Position numbers and translations under genes: made by a program. The notes beneath the pieces are model-generated. The model was not told where the DNA came from. It searched no databases and saw nothing but the letters and a program-made list of their open reading frames with translations. 64,000 nucleotides of DNA from Eledone cirrhosa (Eukaryota), in the NCBI GenBank assembly GCA_964016885.1, contig OZ024742.1, positions 181,474,001 through 181,538,000 on the forward strand, given 5' to 3'. Shown piece by piece: positions 1 to 64,000 of this stretch; the first letter of the stretch is position 1; each line of letters starts with the position of its first letter.

Positions 1-840
1 TTCAGTTGTAGCACTCTATGATAGGGAGTAATCATCCTAATATAAATACCTTTAGTACATCATGATAGAGTAGACTGTGTTTAAAATTGGAAACTGAATA
101 TAAATATATAACCGTCTATATAAGGGACTCAATTGAGACACCTTTTAATGTATGTTAGAACAATTATTTAGTTATGGAAATCAGCTAGTTACCTCCCCTT
201 ACGCATTAACCCCCCCCCTTAATTACACACATACTTCCGGATAATAAACCGATGTAAATTCTCGCAGCAGAAACAACCTACTCTATAAAATTGGATTAAA
301 GAACACTGAGCCGCAATAAGCTAAAATAATTTAATTTAATGCATCAAACATCCAATACGGAATCATCGTTAATTATGTGATGGATGTATAAACTATAATA
401 TTACATTTCATGAATGTGAAAATGGTGGTGGATACGAAAACCATAACTCTCTTTTGCTTCTCCTTTCTATTTATATTTTTATGCACACATAATTTTTTAT
501 TATATACAAAAAATAACTTACCACTACAACCTCCATAATACTCTTACTTACCCACGTAAAGTGCTTGTATTAGATGTAACACCCTGCCACACAATATTCA
601 CATATAAATGAGACACACGTAACTAACGCATACAATAACTATCCTCTTGCATTATCTATGTTAACTGCCGAATGTATTTTAATTTTGTTTTAATTTTGAT
701 ATTGATTTTGACTTTGAATTGCTATACGGAAATAATATAATATAATATGTGTCACTCCACTGTACATCAATATATACATATGTATCTGTATGTCTCTTGC
801 GATGGAAAGGAGGTCAATCATGTGTACAAACATTGAAAAA

Positions 841-887
841 TGCTCCGAAGACACCAAGCCTAGGTTTGGATGAAACAATTGTAAGTG
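841..887 (+). ncRNA. Type I hammerhead ribozyme motif, variant core CCGAAGA
   Basis: tgct-CCGAAGA-..ccaagcc ta ggtttgg..-GAAA-caattg-TA-agtg; palindromic stem III; homologous copy at 40892-40940. Confidence 0.7.
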
Positions 888-1094
888 AATAAATGCTTTG
901 AACATAGCTTTGATTCTTGTGAATTCTATATAACTGCTCTGTAGAACAACTGATGTTATTACAGGTAATAAGGTAGTAATAAATTACTGACCTTCACTGT
1001 TTAGGGTTTAAAATATATATAACTATAAAGAGTTTTAGTATATACATAACCATAAATAGTATCCTTAATATTATGTATATATATATATGTATGT

Positions 1095-1134
<40 letters not shown>

Positions 1135-1360
1135 GTGTATATATGTATATGTATGTGTATATATATGTATATATGTATGTGTATATATATGTATATATAT
1201 ATGTATATATATATATATGTGTATATATATATGTATTTATGTATATGTATATATATGTATATATATATATGTATATATATGTATATATATATGTATATAT
1301 ATAAGTGTATATATATATGTATATGTATATATATATGTATATATATATATATGTGTATAT

Positions 1361-1953
1361 ATGTAAGTATGTATGTATACGTACATACATATATGTATAC
1401 AGACGTACAGTAGCATGTATATATATATATATATACATATATATACATACAGGCACACATATATATATGCACGTATCAGTGCATATATATATGTGTGCCT
1501 GCATGTATATATATATGTATACATGCTACTGTACGTCTGTATACATATATGTATGTACGTATAGATACATACTTACATTTAAGTAAGTGCCGTACTAAGA
1601 GTGAGAAATGAAATTTCGTTTCATTCTATTCCATTTATCGTTTTCGGTGCGACTGGCCGACTGAACTCACTCGATATGCAAATTAGGCTGCTCAGCCGTT
1701 AATTTTCATAAGGAAAGTATATACTTTCGGACGTTCAACCATCTGGAAGAAAGGTATACGGTGCTGACGATAGCTAACAAGCTTGAAACTAGTACATCGT
1801 TCCTGTGTCAGTGTTGAACAAAAAGGTGACGTGGTTGCCTAAACACTGTACGGCGTAATTCAGGCTGTTCGTTTGTTTACAAGCGAACAAACCGAGCATT
1901 ATAATAAATGTTCGGTAAACTGATACGTGCATATATATATGTGTGCCTGTATG

Positions 1954-1985
<32 letters not shown>

Positions 1986-2098
1986 TGCTACTGTACGTCT
2001 GTATACATACATGTATGTACGTATACATACATACTTACATTTAAGTCAGTGCCATACTAAGAGTGAGAAATAAAATTTCGTTTCATTCTATTCCATTT
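1361..2098 (+). mobile_element. Non-coding hammerhead-bearing unit (retrozyme/non-autonomous PLE-like): inverted copy + partial tandem
   Basis: 1479-1636 is repeated directly at about 1928-2098. 1361-1478 is an inverted copy of the repeat start. A hammerhead lies between the direct copies. Confidence 0.65.
1758..1800 (+). ncRNA. Type I hammerhead ribozyme, canonical core
   Basis: acggtg-CTGACGA-t agc taacaa gct t-GAAA-ctag-TA-catcgt; stems I and II pair, palindromic minimal stem III. Confidence 0.9.
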
Positions 2099-2306
2099 GT
2101 GTATATATGTATATGTGTATATATATGTATATGTATATGTATATATATATATATGTATATATATGCAAAATTAATTAAGGTTGTCATGTCTGAGAGACAT
2201 GCGCCATATCCACTGTAGAATAAGCTCAAAGATTCCAATTAATATATATATACATATACATATACATATATACATATATATACATATACATATATATATA
2301 TATATA

Positions 2307-2961
2307 CATCATCATCAAAACCATCATCATCTTCGTTTAACGTCCATCTTCCACGCTTGCATGGGTTTGGACGGAAGTTTTCCCACTTGAGGCAAGATTG
2401 GTTGTCCTGCTCGTACCGGACTGTCTGGCGGGTTTTCTACGGCTGGATGCCTTTCCTAACACCAACCACTTTTACAGTGTGGGACTGGGAGATTTTTACC
2501 GTTTTAACTACACGGCCACATTACAGCGAGGACTGTGTGTTTTTTAGTCGTGACACCTACACGACCTCGTTTGTTTCGGACTGGATGTTGTGGTACCAAC
2601 ATAACTTCACATTGAAGGGGGTGGTGTGGATAAGATTGGGGTAGTGGGACAGGGGTGTATTTTTGTTAGAGATGCCTACCTAGTGTTGTAGGTTTCGCTT
2701 TGTACTTAGGCAAGGCGGGTCTTCTGTATAACTGTGTAGCGCCAAAGATCTCGGTCCAGTGACATTGTCTTGGAGAGGTGTAAGTGTGTGAGGTCGGAAT
2801 TTATCAAGTCGTCCCAAGTTTCTCTGGGTCTGCCTAATCCGTGGCTACCGTCTATTTTTATCGCCCTGCACTTTTTTAGACAGCTGTCGTCTTTCATGCG
2901 CATCACGTGACCGTACCAACGTAGTCTTCTGTCGAGTAAACAACATCTGATCCCTCTTATT
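2307..2961 (-). mobile_element. RTE-clade LINE, 5'-truncated 3' end with (GAT)n tail
   Basis: Minus frame ..[36 protein letters not shown]; highly similar to 61625-62260; (CAT)n on + at the 3' end. Confidence 0.9.
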
Positions 2962-3512
2962 CATAATTTATCCCTTATATATACATATATATACATATAT
3001 ATATGTATATGTAAATATATGTATATATATATATGTATATGTATATATATTGGATATGGTGTATGTCTCTCAGACATGACAACGCTTAATTTAATTTTGG
3101 ATATATATATACATATATATATATATACATACATATACAAATATATACACATATACATATATACATACATATACATATATATACACATATATACACATAT
3201 ATACACATATATATATACACATATATACACATATATATACACATATATATACATATATACACATATATATATATATATACATTTATATATACATATACAT
3301 GTACACATATACATATATACACATATATATATATATACATATATATATCCATATACATATATATATATACACATATATATATATATATACATATATATAT
3401 ACATATATATATACACATATATATATATATATACATATATATATACATATATATATACACATATACATATATATATACATATATATAAATATATATACAT
3501 TTATATATATAC

Positions 3513-3543
<31 letters not shown>

Positions 3544-3656
3544 AATACATATACACATTTATATACATATATATATATTCATATACATATACACATATAC
3601 ATATATACATATACAGATACATATACATATACATACATATATACATATATATATAC

Positions 3657-3689
<33 letters not shown>

Positions 3690-3759
3690 CATATACATAC
3701 ATATACATATACATAAATATACATATATATACATATATATACATATACGTACATATACA

Positions 3760-3815
<56 letters not shown>

Positions 3816-4264
3816 CATACATATATACATATATATACATATAAATATATATACATATACATATATATACATATACATATATATACATATACATATATAT
3901 ACATATACATATATACATATATATACATATATACACATTTATATATATATACATATACATATATATATATATACATATATATACATATATATACATATAT
4001 ATATACATATATATATACATATATATATACATATATATATACATATATATATACATATATATATACATATACATATATATACATATATATATGCATATAC
4101 ATTTATATACATATGTCTACATATACATATATATACATATATATATACATATACATAAATATATATACATATATATACACATATATATAAATACATATAC
4201 ATACATATACATATATATGTATATACATACATATATATACATATATATGTATATACATACATAT

Positions 4265-5221
4265 ACTAGACATGAAAAATGCGCAAGCTCAAAAGTGCCA
4301 CAGAATGTTATAATAAACCTTCAAAAGTGTGGGACTAGAGTTGTTGCTAAAAAATATTGTAATCATTATATATCGTACATTCTGTGGCATCCTTTATAAA
4401 AATAGCTTAAACCAACGAAGCCTTTATTTTTACGCTATTTCACTTAGTTAATTCTTAGAGTGTAACATATAAAAATATGATTTACAACTATAAAATAAAT
4501 TAATTAATATAATAACAGAGCTGCGGAGCTGAAATTTAGGAAATAATGGAGTATCGGATCCTGAGTTGGAGCCAGTCAATTTTTGGCCGACTCCGCAGCC
4601 CTGTATAATACATTTCATATTAAAGTTATTAATAAACCTATTTTACACTTCATGCAAATTACCACGAGATATTGATATTAGATATAAGATACAGCGCAAT
4701 ATCTACAGCTGTAAAAGTACGAAAGCGAAGTAATAATAAGTGGCTTAAGGTAATTCCAATATGAAAGTTTGTAGTGATAAAAATTTGATAATGCAATACG
4801 ATTGTTAATATTATAGTTCTATGAAAATGTAACAATAGATAACTAAATTATTTTACTATTAGTATATTTAAGAAATTATCATTATAGATTTGATCGTTCA
4901 TATAAGCATCATATTAAGTTTCAACACAATTATTTTGTTACTATGAGTATATGATAATAATATTACGTAATTATTTATAGCTGTTATTACATTAAACATA
5001 GATGTATTTATTTTTATATGTTGCACTCTAAGAATTAACTAAGTGAAATAGCGTAAAAATAAAGGCTTCGTTGGTTTAAGCTATTTTTATAAAGGATGCC
5101 ACAGAATGTACGATATATAATGATTACAATATTTTTTAGCAACAACTCTAGTCCCACACTTTTGAAGGTTTATTATAACATTCTGTGGCACTTTTGAGCT
5201 TGCGCATTTTTCATGTCTAGT
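4265..5221. mobile_element. Fold-back element with ~213 bp inverted arms (4265-4477 / 5009-5221)
   Basis: ACTAGACATGAAAAATGCG... / ...CGCATTTTTCATGTCTAGT; arms near-identical; terminus related to 36064. Confidence 0.8.
4516..4603. mobile_element. 88 bp hAT-like MITE
   Basis: Termini CAGAGCTGCGGAG / CTCCGCAGCCCTG; flanks TATAATAA / TATAATAC match 7 of 8 as a TSD, the hAT length. Confidence 0.7.
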
Positions 5222-5799
5222 TTAATATTTTTTTAAGGCAACGCTTGTAATAACTCTAGTTAAACAGGATATATATATTAATAATAAATTATCGTTGTAA
5301 TGTAATTAGATTATGTAATTGTTATTATAAATTATCTTATAAATATTAGTGTAAGATGTATAAAAATATTTTCAGACTTTTAATATAAACAACTACAAAA
5401 AACAATCAATATTAAATCAATATATTATACATAATAGAAAACATAAAATATACAATACAAAAACAAAATATTTACATACAATTGCAATTATCAGTGTATA
5501 TACATTTTCTTTATATTCCCTGAGCAAATTAATAAGATTTGTTTTTATTGTACATAATTTGATGACTTGTTGGAGTGTATTAAAAGATAGCAACAATTTG
5601 TGATTAAATTGTTATCTTAAGCAACTCACTTTTTAATAGTTGTTGGCTGAGCGAAATTGTAAAAGCCTATGAGTGAGCAAATATAAAAAAAAATACACAA
5701 ACAACATTTCCTTGTGTTATTACAACATTAGATAAAATAATTGAGCAATGTCGTTATATTTTGCTCTTATTGCACATTAATAGTGTTTCTATTTTTCGG

Positions 5800-5950
5800 C
5801 ACAAATCCATTACGGCAGTCCATTACTGGTACTTTATTTTATCGAATTAGTAAGTATGAAAGTCGAAGTTAACCTCGGCAGGATTTGAACTTAGAATGCA
5901 AAGGACCATAACAATACTGCAAAGCATGGTGTCTGACGCTCTACCAATAC
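5800..5950 (-). mobile_element. Decayed tRNA-derived SINE (Octopus-type)
   Basis: cattactggtactttattttatcga..gaaagtcgaagttaacctcggcaggatttgaact; same family as 20655-20843, with a fragment at 6781-6815. Confidence 0.75.
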
Positions 5951-6341
5951 TTGTGTTGAGCTGGTCATTAATTTATGGTGGTCGTGCGTGGAGTAGAGCA
6001 ATCGCTAGTTGAAATATTATAAACAAAACATTTTTATTTGCCGAAGAACATATTTTCAATACTGTTTGTGAATGTGACGAAGGAAATACATTCTGATATG
6101 GAACAGTGTACAAAGTGTGTCTGTGAATAACATAATGTTACCTCATGTTGTTGTCAAGACATAATGGATTTCGTTTATCCAGTTAGAAGATGAAACCTAG
6201 CCATCTCGGATTAGTTATATTTCATGCCATGTGTAAACGTGTTTGAGGATAGCAAAATATGCGCGTTAATTATAATAATTAGTTAATAATATTACAAAAT
6301 ATACCTAATTAAACTCTTTGCTTGAAATTTTATCATTCTTC

Positions 6342-6391
<50 letters not shown>

Positions 6392-7926
6392 GGAGAGAGA
6401 GAGAGAGAGAGATTTATCTAGTCCTTCGCTCAAGATTAATCTATAAGTTTAGATGTTTGCCTTCGTTTAAGTAAATATTACAGTAAGATTTTTAATATAA
6501 ACAACTACAAAAAACAATTAATATTAAAACGAAAAAATTATCAATGATAAAAGAAGCGGATGCAACTTTTTTTTTTATAAAGTTATATTCCTGTTTCTTT
6601 AAAGAACATTTCATTTTTGTTCTATTGTAGGCGAAATAATGCAATGGTTTAATAGGGAAGATATAACTTACGAATTATGTCTCTAACCGTGTAACGCTTT
6701 TTAAGTAGATAACTACAATTGAAAATACTAAAGAAATGGAACCAACAATTCAATTTGAAAGTCGTCTACTTATAGTGACAGTGTATTACTGGTACTTTAT
6801 TTTATCGACCCCGTAACATGCAAATGCTTAAAATTTAAATTGCCTTAATTCTATCGTCTGCTGTTTCATTAAAGGGAGATTCTCGTCTGTATTTAATTCT
6901 ATCGTCTACTGTTCCACTAAACAGATATACCTCCACTATCGTCTCTATTTATACATTTTAACTTATAACTTATACACATTTGATTTGAAATATTTTATCT
7001 AGTCCCCCCTCTCAATATTATGATGATTTCTTTCGAATGAAACAGTTCTAGTCCTGTAGAAGCCATTTATATATATAATTGAACTGAGTTAAAAATTCAC
7101 AATATTTATAATTAAATAAGCTCATATATATATGTGTGTATTTATCTGTTTATTGTATTATATATAATGTGTGTATATACAGGATGTCCCCCAAAAATAT
7201 ATACACACTTCAACAGCATTCTAATAACTATTGCCTGTACAGGTAATCAAAGTGTCAATCGAATGTTAGTTTCGTGTTTTAACAGTACAAATTTACAATA
7301 CACATAAAACCAGTGTATATACATACATGAGTGTGTATACACATACATGAATGTGTATATACAATATATATGTATATATATATAGACACATATATTCACG
7401 GTGCAACGGTACATTAAAATATAGATGCGGGAGAGGGGGGTGTATATATAGGGGCGCTGGGGATAAAGGAGTGTAAAGCGTGTGTAATTGATATATTGAA
7501 GGAGAGGAGCGTGCAGCGATAGAGTAACAAATATATAGAGAGGGGGAGAGATGGTATTGAAGGGGAGGAGTGCAAAGCGAAAGAGTAAGAGATATATATA
7601 GAGACGGAACAGATAGAGAGAAACAGGCGTAAGTAACAGTGGAAGAGATATAGAGAGAGGTACTCTGATTGGTTGAAAATTAGCCAATGACATACGATCA
7701 CCACCACCACGGCTATCCCCGAAAAATTTTTAAAGAAGCTAGGCATATATGTTAGAACACGAAAAGTGAACATTCTGTTGTTTCACACTTTTCGTGTTCT
7801 AACAGATATACATATACATATACATACATATATATACATATACATATACATATATATGTATATACATACATATATATACATATACATATATATGTATATA
7901 CATACATATATATACATATACATATT

Positions 7927-10176
7927 CTATCGGCAAGATCTCATATAGCTGTTTACAGAAACCATTAACGGCACACAAGAACTGCCCAGATGGTTATCAA
8001 CTGCCACTACTCTCCTCATTCCCCAAAATAGCCAAACCACCCTTGCTAAAAATTACCGCCCAATAGCCTGCCAAAACATCATGTATGAATTATATACTGG
8101 GTGCCTTAACCTGTTCTTACAGGATCACTGTGCTACCAACAACATCATAACACCTAAGCAAGCTGGTGGAAAGAGGGAGGTGTGGTGTTGCATAGATCAC
8201 ATAGTAACAAATAAAATGATTCAGGAAAAAGCAACAAAGAATCGCAGAAACATGACTGTGGTGTGGCTGGACTATCAAAAAGCATTTGATAGTGTATCTC
8301 ATGGGTGGATTATTAAGGCTTTACAGTTAGCCAAAGTCCCACAACCATTCTTAGCAGCTGTTGAACACCTGACCAAGAACTTGTACACCAATTTGATCCT
8401 TAGAGGTGAGAAGGAGCAAGTTAAGACTGATAATATACATTACCAGAAGGGCATCTTTCAGGGTGATAGCTTGTCAGTGTTACTCTTTGTTCTCTCACTA
8501 AATCCACTATCTTACCTACTCAGGAAACAAGGTGGACAAAGAAGTGGGTCCAGAAGTATCTCCCATCTTTTCTTTGTTGATGACTCGAAGTTGTATGGCC
8601 CAAATATCAATGACATCAAGAAACAATTGGACCTCATTACACAATTTTCAACAGACATCAAAAGGAAATTTGGTGAGTCCAAGTGTGCATATTTGGCAGT
8701 AAAACGTGGAAGAGCTGTGCCCTCCTCTAGAAATCTAGAGATGAACGGCCTGACAATACAACCTCTACAGTCAGGTGACAACTACAGTTATCTTGGACAG
8801 GATGAGAATGTCAGATATGATGGACCCATAAATAAGGAGAGAACCAGAACTGAATACCTCAGAAGAGTAAAGAAAATATGGTCATCAGAACTGTAAGCGT
8901 ACAACAAATACATTGCCCACAATACTTATGCTGTGCCAATTCTAACGCCAACATTTGGCCTGCTGAACTGGTCATTGCAAGAACTAAGTGAGATGGATGT
9001 TAGAACTCGCAAACTTCTCAGTGTTTCTGGGAACTTTAACATCAATGGTGATGTGGATAGGCTATACTTCTTACGCAAGAAAGGTGGCCGGGCTCTAAAA
9101 TCCATATTAACAACATATGAGACGCGGATAGTAATACTGAAGCAACACCTTCAACAGAGGAAAAAGGTTGGCAACCATCTTGCCCAGGTTTATGAGCATG
9201 AAAAAAAAAATGATTAGAATAGCGACTGATCTGGAGGAGAGATATGGAATAAAGGCTGATATAAATCTCTCACCCAGAGAAATCGGAAGATCCTATTCAA
9301 TGTTCAAACAACATAAAGAAATTGACCAATTTACAGAAAAAATTGTGTATCGATACTTGAGACGTAAAACACAGACCATAGAGGGGATAAACCACTCAAA
9401 AAGCCTGGCATGGAGTTCCGACAAGTTTATGACATCACACCTTGAGGGATATCTCTATGCAATACAGGAACAAGAAATCCCTACCAAATATCTGCTGCAC
9501 AAAAGGGGAGGGCCATCAGCTGAAAATAAATGTAGGCTATGTAAAACACAGATCAAAGATGTAAACCACATTGTTGCCAGCTGCGAAAGAATGTCATCTC
9601 GCTACTACCTCCCCATGAGACACGATGGGATAGCTAGAACCATCTGGAACGCACTTCGGAAAACAAAATTAACAACAAACGAGGAAGAATATATTGAGAC
9701 AGATGGCACTAAGGAATACTGGTGGAACCTGAAAATAAAAATTGCCACCAAATTAAAGCACAACCGGCCTGATATTGTTGTGTGGGGCCACACATTGAAA
9801 ACGTGTTCTGTTGTGGAGATCAGCGGCCCAATTGTGGTAAACGTTGTCAGAAAAATACAGGAGAAGGAGGATATCTACGGACCATTGATGAGGAGTTTAC
9901 AAATCCAGTATCCAAGATACACCTTTAGCTTCATACCCATGATTATTGGAGCTACGGGTTATATACCAACCCGCTTGGACCAAAGTATAACTGAACTTGG
10001 ATTTGCGGACAAAAAGCGCGGCTCCCTAATTCACAGTCTACAAATGACTGCGATAGCTGGCACCTTCAAAATTTGCAAAACATTCTTGCGATTCAAGGGA
10101 TGACAATTTCTTTCTTTTACAACCTTGCCAGCAGGAAGGTGGCCGGTCAAAAAATATACTCGAAATTAAGAGAAAG
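7927..10176 (+). mobile_element. R4/Dong-like non-LTR retrotransposon (RT + CCHC + restriction-like endonuclease), 5'-truncated, disabled
   Basis: NYRPIAC, WLDYQKAFDSVSH, GIFQGDSLS, HLFFVDD, CRLC..HIVASC, RHD, NRPDIVVW..VVEIS; in-frame stop at 8894-8896; frameshift at the poly-A near 9201-9210. Confidence 0.88.
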
Positions 10177-11229
10177 AGATATATATATATAATTATATAT
10201 ACATACATATATATACATATATATACACATATATATATATACATACATATATATACATATATATACATATACATATATATACACACACATATATATATAT
10301 ATATATACATATACATACATATATATACACATATATATAGATATATATATACATATATATACATATACATACATATACACATATATATACATACATATAT
10401 ATACACATATATATACATATACATATACATACATATACACATATATATACATACATATATATACACATATATATATATATACACACACATATATATACAT
10501 ATATATACACACATATATATATACACATATATATATATATACATATATATACAGATATATATACATATACATATATATACATATGCATATACATTCATAT
10601 ACATATACATACATATACATATATCTATATATATATACGCATATATACTTTTACATACATATACATATATATATACACATATATATATATACACACATAT
10701 ATATACATATACATACATAGATATACATATATATACATATACATATACATATATATATATACATATATATATACATATATATACATATACATACATATAT
10801 ATACATATATATATACATATATATATATACATATACATATATATATACATATATATACATATACATACATATATATACATATATATATACATATATATAT
10901 ATATACATATACATACATATACATACATACATATATATATATACATATACATACATATATATATACATATACATGCATATATATATACATATACATACAT
11001 ATATATATATATATACATATACATACGTATATATATATATATATATACATATACATACATATACATATATATACGTATACATACATATACATATATATAT
11101 ATATATATAGATATACATAAATATATATACATATACATATATATATATATATACATATACATAAATATATATACATATCCATACATATATATCCATACAT
11201 ATATATACATATGCATACATATACATACA

Positions 11230-11261
<32 letters not shown>

Positions 11262-11732
11262 CATTGAAACGTAATCCTGGTATGTGTATATGCATTTTTT
11301 CTTCTAACTTTAATTTTATACCTAATATATTTAATCGATTTCCACGTGCTATTGAAATGCTGGGTAAATCTTCTATAGCTGTTGATCGCGAATAGATGGC
11401 TGTCATTTATTTAGCTATTATTTCTTCAAAGGTATCTTTTAATCTTATACCTTGGTTTAATTGGTTTTTGTGTGGTTGCTTATGCTAATCTGGAGAGGAA
11501 ATGGAGTATATATCTTATCAAATGATTCTATGAACATTTATAGTATATATATATATATACATATATATACATATATATATACATATACATGTACATATAC
11601 ATATATATATATACATATATATACATATATATATCCATATATATATATATATATATATACATATATATACATATACATATACATATACATATATATATAC
11701 ATATATATATACGTATATATAGACGTATACAT

Positions 11733-11953
11733 ATATCTCTATGCAATACAGGAACAAGAAATCCCTACCAAATATCTGCTGCACAAAAGGGGAGGGCCAT
11801 CAGCTGAAAATAAATGTAGGCTATGTAAAATAAAGATAAAAGATGTAAACCACATTGTTGCCATCTGCGAAAGAATGTCATCTCGCTACTACCTTCCCAT
11901 GAGACACGATGGGATAGCTAGAACCATCTGGAACGCATTTCGGAAAACAAAAA
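11733..11953 (+). mobile_element. Internal fragment of the same R4/Dong-like element
   Basis: Near-identical to 9449-9668 ([26 protein letters not shown]). Confidence 0.9.
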
Positions 11954-12026
11954 TAAAACGTGATTTCGTGTTATATTAGCTTTCTCTCTATCCATGAAGT
12001 TAGATGTATCATAGACAGTGTCCAGA

Positions 12027-12103
12027 TTTGCTGACTGGGGATCCTGTGAACTGTTATACTGCACATATCAGTGGTGAAACGAAGCGAGATTCGTATCAGC
12101 AAA
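12027..12103 (+). ncRNA. Decayed type I hammerhead (core CTGGGGA)
   Basis: 8-bp stem I tttgctga/tcagcaaa; GAAA-cgaa..ttcg-TA; one core substitution. Confidence 0.65.
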
Positions 12104-12386
12104 CTTATAGATATAAGGTTGGTAATTTAAAACTCTAATTCAGAGATTTGATTCTGACTTAGTATTTTTCTATTTAATTGCTAAACCTGTAGATATTGTT
12201 CTCTATACAGTAACGGTAAAATTCACTTGTAATAATTCTTTACACACATCTCACTGTGTAACACACTTTTCTTTGTGTAAGATATTTGCATTTGAGCTCA
12301 GAAGAAAATTCTCTATTCTTCTTTGAGCTAATACTATTATTATTATTACAGTGAACTGCGGAATACTCTTAATTCCGATCTTTATA

Positions 12387-12458
<72 letters not shown>

Positions 12459-12671
12459 TATATACGTATACTTACATATATATATATACGTATATATATA
12501 CCTATACATATATATATACCTATACATATATATATATATATATACACACATATATATATATATACCTATACATATATATACCTATACATATATATATATA
12601 TACATATATATATATACCTATACATATATATACCTATACATATATATATAGCTATACATATATACCTATAC

Positions 12672-12705
<34 letters not shown>

Positions 12706-12724
12706 ACCTATACATATATATACC

Positions 12725-12769
<45 letters not shown>

Positions 12770-13920
12770 ACCTATACATATATATACCTATACATATATA
12801 TATATATACCTATACATATATATACCTATACATAAATATATATACCTATACATATATATATATATACCTATATATACATATACCTATACATATATATATA
12901 TACCTATACATATATATATATACCTATACATATATATATATATATACCTATACATATATATATATCTTTACATATATATACCTATACATATATATACCTA
13001 TACATATATATATGTACCTTTACATATATATATATACCTATACATATATATATGTACCTATACATATATATATACATATATACATATATATATATACATA
13101 TATATATACATATATATATATACATATATATATACATATATATATACACATATATATACATATATATATACATATATATATAAACATATATATATATATG
13201 TACATATATATACATATATATATATATACACATATATATACATATATACATATATATATATACATATATATACATATATATATACATATATATACATATA
13301 TATATATACATATATATACATATATATACACATATATATATACATATATATATATATACACATATATATACATATATACATATATATATATACATATATA
13401 TACATATATATACACATATATATATACATATATATATATATACACATATATATACATATATATACATATATATGCACATATATATATATATATACTTATA
13501 TATATACATATATATATATATATATAACTATACATATATATATATATTTACCTAAATATATATATATATCTATACATATATATATATATATATATATACC
13601 TATACATATATATATGCCTATACATATATATATATATACACCAATATATATATATATATATACATATATATACATATATATACATATATACATATATACA
13701 TATATATACATATATACATATATATACATATATATACATATATATACATATATACATATATACATATATATATATATACATATATATATATACATATATA
13801 TACATATATATATATACACATATATACCTATACATATATATATATACATATATATACATACATATACATATATAAACCTATAGATATATATACATATATA
13901 TACATATATATACCTGTACA

Positions 13921-14000
<80 letters not shown>

Positions 14001-14420
14001 TACATATATACACCTATAAATATATACATATATATATACATATATATACCTATACATATATACATATATACATATATATACCTATATACATATATATATA
14101 TATATATATACATATATATACCTATAAATATATACATATATATATACATCTATATACCTATGCATATATATATACATATATATATACCTATACATATATA
14201 TGAAAGACGTAAAATTTTCTTATTTTACGTCTTTCATATAATTGTTCTGCATCCCCCTACATAGAACCACAAAGGTACTAAGACATAACATATATATTTG
14301 CTAGCATAGGTGAACATCTGTACACATATGTTCGTAAATGTACTAATTCCCTATACATATATATACATATATATATATATATATATCCCTATACATATAT
14401 ACATATATATACATATACAA

Positions 14421-14451
<31 letters not shown>

Positions 14452-14486
14452 TATACCTATACATATATATATCCATATTTATAACT

Positions 14487-14544
<58 letters not shown>

Positions 14545-14552
14545 TTATAATT

Positions 14553-14591
<39 letters not shown>

Positions 14592-14597
14592 TATTTA

Positions 14598-14632
<35 letters not shown>

Positions 14633-15460
14633 CCATATTTATAATTATACATATATATATATATATAGCCATATTTATAATTATACATATATATATATAT
14701 GCATATTTATAACTATATATATATATATATATATAGGTATTTAAATTTCAGTTGGAAACAGAAAAGGTCATAGAAATGAAGAGTGCTTTCGGTTTTATAT
14801 TTTTTTGTTTCTTTTTCTTCTCCCCCCCCCTTCCCTCTTTTGTTACTTACCCAGTTTCATACATGGGCATGCAAACAGGTTTACATGCGCGAGCATAAGT
14901 ATGTGTGTGTGTGTGTGTGTATGTACGTATCGAACGTATGGAAGTGTAAGTGCGCGTGTGTATATAAGCATAATTATTTTTACATTTCTTTTGTGAGACA
15001 CGCGTGTCTGTGTATGTATGTACCCCCGCTTTTTTTGTTTTCTTTAATTTTTTCTTTCTATCTTGTCTTTCTAATTTATCGTTACTATATTTTTATAAAT
15101 ATATCGTAATAGATACTTCTCTTCACCTCCTTTCTTTCCGCATCTAAGTGTACGAGTGTCCAGGCGCTTTTATGCGCGCGACTTTATATTCTTATTTTTA
15201 CGAAGTAACCATTTCCGTCTGTATAATACAGACATATAGATACATTTGCCCTAAATTTTTATAATTACGCAGACTTTCTAACCATACATTTACACGTGCA
15301 CATATACATATATGCACATCTATGAGCGTATATACATACACATACACACACCTAACTATTTTTCTTGATAGATTTTTATATATTTCTATTTCTATTTCAT
15401 TTATCTATATTTTTTTTGATTTTCTTGATTTGTTTTTCTAAGTATTTGCCCATGTTTTAT

Positions 15461-15538
15461 ATTGCCTCGTCTGACGAACGAATGAAGTCGTTTATTTCGT
15501 ATTCGCCTCATTCGGGAAACCTCTGGTAATGAGGTAAT
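15461..15538 (+). ncRNA. Type I hammerhead ribozyme at the 3' end of a non-coding unit (~14735-15560)
   Basis: attgcctcgt-CTGACGA-a cgaatga..tcattcg g-GAAA-cctctgg-TA-atgaggtaat. Confidence 0.85.
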
Positions 15539-15559
15539 TATATTGTATTGATTTTATAC

Positions 15560-15601
<42 letters not shown>

Positions 15602-15737
15602 CATATATATATATATATAACTATATATATATATATCCATATATATAACTATACATATATATATATATACATATCTATACCTATATATATATATACATAT
15701 CTATACCTATATATATATATACATATACATATCTATA

Positions 15738-15794
<57 letters not shown>

Positions 15795-17317
15795 TGTGTA
15801 CACATATATATACCTATATATATATATATATATGCTGTGTACACTTAAATCGGGCAATGGCACGTGCGGACATGATTATCTCCGTAGGAATTCAATTTTA
15901 TTTTACTACATCTCATCGTATGTATTTATTTTGAATGTATTATCCGTGGTGGTGGGTCTTGCCTAATGTGGTATTTCTGTGTTTAATATCAGCTTTGACC
16001 CGGGTGTCCTACGCTGTGTGTGTGTGCGTGTGTGTCTGTGTATACATTTATATGTGTATGGGTGTAGGTGGTTGTATATGTCTGTATATAAAAAAATATA
16101 TATATATGTATACCGTCTCTGCATATGCATGTGGTGTGTATATGTGCATATACGTGCTGAACATATTGGTGTGTATAATCTTGTGATGTCCCAATGCGGT
16201 GACTTCATGATATTGGCTCTTGAAGCTATTTTTATATATCTTTTGTTTTTTTATATATCTTTTGTATGCGCTCCAACTGTGTCTGCTTGCTTTGGCTAAC
16301 CCGCCTGCACCTGCTTGCTTTCGGCCCAATTGTCTGCCTCTTGCTACTGCACGTGAATTCTCCTACCTTCCTTCGATGTACCTCTGTTTGACCATTGGAC
16401 TCCTGCCCGGGTGTGAACCGGTTTGTGATTACCCCACCGCTCAACTGTGTGAATGCACACCCGTGACTTTCGAGTGAACTTTTGAGACTGCCCAACCTGG
16501 GACGCCTCCATTGCCTTGCAATGGTCAAGTGATACTGATAACTGTGACACTTAGTGCCTTCGTGGGCCCCTGATATATTCAAGAAATATATTCTAAAAAA
16601 ATATATATCTTATCTCAATTTACTTTATTTTATTTTATTTTATTTCATTTCATTTTATTTAATTTTATTTATTTATTTATTTAATTTCATTTATTTATTT
16701 ACTTATTTATTTATTTATTTATTTAATTTTAATTTTATTTATTTATTTAATTTTATTTATTTATTTAATTATATTTAATTATATCTTATATTATATTATT
16801 TTATTTTAGTCTATTTTATTTTATTTTACCTTATTTTATCTTATTTTATGATTATATTATATTATGTTCTATTTTATATAATTTTAATTTTAATTTTATA
16901 CTATTTTATTTCATTCCTTACCCTGTATCACTATTATCTGTATATTTTATATTTTATATGTATGTTTTTTATATTTTTTTATATTTTCTTATATATATTA
17001 TAAGTCTATTTTTTACCTATTTTTCACCTATTTTTTACCTACTCTTACCTAATCCTATCTATCTTATCTACTCTTATCTGTTCTCTTATCCATGTGTATG
17101 CTTGTATGTAACTATATGTTGACAGCACCCCGCCCAACTGTGACTGATAGCAGCCCTTATTTTTCAATTATTTTTTATTTTTCATTGTTTATTTTATTAT
17201 TTTTATTTTTATTTTTATTTTTACTTTTACTTCCTTAATATCCTTTATCTTTTATTATTTTTCATTCTTCAATGTCTTGGATTTGTTATTGCTTGTGTGG
17301 TATGTAATTAACCTTTA

Positions 17318-17363
17318 TGCTCTGATGAGTCCCACTTATAGTGCGGATGAAACAATGTTAGCA
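17318..17363 (+). ncRNA. Type I hammerhead ribozyme at the 3' end of a non-coding unit (~15830-17497)
   Basis: tgct-CTGATGA-gtcc cact..agtg cggat-GAAA-caatg-TT-agca; related decayed copy at 60701-60743. Confidence 0.85.
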
Positions 17364-17624
17364 AGTAAAGATATGCATATGCTATAGGCGTTCTTTGTTA
17401 TTTATTATATCACGGCTCTGTCCTCAGACATCGAGCTAACCTTATACTGCCTGCTGGATAAGTGGAGTGTTATACACCCCTGATCCTCTCCCTAGTATAC
17501 TATATATATATATATACATATAGTTACCTATATATATATATATATACACATATATATACCTATATATATACATATAGTTACCTATATATATATATATAGT
17601 TACCTATATATATATATATAGTTA

Positions 17625-17680
<56 letters not shown>

Positions 17681-17684
17681 TATA

Positions 17685-17722
<38 letters not shown>

Positions 17723-17810
17723 GTTACTTATATATATATATATATATATATACATATATATATACCTTTACCTATATATATATATATACATACATATATA
17801 TACCTTTACC

Positions 17811-17902
<92 letters not shown>

Positions 17903-17962
17903 TATATACCTATACATATATATATATACATATATATATATACATATATATATACCTATACA

Positions 17963-17996
<34 letters not shown>

Positions 17997-18009
17997 CATA
18001 TACACATAT

Positions 18010-19015
18010 GTTCCTATACATAACTTTGATAACTCTGATAGGGTTCGGCCAGTATTGGCCCAGGCCATGTCTAACCTAATAGCACCACCCGGCGAAGTCT
18101 TACAAATCAGTGTTTGGGCACTATGGCCCACTCGAGCAGAGAGTTATTGTTTACGGAGGCATATCCGGGTGTAGGGTCTAATCCGGGATTTCTTGAAGGA
18201 ATTTATCCAAAGTCTTTTTGAACTTGATGGGGTCTCTCTCTGCTTTGATGTGTTTTGGTGTAATGTTAAAAGTGCAGGGCCAATTGAGGTGCAATAATTG
18301 TGCCGTATTTTTGTTATGTGATGCGAGTGAGATATTTATCGTGGGCAGATAGCACGGTGCTTAAGCCTTGGGTGTACACTAAAGGTGATGCCAACATCAT
18401 TTGAGCTAAGCTGATGGATTATTTTCCACATCATACAGATAATGTAGCACTCACAGTGACGTTGAAGAGAATAAAGTTTGAGCTTTTCTAATCGACCCCA
18501 ATAGTCAAGGCCTGTCATGCCAACTATCTTTTTTGTAATTGACCTTTGGGGCGCTTCAACTTCCATGATACTTTGTTTCATGTGGGGTGACCACAGTGGC
18601 CAACAGTATTCAAGGTGAGGTCGGGCAAAAGTGGAGAAGAGAAGGATAACAGTGTGGATATCTCTCGACTGGAAAGTTCTGAAAATCCAGGAACACATTC
18701 TGCGGGCCATATCAACTTTGCTGTTTATATGAGTGGCCCAGCTTATCTTGTTGTCCACAATTACTCCCAGGTATCTGATGTTATTGGAAGCTACCAGAGT
18801 TTCACCCGAAGGAAGAGAGTATGGTAGTTTCAGAGCATCCTTTTTTCCAAAGTGGATTAGTTCAAATTTATCCTAATTCAACAGCATATTATTCATCTCT
18901 GCCGATTGGATAACAGCCAGTAGGTCTGACTGAAGGCAAGTCCGGTCACCCACCTCATTGATGACCCTTTGGAGCTTGGAATCATCTGCGAAGATTCTGA
19001 TGTTACTGTGCTTGA
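18010..19015 (-). mobile_element. CR1/L2-group LINE, C-terminal RT fragment, disabled
   Basis: [43 protein letters not shown]; stops present. Confidence 0.85.
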
Positions 19016-19017
19016 TA

Positions 19018-19068
<51 letters not shown>

Positions 19069-19108
19069 TAATACCTATACATATATATATATATATACAT
19101 CTATATAC

Positions 19109-19140
<32 letters not shown>

Positions 19141-19357
19141 ACATATACATATATATACCTATACATATATATACCTATACATATATACATATATATATAT
19201 ATAGATACCATATACATATATATACCTATACATATATATACCTATACATATATACACCTATACATATATACATATATATACCTATACATATATATATTTA
19301 TATATATATATATAGATATACACACATATATATATATATACATAGATATATACCTAT

Positions 19358-19394
<37 letters not shown>

Positions 19395-20160
19395 TATACC
19401 TATACACACATATATATATATATATACATATATATAAGATCAAAAGATGGTTAAAAGAGTTCCAAGTATTTTATTATGCGCATTTCAAAAACAAATATCA
19501 TCATGGGATGATATCTGCGTTTTCATGAAATAAAATAGGGATACATGATATGAAGCTTAAAAACACTTGTGAATTGTGAAGTTTTAAATCAACATATGAA
19601 AAATAATTTAAAATTGATGTATGAGATTGGGAAAAAGTGAGGGGCGGTTGGAAAAGGTAAGGAAGAGGAGGAGATGAGAGTAAAGAATGGTGGTGGAGGA
19701 GTATAAGAATGAAGGATGAGAGAGGAGGAGAGATGGGTAGTAGAGAGAGAGAGATAGCCTTTACAACTGAGAAAAAAAAAATATTGTCTCACAGAGAGAA
19801 GTTAAAAAGCCGTTGGAAGATAATAGATAATTTAAAAGAACTTGAAATTAAAAGTTAATGAGGTTTATGCATGAAGAGAAAAAGGGATTAAGAATAATAA
19901 TACATTCAGGTATGTATATTGAAGGGTTTAATAATATGTGCGTGGAAAAGAAATTATTTATATGTATTATTAAAATAAAAATATTAATGTTATTAAGGAT
20001 ATAATGAGAAAAGAATTAGAAGAATGAATGAGTTATGAATTTAGAGGAATTAGTTAGGGTTTAAGTTTGTTTTTATGTAATGTAATATGTGTGCATAATA
20101 TGTGTACGTAAATAGTTTGTTTAAACATAAGCGCATACCTGTACATACATATAGATATAT

Positions 20161-20500
20161 CATCATCATCATCATTTCAATTTACGTCCGCTTTTTCCCT
20201 GCTTGCAAGGGTGTGACGGGAACTGATTTTGGCTTGATTTCTACAGCTGGATGCTCTTCCTAACACCAACCTCATTTATAGTGAGTGCTGGGTGCTTTTT
20301 TGCCGTGGCACCCCCACGACCACTTTGCAGTGGAGTGATAGGGACCCCAGTCCCTATCATCTCATTTCTACAGCTGAGTAAACTGGATCAATGTGAAATA
20401 ATGTGTCTTGCTCAAGGAAACAACACATCGCCCGGTCTGAGAATTGAACTCACAACCTTTTGATTGCAAGGCCAATGCCCTAACCACTAAGCCATGTGCC
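20161..20500 (-). mobile_element. tRNA-derived SINE with RTE-like 3' tail
   Basis: Minus head ..ggcttagtggttagggcattggcc..gtgagttcaattctc (A/B boxes); ggatg..ttcctaacaccaacc and (GAT)n tail shared with the RTE 3' UTR at 2444-2468; second copy at 50448-50753. Confidence 0.85.
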
Positions 20501-20654
20501 TATATATATATATATATATTAGTGATGGTTAATTACTACACTGGATATGGTTGACGTACGGTGAGGAGTTACTCTACGAGTTATGGAAGAATTGATGAAG
20601 AAACTTAGTTCCTGATCCTTCTGTATTCCGGAGTGTATATAAAGAATGAATAAT

Positions 20655-20843
20655 TGTTTCTACTTTAGGCACAAGGCCAGCAATTACCCAGTGCATTACT
20701 GGTACTTTATTTTATCGACCCCGTAAAGATGAAAGGCAAAGTCAACCTCGGCGGGATTTGAACTCAGATCGTAAAGGGACGTAACTATGCTGGAAAGCAT
20801 GGCGTCCGACCATCTACCGATACTGCCAATCCACCGCCCCTTA
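20655..20843 (-). mobile_element. tRNA-derived SINE with 19-bp TSD
   Basis: B-box gagttcaaatcccg on minus; TSD TATATAAAGAATGAATAAT at 20636-20654 and 20844-20862. Confidence 0.85.
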
Positions 20844-21812
20844 TATATAAAGAATGAATAATAACAGGTAGACATCATAAAAAGGTAATTTATTCCGTGT
20901 GCTTACAAATGTTTCCACGGTGGTACTACAGCCTAGTTATGCTATGTGCAAATTTACAACTATTTGCAGAACTCAAATATCCAATGCTGTGACCACCTTA
21001 TCCTCAGAGCAGAATGGTTAAAATGTACAATGTAAATACCCTTAAGTGGGGTTGTTGGAGAAGATAGAGTAGAAAAGGAAGAGAGAAAAGTAGGGGAGAG
21101 GGAGAGAGAGAGAAAGATATTGGAGAAATAGGAGAGAGTGGTTTGTAGATATCTTAATCAAAATGTTATGGTAGGGGTTTTATTATACTGGTTACTTTTG
21201 GAGAGATGCGTTGATAGTTAAGGTCGGAATTATTTATTGCTCCAGAAGGCAGATTCATAGATGTGGAGAGGGAGGGAGGTAGGCCAAAGGCGAGAGAGAG
21301 AGAGTGTAATGGATGTAGAGAGAGAGAGATAGAGAGGGGACAGACGAAGTTTATGTGGTGAGTGAACTTTGGGTTCGTAGTAGTAATCTGCGAATTGCAC
21401 TGAGTTACCATTTATAGTGATAAGCAGTGTATTGTCTTGTAGTGTGGGGGAAGAGAAGGTGGTTAGCTAGAAAGCGATGTTATAGTTACGGGTTCGAATG
21501 TTAAGTTATTTTATAGTGAGAGAATTTAGCTTTTAGTTTGTGGTTGCAGTATAATGATCGTTCAATTCTATCGTTAAGTAGTTTGTTTTGGGATTTTAAA
21601 ATGTAAAAAAGTTCAAGGTTACATAACCTACAGTACTTCAATCCATTCCGATATGCACTTGCGCTGGAAAGTATATCCCATTTTAAGGCGAAGTGTTGGT
21701 TGCGTTCACGGAGTTGCCAGGTCTTGTTGGCGAGCGTGGTCACATTTGTAAGCACACGGAATAAATTACCTTTTTATGATGTCTACCTGTTATTATTCAT
21801 TCTTTATATATA
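20844..21812 (-). mobile_element. PLE (Naiad-like) 3' end: endonuclease C-terminus, 3' UTR, hammerhead, inverted pLTR piece
   Basis: TTLANKTWQL..KWDIL..CRLCNLE..LLNDR.E..CNH (21501-21740); 21742-21812 is an inverted copy of 20844-20912. Confidence 0.8.
20900..21011 (-). ncRNA. Type I hammerhead with long stem II
   Basis: tgct-CTGAGGA-..ggtggt cacagc..gctgt agt accacc..-GAAA-catttg-TA-agca on minus. Confidence 0.75.
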
Positions 21813-21819
21813 TATATCA

Positions 21820-22315
21820 CATAAAACATGTCTATAGAATCACCAGATAAAATATATACCATTTCCTCTCCCAATTAGCATAATTAACTATATAAAAAAT
21901 CGAATAGACCAGGCTATAAGAAAAAGGCTTCTATGAAGAAATCTCCAACAAATAACCGAAACTAGTCCTTCGCGTCGGCTGCGACGGAATATTTATCGAA
22001 TATTTCGACAGCGTAATCGCCCAGATACAGTCAATTAAACAGAATTAGGTGTAAAATAAACTAGGAGAAAAGAGAATACATTTATTTACCTCTACCATGG
22101 TTTCGTCCGCAATTTGAGATTTCCAATAATTTCGGAAACTCGAGCATCGGACTCCAAATTTGTATCTCAACCTAATGGGTTATTTGTTGGAGATTTCTTC
22201 ATAGAAGCCTTATTCTTATAGCCTGGTCTATTCGATTTTTTATATAGTTAATTATGCTAATTGGGAGAGGAAATGGTATATATTTTATCTGGTGATTCTA
22301 TAGACATGTTTTATG
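21820..22315. repeat. Fold-back (arms 21820-21957 / 22178-22315) enclosing a 5'-truncated hammerhead (22087-22154, minus)
   Basis: Near-perfect inverted arms; minus strand gagtccg..cggac-GAAA-ccatgg-TA-gagg lacks CTGAT; family also at 11461-11545 and 42505-43025. Confidence 0.8.
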
Positions 22316-22384
22316 ATATATAGCTCTGATTATTTAATTTATTAACCTTTCATTGAGCCACAAAGTGACCCGTTTCAAAACACG

Positions 22385-22458
<74 letters not shown>

Positions 22459-22542
22459 GAAGTTCTATTTAAATTGTTGGGATACAACAAGCAAATATTT
22501 TTATAACTGATATAAAGCACTCAACAAATTATTGGAGTAAAA

Positions 22543-23063
22543 ATACGATATATTAACAAATGGAAACTATATTTATAAAACCATATTTATTTCATTATAC
22601 ATATTTCAAGGACACCAAGTTAAATTATGGTGTGCTTTCATTAGATAAAATATAATATAGATCAGTTTTATAAATAAATATTGACGTACCCTTAAATAAT
22701 GCGACCATTTCTGTTGGAAGCTCCCGGATAGTGGGGTTATAAATTTATGTATTCTATTATGCAAATTAGTGTCGGATATATTTAAATCACACCAACGGCT
22801 TATTTTAAATCTACTGTGATTTAAATATCTCCGACACTAATTTACATAATAGAATAAATAAATTTATAAACCCACTATCCGGGAGCTTCCAACAGAAAAG
22901 GTCGCATTCTTTAAGGGTATGTCAATATTTATTTATAAAACTGATCTATATTATATTTTATCTAATGAAAGCAAACCATAATTTAACTTGGTGTCCTTCA
23001 AATATATATAATGAAATAAATATGGTTTTATAAATATAGTTTCCATTTGTTAATATATCGTAT
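22543..23063. repeat. Fold-back (arms 22543-22791 / 22815-23063)
   Basis: ~250 bp inverted arms with scattered mismatches; a single-arm relative lies at 51816-52100. Confidence 0.85.
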
Positions 23064-23168
23064 ATATATATATATATATAATGAAAATTTGAACAGGGAC
23101 AGAACAGAGAGGCAGTACGATAAATGTTTATTAAATTCACGCTCAAGAGAGTGGGGGGTAGGTGGGGG

Positions 23169-23200
23169 ACGACGTTTCGGGCATAAGCCCTTCTTCAGGT
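23169..23200 (-). ncRNA. Minimal hammerhead in the 3' pLTR
   Basis: CTGAAGA-a gggc ttat gccc-GAAA-cg-TC; very short stem I. Confidence 0.8.
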
Positions 23201-24518
23201 GAGAGTTCAAAAGGTGTGTAGGGGAGTGGTGGAGAGACACATAGCGAAAGGAAACGGTGCAAATGAAAAATTAACAAATAAAGACAAAAATATAATAAAT
23301 AATAAATAAAAACAAAGCATGATCAAAATACAAGGAATGAGAAAATTTAAAAATAAAGGCATGATCAAAATAAACTGAAATTAAAAGGGGGGTAAACAGG
23401 TGGTGGTAGGGTGTGGGGTGAGTAGAGGTGGTGGCGGGTGGAGTGGGGAGAGGGAGACAGGGTGTCCGAGCGGGGAGGGCTGAAGATGGTGTGTGTGGTT
23501 AGGTGTGCGTGTGTGTGTGTGTGTGTGTATGTGAAAGTGAGGGTTGGGGGAAGAACGGGGTTGCATGTTCAGGAAGGTGTGTGTGGGGGGTGTTTTTGTG
23601 GGTCGGAGGGTCTGTGCGTGTGTGGATAGGGGGGTGGGGGGAGAGGAATCAGGGGGCTGAGGGTGTAAATATGTGGTGGGAAGCACGTGTGTGTGGTTTA
23701 AGCGTGTTGTGGGTGTGGGTGACGTGTGGATAAAAAAATTGTTTTGGGGTGTGTGTGTGTGAGTTATATAGGTGGTGGTGTGAGAGGGTGGTTGAAAAGT
23801 GGTAAGTTACACGGATGTATGGAGATTTTGGTGAGAAGTCAAAACGCGTGTGGGTAATCCAAGAAGCGGTGGTCGGAAGAGGAGAGATGTGGGGTGCGCG
23901 CGCAACAGGAAGTGGTCAGCAGTGGAAGTGCTGTGGTCAGTTGGTGCTGAGACAGTGGTCGGAAGGGCATAGCAGCAGTGGGCGGAATGGTAGGGAGGCG
24001 AGGATGGGTAGGTGTGAAAGTTGGAGTGAGGAGGGTGTGTGTGTGTGTGTGTATTAGTAGGGGTGTTAGTGGGATGAGTGAGTGTGGAGCGGGGAGAGAA
24101 GGGTGTGTGTGGTTCTATGGAGGGAGTGTGGTGTGTGTGTAGTTTGGTGAAGAGGTGTTAGTGGGTGTTAATATACGGGAGGTGGGGAGGGGTGGAATGC
24201 AGGTGTGAGTGGGGGTTAGTGGGGGTAGGGTATGTAGAGTTGGTGGTGTACGAGGGTGTGTGGGTACGTGTGCGTGGGGTTGGAAGGTGTTAGTGATGTT
24301 AGTTGCGTGGGGGTGGGTGGTGTAAGTGGGTGCGTGTGTGCGTGTGATAAGGAGGGGGAGGAGGAGAAGAGGGGAGGGAAGGGATGTTAGTATGTTAGTT
24401 GGGGAAGGGTGGTCAGATGAGGGGTGGAGTGGAGGTGTTAGTATTGTTAGTGTGGGGTGGACAGTGAAAAGGAGGGGTGTGTTAGTGGTGTTAGTGGGGG
24501 GAGGGGGGCGGTCGAACG

Positions 24519-27319
24519 CTAAAGGAATAAGGGTGGGGAGTTCAGGCCGGGAGGAGTGTGGGTCTGTAAGATGAAGATAGTACGTTGTTCGACCGTAAGG
24601 CGATGGGCGGGTGTTCCATGGCACTGGAGTAGGCCACAGACTGTGAGATGGCGTGCGGAATGTCCAGGGCTACCAAAGCGTCGGGCGATGGGGGAACTGC
24701 CCCCGAGACGAATGTCCCGGAGGTGCTCCGTGACTCGGTCCGCCAGGCGGCGTCCCGTCTGTCCGACATAAGTCGCGCTGCACCTCGTGCAACGAAGTCC
24801 GTAGACTAGGTTGGAGGAGGTGCAGCGGAAGGCATGCCGGACCGAGAGAGGGTGGCCGTTGGGACCCTGGAAGGTGGTGGTGTTGGTGATGTGGGGACAG
24901 GTGTTGCAGCGGGGCCTAGAACAGGGGAAGGAACCGGGGGGGAAACGGAGCGTGGGTTGGGGGGGTAGGGAGCTGTGGACGAGGAGGGTGCGGAGATTGC
25001 GTGCGCGTTTGAAGGAGGGGAGTGGTGGGGTTGGGAAGATGTGGGAGGTGGAGGGGTCGGACTGGAGGTGTCGGAAGAGGCGGCGGATGGTGCGGTGGAG
25101 GGGTAAGGTGGAGGGGTGGTAGGTGATGGGGAAGGGGAGACGGTGGGTGGGTGTGCGGTGGCGTGGGGTGAGGGTGGTGTAGCGGGGGATAGCACGGGCG
25201 CGGGTGAGAGCGGTGTGGACGAGAGAGGGGGGGTAACCTCTGCGGATGAAATGGCTGACTAGGGAAAGGGCCTGGGACTCGAAGTCAGCATCTCGGCTAC
25301 AGAGGCGGCGGATCCTGAGAAGTTGGGAGTAGGGAATGGAGAGTTTAGTGTGGGTGGGGTGGGAAGAGGTGAAGACGAGGTAAGAGTGGGAGTCGGTGGG
25401 TTTGAAGAAGGCAGAGGTGATGAGGGAGTGGTGGGAGGGGTCGAAGGCGACGGAGATGTCCAAGAAGTGGACGTGGGTGGTGGAGATAGAGGTGGTGAAG
25501 TGGAGGGAGGGGTGGAAGGAGCAGAAGAAGGAGAGAAAGGAGTCGAGCTGTACTCGGGTGAGGGTCGTGGCTCCGATACAGTCGTCAATGTAACGACCGT
25601 ACAGTTCGGGCGTGGGGCCGGTGTACTGGGCAAAGATTTGGGCCTCAACATGGCCAACAAAAAGGTTGGCATAGTTCGGGCCCATTCTTGTGCCCATGGC
25701 TACCCCCGTGACCTGTTGGTAAAACTCACCCGAGAAGGAGAAACAATTTAGGGTGAGGACCAGCTCGGCGAGGCGAAGGAGGGTGGGGGTGGAGGGAATG
25801 GGGGAGGGGCGAAGGTCGAGGTAGTGTTTGAGGGCGCGAAGGCCGTCAGCGTGGGGGATGACGGTATAGAGGGACTTGATGTCTAGGGTGAAGAGGAATG
25901 GCTGAGGGCCGGGTAGGTAGGTGAAGGAGTCGAAAAGGCGCAGGGCGTGGTTGGTGTCAGAGATGTGGGAGGGGAGGGTGGTGACAAGGGGGGCGAGGAG
26001 GGAGTCGAGAAAGGCGGAGATGAGTTCGGTGGGGCAGTTGCAAGCGGAGACGATGGGGCGGCCGGGGTTGTCGGGTTTGTGGAGTTTGGGGAGGAAGTAG
26101 ATGGTGGGGGTGCGGGGGGTGCGGACGATGAGGTGGGAAGCGGTGGGGGGGAGGAGGGAGGAGGCGATAAGGTATTTGATGGTGGAGGAGACTTGTTGTT
26201 GGTAGAGGGGGGTGGGATCGGAGGGTAGAGGGCGGTAAAAGAGGGGGTTACAGAGCTGCCTGAGGGCTTCGGCCGTGTAGAGGTCCGCGCGCCATACCAC
26301 CACGGCGCCTCCCTTGTCCGCCGGTTTGATGACGATGTCATCTCGGCTACGGAGGGAGCGGAGAGCGAGGAGTTCGCCCCGTGAGATGTTGTGCCGTTTG
26401 GAACGGTGGCGGAAGTCGAAACGATTTACTGCGCTACGGCTGGCATCGACGAAGGCGTCCAGGGTGCTAAATTGCCCTGGGGCCGGCGTCCAAGAAGATG
26501 GTCGTCGGCCCAGGGCGAGAAACGGGTCTGGGGCGTCCGGAGCCGGTGGCGTTCGGCTGAAATGTGCCTGTAGCTTAGTGCGTCGCACGAATCGCTCGAC
26601 TTCCGTTCGGGTGCGGAAATCGTCGCTGAGCGGAGTGTGGGGTATGAAGCGAAGGCCTCTACTAAGGAGTGAGCGCTCAGGTGCGGAGAGGGGGAGGTCA
26701 GGGGTTATGGTGACAACAAGGGGTGGGGTTTGGGTGTTTGGGGAGGGAAGGGAGGGTGTGGTGAGGGGTGGAGATTGGGTTGGGTGGGGGTCGGGGGAGA
26801 GGTGGGGAGTGGTGGGCGTATGGGGATGGGCGGGTGGTGGTGGATGGAGGGGGTTGGGAGGAGTGAGTGTAGCTTGCGGGCTTTGGTGGAGCTGAGGAAC
26901 GAGAAGAGGTGGTGGTTGAGGTTGTGGATGAAGGAGAGGATGGCTTGGGCGAGGAGGGGGTGGCAGGTGGAGTAAAGGCGGAGGAGGGTGGGGGTCAGTT
27001 GGTGGTCAAGTAGGCGGAGGGTGGAACGGGAGGCGCGGATGGAGTTGCGCATCAGAAGGCGTGAGGATCGGGTTAGGATACGTTGCGCGGAGGGGGAAGC
27101 AGCGGGGGAGGGGTGGAAGTGTAGCCGGAAGCCAAGGGGGATAAGGTGGAGGCGGAGGCAGTGGCTGAGGAAATGGATGTGGCTGGAGTGCCGGGTTTTG
27201 GCGAAGAGAAGGTAGGAGAGATGAAGGGCGGAGGGGAGATAGCAGGGTGGAAGGAGGGGGGTGAGGAAAAGTTTGAAGCGATTGTGGAGTTGGTGGAGAA
27301 AGGATCTCAGGCTGGCCAT
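24519..27319 (-). CDS. PLE reverse transcriptase + Zn linker + GIY-YIG endonuclease (one frameshift in the Pro-rich linker ~26720-26850)
   Basis: LSAPERSLLSRGLRFIP, IKPADKGG, YFLPKLHK, LDIKSLYT, GVAMGT, YGRYIDD, FKPTDSH, CSRPRCNTC, NLVYGLRCTRC..YVGQTGR; N-terminal part in ORF 26705-27466 from MASLRS. Confidence 0.92.
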
Positions 27320-27880
27320 GATGGCGTTGGGTGAAAGCAGGGGGAGGGATGAGAGGGCGGGGGTGTGTAGAGGGGTGGAGTGAACGAAGGGGTGAGTGCG
27401 AAGGATAGGTAGAGACGGGGAAGGGAAAAAGAAACAGAAAAACGTAGGGAGGGGGTGAGTAAACACCGGAAAATTAAAGACAAAAAATCATAAAGGTAAT
27501 AACACAGGCGATCGTGAACAAAAAATCATAGAAATATCATAAAGGTAATAACACAGGCGATCGTGAACAAAAAATCATAGAAATACAATTGTAAGAACAC
27601 AGGCAAAGAATCATATACGGAAAAAAAGGGGTACGGTAACAAAATCAAACAGAGGTAATGCGTGGAAGGAAAGACAAAGTGTGGGAAGGTGTGTAAAGTT
27701 CGGAGAAAGGTCACGGCGGATTAGATCGGGGTTGAGCCGGTTGTTAAGTTAAGTTCCAAGGATGGAGGCCGTGTGAGCGTGTGTTGTGTATAATGAAAAA
27801 TTGAACAGGGACAAAGCAGAGAGGCAGTACGATAAATGTTTATTAAATTCACGCTCAGGAGAGTGGGGGGTAGGTGGGGG

Positions 27881-27912
27881 ACGACGTTTCGGGCATAAGC
27901 CCTTCTTCAGGT
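27881..27912 (-). ncRNA. Minimal hammerhead in the 5' pLTR
   Basis: Identical motif to 23169-23200. Confidence 0.8.
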
Positions 27913-28671
27913 GAGAGTTCAAAAGGTGTGTAGGGGAGTGGTGGAGAGACACATAGCGAAAGGAAACGGTGCGAATGAAAAATTAACAAATAAAGACAAA
28001 AATATAATAAATAATAAATAAAAACAAAGCATGATCAAAATACAAGGAATGAGAAAATTTAAAAATAAAGGCATGATCAAAATAAACTGAAATTAAAAGG
28101 GGGGTAAACAGGTGGTGGAAGGGTGTGGGGTGAGTAGAGGTGGTGGCGGGTGGAGTGGGGAGAGGGAGACGGGGTGTCCGAGCGGGGAGGGCTGAAGGTG
28201 GTGTGTGTGGTTAGGTGTGCGTGTGTGTGTGTGTGTGTGTATGTGAAAGTGAGGGTTGGGGGAAGAACGGGGTTGCATGTTCAGGAAGGTGTGTGTGGGG
28301 GGTATTTTTGTGGGTCGGAGGGTCTGTGTGTGTGTGGATAGGGGGGTGGGGGAGAGGAATCAGGGGGATGAGGGTGTAAATATGTGGTGGGAAGCACGTG
28401 TGTGTGGTTTAAGCGTGTTGTGGGTGTGGGTGGCGTGTGGATAAAAAAATTGTTTTGGGGTGTGTGTGTGTGAGTTATATAGGTGATGGTGTGAGAGGGT
28501 GGTTGAAAAGTGGTAAGTTACACGGATGTATGGAGATTTTGGTGAGAAGTCAAAACGCGTGTGGGTAATCCAAGAAGCGGTGGTCGGAAGAGGAGCGATA
28601 TATATATATATATATATTTACATATATATACCTATACATATATATATATATATATTTACATATATATACCT

Positions 28672-28728
<57 letters not shown>

Positions 28729-28756
28729 TATACCTATATATACCTATATATATATA

Positions 28757-29312
28757 TGAAAAGTGTAATTTTCTACACAAAATGAAGGTTATAGAGAAAA
28801 TTGAGGTTGGTAATGGCACATGGAATATATAAGAGACAGAATACTTTTTTGTGAAAAAACATATAATTTTATAAGGTAAGGAAATAATAAAGGGTATAAA
28901 AAATGACCGGTTTCGATGGGTCTGCAAAAGCCATCTTTTCAAACGTTGATTAATATTAAGAAAAATTAATAATACGAAGAGTTAAAATTTGAGATTTGAA
29001 AATTCAAGTATAAAATTCATTGTGTGATTTCATAGTAGTGTTCATCTAGGTAGCAACATGTTGACTGCTGTGTCCCTTTCTGGTAGTGAATGAGAAGTTA
29101 TTTGGGGTGTCGGTTATTTTATAAAGGTCAGATTTAGCAATGGCCAGCTGGCCAGCTGCTGGTCAGTGAGGGGGTGGAAGCAATACACATACATATATCT
29201 TCCTGTGGTCGGTAGTAGAGTGGAGCGTGATAGAAAGGGATTTAGTGCACTTACACCTATATATACACACATACCTTCATCCACACATACATACATATAC
29301 ATATACATACAC

Positions 29313-29355
<43 letters not shown>

Positions 29356-29486
29356 CACACATACATACACACACACATACATATACATACACACATACAC
29401 ACACACACATATATACACATACACACACATATATATATATATACACATACACACATATATATACATACACATACATCCAGATACAC

Positions 29487-29529
<43 letters not shown>

Positions 29530-32480
29530 CACATATATATATATATACACACACACACCCACACATACATACACACACACACATATATATACATTCACAC
29601 ATACAAACATACACACACACACACATATATATACACATACACACACATATATATACACACACATATATATATATATATACACATACGCATACATCCAGAT
29701 ACACACATACATACACACACACACACACGCACGCACACACAATACATACATCCACATGCACACACATACACACACACACACACATACACATACATACACC
29801 CACACACAGAGAAATGGCCTCCAAATATATATATATATACATACATACACATATTTTTTCCATAATATAAGAAGTTGGGACAGTGAAATTAAAATACAAC
29901 TCATTCTGATCACATTGAGTTCTTCATGTAGATTGGGCCCCGCAACCGACAGTGGTGAATTCTGTGTGCGAGATTGGGCCCCGCAACCGACAGTGGTGAA
30001 TTCTGTGTGCGCATATATATATAGATATATGTGTGTGCACGTGCAGGGTTTAACATGGATGTGTTGGTCACACAAAGGCATGGTCTGTCAACGAATAAAC
30101 CTGATTCTACAGAATTGGTCTCTGGTCTTTAATAGTAGTGATTCCGTGCGTATGTGTGTTTATATTTTATGACAATTCTATTGGGGTGATAACCCGTTTA
30201 GTTTTAGTTTAAATTTGTTAAGGAATAGATTTTCTTTGTTTATTCTTTGTTGCTGTGTGAACGAATCTGAGCACTTGTAGAAGGGGAAGATTTTAAAGTT
30301 GGGTAGTGTCATTCCTGCGCAGTTCGCAATATGGCTGCTCAAGGGGATTTTTCTTGTGTTAGCGTCCCGGATTTGTTGGCGGTGGATGGTCATTCTTTTG
30401 CGTAATGAGGTGCCCGTCTGTCCTATGTAGTTGTGTTTGCACCCACCGCAAGTTATTGCGTAAATCAAGTTCTCCGAGTTGCAGGTGAAATTGTTTTTTA
30501 CTGTAAATGTTTGGCCATCTTTGAATGGAAATGTTTGTCCTTCAGTGAGGCAGAGGCACGTTCCACAGTTTGTTCTACCACATTTGGTAACTGTAGGGTT
30601 GAGGATTGGTTTGGGTATATTTGGTCCAGTGAGAATGCGTTTAAGTGATTTGGGTTGTCTTTTACTTTTAAGGATCTTGTGTGTTTCAAGAATAGACTTC
30701 ATTTTTACATCTTTAAGTAGGATGGGGAGGTTTTTGTGTAGGTGATCAAACATTTCGGTATTTCTGGGGTTGAAAGTGGATACATATGGCAGGGTGTTGA
30801 GTGTGGTTTTCTATTTTGGATTGTTAAGTTGATGGGGATTTAGGTGTTTTGCCCTGTCTATTCCATTGTTGATTATTTCAAGTGGAAAGGCTCTTAAGAT
30901 AAGGGTGTCTTTTAGTTCCTTTAGTCTTTGCTCCCGTTTAGGTGGATCTGATACTATGGTACATATACGTTTGGCCAAATTGTAAGGAATGTTAAGTTTT
31001 GTATGTTTTGGGTGACTTGATGTGAAAAAGAGGTATTGCTTGGAATCTGTGGGTTTATAGAATATATCTGTATCTAATTTCCCGTCTATTACAGAGATGA
31101 GAATATCCAAGAAGGCTAATTCCTTGGGATTGGATTCCATTGTGAATTGTATGTTATTATCTATGTTGTTTATCATGTTTTTAAACGTAGTAAGTGAGTT
31201 CATGTCTTCTTGCCATAGGATAAAGCAGTCGTCTAGATATCTTTTCCAATTGGCTTTAAGGTGTGTGTGGAAAGAGTCTCCAAATAATAGAAGGGACTGA
31301 CTGTATATTTGTTGTTCATGGAATCCCATGACTAGGTTGGCATATGTGGGTGCTACTTTCGTGCCCATTTCCGTACCTGATACTTGTCTGTATGTTGAAC
31401 CATTGAATGTGAAGTAGTTATTTTGTAGGATAAAGCGGAGTCCGTCAGTGATAAAATCTGTGTTGATGCGTGTCGGTATTTCTGATGGGTGTGTGTTAAG
31501 CCAGTATTGGACTGCTGTTATTCCATAGTTGTGGGGTATGTTTGTGTAGAGGTTTATTACGTCAAAGGAGACAAGAATTGTATTTGCACTTACTGTTTTA
31601 GGGAGGTGTTTCAGCATGTTAAGGTCATCTCGTATGTAGCTCTGTATATGTTGTAGAAAGGGTTTCAGTAGGATGTCCAGAAAGTTGCTAAGTCTGTGGG
31701 TTTCACATGTAGGGCCTGCTATAATTGGCCTGAGTTTTAGGTCTTCTGGTGGTGTTAGTTCAATGTAATTGTTGGTTGAGGTGTCACATGCATCGTTTAT
31801 GGGTTTACATTTGTGGAGTTTCGGTAAGCCGTAAAAGGAGCTTGTATTTCATTTGAAGTGGCTTATATAGTTAAACTCTTTTGTGGTTAAGCTGTTGCGG
31901 TATTTATTCAGTAAGGTCAAAAGGTTCCCCATTGTTTTGGTGTGTTTGTAGTTTTCTGTTTTTTCATAGTATGTGTTGTTTTCTAAAATGTTAAGTGCGA
32001 GGGTCCTATAGTAGTCCGTATTCATAATGACAACAGTACTGCCTTTATCGGCTTCTTTGATAGTTATCTCAGGGTTGTTTCTAAGTGTGAATAATTCTTC
32101 CCATTCGTGTGTAGATAGGTTTGATTTCGTGTGTTTATTTGTAATTTTTTCATAGGGAAAGTTGGTGATGTGTTCGCAGTACGTGTCCAGTGCTTTATTT
32201 CTTCCCTTTTGTGGGCAGAAATTGCTTTTATTTCTAACCAGTGATTCGTCTTCAGTGTTGGTGTCGTTGTGGAAGAATTCCGTTAGTCGCAGCTTTCGGC
32301 AGTATTCCATGATGTCATCTTTCATTTCGGGGAAGTTTGGTTTACGTGGTGTAGGTGTAAATTTCAGGCCCTTACTTAAAATGTTGATTTGTGTGTTGGT
32401 TAGAGGTGTCTTTGAGAGGTTGATTATTTTTGGTTTCTCCTGAGGGGGCCCATCGAGTATCCTGGTATTTCAGGCTTTTC
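28757..32480 (-). mobile_element. Second Neptune-type PLE, AT-rich, with 3' UTR/pLTR and a decayed hammerhead (28901-28948)
   Basis: ORF pieces listed separately; ttgaaaa gatgg..ccatc GAAA ccgg TC on minus; 41-bp tandem duplication at 29930-30011. Confidence 0.85.
30178..32430 (-). pseudogene. PLE RT + GIY-YIG ORF with two in-frame stops (31849-31851 TGA, 30811-30813 TAG)
   Basis: INILSKGLKFTP, IKEADKGS, FYGLPKLHK, SFDVINLYT, WKRYLDD, YKPTDS, CGRTNCGTC, NLIYAITCGGC..YIGQTG; the three track ORFs share one frame. Confidence 0.92.
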
Positions 32481-32673
32481 CCTAAAAAAATATATATATA
32501 TTTACATAATATACCTATACATATATATATATATATTCATTAGCTAAGCAAAACAAGACCACAAATTTCACAAGGAAGACATTATTAAAAGATTGTCAAC
32601 ATGTTTTAGTTTGATGTAAGAAATGTAGAGAATAATAATAATAATAATAATAATATTAATAATAATAATGTCC

Positions 32674-32793
32674 GTTTACAATTGTTTCGCTACTCCATCT
32701 GATATATATGTATCAGATGATTATATATTATAATTGATCTGGTTCAGTTGAAAATAATTAACATATTTAAAAGACAGAGCGGCTCATCGGAAC
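32674..32793 (-). ncRNA. Probable hammerhead, variant core CCGATGA, long stem II
   Basis: gtt-CCGATGA-gccgctc..gagtagc-GAAA-caattg-TA-aac. Confidence 0.55.
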
Positions 32794-33185
32794 TTCAAAG
32801 GAATTATAAATTAAAATAATGGGAGAATGTTACATAATATAATGTTCCATATATTGGTTTTTCACTATGGTGTCTTGGTTGCATCAGTTGTCAGTCATAA
32901 TCAAGCAGTATTCATCTGTCGAGGCTGCATTGTGTGAGATCTGCCTATGGGAAACAATATGGCTGCCAAAGGACATATTTACCTTACTAATTAGGGGGTG
33001 GTTTCAGGGGAAGTAACTCCTCGAGAGATTAGAAATGGTGGGTATTTATAGTTAAGTGATAATTTTTAAATTTTTTAATTGAGAGACAACTAACTCACCA
33101 ATCACTCCCCTCATATCTCCATCTCTCTCTTTAAGATTGGTTACTCTTGAACTGTGTGTATATATATATATATGTATATACCTAT

Positions 33186-33286
<101 letters not shown>

Positions 33287-33289
33287 TAT

Positions 33290-33333
<44 letters not shown>

Positions 33334-33941
33334 CTATACACATATATATATATATAAACATATATATACCTATACGCACATATATATATATACATATATA
33401 TACCTATACATATATATCTATTTATATATATATATACCTACACACATATATATATACATATATATACCTATACAAATATATATATATATATACATATATA
33501 TACCTATACAAATATATATATATATATACATATATATACCTATACAAATATATATATATATATATACATATATATACCTATACAAATATATATATACATA
33601 TATATACCTATACAAATATATATATACATATATATACCTATACAAATATATATATACATATATATACCTATACATATATATATATACATATATATACCTA
33701 TACATATATATATACATATATATACCTATACATATATATATATACATATATATACATATACATATATATATATACATATATATATATACATATATATACA
33801 TATATATACATATATATATATACATATATACATATATATACATATACATATATATATATATACATATATATACATATATACATATATATACATATACATA
33901 TATATATATACATATATATACATATACATATATATATATAC

Positions 33942-33982
<41 letters not shown>

Positions 33983-33995
33983 TATACATATATAT

Positions 33996-34026
<31 letters not shown>

Positions 34027-34071
34027 TACATATATATACATATATATATATACATATATACATATATATAT

Positions 34072-34104
<33 letters not shown>

Positions 34105-34123
34105 TATATATACATATATATAT

Positions 34124-34166
<43 letters not shown>

Positions 34167-34181
34167 TATACATATATATAT

Positions 34182-34250
<69 letters not shown>

Positions 34251-34261
34251 CTTATATATAC

Positions 34262-34293
<32 letters not shown>

Positions 34294-34394
34294 ATATACA
34301 CATATATACACATATGTATACACACACATATATATATATATAGACATATATATACCTATACACACACATATATATATATACACATATATATACC

Positions 34395-34466
<72 letters not shown>

Positions 34467-34470
<4 letters not shown>

Positions 34471-35592
34471 GGAAAATTTGAACAGGAACAAAACAGAGAG
34501 GCAGTACAACGAATGTTTATTAATTTCACGCTCTTGAGAGTGGGGTGGTGGTGGGGAACGACGTTTCGGGCATAAGCCCTTCTTCAGGTGAAAAGTGTGT
34601 GGGAAGAGAGTTCAAAGGGTGTGTAGGGGAGTGGTGGAGAGACATATAGCAAAAAGGGGGTGGGAGGAAACGGTGCAAATGAAATTAAAAATAAAAGCAT
34701 GATCAAAATAAAATTAAAATGGGGTAAAACAGGTGGTGGAAGGGTGTGGGGCGTGTAAGGGTGGTGGCGGGTGGAGTGGGGAGAGGGAGACGGGGTGTCC
34801 GAGTGGGGAGGGTTGAAGGTGGTGTGTGTGTGTAGGTGTACGTGTGTGTGTGTGTGTGTATGTGAAAGCAAGGGTTGGGGGAAGAACCGGATTGCATGTT
34901 CAGGAAGAGGTGTGTGTGGGGTGGGGTGTAGGTCGGAGTGTGTGTGTGTGTGTGTGTGTGTGGATAGAGGAGTGGTGGCGAGAGGAATCCGGAGGCTGAA
35001 TGTGTAAATATGTGGTGGATCGCACGTGTGTGTGGTGTTTAAGCGTGTTGTGGGTGTAGGTGGCGTGTGGGAAAACAATTTTTTTTGGGGTGTGTGTGGG
35101 TGAGTCATAAAGGTGACTCCGTAAGAAGATGTGGTGGAATGGTTAGTAAAATCCTAGGATGGTAGTTGATTCTGCGGTCAAGGTCCACATACAAGTAATC
35201 CGTGAAGAGATTGGTCGGAAGAGGGGAGATGTGGGGTGCGCGTGCAACAGGAAGTGGTCAAGGCAGTAGGAGTGCTGTGTGTCTGTGTGTGCTGGGAGGT
35301 GGTCAGAGGGCATAGCAGCAGTAGGGTGGAATGGTAAAGGGGCGAGGATGGGTAGGTGTGAAAGTTGGAGTGAGGAGGGGGTGTGTGTGTATTAGTAGAG
35401 GTGTTAGTGGGATGAGTGAGTGTTTGAGAAAGGGTGTGGGTGGAGCGGGGAGAGAAGGGTGTGGGGGTCGATGGAGGGAGGGGGGAAGAAGGGAGGGATG
35501 TTAGTATGTTAGTTGGGGAAGAGTGGTCGGATGAGGGGTGGAGTGGAGGTGTTAGTATTGCTAGTTGTGGGGTGGGCGGTGAAAAGGAAAAT
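34467..35592 (-). mobile_element. Diverged 3' pLTR/UTR of the 23081-28595 PLE family, with hammerhead at 34558-34589
   Basis: Aligns by eye to 23081-24470 with indels; same hammerhead; same 3' end at (TA)n; 3' tip also at 43090-43150. Confidence 0.9.
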
Positions 35593-35693
35593 ACTCATAT
35601 ATATATATATACATATATATACATATATATACCTATACACACATATATATACATATACACACATATATATATATATATATACATATATATACC

Positions 35694-35729
<36 letters not shown>

Positions 35730-37315
35730 TATACCTATACACACACATATATACATATACATATATATGTATATATATATACATATATATATACATATAC
35801 ATATATATGTATATATATATACATATATATACCTATACATATATACCTATATATATATATTTCGTTTCTGAATTTGTTTAGCAAGATTCTTTATCTGAAA
35901 TCGTGTGTTGAAACCGATATTGTTATACTTTGGGAGGGTCATGTTGCCAATATATAACAATATATATATATACCTATACATATATATACCTATACCTATA
36001 TACATATATATATACCTATACATATATATATATATACATATATATATACCTATACATATATACACCAGATAGAAAAATGCGTACAGCAAAAAAAAGTAAT
36101 ATTGTTGGAATATAAACCTTTTAAAATACAGCACAAGAAACTAAAATAAAACTTTAAAAGAATATGACAAGAAACTAAGATAAAACTTTAAAAGAATAGG
36201 ATAAGAAACTAAGATAAAACTTTAAAGAATTGGACAAGAAATAAAAAATTTTACAATAATATTAGTGGCAAAATTTTTATTGGTAAAAAATCGAGTTCCA
36301 CATTAATAGGCTCTGGGTTCCACATTCAGAGGTCGTCGTCAGACCGGGGGATCATTTGATCCTGGTTTGAACACCAATTGGGCCATAACCATACCCCTAT
36401 TTCATCATTCGGCGACACGCCTCATGTGTCATGCATAATGTGAATGGACCCATGGGCCCATGAGCACAGATCTTGAGCAGCAGCGGACGGTCTTGTCGTC
36501 CCGCTCATCCTTGATCTTGACCAACCCGTCCATCTTCTCCTTGCATCTTGTCCTTGAGTTCAAGTCCGACAGTCCAGATGAATGCGTGCCACAGCTTTCT
36601 GGTACAGGAAGGGGGAGCAGGAGGACTGGAGGGATGACGTGACAGAGGGAGGGAGGACCGGTGGTTGAGGGAGGTGCCGTAGTCGGTGGTCAGAGTCGAC
36701 ATCTTGTCCCGGTCGTCTTCTCCATCTTCGTCTGGTGTTGCGGGACCAGAAGTGCATTCTTGGAGAGACCTGCAGCTGCATTGGCCAATTCTTCTTGCAA
36801 TGGTCATTCTGACGGAGCAGAACTGCTCAGCCAACCAACCCCAACCAGAACCAACCGCTCAGGGGCAACGCACAATGAGAGCAGGACAATTATTATGCAC
36901 TAATCAAGAAGATACAGGAAACGAATAACAAAATTTTGCCACTAATATTATTGTAAATTTTTTTATATCTTGTCCAATTCTTTAAAGTTTTATCTTAGTT
37001 TCTTGTCCTATTCTTTTAAAGTTTTAACTTAGTTTCTTGTCCTATTCTTTTAAAGTTTTATTTTAGTTTCTTGTCCTGTATTTTTAAAGGTTTATATTCC
37101 AACAATATTACTTTTTTTTGCTGTACGCATTTTTCTATCTGGTCTACTATTTTTTAAGGCAATGCAAGCAACAACTATCTAATAATTAAATGATCATAGT
37201 GAATTACTGACAAGTGATTGACATTTTAAAGTTCTTTTGAGTATAATTGCAATCTAGTTGAGGCAACTGGCTTAATGACAAAGCTAGTAAATCATGAATG
37301 CATTTGAGATGATTA

Positions 37316-37772
37316 GTGCATAATAGTGAATTGGTGAAACTTGTGCATTTCAATGGTGTTACAACAATAGATGTAAGTTATATAGTAGTAATACTTTATC
37401 ATTTTAACTTTTTAGAATGGACAAAAATCCATGCAAAGAAATGACTTTGACTGCAGTGATTCTCTCCAATTTACTTACAAAGCAAAACGTGGTCAAATAC
37501 CTTATCATCTCTGATAAAATGCCCAATCACTGAAAATCGGATGCATGGAATTCCTCATAAAATGCACCTATGAATCGGAAGCCATCACATATATCAATGG
37601 ATATAGGGAGTTGTTCACACTGGAAGACCATCACTTCATTTGTGACTTCATCAGTTATCTCCACGATTATCTCAGACACCCAATGCCATTGATGAGAGGT
37701 GATCCAATGTGTGAGCATGTAACTAATCTTAGAGAAGTTGTTATCGACCACCTGGCTTTTAGTGACATTTGA
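37316..37772 (+). pseudogene. Decayed spliced gene of unknown product
   Basis: GTAAGT..TTTTAG 43-nt intron at 37373-37415; downstream exon is in frame with ORF 37545-37772 but has TGA TAA near 37512. Confidence 0.4.
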
Positions 37773-37952
37773 CTGATTTGACTGATAATGATGTATTTTT
37801 AAAAAGTATGTGTACATTCTTGTTACTATTTTAAGGCAATGCAATCAACAACTATTTAATAAAATTTAAATTTAAAAATGACCATTGTGCATTACTAGTA
37901 TGATGACATTTTATTAAGTCACAAAATTAGTCAGTCAGCCATAAAACAAGGA

Positions 37953-38748
37953 TCAGGTGGCAAAAACATTGGCAAAAATTTGTGTCAATTTAAGATTTCC
38001 AACATTGTTCAAATGAATCATATCTGGTTTGAAGTCAGATTTGTCAAATTTTGACCAATTTTCAATGTTGTGAAGATTGGGCAAGTTCAATTTTTGAATC
38101 ATTTCTTTCATGCAGTAATTAAACTTTTCCAAACGAGAATTTCTCTTGGCCAAGTCATTTTTATTTTCAATTACACTTTGTGGACGTGGAATGACACCAC
38201 TGTAGAAAATGGGTGTACAGTGGTGCTTTTCCGCTATTTTCTGTAGCCTTGCAAAGAGACTCTTCCCCTGTTTTTCCGATTTTGGGCCTCGAATGGGCAC
38301 TTTGTCCTTAATTTACAAATAAATGATTAATAAAAAATACTTGGGCAAAAATTATTGTATTACTTTGCACAGCTTTGTAGTGCCAACGGTGCGACGAGGA
38401 TTCATATCATTAGAGCCGACATGAACCACCAATACTTTCACAAAAGGACAACAGATAACAATGTTGGCGATTAACATTACCTGGCCCTGACGGGCCCCAG
38501 GTATACAACATATCTAAGTATTTTTGTTGGTATGATAAGTAAATACATTTGAATTAATATTTTTATACCTTCTGGTCATTCGATTTCGCCACATTTCTAA
38601 TTATGGATTTGTAAAAACTGGCATGAATGTGAATTTGATCAGTCCAATTGCCCGATTTTAGTGAAAAGTTTTGATTCAAAATGGAAATACTCCATTTCCG
38701 TGCCATCGAAAAAATGAATAAGCCGATCAAAAAGCCGCGAAACATCAT
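37953..38748 (-). CDS. Spliced SGNH/GDSL hydrolase (esterase/lipase), 3 exons: 38748-38569, 38513-38364, 38306-37953 (~227 aa)
   Basis: GT-AG phase-0 introns of 55 and 57 nt join YKSIIRNV (block I Ser), CIPGA (block II), VVHVGSND (block III), YSGVIPR and DMIHLNNVG (block V) without stops; start codon uncertain. Confidence 0.85.
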
Positions 38749-38795
38749 TTTTAATTAAGCGAAATTAGTGGATGCAAATCTCAGAAAATATTGTA

Positions 38796-38881
38796 CACTA
38801 TTCGCACCTATCGCACTATTCGCACCTATCGGTACAAAAATATAGCGCACTATTCGCACCTATCGGTACAAAAAATCGCAC
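38796..38881. repeat. 3 x CACTATTCGCACCTATCG upstream of the esterase gene
   Basis: Exact 18-mers at 38796, 38814 and 38848; the last two are followed by GTACAAAAA. Confidence 0.9.
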
Positions 38882-39724
38882 GACTGTTAATAATACTAGA
38901 AGTGCAAACTATCTGTTGAATACCTGGTATATGAAGAGCAACCAATACGATCGGTCGGCGATCGGTCTTGAAGAAGAATGAAGAATGAAGTGAAATTTTG
39001 GTCTGGTTGTTGTCATCGGTGTTTCGCAGAGATGCCGGCACGAACAAAGGTGTCAGTGACACAAAGTTGTCCGCTTGAACAAAGGTGTCGGTCCGACAAA
39101 GGTGCAGTCAGACAGACAGTCAGACAGTGTCACAGTCGGTGCGACAAAGCGATCGATGCGATTTAAAAAAATTTAACTCACATGTTTACCTATATTGTCG
39201 CAAACTATTGATAGATTGGTACAAAAAATAGCTTTGATAATAAACATAAATTTTTAATGAAGTATTTAAAAAGCATTTTAGCAGTGAAAATTGAAGTAAT
39301 GTTTCACACTGACGGAAGTAGGGCCGTTCAGAAATGACGTAGTCAATTAATAGGAGGGGATTCGGCGATTTGACTACATTTGACTAACGTAATCACAATC
39401 ACAAGAGTTCCGCCGAAAAAATTCGTCGTTTCTGGATTACCTCCCCTAGCGTCACGCTTACTACTCACTCACTTGAACACAAGATTTATTAGCAAACTTT
39501 GATTATAAACTTTTTCCCGCTGGACCAAATTTCTAGATTTTTAAGCCAAAAGATGCGTAATGATGTATTGTTCATGCTCATATAAGTTTTATCTCAGTTA
39601 AATAAAGAAGAACCGCGCTGTACTGTCGTAAACAGACGATTGCCAACGAAAACACGATCACAACAATATTACTAAACGGACTACCGTCCGTTTAGGATAT
39701 ATACATACATATATATACCTATAC

Positions 39725-39770
<46 letters not shown>

Positions 39771-39778
39771 ACCTATAC

Positions 39779-39832
<54 letters not shown>

Positions 39833-40193
39833 ACCTATACATATATATACCTATACATATATATATATATACATATACATATATATGCCTATACATATAT
39901 ATGTATATATATATATACATATACATATATATATACATATACATATATACATATACATATATGTACCTATACATATATATGAATATATATATATACATAT
40001 ACATATATATATACATATACATATATGTACCTATACATATATATGTATATATATATATATACATATCCATACATATACCTATACATATATATGTATATAT
40101 ATACATATACATATATATACCTATACATATATATGTATATATATACATATACATATATATACCTATACATATATATATATACATATATATACC

Positions 40194-40229
<36 letters not shown>

Positions 40230-40368
40230 TATACCTATACATATGTATATATATATACATATATACCTATACACACATATATATATATACATATATATAC
40301 CCATATATATATATATATATATATACATATATATACCTATACACACACATATATATATATATACATAT

Positions 40369-40417
<49 letters not shown>

Positions 40418-40567
40418 CATATACCTATACATATATCCATGCTAGCGTGGAAGAACGGACGTAAAACGGGGATGATGATATATATACATATATATACCGA
40501 TACATATATATACCTATACATATAAATACCTATACATATATATATACCTATACATATATATATACCT

Positions 40568-40602
<35 letters not shown>

Positions 40603-40613
40603 TATATATACCT

Positions 40614-40650
<37 letters not shown>

Positions 40651-40702
40651 TATACCTATACATATATATATACATATATATACCTATACATATATATATA
40701 TA

Positions 40703-40737
<35 letters not shown>

Positions 40738-40891
40738 TTAAGGATACTATTTATGGTTATGTATACAATAAAACCTTTATGGTTATATATATTTTAAACC
40801 CTAAATAGTGAAAGACAGTAATTCATTACTATCTTATTATATGTCTCTTGTGTTGAAAAGGAGGTCTAGTATGTTATAAATCACTAAATAG

Positions 40892-40940
40892 TTGCTCCGA
40901 AGAATCCAAACCTCGGTTTGGAGGAAACAATTGTAAGCAA
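40892..40940 (+). ncRNA. Type I hammerhead, variant core CCGAAGA
   Basis: ttgct-CCGAAGA-a tccaaacc tc ggtttgga g-GAAA-caattg-TA-agcaa; 40736-40840 is inverted relative to 965-1070. Confidence 0.75.
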
Positions 40941-40971
40941 ATAAATGATTTAAACTGAACTTTGATTAATG

Positions 40972-41078
<107 letters not shown>

Positions 41079-41111
41079 CATATATATACATATACATACA
41101 TATATATACAT

Positions 41112-41145
<34 letters not shown>

Positions 41146-41161
41146 GTGTTTATATATATAT

Positions 41162-41208
<47 letters not shown>

Positions 41209-41233
41209 TATACATATATATATATATATATAC

Positions 41234-41268
<35 letters not shown>

Positions 41269-41505
41269 CATATATATACCTATACATGTATACATATATA
41301 TACCTATACATATATATATATGTATATATATCTATATTTATATATATATATATTCCTATAGATATATACATATATATATCTATACATAAATATATACCTA
41401 TACATATATATGTATATACATATATATATATACTTATACACCTACATATACATATATACATATATATATACATATAATACCTATACATATATATATATAT
41501 ATATA

Positions 41506-41858
41506 TATTAATAAGAGGAATTCCAACTTTGTCTGATTTACTCGTTTTATTTACAATCCTTTAATATTTATAATGGTATTATAATGAAATAGTATGATAG
41601 AATATTAAATTCTAAGTGTTAATTGAACACGTACTTTCATGCTTTCGCAATCTTCAGGTTCATAATATGTGGTGACAGTCCAGTTTGCAACCACATATTA
41701 TGAACCTGAAGATTGCGAAAGCATGAAAGTACTTGTTCAATTAACACTTAGAATTTAATATTCTATCATACTATTTCATTATAATACCATTATAAATATT
41801 AAAGGATTGTAAATAAAACGAGTAAATCAGACAAAGTTGGAATTCCTCTTATTAATAT
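41506..41858. repeat. Near-perfect fold-back (41506-41673 / 41690-41858) with a hammerhead in each arm
   Basis: + 41701-41739 tgaac-CTGAAGA-t tgc gaaa gca t-GAAA-gtac-TT-gttca; the minus copy at 41624-41662 has GT in place of TT. Confidence 0.88.
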
Positions 41859-41944
41859 AATCTTCTATACACATGCATACACACCCGTGTATATTAATCT
41901 ATCTATATATATATATAAATATATATACATATATATATACCTAT

Positions 41945-42021
<77 letters not shown>

Positions 42022-42036
42022 CCTATATATACCTAT

Positions 42037-42083
<47 letters not shown>

Positions 42084-42127
42084 CCTATACATATATATTC
42101 CTATATATATATATATATATATATATT

Positions 42128-42166
<39 letters not shown>

Positions 42167-42657
42167 GTTAACATATACATAAAGTTATAGATATATATAT
42201 GTTGCAACTGGTCACTTTTAAGCTCTATGAAGAATTAATAAATTAAAAAATCAGAGCAATATATCATAAATGGCTAAGAATCGCTATGTGGCTGTGGTCA
42301 AGCCAGAAAGAATGTGTTTGGTTGCTTACGGCGGGTAGGCTTGCTGCTAGAAAGCGCAGCCAAATACCGCCAAATTTAATCTCAACCTATCGGGAGATTA
42401 TTAAATATAATGGTTAACATATACATAAAGTTATAGATATATATATGTTGCAACTGATCACTTTTAAGCTCTATGAAGAATTAATAAATAAAAAAATCAG
42501 AGCAATATATCATAAATCATGTCTTTAGAATCATCAGATAAAATATATACGATCACATTCTTTCTGGCTTGACCACAGCCACATAGCGATTCTTAGCCAT
42601 TTTTGAATCTATTTTTGGCGGAATCGGATTGAAAAACTAGATGTCTGATTTTGAGTT

Positions 42658-42736
42658 TGTCTCCTGATGAATCCTAACTCAGGACATTCCTATTATTTGG
42701 ATATCTAAAAATACGGATGAAACCATGGTAGAGATA
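42658..42736 (+). ncRNA. Type I hammerhead in rearranged non-coding unit 42164-43025
   Basis: tgtctc-CTGATGA-atcc..ggat-GAAA-ccatgg-TA-gagata. Confidence 0.85.
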
Positions 42737-43040
42737 TGATTGCGGTATGTACGCATTTCTTCTAAGTTTAATTTTACACCTAATTGTTTATGGTTGATGA
42801 TATATTTGGTCAGTTTCTACATGCTGTCGAAATGTTGGATAAATACTCGATTGGGGCCACCGCGAAGAGGCTACGTTCGGTTATTTGTCGGAGATTTCTC
42901 CATAAGAGCCTTTCTTCTTATAGCTTGATCTAATTGATTTTTTATATGGTTAATTATGCTAATTAGAAAAAAGAAATAGAATATATTTTATCTGATGATT
43001 CTAAAGACATGATTTATGATATATATATATATACATATAC

Positions 43041-43089
<49 letters not shown>

Positions 43090-43241
43090 GTAAAAAATTG
43101 AACGGGATCAAAACAGAGAGGCAGTACGAACAAAGGTTTATTAGTTTCATTAGTTTCATGTATATATACATATATAGACCTATACACACACATATATATA
43201 CGATTGCGAATCCAATTCTCTACCCACTCAGCCACACACCT

Positions 43242-43281
<40 letters not shown>

Positions 43282-43548
43282 TATATCTATACATATATAT
43301 ATATATACAAATATATACCTATACATATAGATATACACACATATATATATATATATACACATATATATACACATATATACACATATATATACACACACAG
43401 ACATATATATGTATATATATATACACACATATATATACACATATATACACATATATATACACACACAGACATATATATATATATACACATATATATACCT
43501 ATACACACATATATATATATACATATATATACACATATATGTACCTAT

Positions 43549-43579
<31 letters not shown>

Positions 43580-43639
43580 CACCTATACACATATATATAT
43601 ATATACATATATATACCTATATACATATATATATATATA

Positions 43640-44465
43640 TTCCACCGAATTTATATTCATAGAAATCTGGGACTTATTTCCTTCTTCATCACTTTCTGCT
43701 GCTTAAACCATTTTGTTCGTTTACCCTAGCGTCCCCCTTATTTACGTGTCCCAACGACTTTTTTTTAGCCGTTGCTCGCACCAACCTGAGGTATATGGCC
43801 TTTAATGCGATGAAATGCCTACGACGGTTGGATGGTCACAGATGAGGACAAACCATTTAATATGTAACCCATTTGCAGCGCCGCAGCTCCATTATTATCA
43901 TATTTACACATATTTTTTCCTCCGCTGCCACCAGTCTGTTTCGTTCTTTGTGTCTTTACCCTTTCTAGCAGTCTCTCTCTCTGTTAGCCTCTTCCTCACC
44001 TTTCACTCACTCACTCTCTGTCACTACCTCTCCTCCTCCCCTTTCTTCCCGTTTGACCCTTCCATAATCCTTTTCTCGCGGACACTTGGCCAAGCCGGTA
44101 TGAATTTTTTCTCTCTCTCTCTCTCTCTCTCTCGTCTGCGACTTCACAGAACTTATGTCTACTGAATTCGCAGACCAGACCCCTTCTTCCTCCCGTTAGA
44201 CCTTGCTCACATTTCAACCAGGTTTGATGGTCTTTATTCTCTCGTTCACGATTCCACCGAATTTATATTCATAGAAATCTATGACTTGTTTCCTTCTTCA
44301 TCACTTTCTGCTGCTTAAACCATTTTGTTCGTTTACCCTAGCGTCCCCCTTATTTACGTGTCCCAACGACTTTTGTTTAGCCGTTGCTCGCACCAACCTG
44401 AGGTATATGGCCTTTAATGCGACGAAATGCCTACGACGGTTGGATGGCCAATGATGAGGACAAAC
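43640..44465. repeat. Non-coding unit with ~213 bp direct terminal repeats (period 612)
   Basis: 43640-43853 matches 44252-44465; flanked by (TA)n. Confidence 0.85.
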
Positions 44466-44889
44466 TTTTTCATATATATACCTATACATATATATGTTTA
44501 TATATATACATATACATATATATATATATACATATATATACCTATATATATATATGTATACATATATATATATATACATATATATACCTATACATATATG
44601 TATATATATATATATATATACATATATATACCTATACATATATATGTATATATATATATATATATATATACATATATATACCTATACATATATATGTATA
44701 TATATATATATATATATAGATATACATACATATACCTATACAGACATATATATATACATATACATATATATACCTAAACATATATATATATATATACACA
44801 CATATATATACCTATACACATATATATATATACATATATGTACTTATACATATATACCTATATATATATATATACATATATATACCTAT

Positions 44890-44920
<31 letters not shown>

Positions 44921-45072
44921 CATATACATATGTATATACCTATACATATATATATATATACATATACATATTTATACCTAAGCACACGCACATATATATA
45001 TATATGTATACATATACATATATATAGCTATAAATATATATACCTATACATATATATACCTATACACACACT

Positions 45073-45126
<54 letters not shown>

Positions 45127-45175
45127 TATACCTATACACACACATATATATATATATACACATATATATATACCT

Positions 45176-45210
<35 letters not shown>

Positions 45211-45225
45211 TACATATATATACCT

Positions 45226-45260
<35 letters not shown>

Positions 45261-45668
45261 TACATATATATACCTATACATATATATATGTATATATATT
45301 CACATATACATACATATACCTATACATATATACATATATATACATATACATATATATACCTATACATATATATATATATATACATATATATACCTATACA
45401 CATATATATATATATATACATATATATACTTATACATATATATACCTATATATATATATATATACATATATATACACCTATACACACATATATATATATA
45501 CATATATATAAATATACACACACACATATATATATATATAAACACATATATATACTTATACATACACATATATATATATACATATATATACCTATACACT
45601 CATATATATATATATATAATTATATATACCTATACATATATATGTATATACATATACATATATATATA

Positions 45669-45709
<41 letters not shown>

Positions 45710-45897
45710 ACATACACATATATATACCTATACATATATACATATATATACCTATAGATATATGTATATAGATATAGATATATATATATATACACATATA
45801 TACCTATACATCTATATACCTATACATATATATATATATACATATATATACCTATACATATATATACCTATATATATATATATATAGGTATATATAT

Positions 45898-46532
45898 AAT
45901 TTAAGTAAGTAAGTAAAAAAAAAAAAATTTTTTTAAATTTTTTTAAAAGATATTTTCCTATTTTACGTCTTTTATATTATTGTTCTGCACCCTCCTGCAT
46001 TGAACCACCTAGGTACTATGACATAACCTGTGTATTTGCTGGCATGGACGTACATCTGTGCGCCTATGTTAGTTGATATATTAAATTATCTATTTTTATC
46101 TCCAAATCACTGATTTGTCGAGCAAACCTGCCAAAACCACTTCAAAATTTTGTTTGGGGTGTTAGTAGGCGTCAGTCATCTTACCATCCCATTCCTTCTA
46201 ACTGGCCTCTATGTCACGTGATTGATTCTTTAGAATCGGCCATTTGACTGGAAGCAGTGAGAATTTCAGTACATAGAATCCAGTCCTCGCCTAGCTGTTC
46301 TTTCTACTGAATTATTATTTTTATATGAGCCGCCAGTGTCCGCGCATTGCCTGGAGGCTCAGCTGAGAATAGACTCCCTGATGACGCAATGAATTCTCGA
46401 CAGTTGGATTATGTAACTGTCTTTATCCCATTGCAGAAACTAATTAGTTGGAGTGAAAATTTAAGTAAGTAAGTAAAAAAAAAAAAAAAAAATTTTTTTA
46501 AATTTTTTTAAAAGATATTTTCTTATTTTACG

Positions 46533-46538
<6 letters not shown>
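45898..46538 (+). mobile_element. Retrozyme-like non-coding unit, period ~560, hammerhead at 46373-46454
   Basis: 45898-45974 matches 46458-46538; actcc-CTGATGA-c gcaatg..cattgc a-GAAA-ctaattag-TT-ggagt; relative at 14204-14350. Confidence 0.8.
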
Positions 46539-46569
<31 letters not shown>

Positions 46570-46592
46570 TATATACATGATATATACCTATT

Positions 46593-46630
<38 letters not shown>

Positions 46631-47527
46631 TATACCTATACACACATATATACCTATACATATATATACCTATACATATATATATATATACATATATATA
46701 CCTATACATATATATACCTATAGATATATATATATATATATACACATATATATATACATGATATATACCTATTCACACATATATATATATATATATATAC
46801 ATATATATACCTATACACACATATATACCTATACAAATATATACCTATACATATATATATATATATACATATATATACCTATACATATATATTTATATAT
46901 ATACATATATATACCTATACATATATATATATATACATATATATACATATACATATATATACATATACATATATATACCTATACATATATATACCTATAC
47001 ATATATTTACCTATACATACGGTCAGTCAATGGCAACATTGAGGACCGAGTAAGTTAGATCGCAGATGTAAAAGACAGCGATAAACGAAAACCAACCAAA
47101 CAGTGAGTGAGTTCTGTTATTAATTCTGGCAATATTACACAAATATGACCCTCCCCAAGTATAACAATACATATATATACCTTTACATATATATATATAA
47201 ATATATATAGCTATACATATATATATACATATATATACCTATACATATATATACCTATACATATATATATACATATATATACCTATACATATATATATAC
47301 ATATATATACCTATACATATATATACCTATACATATATATATACATATATATACCTATACATATATATATACATATATATACCTATACATATATATATAC
47401 ATATATATACCTATACATACATATATATATATACATATATACCTATACATATATATATATACATATATACCTATACATATATATATATACATATATATAC
47501 CGATATATATATATACATATATATACC

Positions 47528-47559
<32 letters not shown>

Positions 47560-47570
47560 TATACCTATAC

Positions 47571-47667
<97 letters not shown>

Positions 47668-47670
47668 CCT

Positions 47671-47719
<49 letters not shown>

Positions 47720-47801
47720 CCTATACATATATATATATATATATACATACCTATACATATATATATATATATATAGATATATATATACAGATATATACCT
47801 T

Positions 47802-47849
<48 letters not shown>

Positions 47850-47850
47850 C

Positions 47851-47883
<33 letters not shown>

Positions 47884-47930
47884 TATACCTATACACACAC
47901 ACATATATATATATATACATATATATACCT

Positions 47931-47976
<46 letters not shown>

Positions 47977-48062
47977 ATAGGTATATATATGTGTATATAT
48001 ATATATGTGTATAGGTATATATATGTAGATATATATATGTGTGCGTGTATAGTTATATATAT

Positions 48063-48096
<34 letters not shown>

Positions 48097-48221
48097 ATAG
48101 GTATATATATGTATATATATATATATGTATGTGTGTATAGGTATATATATGTATATATATATATATATATATATGTATATGTATATGTATATATATATAT
48201 GTAAAGGTATATATCTGTATA

Positions 48222-48276
<55 letters not shown>

Positions 48277-48335
48277 ATAGGTATGTATATATATATATAT
48301 ATATGTATAGGTATATATATATATGTATAGGTATA

Positions 48336-48379
<44 letters not shown>

Positions 48380-48399
48380 TATATATATATATAGGTATA

Positions 48400-48453
<54 letters not shown>

Positions 48454-48639
48454 TATATATATGTATATATATATGTATAGGTATATATATGTATATATAT
48501 ATATGTATAGGTATATATATGTATATATATATATGTATAGGTATATATATTTATATATATATATGTAAAGGTATATATATGTATTGTTATACTTGGGGAG
48601 GGTCATATTTGTGTAATATTGCCAGAATTAATAACAGAA

Positions 48640-50235
48640 CAGTGAGAATTATTGGTTATCGCGTTGAGCTCTGCTGCGGATCGAATTCAAACCGTGACAA
48701 TCTCCACTGAAAGTTTTCGGGAAATAGTCTTCAAGACTATACAGAGCATTTGAAGTCTTTCCAAATTGAAGGATATGTATTTTAAATTTTATTTTATCAT
48801 GAGTTAAAGCTCTATTGATTTTTCCCTGGATTTCACTAAATTCTGTGGATGAATCTATATTCTGATTCTCTTTGAGTTGAGTTTGAATTATTTTTCCCAC
48901 ATCTTACGTTAACTATTTTTCCCATTTTGACGCTATAGTCACTTATATATCATGGAATACTGTTGGCTTTTTGCTACAATATTTTCTATACCTTTCATTT
49001 ATATATATTTACATATATATATATATATATTTATATGTAAATATATATAAATGAAAGGTATAGAAAATATTGTAGCAAAAAGCCAACAGTATTCCATGAT
49101 ATATAAGTGACTATAGCGTCAAAATGGGAAAAATAGTTAACGTAAGATGTGGGAAAAATAGTTCAAACTCAACTCAAAGAGAATCAGGATATAGATTCAT
49201 CCACAGAATTTAGTGAAATCCAGGGAAAAATCAATAGAGCCTTAACTCATGATAAAATAAAATTTACAATACATATCCTTCAATTTGGAAAGACTTCAAA
49301 TGCTCTGTATAGTCTTGAAGACTATTTCCCGAAAACTTTCAGTGGAGATTGTCACGGTTTGAATTCGATCCGCAGCAGAGCTCAACTCGATAACCAATAA
49401 TTCTCACTGATTAATATGCCAAAAAGGGAATTTAAAAGCAGGCTAGTTCACCATCATGCGTGATTATGAAAAATAAAACGCACACGTGGAAAGACAGCGC
49501 TGGTGACGTCAGAATGGGACGAATGTTTGTTTACAAGAAACAACAGTAAAAAACATTCCGAAAAAACTCTACAATAAGGAGTTCAGCAAAAAGCAATATT
49601 ATCGCGGTTTTTTCTAATTAAAAAATACCGGGATTAGTCACAAATAATTTAAGCACTCTAGGAAAGAAGTTCGAGTATAAATATATAAATGAAAGGTATA
49701 GAAAGTATTGTAGCAAGAAGCCAACAGTATTCCATAATATATAAGTGACTATAGCGTCAAAATGGGAAAAATAGTTAACGTAAGATGTGGGAAAAATAAT
49801 ACAAACTCAACTCAAAGAGAATCAGGATATAGATTCAACCACAGAATTTAGTGAAATCCAGGGAAAAATCAATCGAGCCTTAACTCATGATAAAATAAAG
49901 TTTAAAATACTAATCCTTCAATTTTGAAAAACTTCAAATGCCCAGTATAGTCTTGAAGACTATTTCACGAAAACTTTCAGTGGAGATGTTCACGGCTGGA
50001 ATTCGATCCTCAGCAGAGCTCAACTCGATAACGAAAATTTCTCACTGATTAATATGCCAAAAAGGAAATTTAAAAGCAGGCTAGTTCACCATCATGCGTG
50101 ATTATGAAAAATAAAACGCACATGTGGAAATACAGGGCTGGTGACGTCAAAATGAGACGAATGTTTGTTTACAAGAAACAACAGTCAAAAACATTCCGAA
50201 AAGAAACTCTACAATAAGGAGTTCAGCAAAAAGCA
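48640..50235. repeat. Inverted partial copy + tandem dimer of a 638-bp non-coding unit
   Basis: 48640-49016 is the reverse complement of 49033-49409; 49038-49595 is repeated at 49678-50235. Confidence 0.9.
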
Positions 50236-50447
50236 TATATATATACATAGATATACATATACACACGCATATATATATATATACCTATACACACATATAT
50301 ATATATTTATATACATATATATACCTATACATATATATATGTATATATATAGATATACATATATATATATATACCTATACATATATATACCTATACATAT
50401 ATACATATAGATATACATATATATATACCTATACATATATACATACA

Positions 50448-50753
50448 ATCGAAAGGTTGTGAGTTCAATTCTCAGACCAGGTGATGTGTTGTTTCCTTGA
50501 GCAAGACACTTTATTTCACATTGCTCCAGTTTACTCAGCTGTAGAAATGAGATGATAGGGACTGCGGTCCCTATCATTCCACTGCAAAGTGGTCGTGGAG
50601 GTGCCACGGCAAAAAAGCACCCAGCACTCACTGTAAATGAGGTTGGTGTTAGGAAGGGCATCCAACTGTAGAAATCAAGCCAGAATCAGTTCCCGTCCCA
50701 CCCTTGCGAGCAGGGAAAAGTGGACGTAAAATGAAATGATGAAAATGAAATGA
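50448..50753 (+). mobile_element. 5'-truncated copy of the SINE at 20161-20500
   Basis: High similarity in the opposite orientation. Confidence 0.88.
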
Positions 50754-50789
50754 TATACATATATATATTTATATACATATATATCTATC

Positions 50790-51189
50790 TATCTATCTAA
50801 GGCGGGTAAAATTCCCGAGATCCATGGACGAGTTCTCTCCAGCGGTCTCTGTCCCTCATTATCGCTGCCATATCCTGCATCTCCAACAGACCAGTGTCTG
50901 TCCTTAGGGCATCAACATATGTTAACCTTGGTCTTCCTCTTCTAGTGTGTCCATGTAGGGGCTCCCAAAGGAGCACTGAGTGCAATGTCAACTCTGGATG
51001 TCGGTGAGCATGTCCAGCCAACCTCAGTCTCCTCTGTGTCACTTGGACACTGACCAAGAGACTCACTCAGATGGTGGATGGGTACTACACGAGAATGCTG
51101 AGGATGGCTCTGAACATTAATCAGTATACACTGAGGATGAAAAACTCAGAGCTGTATGGGAGCATCCCAAAAGTCAGCTCAAAAGTGAT
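50790..51189 (-). mobile_element. RTE/RTEX-type LINE 3' end with 5' inversion
   Basis: Minus: [23 protein letters not shown]; plus 51044-51189: [24 protein letters not shown]. Confidence 0.85.
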
Positions 51190-51358
51190 ACATATATATA
51201 CCTATACATATATATACCTATACATATATATATATATACATACACATATATATACCTATACATATATATACCTATACATATATATACCTATACATATATA
51301 TACCTATACATATATATACCTATACATATATATGTATATATATATATATACATATATA

Positions 51359-51412
<54 letters not shown>

Positions 51413-51705
51413 CATATACATATATATACCTATACATATATATGTATATATATATACATATACATATACATACATATACCTATACATATATATATATACA
51501 TATACATATATATATATACATATACATATATATATACCTATACACATATATATATATATATATATACACATATATATACCTATACATATATATACCTATA
51601 TATATATACATATATATACCTATACACATATATATATATATATATATACACATATATATACCTATACATATATATACCTATATATATATACATATATATA
51701 CCTAT

Positions 51706-51756
<51 letters not shown>

Positions 51757-51766
51757 TATACCTATA

Positions 51767-51818
<52 letters not shown>

Positions 51819-52457
51819 AAAGTTCTATTTGACATTGTTGGGATACAACAAGTAAATATTTCTATAACTGATATAAAGCACGCGACAAGTATTTGGAGTA
51901 GATATACGATATTAATAAATGGAAACTATATTTATAAAACCATATTTATTTCATTATACATATTTCAGGGATACCAAATTAAATTATGGTATGCCTTCAT
52001 CAGACAAAATACAATATATAACAGTTTTACAAATAAGCTTTGACGTACTCTTTTAAAATGCAACCATTATTTTTGGAAGCCATCTGGATAGTGAGTTGTT
52101 TATATTATTTTAATAAGTCATAGTGTTAAGGACAATTATAAAAAGACGGAGAGAAAGAAAAAGACGGAGATAGAGAAAGAAAAAACGTGGAGAAATATCG
52201 GAGAGAGAGAAATGCATGGAGAAAAAAGAAAGAGATAAATAAAGACAGGAGGAAAGAAAGAAAAAAGAAAAAAGGAAGAAATAAGAAAAACAGAGGAAAG
52301 CAACAGAGAGATATTAAGTCATCAGACAGATAGAAAAACTCAAGAGAGAGAAATATTATATAGAGAGAGGGGGAGATAATTAAAACTTTACGTCATGTCA
52401 TATTAAGTTGAGTTAACAATTTATATGAAATGAATAATCAAAATATAAATATTAATA

Positions 52458-52512
<55 letters not shown>

Positions 52513-52577
52513 CGGCGATGAATTAGTTTTGCGAGGTTTTTTATATGAAATCGTGTGTCGAAACAAATATTGTTATA

Positions 52578-53957
52578 CTCCCAGTGTAACTTATATTGGG
52601 TGTGGTTGTCTTTTAGACTCCAGATATAAGCTGAAAGTGACGTCATATTCCTTCTTAGAGGGTAACGAAAATAATGGGTATGCATGTAAAGACGCTGCTT
52701 GAATCTATTGGTGGTTAACCCTATGTAGACCCTACGGGACGTGGGTGTTACAACCTTACATTTGTAGACAATGTTACTAGAGAGGCATTTACCGGATAGG
52801 GGCAATCAACCCGATCCTACAATTACAGTTAGTACTAACTACAGGGTTGCACGTGTTCCTACGGCTAGGTAGTTTAGCTAAATTTGAAGCTGTGATGTTA
52901 TGTGCAAGGTTAGGAGTCGTAGAGTAAGAAATCTTAATAGTATTTCTATTAAAAATTTTACTATACAGGTTGAGGCCAATCTCTCGGTCGTTAATTACCT
53001 CGACGTTACCCTCAACCTATTGAATGGGTTGTATTACCCGTATAGAAAGCCTTGATAGAGAAAAGAAGGAAAAGGTCGATAAGATCAGTAACCTCCGCAA
53101 AATCACTGGCGCCCATACTCACGTCGAATGGGGTACTGTTGGATTTTTTAATCCAAATAGAGTCGTCGAAATTAATCACCGACTTACGGGCATTGAGGAT
53201 GACATCAACTTCGAAATCCTTAACCACTGTGAGTGTTTTAGCGAAATTGATAGCTCTAAGGAGAAGTGGTAAAGTGATGGAGGAGTAGTAATTGTTGATG
53301 TCGAATTGGATAAAACGGCAATGTTCCTTGTTACGTATGCCGTTGAACCAATCAATCACCGCGAAGGAATTGTTCCACAGTGCAAGAGGGGCCAAACTTC
53401 TAATTTCAGGTATAATTCTATCAAGAATCGTCTTACTAAGTCTAGCTAAATCGGACTTCGTAGGGTTAATAAGCCGAATAGAGGGGTTGTTCGGAAAATT
53501 GGATTTGTGATCCTTCAGGGTAAAGTGGGGAGAAATAGGGTCCAGAGGTTCGGTCCGGTCCAGGATGTTGAGATCAGATGTGATTTTAAACCCAGCATCG
53601 TTGATTTCATTGATGACGCACCGATTAGTTTTACGGTAACCCTTAGTTACAGCATTATGTAGTAGTTGATGGTAAGTACTGCGCTCCACTTGATATAGGT
53701 TGCCAGTTTTGTCGGAATGGACGTGCACGGCATTAGAATCCTTAATAGAACGAATTCTATTCTTCAGGTCTAGCTGGAAGGAATTGCTCCTATTCAGAAA
53801 TTCGATACTCCGAATGAGTTCCAAGACATCATTTTTGAAGGGTAGCAATGCTGGGTTACACGGGGGGTTATTATAGGTTTTAAATCCAAATTCATCCTGT
53901 TTGTTGTCTGCTTTTCACGGATTATCGGAGTAAAAGGCCCGCCAACGCAACCTTTTA
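52578..53957 (-). mobile_element. Naiad-like PLE with internal deletions and an inversion
   Basis: SDKTGNLY, FTLKDHKSNF..RLINPTKS, QFDINNYYSSI, VSMGA; GIY-YIG NIVYKCKV..YIGLT; plus-strand RT piece at 52963-53051. Confidence 0.85.
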
Positions 53958-54097
53958 ATGAACGCGTCTGTTTTCAGTATCAGGAGTTTTAGATATGTTT
54001 TCCTGCTTCGTACGGGTATGTTCTTTGTAGAAATATTCAGATGTTGTTTCTGCATGATGAATATAAGTCAGTAGAGTGCTCAACCGAGGGAGCCAAA

Positions 54098-54138
<41 letters not shown>

Positions 54139-54439
54139 TTATATACATCTATATACATATAAATATATATCTATATACATATATATCTATATACATATAT
54201 ATATGTATATCTATATACATATATTTATATATATATCTATATATATTTCTATATATATATATATATATCCATATAGATATATATAGATATATATTTATAT
54301 ATGTATATAGATATACATATATATATATGTATATATGCATGAAAAACCTGGCTTTCGAGCCACTTTTTCCATATAAAACAAGTAACATTTAGAGACCAAC
54401 CAGATGTGAGAAAAACCACAGACCCTCCATCTCAACTCA

Positions 54440-54477
54440 CCTTTTAAAAAGCAGAAGAACTGCGAAACCGGTAAAGG
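54440..54477 (+). ncRNA. Decayed hammerhead (core TTAAAAA)
   Basis: cctt/aagg stem I; gcag/ctgc stem II; GAAA-ccgg-TA; core differs from CTGAAGA by three transitions. Confidence 0.5.
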
Positions 54478-54547
54478 AACCAAATAAATATATATATTTA
54501 TAAAAAAAAAATAAGACTTCAGTTGCATTTTCGATTTCATCTCTTTT

Positions 54548-54615
<68 letters not shown>

Positions 54616-54864
54616 CCTATCTATCTATCTACCTATCTATCTATCTCTGGGATGGACACACGCGTATAACTTGCTGAGTAAGTTCTGTTTAAATTTCTAT
54701 AGAAATTCTTGTCTGATAACTTTAATTTTTGTACCATTTTGTAGAGGGACTGCCAGGTCAAACTTTGATCTGGTCAGTCTCTCAAAATATTCTACGCCTT
54801 TAGGCGAAATAGTTAAACAAAAAAAAAAAAAGTTTTTTCTTGTTGAAAAGTCAATATTTTTTAA

Positions 54865-56526
54865 ATGGCCGAAGCCTCTTCACCAAAATTCGAAGGAGGA
54901 AAGGGGAAGATGAACTTACAGCTTCCCCCTGCCACTGTCACAGTAGCAGAGGTCAAGAAGAAAGGTCAGCCAGAGGAAGAATTCTCTCCACCTGTTAACC
55001 GACAACTTGACGTTGCCATGGCAACAACCCAAAGAACCAGCAGCAACAGCAACAACAACAACAATGCGACGGACAAAAACAACACCAATAACAATAACAA
55101 TAACAACAACAACAACAAGACCAATAACGGTAACAACAACAACAATGATAACAACAACACCACCAACGACAACAACAACACAAACAAACAAAATTTCTCC
55201 TTCGCCGAGACGACAAGGAAAACCCTCGACTATCTGCCAGTAGATATAACAAAAGCGAAGGAACTACTGGCGGATGCGAAAAAATATATAGTGTACGGGG
55301 AAAATGGTTCATTCACAATCCATTCCCCCCCGGAACTAAAAAGCCAGAGACTCCTAAACACGGTCATGTTTAGGACAATCTCGAACAAAAGTAAAAAACC
55401 AGCTCAACCATCACAGAGCGAGATAGAGCTGGTTTTAAAAGACGTCATGAAGGACATCACCTTCATTCAGAAGGATAGACTCTACGGGAGTCTATCCATT
55501 CTCATGAAGGACAGGGACACAGCAGTGAAACTGTCCATCAAACCAATCACATCCACCGCATACACCTTCTACCCTACGTACATGGGTAGAAGAACACAAA
55601 AAATAAAAATCCACACCATCCTGCCGATTATGGACATATGGTGGGTTTTGACAGGTTTTCTGGACCTGGAGGATGACATGCTGGTGTCCATGGGAAAGGA
55701 ATCGGGTGACGCGTTCAGTGGAACGAGCCTCGAACTTGTAGTTCAAATGAGGCCCGAAAGGATCGCCCAGATCCCTGAACGCGTCATACTGGATGATCTA
55801 ACCTTCATCAACATTACCGTTGAGGGTAGACGGCCCTCGTGTTACCTCTGCGGAACCAGAGGTCACCTGAGGGCTGTCTGTCCCCAACTTAATAAGAAAA
55901 CCCCAATCCTGCCTACACCACCAACAACTGCACAACCAACACAATCACCACAACTACCACTACAAAAACAACCACCACAGCTCAAACCAAAACAAAACAA
56001 TGTCCAACCCATCCCCTCCACTCAAAAAACAAAAACAATTTCCAAAACACCCGTACCGCAAACACAACCCGAAAATATACCCCTCCCCTCCAACGCGGAA
56101 GATGACCCTAGTTCGTCGTCAGACGAGGAGGAGCACTTCCACACAATCAAAAGAAAAAAAAGAAAACACACCTCAGACACACAAATGAAAAAAAACCCTC
56201 CCCAAAACATAACACTGACACCAACACAAAAGAGCTCACAACAACAGCAAACAAAAAACACCACACAAAAACAAAAACATGCATACACATACATAAATAC
56301 AAGAAACAAAATACTGTTAAACATTGTGTACAACAACAATCTAATAAAAACACAAGGGCCTAACTTCACCCAGGCAGGGGATTTCCCCCACCTCAAAATG
56401 ATTAAGGCCCCACAGGACACCTATAAAATTTTAAAAAACAATTTTAAAGAGGACGTGGGTCCCCCCTGCGTCGGGCCCATTAACCGCGTCCTCCTAAAAA
56501 ACTATCCCACCCCCTCCCCAAACACC
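54865..56526 (+). CDS. Gag-like ORF1 of a non-LTR retrotransposon (Tx1/L1-like), Asn-rich tract, CCHC knuckle; runs into the gap
   Basis: Open for over 550 codons; CYLCGTRGHLRAVC knuckle followed by a P/Q/T/K-rich tail; clade assignment is tentative. Confidence 0.75.
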
Positions 56527-56726
56527 NNNNNNNNNNNNNNNNNNNNNNNNNNNNNNNNNNNNNNNNNNNNNNNNNNNNNNNNNNNNNNNNNNNNNNNNNN
56601 NNNNNNNNNNNNNNNNNNNNNNNNNNNNNNNNNNNNNNNNNNNNNNNNNNNNNNNNNNNNNNNNNNNNNNNNNNNNNNNNNNNNNNNNNNNNNNNNNNNN
56701 NNNNNNNNNNNNNNNNNNNNNNNNNN
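56527..56726. other. Assembly gap (200 N)
   Basis: Run of N. Confidence 1.
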
Positions 56727-57298
56727 ATATTGTTATACTTTGGGAGGGTCATGTTGCCAATAAGAAACACACGCACCAGTGCTTTCACTTCAATTTAATT
56801 TATTAAATATTTATAAATTTACAAATTTATAAATTTCTGGTTGGTTGGTTGGTTCCACAACCAGATAGTTGTTTATATATATATAGTCATAGTTCTTTCG
56901 TCACACACTCTGTGACCTCTTCAGTGACTGGGGATTTCTTTCTTCGTTTCTGTGCCTTTCCTTTCTTCTATCCTACGCCAAAATGGCGAAGGATAGAAGA
57001 AAGGAAAGGCACAGAAACGAAGAAAGAAATCCCCAGTCACTGAAGAGGTCACAGAGTGTGTGACGAAAGAACTATGACTATATATATATAAACAACTATC
57101 TGGTTGTGGAACCAACCAACCAACCAACCAGAAATTTATAAATTTGTAATTTATAAATATTTAATAAATTAAATTGAAGTGAAAGCAACTGGTGCGTGTG
57201 TTTCTTATTGGCAACATGACCCTCCCAAAGTATAACAATATCGGTTTCAACACACGATTTCAGATAAAGAATCTTGCTAAACAAATTCAGAAACGAAA
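56727..57298. repeat. Fold-back (56727-56980 / 56984-57241) with hammerheads at 57035-57079 (+) and 56885-56929 (-)
   Basis: agtca-CTGAAGA-g gtcac..gtgac-GAAA-gaac-TA-tgact; family ends also at 35858-35950, 47111-47168, 48583-48640 and 52515-52580. Confidence 0.85.
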
Positions 57299-60550
<3,252 letters not shown>

Positions 60551-60633
60551 AAGGAGAAAATTGAGAGTGTGTAACACACAACTTATCAGATAGGCAGTAT
60601 ATGGTTAGCTCAATGTCTGAAGACAGAGCCGTA

Positions 60634-60791
60634 ATACAATTAACAACAAAGAGCGCTTAGAACATAGGTATATCTTTAATTGCTGACAATGTTTCTTTAA
60701 GCTCTGAGAGTCCCACTTTTAGTGTGGACAAAACATTGTCAGCAATTAAAGATATACCTATGTTCTAAGCGCTCTTTGTTGTTAATTGTAT
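60634..60791. repeat. Fold-back (60634-60694 / 60731-60791) around a decayed hammerhead at 60701-60743
   Basis: gct-CTGAGAG-tcccact..agtgtggac-AAAA-cattg-TC-agc; relative of 17318-17363. Confidence 0.75.
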
Positions 60792-60808
60792 ATATATATA
60801 TATGTATA

Positions 60809-60890
<82 letters not shown>

Positions 60891-60922
60891 ATATATATGT
60901 ATATATATGTATATATATATAT

Positions 60923-60963
<41 letters not shown>

Positions 60964-60972
60964 GTATATGTG

Positions 60973-61042
<70 letters not shown>

Positions 61043-61065
61043 ATATATATATATGTATATATATG

Positions 61066-61096
<31 letters not shown>

Positions 61097-61127
61097 GTAT
61101 ATATATATATATATATGTATATATATG

Positions 61128-61160
<33 letters not shown>

Positions 61161-61442
61161 GTATATATATGTATATATATATATATGTTATATATGTATA
61201 TTATATATATATGTATATATATATATGTATATATATGTATATATATATGTATATATATATGTATATGTATATATATATGTATATATATATGTATATATAT
61301 GTTATATATATGTATATATATATGTATATATATGTATATATGTGTATATATATGTATATTGGTATATTATATGTATATGTATATGTATTATATATGTATA
61401 TATATATGTATATGTATATATATGTATATATATATATATGTA

Positions 61443-61527
<85 letters not shown>

Positions 61528-61624
61528 GTATATATATATGTATATGTATATATATATGTATATGTATATATATATGTATATGTATATATATATATGTATA
61601 TATATATGTATGTATATATATATA

Positions 61625-63090
61625 TCATCATCATCATCATCGTTTAACATCCCTGTTCCACGCTTGCATGGGTTTGGACGGGGGTTTTCCCACTTGAGGC
61701 AAGAGTGGTTGTCTTGCTCGCATAGGACTGTCTGGCGGGTTTTCTACAGCTGGATGCCCTTCCTCACACCAACCACATTTACAGTGTGGGGCTGGGAGGT
61801 TTTTACCGTGTTGCCTACACGGCCACATTACAGCGTGGACTGTGTGTTTTTTTGTCGTGACACCTACACGATCTCGTTTGTTTCGGCCTGGATGTTGTGG
61901 CACCAACATAACTTTGCATTGAAGAGGGCGGTGTGGATGGGGTGGGACGGGGGTGAATTTTGTTAGAGATGCCTACTGACTAGTAGGTTTTACTTTGTAT
62001 TTAGGTAAGGCGGGTCTTCTCTGTTACTGAGTACCGCCAAAGGTCTCGGTCCAGTGACATTGTCTTGGAGAGGTGTAAGTGTGTGAGGTCGGAATTTATC
62101 AGCTCGTCCCAGGTTTTCCTCGGTCTGCCTACTCCGTGGCTACCATCTATCTTTATTGCCCTGCACTTTGTTATACAGCTGTCGTCTTTCATGCCCATCA
62201 CGTGACCATACCAACGTAGTCTTCTCTCGAGTAAACAACATCTGATCCCTCTTATTTCTAATTTTTTCCTTTGTTCGTTTATGCTTTGCCGTTCACGTAT
62301 ATTACTATTACACATCCAGCGGAGCATGCAAGCTTTGTTCCTCTCTAATCTGCATATATCCTCTGCACACAATGCCCAGGTCTCACTGCCATGCAACATT
62401 GCTGTTCGTATGCAGGCATCAAACAACCTGCCTTTCATTTTTAGGGAGAACCCTTTTGCAGCTAATAGTGGTATAAGCTCTCTGAACTTTTTCCATCCAG
62501 TTCTGACTCTAGCTACTGTACTTTCAGAGCACCCTCCCCCACTGCTGATTTTGTCACCCAGGTAACGGAAGCTGTCCACTATTTCTATAGAGCCCTCTGT
62601 GCAGTTGAATGAGCTAGTATTTAGTGGGCACTTGCTGCTACTTATTGCACCAGAGCACCGGCCACATGTAAAATCTGTGTTCTTAGTTAGCTTACCTGTG
62701 ATCCCACTACATTTTTATGCACCCATACTTTGCATTTGGGACATAAAATGGAGTTTCTACCTACGCCTTTCCTACACACTGAGCATGGCCATTTCCCGGA
62801 GGGGACCGCCGCCTTATTTTCTTTCCTACGAACTAGAACTTTAGTCTTAGCCAGATTAATTTTAAGGCCTTTTGATTCTAGGCCGTGCTTCCATGTTTGG
62901 AATTTCTTCTCTAGCTCGGCCATTGATTCAGCTATGAGCGTTAGATCATCTGCGTATAGGAGTTCCCATGGGCAGCCGGTCTTGAACTCCTCTGTTATAG
63001 CCTGAAGGGCAATAATAAATAGTAGGGGGCTAAGAACAGAGCCCTGATGGACACCAACTTTTACGCTAAACTCTTCACTATATTCATTCA
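61625..63090 (-). mobile_element. RTE-clade LINE, 5'-truncated, PHD-like insert within the RT
   Basis: [51 protein letters not shown]; frameshift near 62712; (GAT)n tail. Confidence 0.92.
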
Positions 63091-63368
63091 CAGGTCACAT
63101 GTCTCAGATGAAGAATTAAAAGGAATCCCTCTTGAGACTATATTCCAAAACAACGTTATGTTTAAGTTGCCAGAGTAAGCCCGATAATGAAGTTGAAGAT
63201 TTTGGGATTCCTTTTAATTCTTCATCTGAGACATGTGACCTCTGCGTGGAGGAGATATTCTTTATATTAAAATCTAAAAATTCCCTTAATCTAAGGAGCA
63301 ATTTATTCAGTTGCTGCAGACATAGATTGAACTCAACGTTTAAATATAAATATAAATTTAAAATGTAG
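63087..63368 (+). mobile_element. Naiad-like PLE C-terminus with inverted upstream piece
   Basis: Plus: PFNSSSETCDLCVEEIFFIL..LNLRSNLFSCCRH; minus 63130-63200: STSLSGLLWQLK..YSLK; ~40 bp duplicated in inversion. Confidence 0.75.
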
Positions 63369-64000
63369 TATATTTAGTTAAGATATTTAATTAATTATGT
63401 AACCTGACGATAAATCTTTCGATTCCTTCAACTTTTTCTTTTTAAACCTTCATAAATATATACTAATGATGTAATTAAACTACCCTAAAATGTTGATGCT
63501 CCCAATCTATTGAATAAATTTTACGCTAGATAAACTTCTATACTAAATATAAGAGCATTTGTAGAACAACAGGGTCTCTTAAATCTTTTAAATGATTTCT
63601 GCTAATTAAGTCTTGTTGAATAATTTTGGTTTTTTGTTTGTTTTTTTATTCTGATTGCTTCTAATGAACTTGGCAATATATTGTCAGATAAATTGGAAGG
63701 GTTGATTTCTGTGGTCGATATGGGACGCATACTGTGTTTTTTTAAGGCCCTTGATAATCTAGGGAGTGATGAAAGTATTCTTAGCGTTTTGATATATTAA
63801 TGTCTGTTGTCTATTCTATACATGAACGATAATCATGTATGTGAGTGCAGGAATATTAATATTAATATATATTTTTATGTATGTATATGTATGTATATAT
63901 ATATATAGTAAAATCTTTCATAACGCAAGGGAAAATTTTTTCATGTGAAATAAGAAATTACAGAGCTGATCACGTAAGTTCATGTGTATATCTATAGTAT

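Follow-up and report, generated by a model that had tools for sequence, protein, structure and literature searches.

Does a block of inverted arms, short genes and repeats in a (TA)n array of the Eledone cirrhosa genome form one mobile element, and what moves it? Our window was 64,000 nucleotides of contig OZ024742.1 (assembly GCA_964016885.1, positions 181,474,001 to 181,538,000, forward strand), in which an earlier note, made from the letters alone, had placed at 36064..39696 a non-autonomous piece of a larger gene-carrying element, whether Terminon-like, Helitron-like or a large DNA element or virus. The block proved to be one genuine, repeated mobile element, with its limits corrected to 36065..39697 (3633 bp, minus strand, 5'-TC ... 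CTGG-3'; Table 1), and because both ends are present it is not a fragment of something larger.

Ends, target site and a second family

On the minus strand the element is bounded by A/TC at 39697 and CTGG/T at 36065 (a slash marks the boundary; target letters A at 39698 and T at 36064) and is surrounded by a (TA)n array, such that joining the flanks across it gives an unbroken TA/CA repeat. Insertion between A and T without target duplication is indicated by the joined flanks of both families detected in the window and by one contig (run X4) with a non-TA flank at the hairpin end, likewise A/TC, a comparison of low power inside (TA)n in which no genuine empty site appeared. An A/T boundary is trivial within such an array. 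Both families start with TCCT, and A/TC at array edges is frequent (13 sites in the window); CTRR/T adjoins a TA array at three places in the window, two of which are the two families (CTGG and CTAG). CTRG at the arm end is kept in four variants with differing neighbouring letters (families A and B in the window, plus loose ends from X5 and X6).

The second family (family B) is diverged but follows the same plan, with arms that differ by a single mismatch. Its match to the main element extends over 53 nt at 79% identity (E 3.8e-4). Taken by themselves, the arms of the two families are weakly similar, with 16 of 200 shuffles as good.

Table 1. Features of the element and of the second family, in window coordinates
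Feature	Positions	Strand	Details
Terminal arm	36065..36277	-	34-bp subrepeats; 13-mer 36095-36107; CTGG 36065-36068
GC-rich loop (cargo)	36278..36929	.	GC 0.46-0.57 per 200 nt
Inner arm	36930..37142	+	inverted copy of the 3'-terminal 213 bp; plus strand reads CTGG/TC
Constant extension outside inner arm	37143..37286	.	retained in every listed deletion form
Possible gene, ~119 codons	37417..37772	+	reading frame lost after 37524 (this copy only)
Direct repeat of 37145-37228, diverged (75%)	37824..37913	.	0 of 200 shuffles as good
SGNH esterase exon 3 (predicted)	37953..38306	-	D-x-x-H and stop
SGNH esterase exon 2 (predicted)	38364..38513	-	block II (P-G-A), block III (G-S-N-D)
SGNH esterase exon 1 (predicted)	38569..38706	-	block I is F-Y-K-S instead of G-D-S
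Tandem 16-18-mers, three copies	38785..38875	.	
ACAAAG repeats and short degenerate (GTCT)n tract	39044..39150	-	CpG-rich region upstream of esterase
~275-bp terminal module kept by three large deletion forms	39424..39697	-	contig joints
13-mer beside hairpin, matched in inverted form by the 13-mer towards the opposite end	39661..39673	-	asymmetric terminal inverted repeat-like
5'-TC, then 10-bp-stem hairpin	39672..39697	-	stem-loop shuffle test
Second, diverged family, same plan	4266..5269	-	A/TCCT; 48-nt extension; 212-bp arms; 531-nt loop; CTAG/T

Terminal structures, arms and loop

The TC end is followed by a strong hairpin (39672-39695; z -4.99, 1 of 200 shuffles as good). The adjacent 13-mer has three exact copies in the window, all within the element (at the TC-end hairpin and in both arms), and an inverted match of this length arose in 4 of 5000 shuffles and in none of 123 interior windows. 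Its 3' copy lies 31-43 nt from the end and its 5' copy starts 24 nt in, overlapping the stem by 2 nt; in family B an ATIR-like 12-mer matches at 11 of 12 positions, a marginal result (18 of 300 shuffles). A likeness of the 13-mer to the CRESS-virus nonanucleotide was dropped, as the motif is not at the hairpin tip and family B differs there. The canonical Helitron1 hairpin of 16-20 nt, 10-12 nt before the 3' end, is absent in both families: the main element has just a 3-bp stem (36078-36088), 13 nt from the end and not significant (z -0.46), and family B gives z +1.26.

The final 213 bp of the element recur inverted, 652 bp further inside. Alignment of 36064-36277 with 36930-37143 covers 214 nt at 96.7% identity, with seven differences in the 213 nt counted from the CTGG end, and the enclosed loop has a GC content of 0.46-0.57 per 200 nt against ~0.3 in its surroundings. 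Several modules described in the earlier note stand, namely the 214-bp inverted arms, the GC-rich cargo between them, the tandem 18-mers (38796-38831, with a third copy of 16 nt at 38850), the repeats at 39044-39150 (ACAAAG five times within 39044-39149 and twice more in other parts of the element) and the 10-bp-stem hairpin; the arm subrepeats are real too, with a period of 34 bp rather than 33 (only the last step is 33). The ACAAAG/(GTCT)n region may act as the esterase promoter. Outside the inner arm, the first 20 nt of the extension are common to family B, and this flank is conserved between both families and in two other organisms, the extension ranging from 143 to 2554 nt in the main family.

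Near-perfect 213-bp arms around cargo resemble long TIRs, and other fold-back repeats are present in the window, so the arm-loop-arm unit might be a separate MULE or foldback-type element beside an unrelated esterase repeat, or the whole might be moved by another enzyme (a tyrosine recombinase or an unknown one). We regard this as very improbable, given that the arms have no target duplication, the second arm is internal with a conserved outer flank, the 13-mer is common to the arms and the hairpin end, and a 553-bp contig joins the inner arm to that end; in its separate-TIR form the explanation is largely refuted.

Public contigs and deletion forms

Public contigs from three organisms cover the element and reveal three internal deletion forms with both ends kept. 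Bin coverage was 30 of 30 in two runs, 28 of 30 in X5 and 16 of 30 in X6, where uncovered bins were not counted as absence of sequence; the comparison left out five runs with a share below 0.2 and the raw RAD runs. Neighbouring modules are bridged by contigs, and in three organisms joints connect the inner arm with the hairpin end, one contig of 553 bp (X5 record 19) running from one to the other, although none spans the block or reaches at least 31 letters past the outer-arm/loop junction in both directions. The modules thus travel together, in agreement with the earlier description of the block as a non-autonomous, gene-carrying mobile unit.

Four of the seven listed joints end at a breakpoint hot spot (39423-39433), from three different left ends; a stem close to it is not significant (z -1.79, 13 of 200 shuffles). 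No listed joint removes the inner arm or the loop, and none shows variable 5' truncation or partial tandems, in contigs that drop rare forms and do not span the block. Summed end depths of ~30,000 had pointed to a very abundant short family, a reading we rejected because overlapping contigs add up.

The loop and the deletion forms also bear on whether one Helitron end was inserted once, long ago and in opposite orientation, into another Helitron, leaving arms maintained only by passive gene conversion. Such opposite-orientation self-insertion has been proposed for Fusarium Helitrons (in the account of PMC5148889), the inner arm terminates in CTGG/T like an inserted 3' end, and the direct repeats at 37145-37228 and 37824-37913 suggest stepwise build-up. 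Simple self-insertion predicts, however, a loop that is an inverted copy of the interior, whereas past one 16-mer the loop resembles neither the interior nor the loop of family B (for the loop-interior match, 9 of 200 shuffles as good), and both arms are kept in all listed deletion forms and in the 1-kb second family. We consider this chimera improbable. Pfam matched none of five frame pieces from the loop.

Coding content

The minus-strand gene described earlier as a spliced esterase holds as a prediction, with three exons and two GT..AG phase-0 introns (55 and 57 nt) that would yield 213 codons and no internal stop. Its product matches Pfam Lipase_GDSL_3 at E 0.002, below the curated cut-off, and the relative P0001 at E 1.2e-7. 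Blocks II, III and V are clear when aligned to P0001, and the Ser of block I is assigned from spacing alone, with G-D replaced and 15 residues between Ser and block II against 14 in P0001. P0001 in turn matches the retroelement ORF1 structure 4C1B (E 2.4e-7); a word-based protein search gave no match for the esterase or for longer forms of P0001. The gene is predicted to encode an SGNH esterase of retroelement-ORF1 type. It is likely a passenger, taken up from the ORF1 of a retroelement, that the element can do without in cis.

The plus-strand frame is broken by 4 nt missing after 37524, a break not present in contigs of both runs covering the site, and the candidate intron (37373-37415, 43 nt) sits 5' of the ATG. 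The decayed, spliced plus-strand gene reported before is kept here as a possible gene with a candidate intron, broken in this copy only. An ORF as long arises in 15 of 300 shuffles, and the residues tested had no Pfam, Atlas or word-search homologue; eight other frame pieces had no Pfam match. We likewise saw no RepHel, RT or transposase within the element, whose longest frame is 119 codons, as the earlier note had remarked. Its end motifs were not found in metagenome contigs or viral contigs and it has no viral-type ORF, which speaks against the viral part of the large-element option.

Comparison with Helitrons

Among the three origins offered at the outset, the Helitron-like one fits best, with TC/CTRR ends at A/T in two families. 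With moderate confidence, we interpret the element as a non-autonomous Helitron-like element in which a long fold-back replaces the usual 3' terminator hairpin; it is likely a Helitron variant not previously described, not a class of its own. We had initially read it as a plus-strand HINE that terminates at the strong hairpin, and gave this up as both families show minus-strand TC/CTRR ends.

As described for Helitron1/HLE1, for example Helraiser (PMC4778049), the element has 5'-TC, CTRR-3', A/T insertion, an AT-rich target, cargo genes and non-autonomous derivatives. In contrast to that description, it has no significant 16-20-nt 3' hairpin but a strong 5' hairpin, its ends share a 13-mer inverted repeat, and its 3' end recurs internally as a 213-bp inverted duplicate. 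Because the canonical 3' hairpin is missing, we do not assign it to Helitron1.

Descriptions of Helitron2/Helentron and HINE/DINE-1 (PMC3627910, PMC4067079, PMC5148889, PMC7492417) share with it a short asymmetric inverted repeat with a 3' copy ~30 nt from the end, a 5' hairpin, a GTCY-type tract followed by tandem repeats, and deletion derivatives. The exact 13-mer agrees with a Helitron2-type asymmetric repeat of 8-15 bp with its 3' copy 20-60 nt from the end, and the minus-strand order of hairpin, GTCT tract, tandem repeats, 13-mer and end is that given for DINE-1/HINE. ATIRs are reported to link the ends in Helitron2 (PMC3627910), as the 13-mer does here, and HINE deletion forms to retain both ends (PMC4067079), like those of the element. 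It differs from these accounts in its A/T target (not T/T, or T and C), CTRR end, long arms, and a 5' repeat that lies further in than 0-4 nt and overlaps the hairpin instead of forming it. Neither Helitron class fits fully, because the 13-mer is 24 nt from the 5' end (not 0-2) and the target is A/T (not T/T).

The proto-Helentron of Phytophthora, a lineage allied to Helentrons, is similarly mixed in the account of PMC4067079, with a CTAG end and an A/T target; it is defined by its RepHel, whereas our element is likened to it by end and target, and long arms are not described for it. Intron-bearing SGNH genes ride on fish Helitrons (PMC4021074), where texim, an SGNH hydrolase related to CR1 ORF1 esterases and likened here by description, comprises as many as 15 exons next to Helitron coding sequence, compared with three predicted exons in the element. 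This fish case was the only literature found on Helentrons with SGNH genes. No Helitron carrying its own end as a long inverted duplicate came up in a literature search with subscription journals mostly outside its reach, and Repbase may already list such a family.

A Penelope-like alternative

The main rival, and a real one, is a non-telomeric Penelope-like origin, which we entertain tentatively as the less probable account. The element would then be a non-autonomous Penelope-like retroelement (PLE) whose inner arm is a pseudo-LTR, whose outer arm is its inverted copy and whose extension is an enlarged tail, copied by a Penelope RT/GIY-YIG enzyme from the hairpin end into (TA)n. According to PMC8557442, the inverted repeats of PLEs have a tail of 30-40 bp on one side, Naiads prefer (TA)n and are without hammerheads, and introns are retained in PLEs; PLE RT initiates in an AC-rich stem-loop and cleaves AT-rich DNA (in the account of PMC11167929), and GDSL esterases are carried by Terminons (as presented in PMC6431247). 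The 48-nt extension of family B fits the one-sided pattern. The window itself contains Penelope-type ORFs and a hammerhead-bearing family with a similar arm-loop-arm-extension plan, and the match of P0001 to 4C1B is compatible with this origin.

Several observations argue the other way. The extension in the main family goes far beyond the 30-40 bp described for PLEs, the listed forms are internal deletions keeping both fixed ends rather than one-sided truncations, and the arms measure 213 and 212 bp in the two families against inverted matches of 147, 53 and 44 nt in the hammerhead family. None of 16 hammerhead core matches in the window falls in either family, by a pattern search that detected the cores of three Penelope-type copies there; it replaced an Rfam scan that gave just repeat-driven matches under gathering scores and missed the hammerhead of a neighbouring Penelope-type copy. 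By tblastx the element has no similarity to the PLE copies of the window, it shows no RT/GIY-YIG similarity, and the TC and CTRG ends are left unexplained. As Terminons are portrayed in PMC8557442 and PMC6431247, their hallmarks are a 3' hammerhead with telomeric repeat and a telomeric position; the element has neither a hammerhead core nor a telomeric repeat, and the Terminon option of the earlier note is not upheld.

Proposed mechanism

Under the Helitron-like reading, a RepHel encoded elsewhere would nick the TC end (39697) and unwind the minus strand, which would pass the esterase gene and the extension first, then the inner arm and finally the loop. At that point the terminal arm could pair with the inner arm into a 213-bp stem that marks the CTGG end for cutting, and the cut end would join the T within an AT target. 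Through repeated fold-back the two arms of a family may stay similar (97-99.5%) even as families diverge from each other. Internal deletions would arise at the hot spot, 275 nt in from the 5' terminus, and the deletion forms may spread because both ends and the fold-back are retained.

Parvoviruses use their own hairpins for termination and second-strand priming. A bolder version, which we think rather unlikely, is an animal rolling-circle family that folds its displaced strand into a 200-bp panhandle, with a CTRR/T nick-type site per strand supplied by the duplicated end, for self-termination and possibly second-strand priming. If so, the loop would flip between copies and offer cargo a fixed place, and the esterase would represent a second, independent Helitron capture of a retroelement esterase.

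Implications

Knowledge of how Helitrons recognise their 3' end and synthesise their second strand is partial and comes mainly from a single reconstructed bat element. Both steps could readily be tested on the present family, which is natural and recently amplified, has no small terminator hairpin and keeps the long inverted end copy in every listed deletion form. Helitron1 ends and Helitron2-type repeats are combined here in one element, so structure-based finders would miss it or call its arms a MITE. Were Penelope the driver instead, the element would be a non-autonomous PLE of unusual size that carries genes; under either reading, it is selfish DNA.

Ends and architecture of two related families

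Family A, the 3633-bp minus-strand block at 36065-39697, works most like a non-autonomous Helitron. On the minus strand it starts A/TC at 39697 and ends CTGG/T at 36065 (slashes mark element boundaries), and its flanks, when joined, give back an unbroken repeat. A second family, family B, was detected through a blast match at 5203-5255 and ends A/TCCT at 5269 and CTAG/T at 4266; its 212-bp arms differ by one mismatch, the letters outside its inner arm are the same as those of family A, and its 531-nt loop is unrelated to family A's. Since 13 array edges in the window carry A/TC, this motif is weak as sole evidence; CTRR/T occurs at three array edges in the window, two of which are families A and B. 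One contig from sequencing run X4 has a flank that is not TA and nevertheless a junction that reads A/TC, and loose ends in runs X5 and X6 supplied two further arm-end variants, with CTAG kept and the neighbouring letters altered. The family B loop contains a short inverted-repeat insert (4515-4604), and in each arm of the family a separate 13-mer forms an inverted pair at a distance of 68 nt.

All features that an earlier note had listed for the block were present, the arm subrepeats having a measured period of 34 bp instead of the 33 bp given there. Among 200 shuffles of the hairpin at 39672-39695, one folded as well as the native sequence. An exact 13-mer occurs in three window copies, one beside this hairpin and one per arm at a distance of 31-43 nt from the CTGG end; its match length was reached by 4 of 5000 shuffles and by none of 123 interior windows. 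The small 3' hairpin was not significant in family A or family B. In the predicted fold of family A, 205 of 212 terminal nucleotides are paired, and the inner arm is able to pair with the last 213 nt.

Repeat features in the window
Feature	Position	Strand	Description
Family A arms	36064-36277, 36930-37143		Inverted; 96.7% alike by sequence comparison
Family B	4266-5269	minus	1004 bp; complete minimal member; plan as in family A
Third repeat family	21817-22380, 42166-43019, 11298-11537		In TA arrays; inverted arms of varying length, one-sided extension
Near-complete Penelope-type element	23085-28593		RT + GIY-YIG frame on minus, 24519-27487; direct repeats of 798 bp (98%) with hammerhead cores (23198, 27910)
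Truncated relative of that element	34473-35590
Penelope-type RT/GIY-YIG frames	30166-32508, 53012-53914		Both interrupted by stops
Fold-back	41508-41860		Near-perfect ~170-bp arms, short spacer; between TA arrays; hammerhead core pattern in each arm (41657, 41706)
Direct repeat	48593-50232		552 bp (94%), inverted 360-bp copy before it across short TA tract; tandem plus inverted layout like that described for Penelope-like elements
Hammerhead-like inverted pair	56924-57040	both	~116 nt apart
Element with inverted ends	20851-21803		In TA arrays; 69-bp inverted ends (97%), AG-rich 0.8-kb interior
Non-LTR retrotransposon RT frames	7949-10103, 62001-63094		Broken
Long frame	54865-56763		Asn/Thr repeats and CCHC zinc knuckle, LINE ORF1-like; enters N gap

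Copies and deletion derivatives

The block occurs whole or in part in 11 of the 15 listed runs, and at least half of its words are in five runs under two organism labels, the share in a third organism being 0.24; near-identical sequence under three labels may reflect close relatives, transfer or mixed samples. Contigs from four runs were compared with the block and covered 30 of its 30 bins in X1, which is not independent of the window and may be its source, 30 in X4, 28 in X5 and 16 in X6. The interpretation in the earlier note, a candidate multi-gene mobile element that is non-autonomous and part of something larger, is partly supported. Contigs bridge neighbouring modules: X6 record 24 connects the loop with the inner arm, and X4 records 11, 13 and 15 connect, respectively, the inner arm with the extension, the plus-strand open reading frame (ORF) with the esterase, and the repeat region with the terminal module. 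The second gene is only possible, and no contig from the four runs spans the whole block; at the outer-arm/loop junction the bridging overlap is below 31 letters.

Right ends at 39423-39433 recur in four of the seven deletion joints listed, with three left ends (37286, 37551 and 38135), and none of the seven deletes the inner arm or loop. The form with left end 37286 was seen in all three organisms, whereas that at 37551 is a prominent form of X4 that is absent from the X1 listing, though both runs share an organism label. In X5, the inner arm and the hairpin end are connected within a single 553-bp contig. Single-contig depths in X1, which are not copy numbers, were ~700 in the interior, 1450, 2370 in the loop and 2700 in the terminal module; the depths of three forms in X1 (695, 724 and 710) together come close to that of the loop, consistent with most copies carrying it. 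At most of the 40 substitution sites listed (of 75), the window differs from all covering contigs, so its copy shows either private decay or assembly errors; each of the six listed in the esterase exons alters a residue. The contigs also show a terminal-module variant without 84 nt (39543-39628) and, for esterase exon 1, a diverged paralogue (38604-38657), so further subfamilies exist.

Coding capacity

The predicted minus-strand gene has 213 codons; its two predicted introns, 55 and 57 nt long, are GT..AG and in phase 0, and one contig (X4 record 14) retains both unspliced. Its Pfam matches were weak GDSL hits below the cut-off (E 0.002), and among 1.84 billion representatives it had one relative, P0001 (E 1.2e-7, 28%), whose sole PDB match, 4C1B, is encoded by an ORF1; we take it to be a fish LINE esterase. 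Esterase blocks II, III and V can be recognised clearly; in block I the Ser is correctly spaced and the usual preceding G-D is absent, making activity uncertain. N-terminal to its SGNH domain, P0001, a single record, has a faint NADAR C-terminal piece (E 0.18). Where the earlier note saw a decayed spliced plus-strand gene, a frame of 122 open codons is present when a 4-nt gap is read as X; because Pfam and other protein searches found no homologue and 15 of 300 shuffles yield equally long frames, it is only a possible gene.

Penelope-like elements as an alternative

About one third of the window is TA-type repeat by masking, and between the TA arrays lie ORFs that we take, from their motifs, to be of LINE and Penelope type; this repeat content is reminiscent of cephalopods. 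The third repeat family, one copy of which carries a hammerhead-like motif at 42664, is likely a non-autonomous Penelope derivative, and its plan resembles that of family A. The main rival, that family A is itself a non-autonomous Penelope-like element, is considered less likely than a Helitron-like origin. The plan of the third family and the 48-nt extension of family B would fit a Penelope-like pattern: PMC8557442 describes such elements as retaining introns and having inverted repeats that are tailed at one end, with Naiads preferring (TA)n and lacking hammerheads, and in PMC11167929 the RT of such an element begins in an AC-rich stem-loop and cleaves AT-rich DNA. However, the search that detected three Penelope-like copies in the window found no hammerhead core in families A and B, and tblastx gave no similarity to the window's Penelope-like copies. 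Families A and B also have TC/CTRG ends and equal arm lengths, whereas inverted arms of the hammerhead family measure 44-147 nt, and in family A the ends are fixed and deletions internal.

Relation to Helitrons and proposed mechanism

Although most like a non-autonomous Helitron, family A departs from Helitron1 in one defining character, the 3' hairpin, and from Helitron2/Helentron in two, the target and the 5' repeat position, and is therefore placed in neither. PMC4067079, PMC4021074, PMC11417382, PMC5148889, PMC7492417, PMC6431247 and PMC13085455 offer precedents for the capture of genes, for derivatives formed by deletion and for SGNH passengers, the last including the fish Helitron case (PMC4021074), to which PMC12273014 also points. 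In the literature searched, mainly open-access articles, no match was found for a long inverted internal copy of a Helitron 3' end.

According to PMC4778049, unwinding by the rolling-circle enzyme RepHel starts from a nick at 5'-TC, proceeds along one strand and halts at a hairpin near CTRR, and hairpin removal lowers transposition and lets ends be bypassed; PMC3627910 proposes that the Helitron2 ATIR fixes the endpoint. In family A, whose small hairpin is weak, a panhandle of outer and inner arm may instead mark the CTGG end, and the 13-mer might act as the ATIR does. The inner arm places CTGG/TC, the letters of a circle junction, on the plus strand, and a more speculative reading of low probability, parvovirus-like strand termination or self-priming on the panhandle, rests on this arrangement. 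A role of the panhandle in marking the end would account for the similarity of the two arms within a family, and for its retention in every listed derivative and in the 1-kb family B.

Follow-up and report, generated by a model that had tools for sequence, protein, structure and literature searches.

The minus strand at positions 37953–38748 of the window (the whole stretch of DNA analysed, 64,000 nucleotides long) can be read as a small SGNH esterase gene split by two very short introns, and it raises the question of what this gene is and what kind of element carries it. The sequence-only reading had taken it for a three-exon, transposon-type esterase of about 227 amino acids, with an unusual catalytic block I (YKS) and on an unclassified mobile element. 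The predicted splice sites were borne out by the sequence. The introns of 55 nt (38568–38514) and 57 nt (38363–38307, with two in-frame stops inside) start with GT, end with AG and lie in phase 0, and their removal joins pieces of 60, 50 and 117 codons into a stop-free frame of 227 codons, in which S, G, N and DxxH occur in the right order. The GC content is 18% in the introns versus 36–45% in the exons. GT and AG were kept in 40–44 of 45 copies, but with a divergence of about 1% this conservation is no more than background. Contigs of four sequencing runs contained both introns unspliced and no joint at either; the kind of contig is unrecorded, and these contigs have no bearing on expression.

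The esterase exons belong to a young multi-copy repeat, as the search for further copies demonstrated. In the genome search exon 3 matched at all 150 scored of 296 candidates. For exon 2, where 150 of 156 candidates were scored, 136 places matched; almost all had at least 90% identity, and none was in an intronless frame. When a processed intronless copy was sought, no open frame exceeded 87 aa around exon 2 or 128 aa around exon 3 (150 scored candidates each). Comparison of the copies defined a common 3.6-kb unit, which in the window occupies 3,633 bp of the minus strand (39697–36065). The unit begins with 5′-TC and ends with CTGG-3′, and in the window it is inserted into a TA microsatellite, between A and T. 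The base before the 5′ end was A in 53 of the 55 5′ ends found. Among the elements with both ends (n = 41), A preceded the TC in 39 and T followed the 3′ end in all, and inspection of the flanks of these 41 copies by eye showed no constant target-site duplication. The 26-nt 5′ end of the element had 317 exact matches genome-wide (control, 0). At this end there is a hairpin with a 10-bp stem and a 4-nt loop (39672–39695, minus strand; −10.2 kcal/mol), which folds with equal energy in a sister family, where the stem carries a compensatory change of G-C to C-G. The 3′ end showed no strong hairpin (−3.7 kcal/mol over 60 nt).

The 3′ part of the unit contains a subterminal inverted repeat of about 217 bp. 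Its inner arm, with 34-bp tandem units, lies at 36930–37146 and its terminal arm, which reaches up to the 3′ CTGG, at 36065–36277. The GC-rich spacer of about 650 bp between these long repeats (window 36278–36929; L073, L120/L121, L122/L123) appears in inverted orientation in part of the copies and is missing from L039 and L042. Its content is unlike that of the spacer of the sister family. An antisense ORF of about 116 codons lies within the cargo segment on the plus strand (37417–37780, the end being approximate). It had no Pfam match and is located between direct repeats of 75% identity (37145–37228 and 37824–37913). In the window four nucleotides are missing near 37524, which shifts its frame, while the ORF is intact in L032:4320–4667. 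Unrelated retroelements were detected nearby, outside the element, at 7949–10103, 24519–27005, 30178–32469 and 62001–63094; they comprise one LINE-type RT with zf-RVT, two RT with GIY-YIG (Penelope-like) and one RT fragment.

The origin of the unit could be read from longer copies with the same ends. One 5′ end was found 10 kb from its esterase exons, in the long copy L082+L083. In this copy and in a complete copy of about 12.6 kb (L120+L121) the two arms of the window element, which are 94–96% identical to the full-length copy, surround a RepHel ORF. The RepHel of the long copies matched Helitron_like_N (E = 8e-24), DUF6570 (E = 2e-14), PIF1 and, at the C-terminus, UCH (E = 2e-4). According to the available text of the HELIANO study, DUF6570 marks the HLE2 clade and UCH is nearly confined to it (PMC11417382). 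By these two markers, which were also present in the RepHel of the sister families, the element is assigned to the Helitrons of the HLE2 clade. The view that the esterase is an intron-containing gene of transposon type on a mobile element thus stands, while the element itself need no longer be called unclassified. Its Rep is only about 30% identical to that of the other Helitron group of the genome, and its HUH motif is unlike that of L051/L052. The structure of the element is not that of a canonical HLE2 element or Helentron, since the target is A and T and no endonuclease domain was seen. The 5′ TC, the 3′ CTRR and the insertion between A and T are those of canonical HLE1, but the HLE1 hairpin 10–12 nt from the 3′ end and an HLE1-type RepHel were not found; the hairpin of this element sits at the opposite, 5′ end and the RepHel carries DUF6570. 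Readings of the repeat as a LINE, a DIRS/Ngaro element, a PLE or a MITE were rejected: the ORF lists and Pfam showed no RT-like ORF within the ends of the long copies, the RT ORFs of the window lie outside the element, no constant target-site duplication was seen, and a RepHel lies within the same ends.

Two families with related Rep proteins were compared. In the sister family (84% Rep identity) the layout is the same and the element ends in CTAG. CTAG also forms the end in a more distant family (54% identity), whose ORFs of 2,230 aa are intact and whose 5′ hairpin is longer. The esterase cassette is absent from both, and its exons had no match in eight 20-kb stretches around related RepHels. 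A related HLE2 family at G000:C5, C3, C1, C14 and other contigs (L126–L129) contains several intact RepHel–UCH ORFs of 2,230–2,245 codons, and judging from these ORFs it is possibly still active. At its start the RepHel ORF (L082:1307–1555; L112, L124, L160) encodes a hydrophobic leader. About 80 codons in, there is a motif that we take to be 2A-like, with Cys where Asp is usual and identical in the sister family. Both sister-family copies examined share an in-frame TAA within the helicase (L112:7562–7564, L160:7643–7645), followed by a run of A, which splits RepHel into 1,904 and 507 codons in L112 and may be either a lesion common to both or a site of recoding.

Alignment with the long copies showed how the window copy had lost its middle. 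Most of the former exon 1 (38605–38748, minus strand) consists of codons 1–48 of the RepHel ORF, the hydrophobic leader, which in L082 and L120/L121 runs on into the rest of that ORF. A deletion junction with an imperfect 4-nt microhomology follows at 38604–38607, where 8,985–9,094 bp of the parent are gone, and beyond it the minus strand continues with the last 12 codons of parental exon 3, which form the helix after the catalytic Ser (38569–38604). The predicted 55-nt intron (38514–38568) is parental intron 3, the 50-codon exon with SGNH blocks II (PG) and III (GSND) is parental exon 4 (38364–38513), the predicted 57-nt intron (38307–38363) is parental intron 4, and the 117-codon last exon with the DxxH of block V and the stop (37953–38306) is parental exon 5. 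Missing at the junction are the rest of RepHel–UCH, the exons of a NADAR domain, and strand β1 of the SGNH domain with its Gly-Asp. Because the deletion joined RepHel codons 1–48 to the esterase, block I reads YKS, and the Ser of this motif is RepHel codon 48, placed in frame at the site of the former catalytic Ser. In the parental copies block I reads IVGDSII, with GDS in 6/7 copies, and block III reads GSND in 7/7. What had been described as a variant block I is therefore an artefact of the junction, and an extra intron hidden before the Ser, which had been considered as a cause of YKS, was dropped once the parent was found.

The junction and the decay of the copies were surveyed at 45 loci on contig C1, taken from the list of exon-2 matches. 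The junction was present at 39 of these loci, only its esterase side at three, and the region was absent from three. Among the 39 junction-bearing copies the three-exon frame was kept in 20 and broken in 19. Relative to the commonest codon, the esterase exons of the deleted form showed 46 synonymous and 163 non-synonymous differences, 7 of the latter being stops, which gives a pN/pS of 0.92; the introns differed by 0.8%. The test of selection on the deleted form thus indicated neutral decay. Such decay is expected for inserted copies of any transposon gene and says nothing on selection on a master copy. Derivatives without most or all of the esterase were about equally deep in DNA contigs, with joints at ∼620–720 against a gene depth of ∼600–900. 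Given the neutral decay and the amplification of esterase-less derivatives to similar depth, the deleted form looks like a passenger.

These results bear directly on the reading of the locus as a native three-exon gene for a 227-aa esterase with a YKS block I on an unclassified element, a reading that is already contradicted and that we hold to be very improbable. It can draw on the frame that is open in 20/39 C1 copies, on the Ser at the catalytic position, and on the hydrophobic leader, which lies downstream of the main promoter region of the element. However, the first 48 codons are RepHel sequence, the parent has GDS, the decay is neutral, and exon 1 alone gave no signal when compared with an esterase (371/500 shuffles reached its score). 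The three pieces are thus not the native exons of the gene, which in its undeleted form has five, and the 227-aa protein is a chimera, the real cargo being a longer NADAR–SGNH fusion. An in-frame fusion, which has a one-in-three chance, may have made a useful chimera. On its sequence, the window esterase lacks the NADAR part of the gene and is probably no more than a dead passenger.

The assignment of the remaining exons to the SGNH hydrolases relied on several comparisons. The profile match on which the sequence-only reading had been staked was obtained but is weak: exon 3 matched Lipase_GDSL_3 with E = 0.002, below the curated cut-off, a read-through of exons 2–3 matched GDSL families with E = 0.005–0.03, and the Pfam pieces overall ranged from 0.002 to 0.04 and are weak by themselves. 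Atlas look-alikes of exon 3 included GDSL clusters (0.89–0.92). A comparison was also made with L081, the intronless LINE-type esterase of this genome. The spliced exons 2+3 scored 52, a value reached by 0/500 shuffles, and with intron 2 left in they scored 42 (9/500 shuffles). In the same test the spliced esterase part of the parent scored only 42 (19/500 shuffles), which counts against the SGNH reading. A single-sequence AlphaFold model had a pLDDT of 38. Searches for homologues returned only one PYRIN/FIIND protein, a chance match, and sequence searches of the PDB gave weak or chance matches. The direct match of the window esterase to the esterase of zebrafish LINE ORF1 (PDB 4c1b) was weak (E = 1.9); the motifs of blocks I–III and V and their spacing are similar in the cargo and in 4c1b, whereas the latter is intronless and lies in a retrotransposon and the former is spliced, by prediction, and lies in a Helitron. 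In the window form the position of the catalytic Ser is kept while Gly-Asp and strand β1 are replaced. The sole PF13472 match of the genome search was L081 itself (L081:1414–2814, minus strand, on G000:C18), an intronless frame of 466 codons. It encodes a coiled-coil-like stretch and an SGNH domain of LINE-ORF1 type, with GCS as block I, and is possibly a domesticated ORF1.

The undeleted region upstream of the esterase exons was found at seven places (8 matches, one copy being split in two), and a further search likewise gave 7 strong matches. In the copy on contig C2 (G000:C2, L102:1311–2701) a five-exon model gave a stop-free frame of 335 codons, interrupted by four GT-AG introns (55, 217, 54 and 57 nt). 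The gene lies downstream of RepHel and inside the element ends. Its N-terminal part matched NADAR (PF08719) with E = 9.3e-8 over about two thirds of the domain, the score of 32.9 bits falling just short of the curated 35.1, and a NADAR search of the genome gave matches only in two parental copies (2/4 candidates). The catalytic residues of a Phytophthora NADAR enzyme are given as E43, K50 and E125, and their equivalents here, by motif and spacing and not by structure, are E36, K43 and E112 (PMC11543638, as far as its available text goes). E36 and K43 were present in 5/5 copies that hold exon 1, and E112 in 5/7. The C2 copy has the single unbroken cargo frame and carries N for D in block V; none of the seven parental copies combines an unbroken frame with every motif. 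Two partly deleted copies of parental type were observed about 14 kb apart and in opposite orientation at G000:C1:18342000–18359000 (L104, L105).

We consider it very probable that an internal deletion in a 12.6-kb HLE2 Helitron gave rise to the 3.6-kb element of the window, which the RepHel of the long element likely copied in trans, and that the esterase exons here represent the 3′ half of a NADAR–SGNH cargo gene with predicted splicing, a gene likely non-functional in its truncated state. In the long element the cargo would be transcribed downstream of RepHel and spliced. Its 335-aa product would combine a NADAR domain, predicted to remove ADP-ribose from guanine or from another N-glycoside, with a LINE-ORF1-like SGNH domain, predicted to act as an esterase. 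A single deletion would have fused the RepHel leader, without a shift of frame, to the helix that follows block I of the esterase and, in the same event, removed strand β1 and Gly-Asp. The short form would then have been amplified as a passenger to over 100 copies. Its copying would proceed by the rolling-circle activity of RepHel, acting in trans on the short form, as suggested by what is established for Helitrons and by the ends that both forms have in common. Since no RepHel copy examined in the window family was intact (longest open frame, 1,174 aa), we infer the trans-acting source rather than observe it.

Parts of this arrangement have counterparts in known systems. The spliced transposon esterase had been offered as a novelty, and in this respect fish texim genes came before it: they are known from platyfish, medaka, pufferfish, sea bass and guppy (PMC4021074; PMC7643365), and like the gene described here texim is a multi-copy, intron-containing SGNH hydrolase gene, related to the CR1 ORF1 esterases and associated with Helitrons (PMC4021074). 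By description, texim has up to 15 exons, and the Helitron coding region lies 3′ of the gene or in its last intron, whereas the present cargo has five exons, lies downstream of RepHel inside defined ends and is fused to NADAR, a domain not mentioned in the available text of the two texim papers. YbiA-type NADAR domains occur as transposon cargo in an Ectocarpus Gypsy Pol and in oyster Tx1 ORF1 (PMC12477816); from what that source gives, they are there part of core ORFs of retrotransposons, in contrast to the separate spliced gene with SGNH in a DNA transposon found here. The RepHel with DUF6570 and UCH and the non-autonomous deletion derivatives are shared with the UCH-bearing HLE2 subgroups c/d, yet canonical HLE2 elements are described with insertion between T and T, terminal inverted repeats of 11–18 nt at both ends and a 3′ stem-loop (PMC11417382). 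The window family instead has an A and T target, TC and CTGG ends, a 5′ hairpin and the pair of ∼217-bp inverted repeats, both downstream of RepHel. As far as the sources describe them, its ends resemble more closely those of proto-Helentron from Phytophthora and of FoHeli3-5 / HLE2-reverse from Fusarium, which, as here, pair a protein of HLE2 type with a stem-loop at the 5′ end but have no hairpin at the 3′ end (PMC4067079, PMC11417382, PMC5148889). Proto-Helentron also shares the insertion between A and T, a CTAG end and the lack of a target-site duplication (PMC4067079). In those oomycete and fungal elements inverted repeats of 12–16 nt flank the ORF, whereas the window family has long repeats and comes from an animal-type genome. 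HELIANO reported no proto-Helentron-like element in 404 genomes, and its available text with one supplement contains no mention of NADAR, SGNH or GDSL (PMC11417382). In the literature searched, which left out most subscription journals, there was no NADAR in a Helitron and no NADAR–SGNH fusion, and the family may already be present in Repbase/Dfam. As far as these sources go, the parental NADAR–SGNH cargo and the unusual HLE2 ends make up a new variation on known elements, while intron-containing SGNH genes beside Helitrons were already known, and the window copy is an ordinary deletion derivative with a truncated passenger in a known transposon class.

The parental gene raises the further question of whether the cargo serves the Helitron, and both answers considered here are compatible with the deletion-derivative explanation. 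We give about an even chance to a passive cargo, that is a recently captured host gene or an intronised retrotransposon ORF1 that was never useful to the element. The cassette is a clean indel of about 2.2 kb relative to the sister family, starting ∼60 nt before the ATG. Its esterase motifs resemble those of 4c1b, the weakness of that match notwithstanding, and oyster Tx1 ORF1 proteins carry NADAR (PMC12477816, in the part available). What speaks against a passive cargo is that no donor emerged from the genome searches by family and exon by exon, which gave only element copies, the unrelated intronless esterase L081 and two chance hits, the latter being weak matches to the bridging exon; these searches scored few candidates, and a diverged host donor could be missed.

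Helitrons move via single-stranded DNA, and NADARs act on that class of substrate. A useful cargo, which we regard as possible but rather unlikely, would have its NADAR domain strip guanine-ADP-ribose from the single-stranded intermediate and so counter a host defence by DNA ADP-ribosylation, with the esterase aiding at membranes or lipids, as proposed for the LINE ORF1 esterases. A whole gene of 335 codons and four introns with its catalytic residues kept and no host source in the assembly is consistent with such a role, and whole-gene capture by Helitrons has been called exceptionally rare (PMC6431247); as the respective sources have it, NADAR has turned up repeatedly in retrotransposons of the Gypsy and Tx1 groups (PMC12477816), and so has SGNH next to Helitrons of fish (PMC4021074). 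On the other side, the cassette is absent from the 84% sister family as well as from the distant family with intact 2,230-aa ORFs, and the seven parental copies gave, on small counts, a pN/pS of 1.12 for NADAR (4 synonymous, 17 non-synonymous) and of 0.67 for SGNH (16 synonymous, 41 non-synonymous). Phage orphan NADARs are said to be antitoxins. The most specific proposal, which we put forward as a long shot, is that an animal Helitron lineage with proto-Helentron-like ends would carry its own spliced NADAR–SGNH enzyme for counter-defence, erasing guanine ADP-ribosylation from the rolling-circle intermediate, and that this enzyme would be the eukaryotic transposon counterpart, by analogy, of those phage proteins.

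The locus itself holds a caution, namely that an odd catalytic motif within a repeat can be an artefact of a junction. HLE2 proteins in elements that have HLE1-like ends and their hairpin at the 5′ side had so far been described in oomycetes and fungi, and the family adds an animal-type genome to these; annotation tools based on ends would miss such HLE2 elements there. NADAR has been reported in molluscs generally, and its role in animals is stated as unclear in the available text of PMC11125620. A concrete setting in which this role could be tested is offered by the present DNA transposon, which is young and carries a complete NADAR–SGNH gene, and if the counter-defence proposal were true, it would point to DNA ADP-ribosylation as a defence against transposons in animals.
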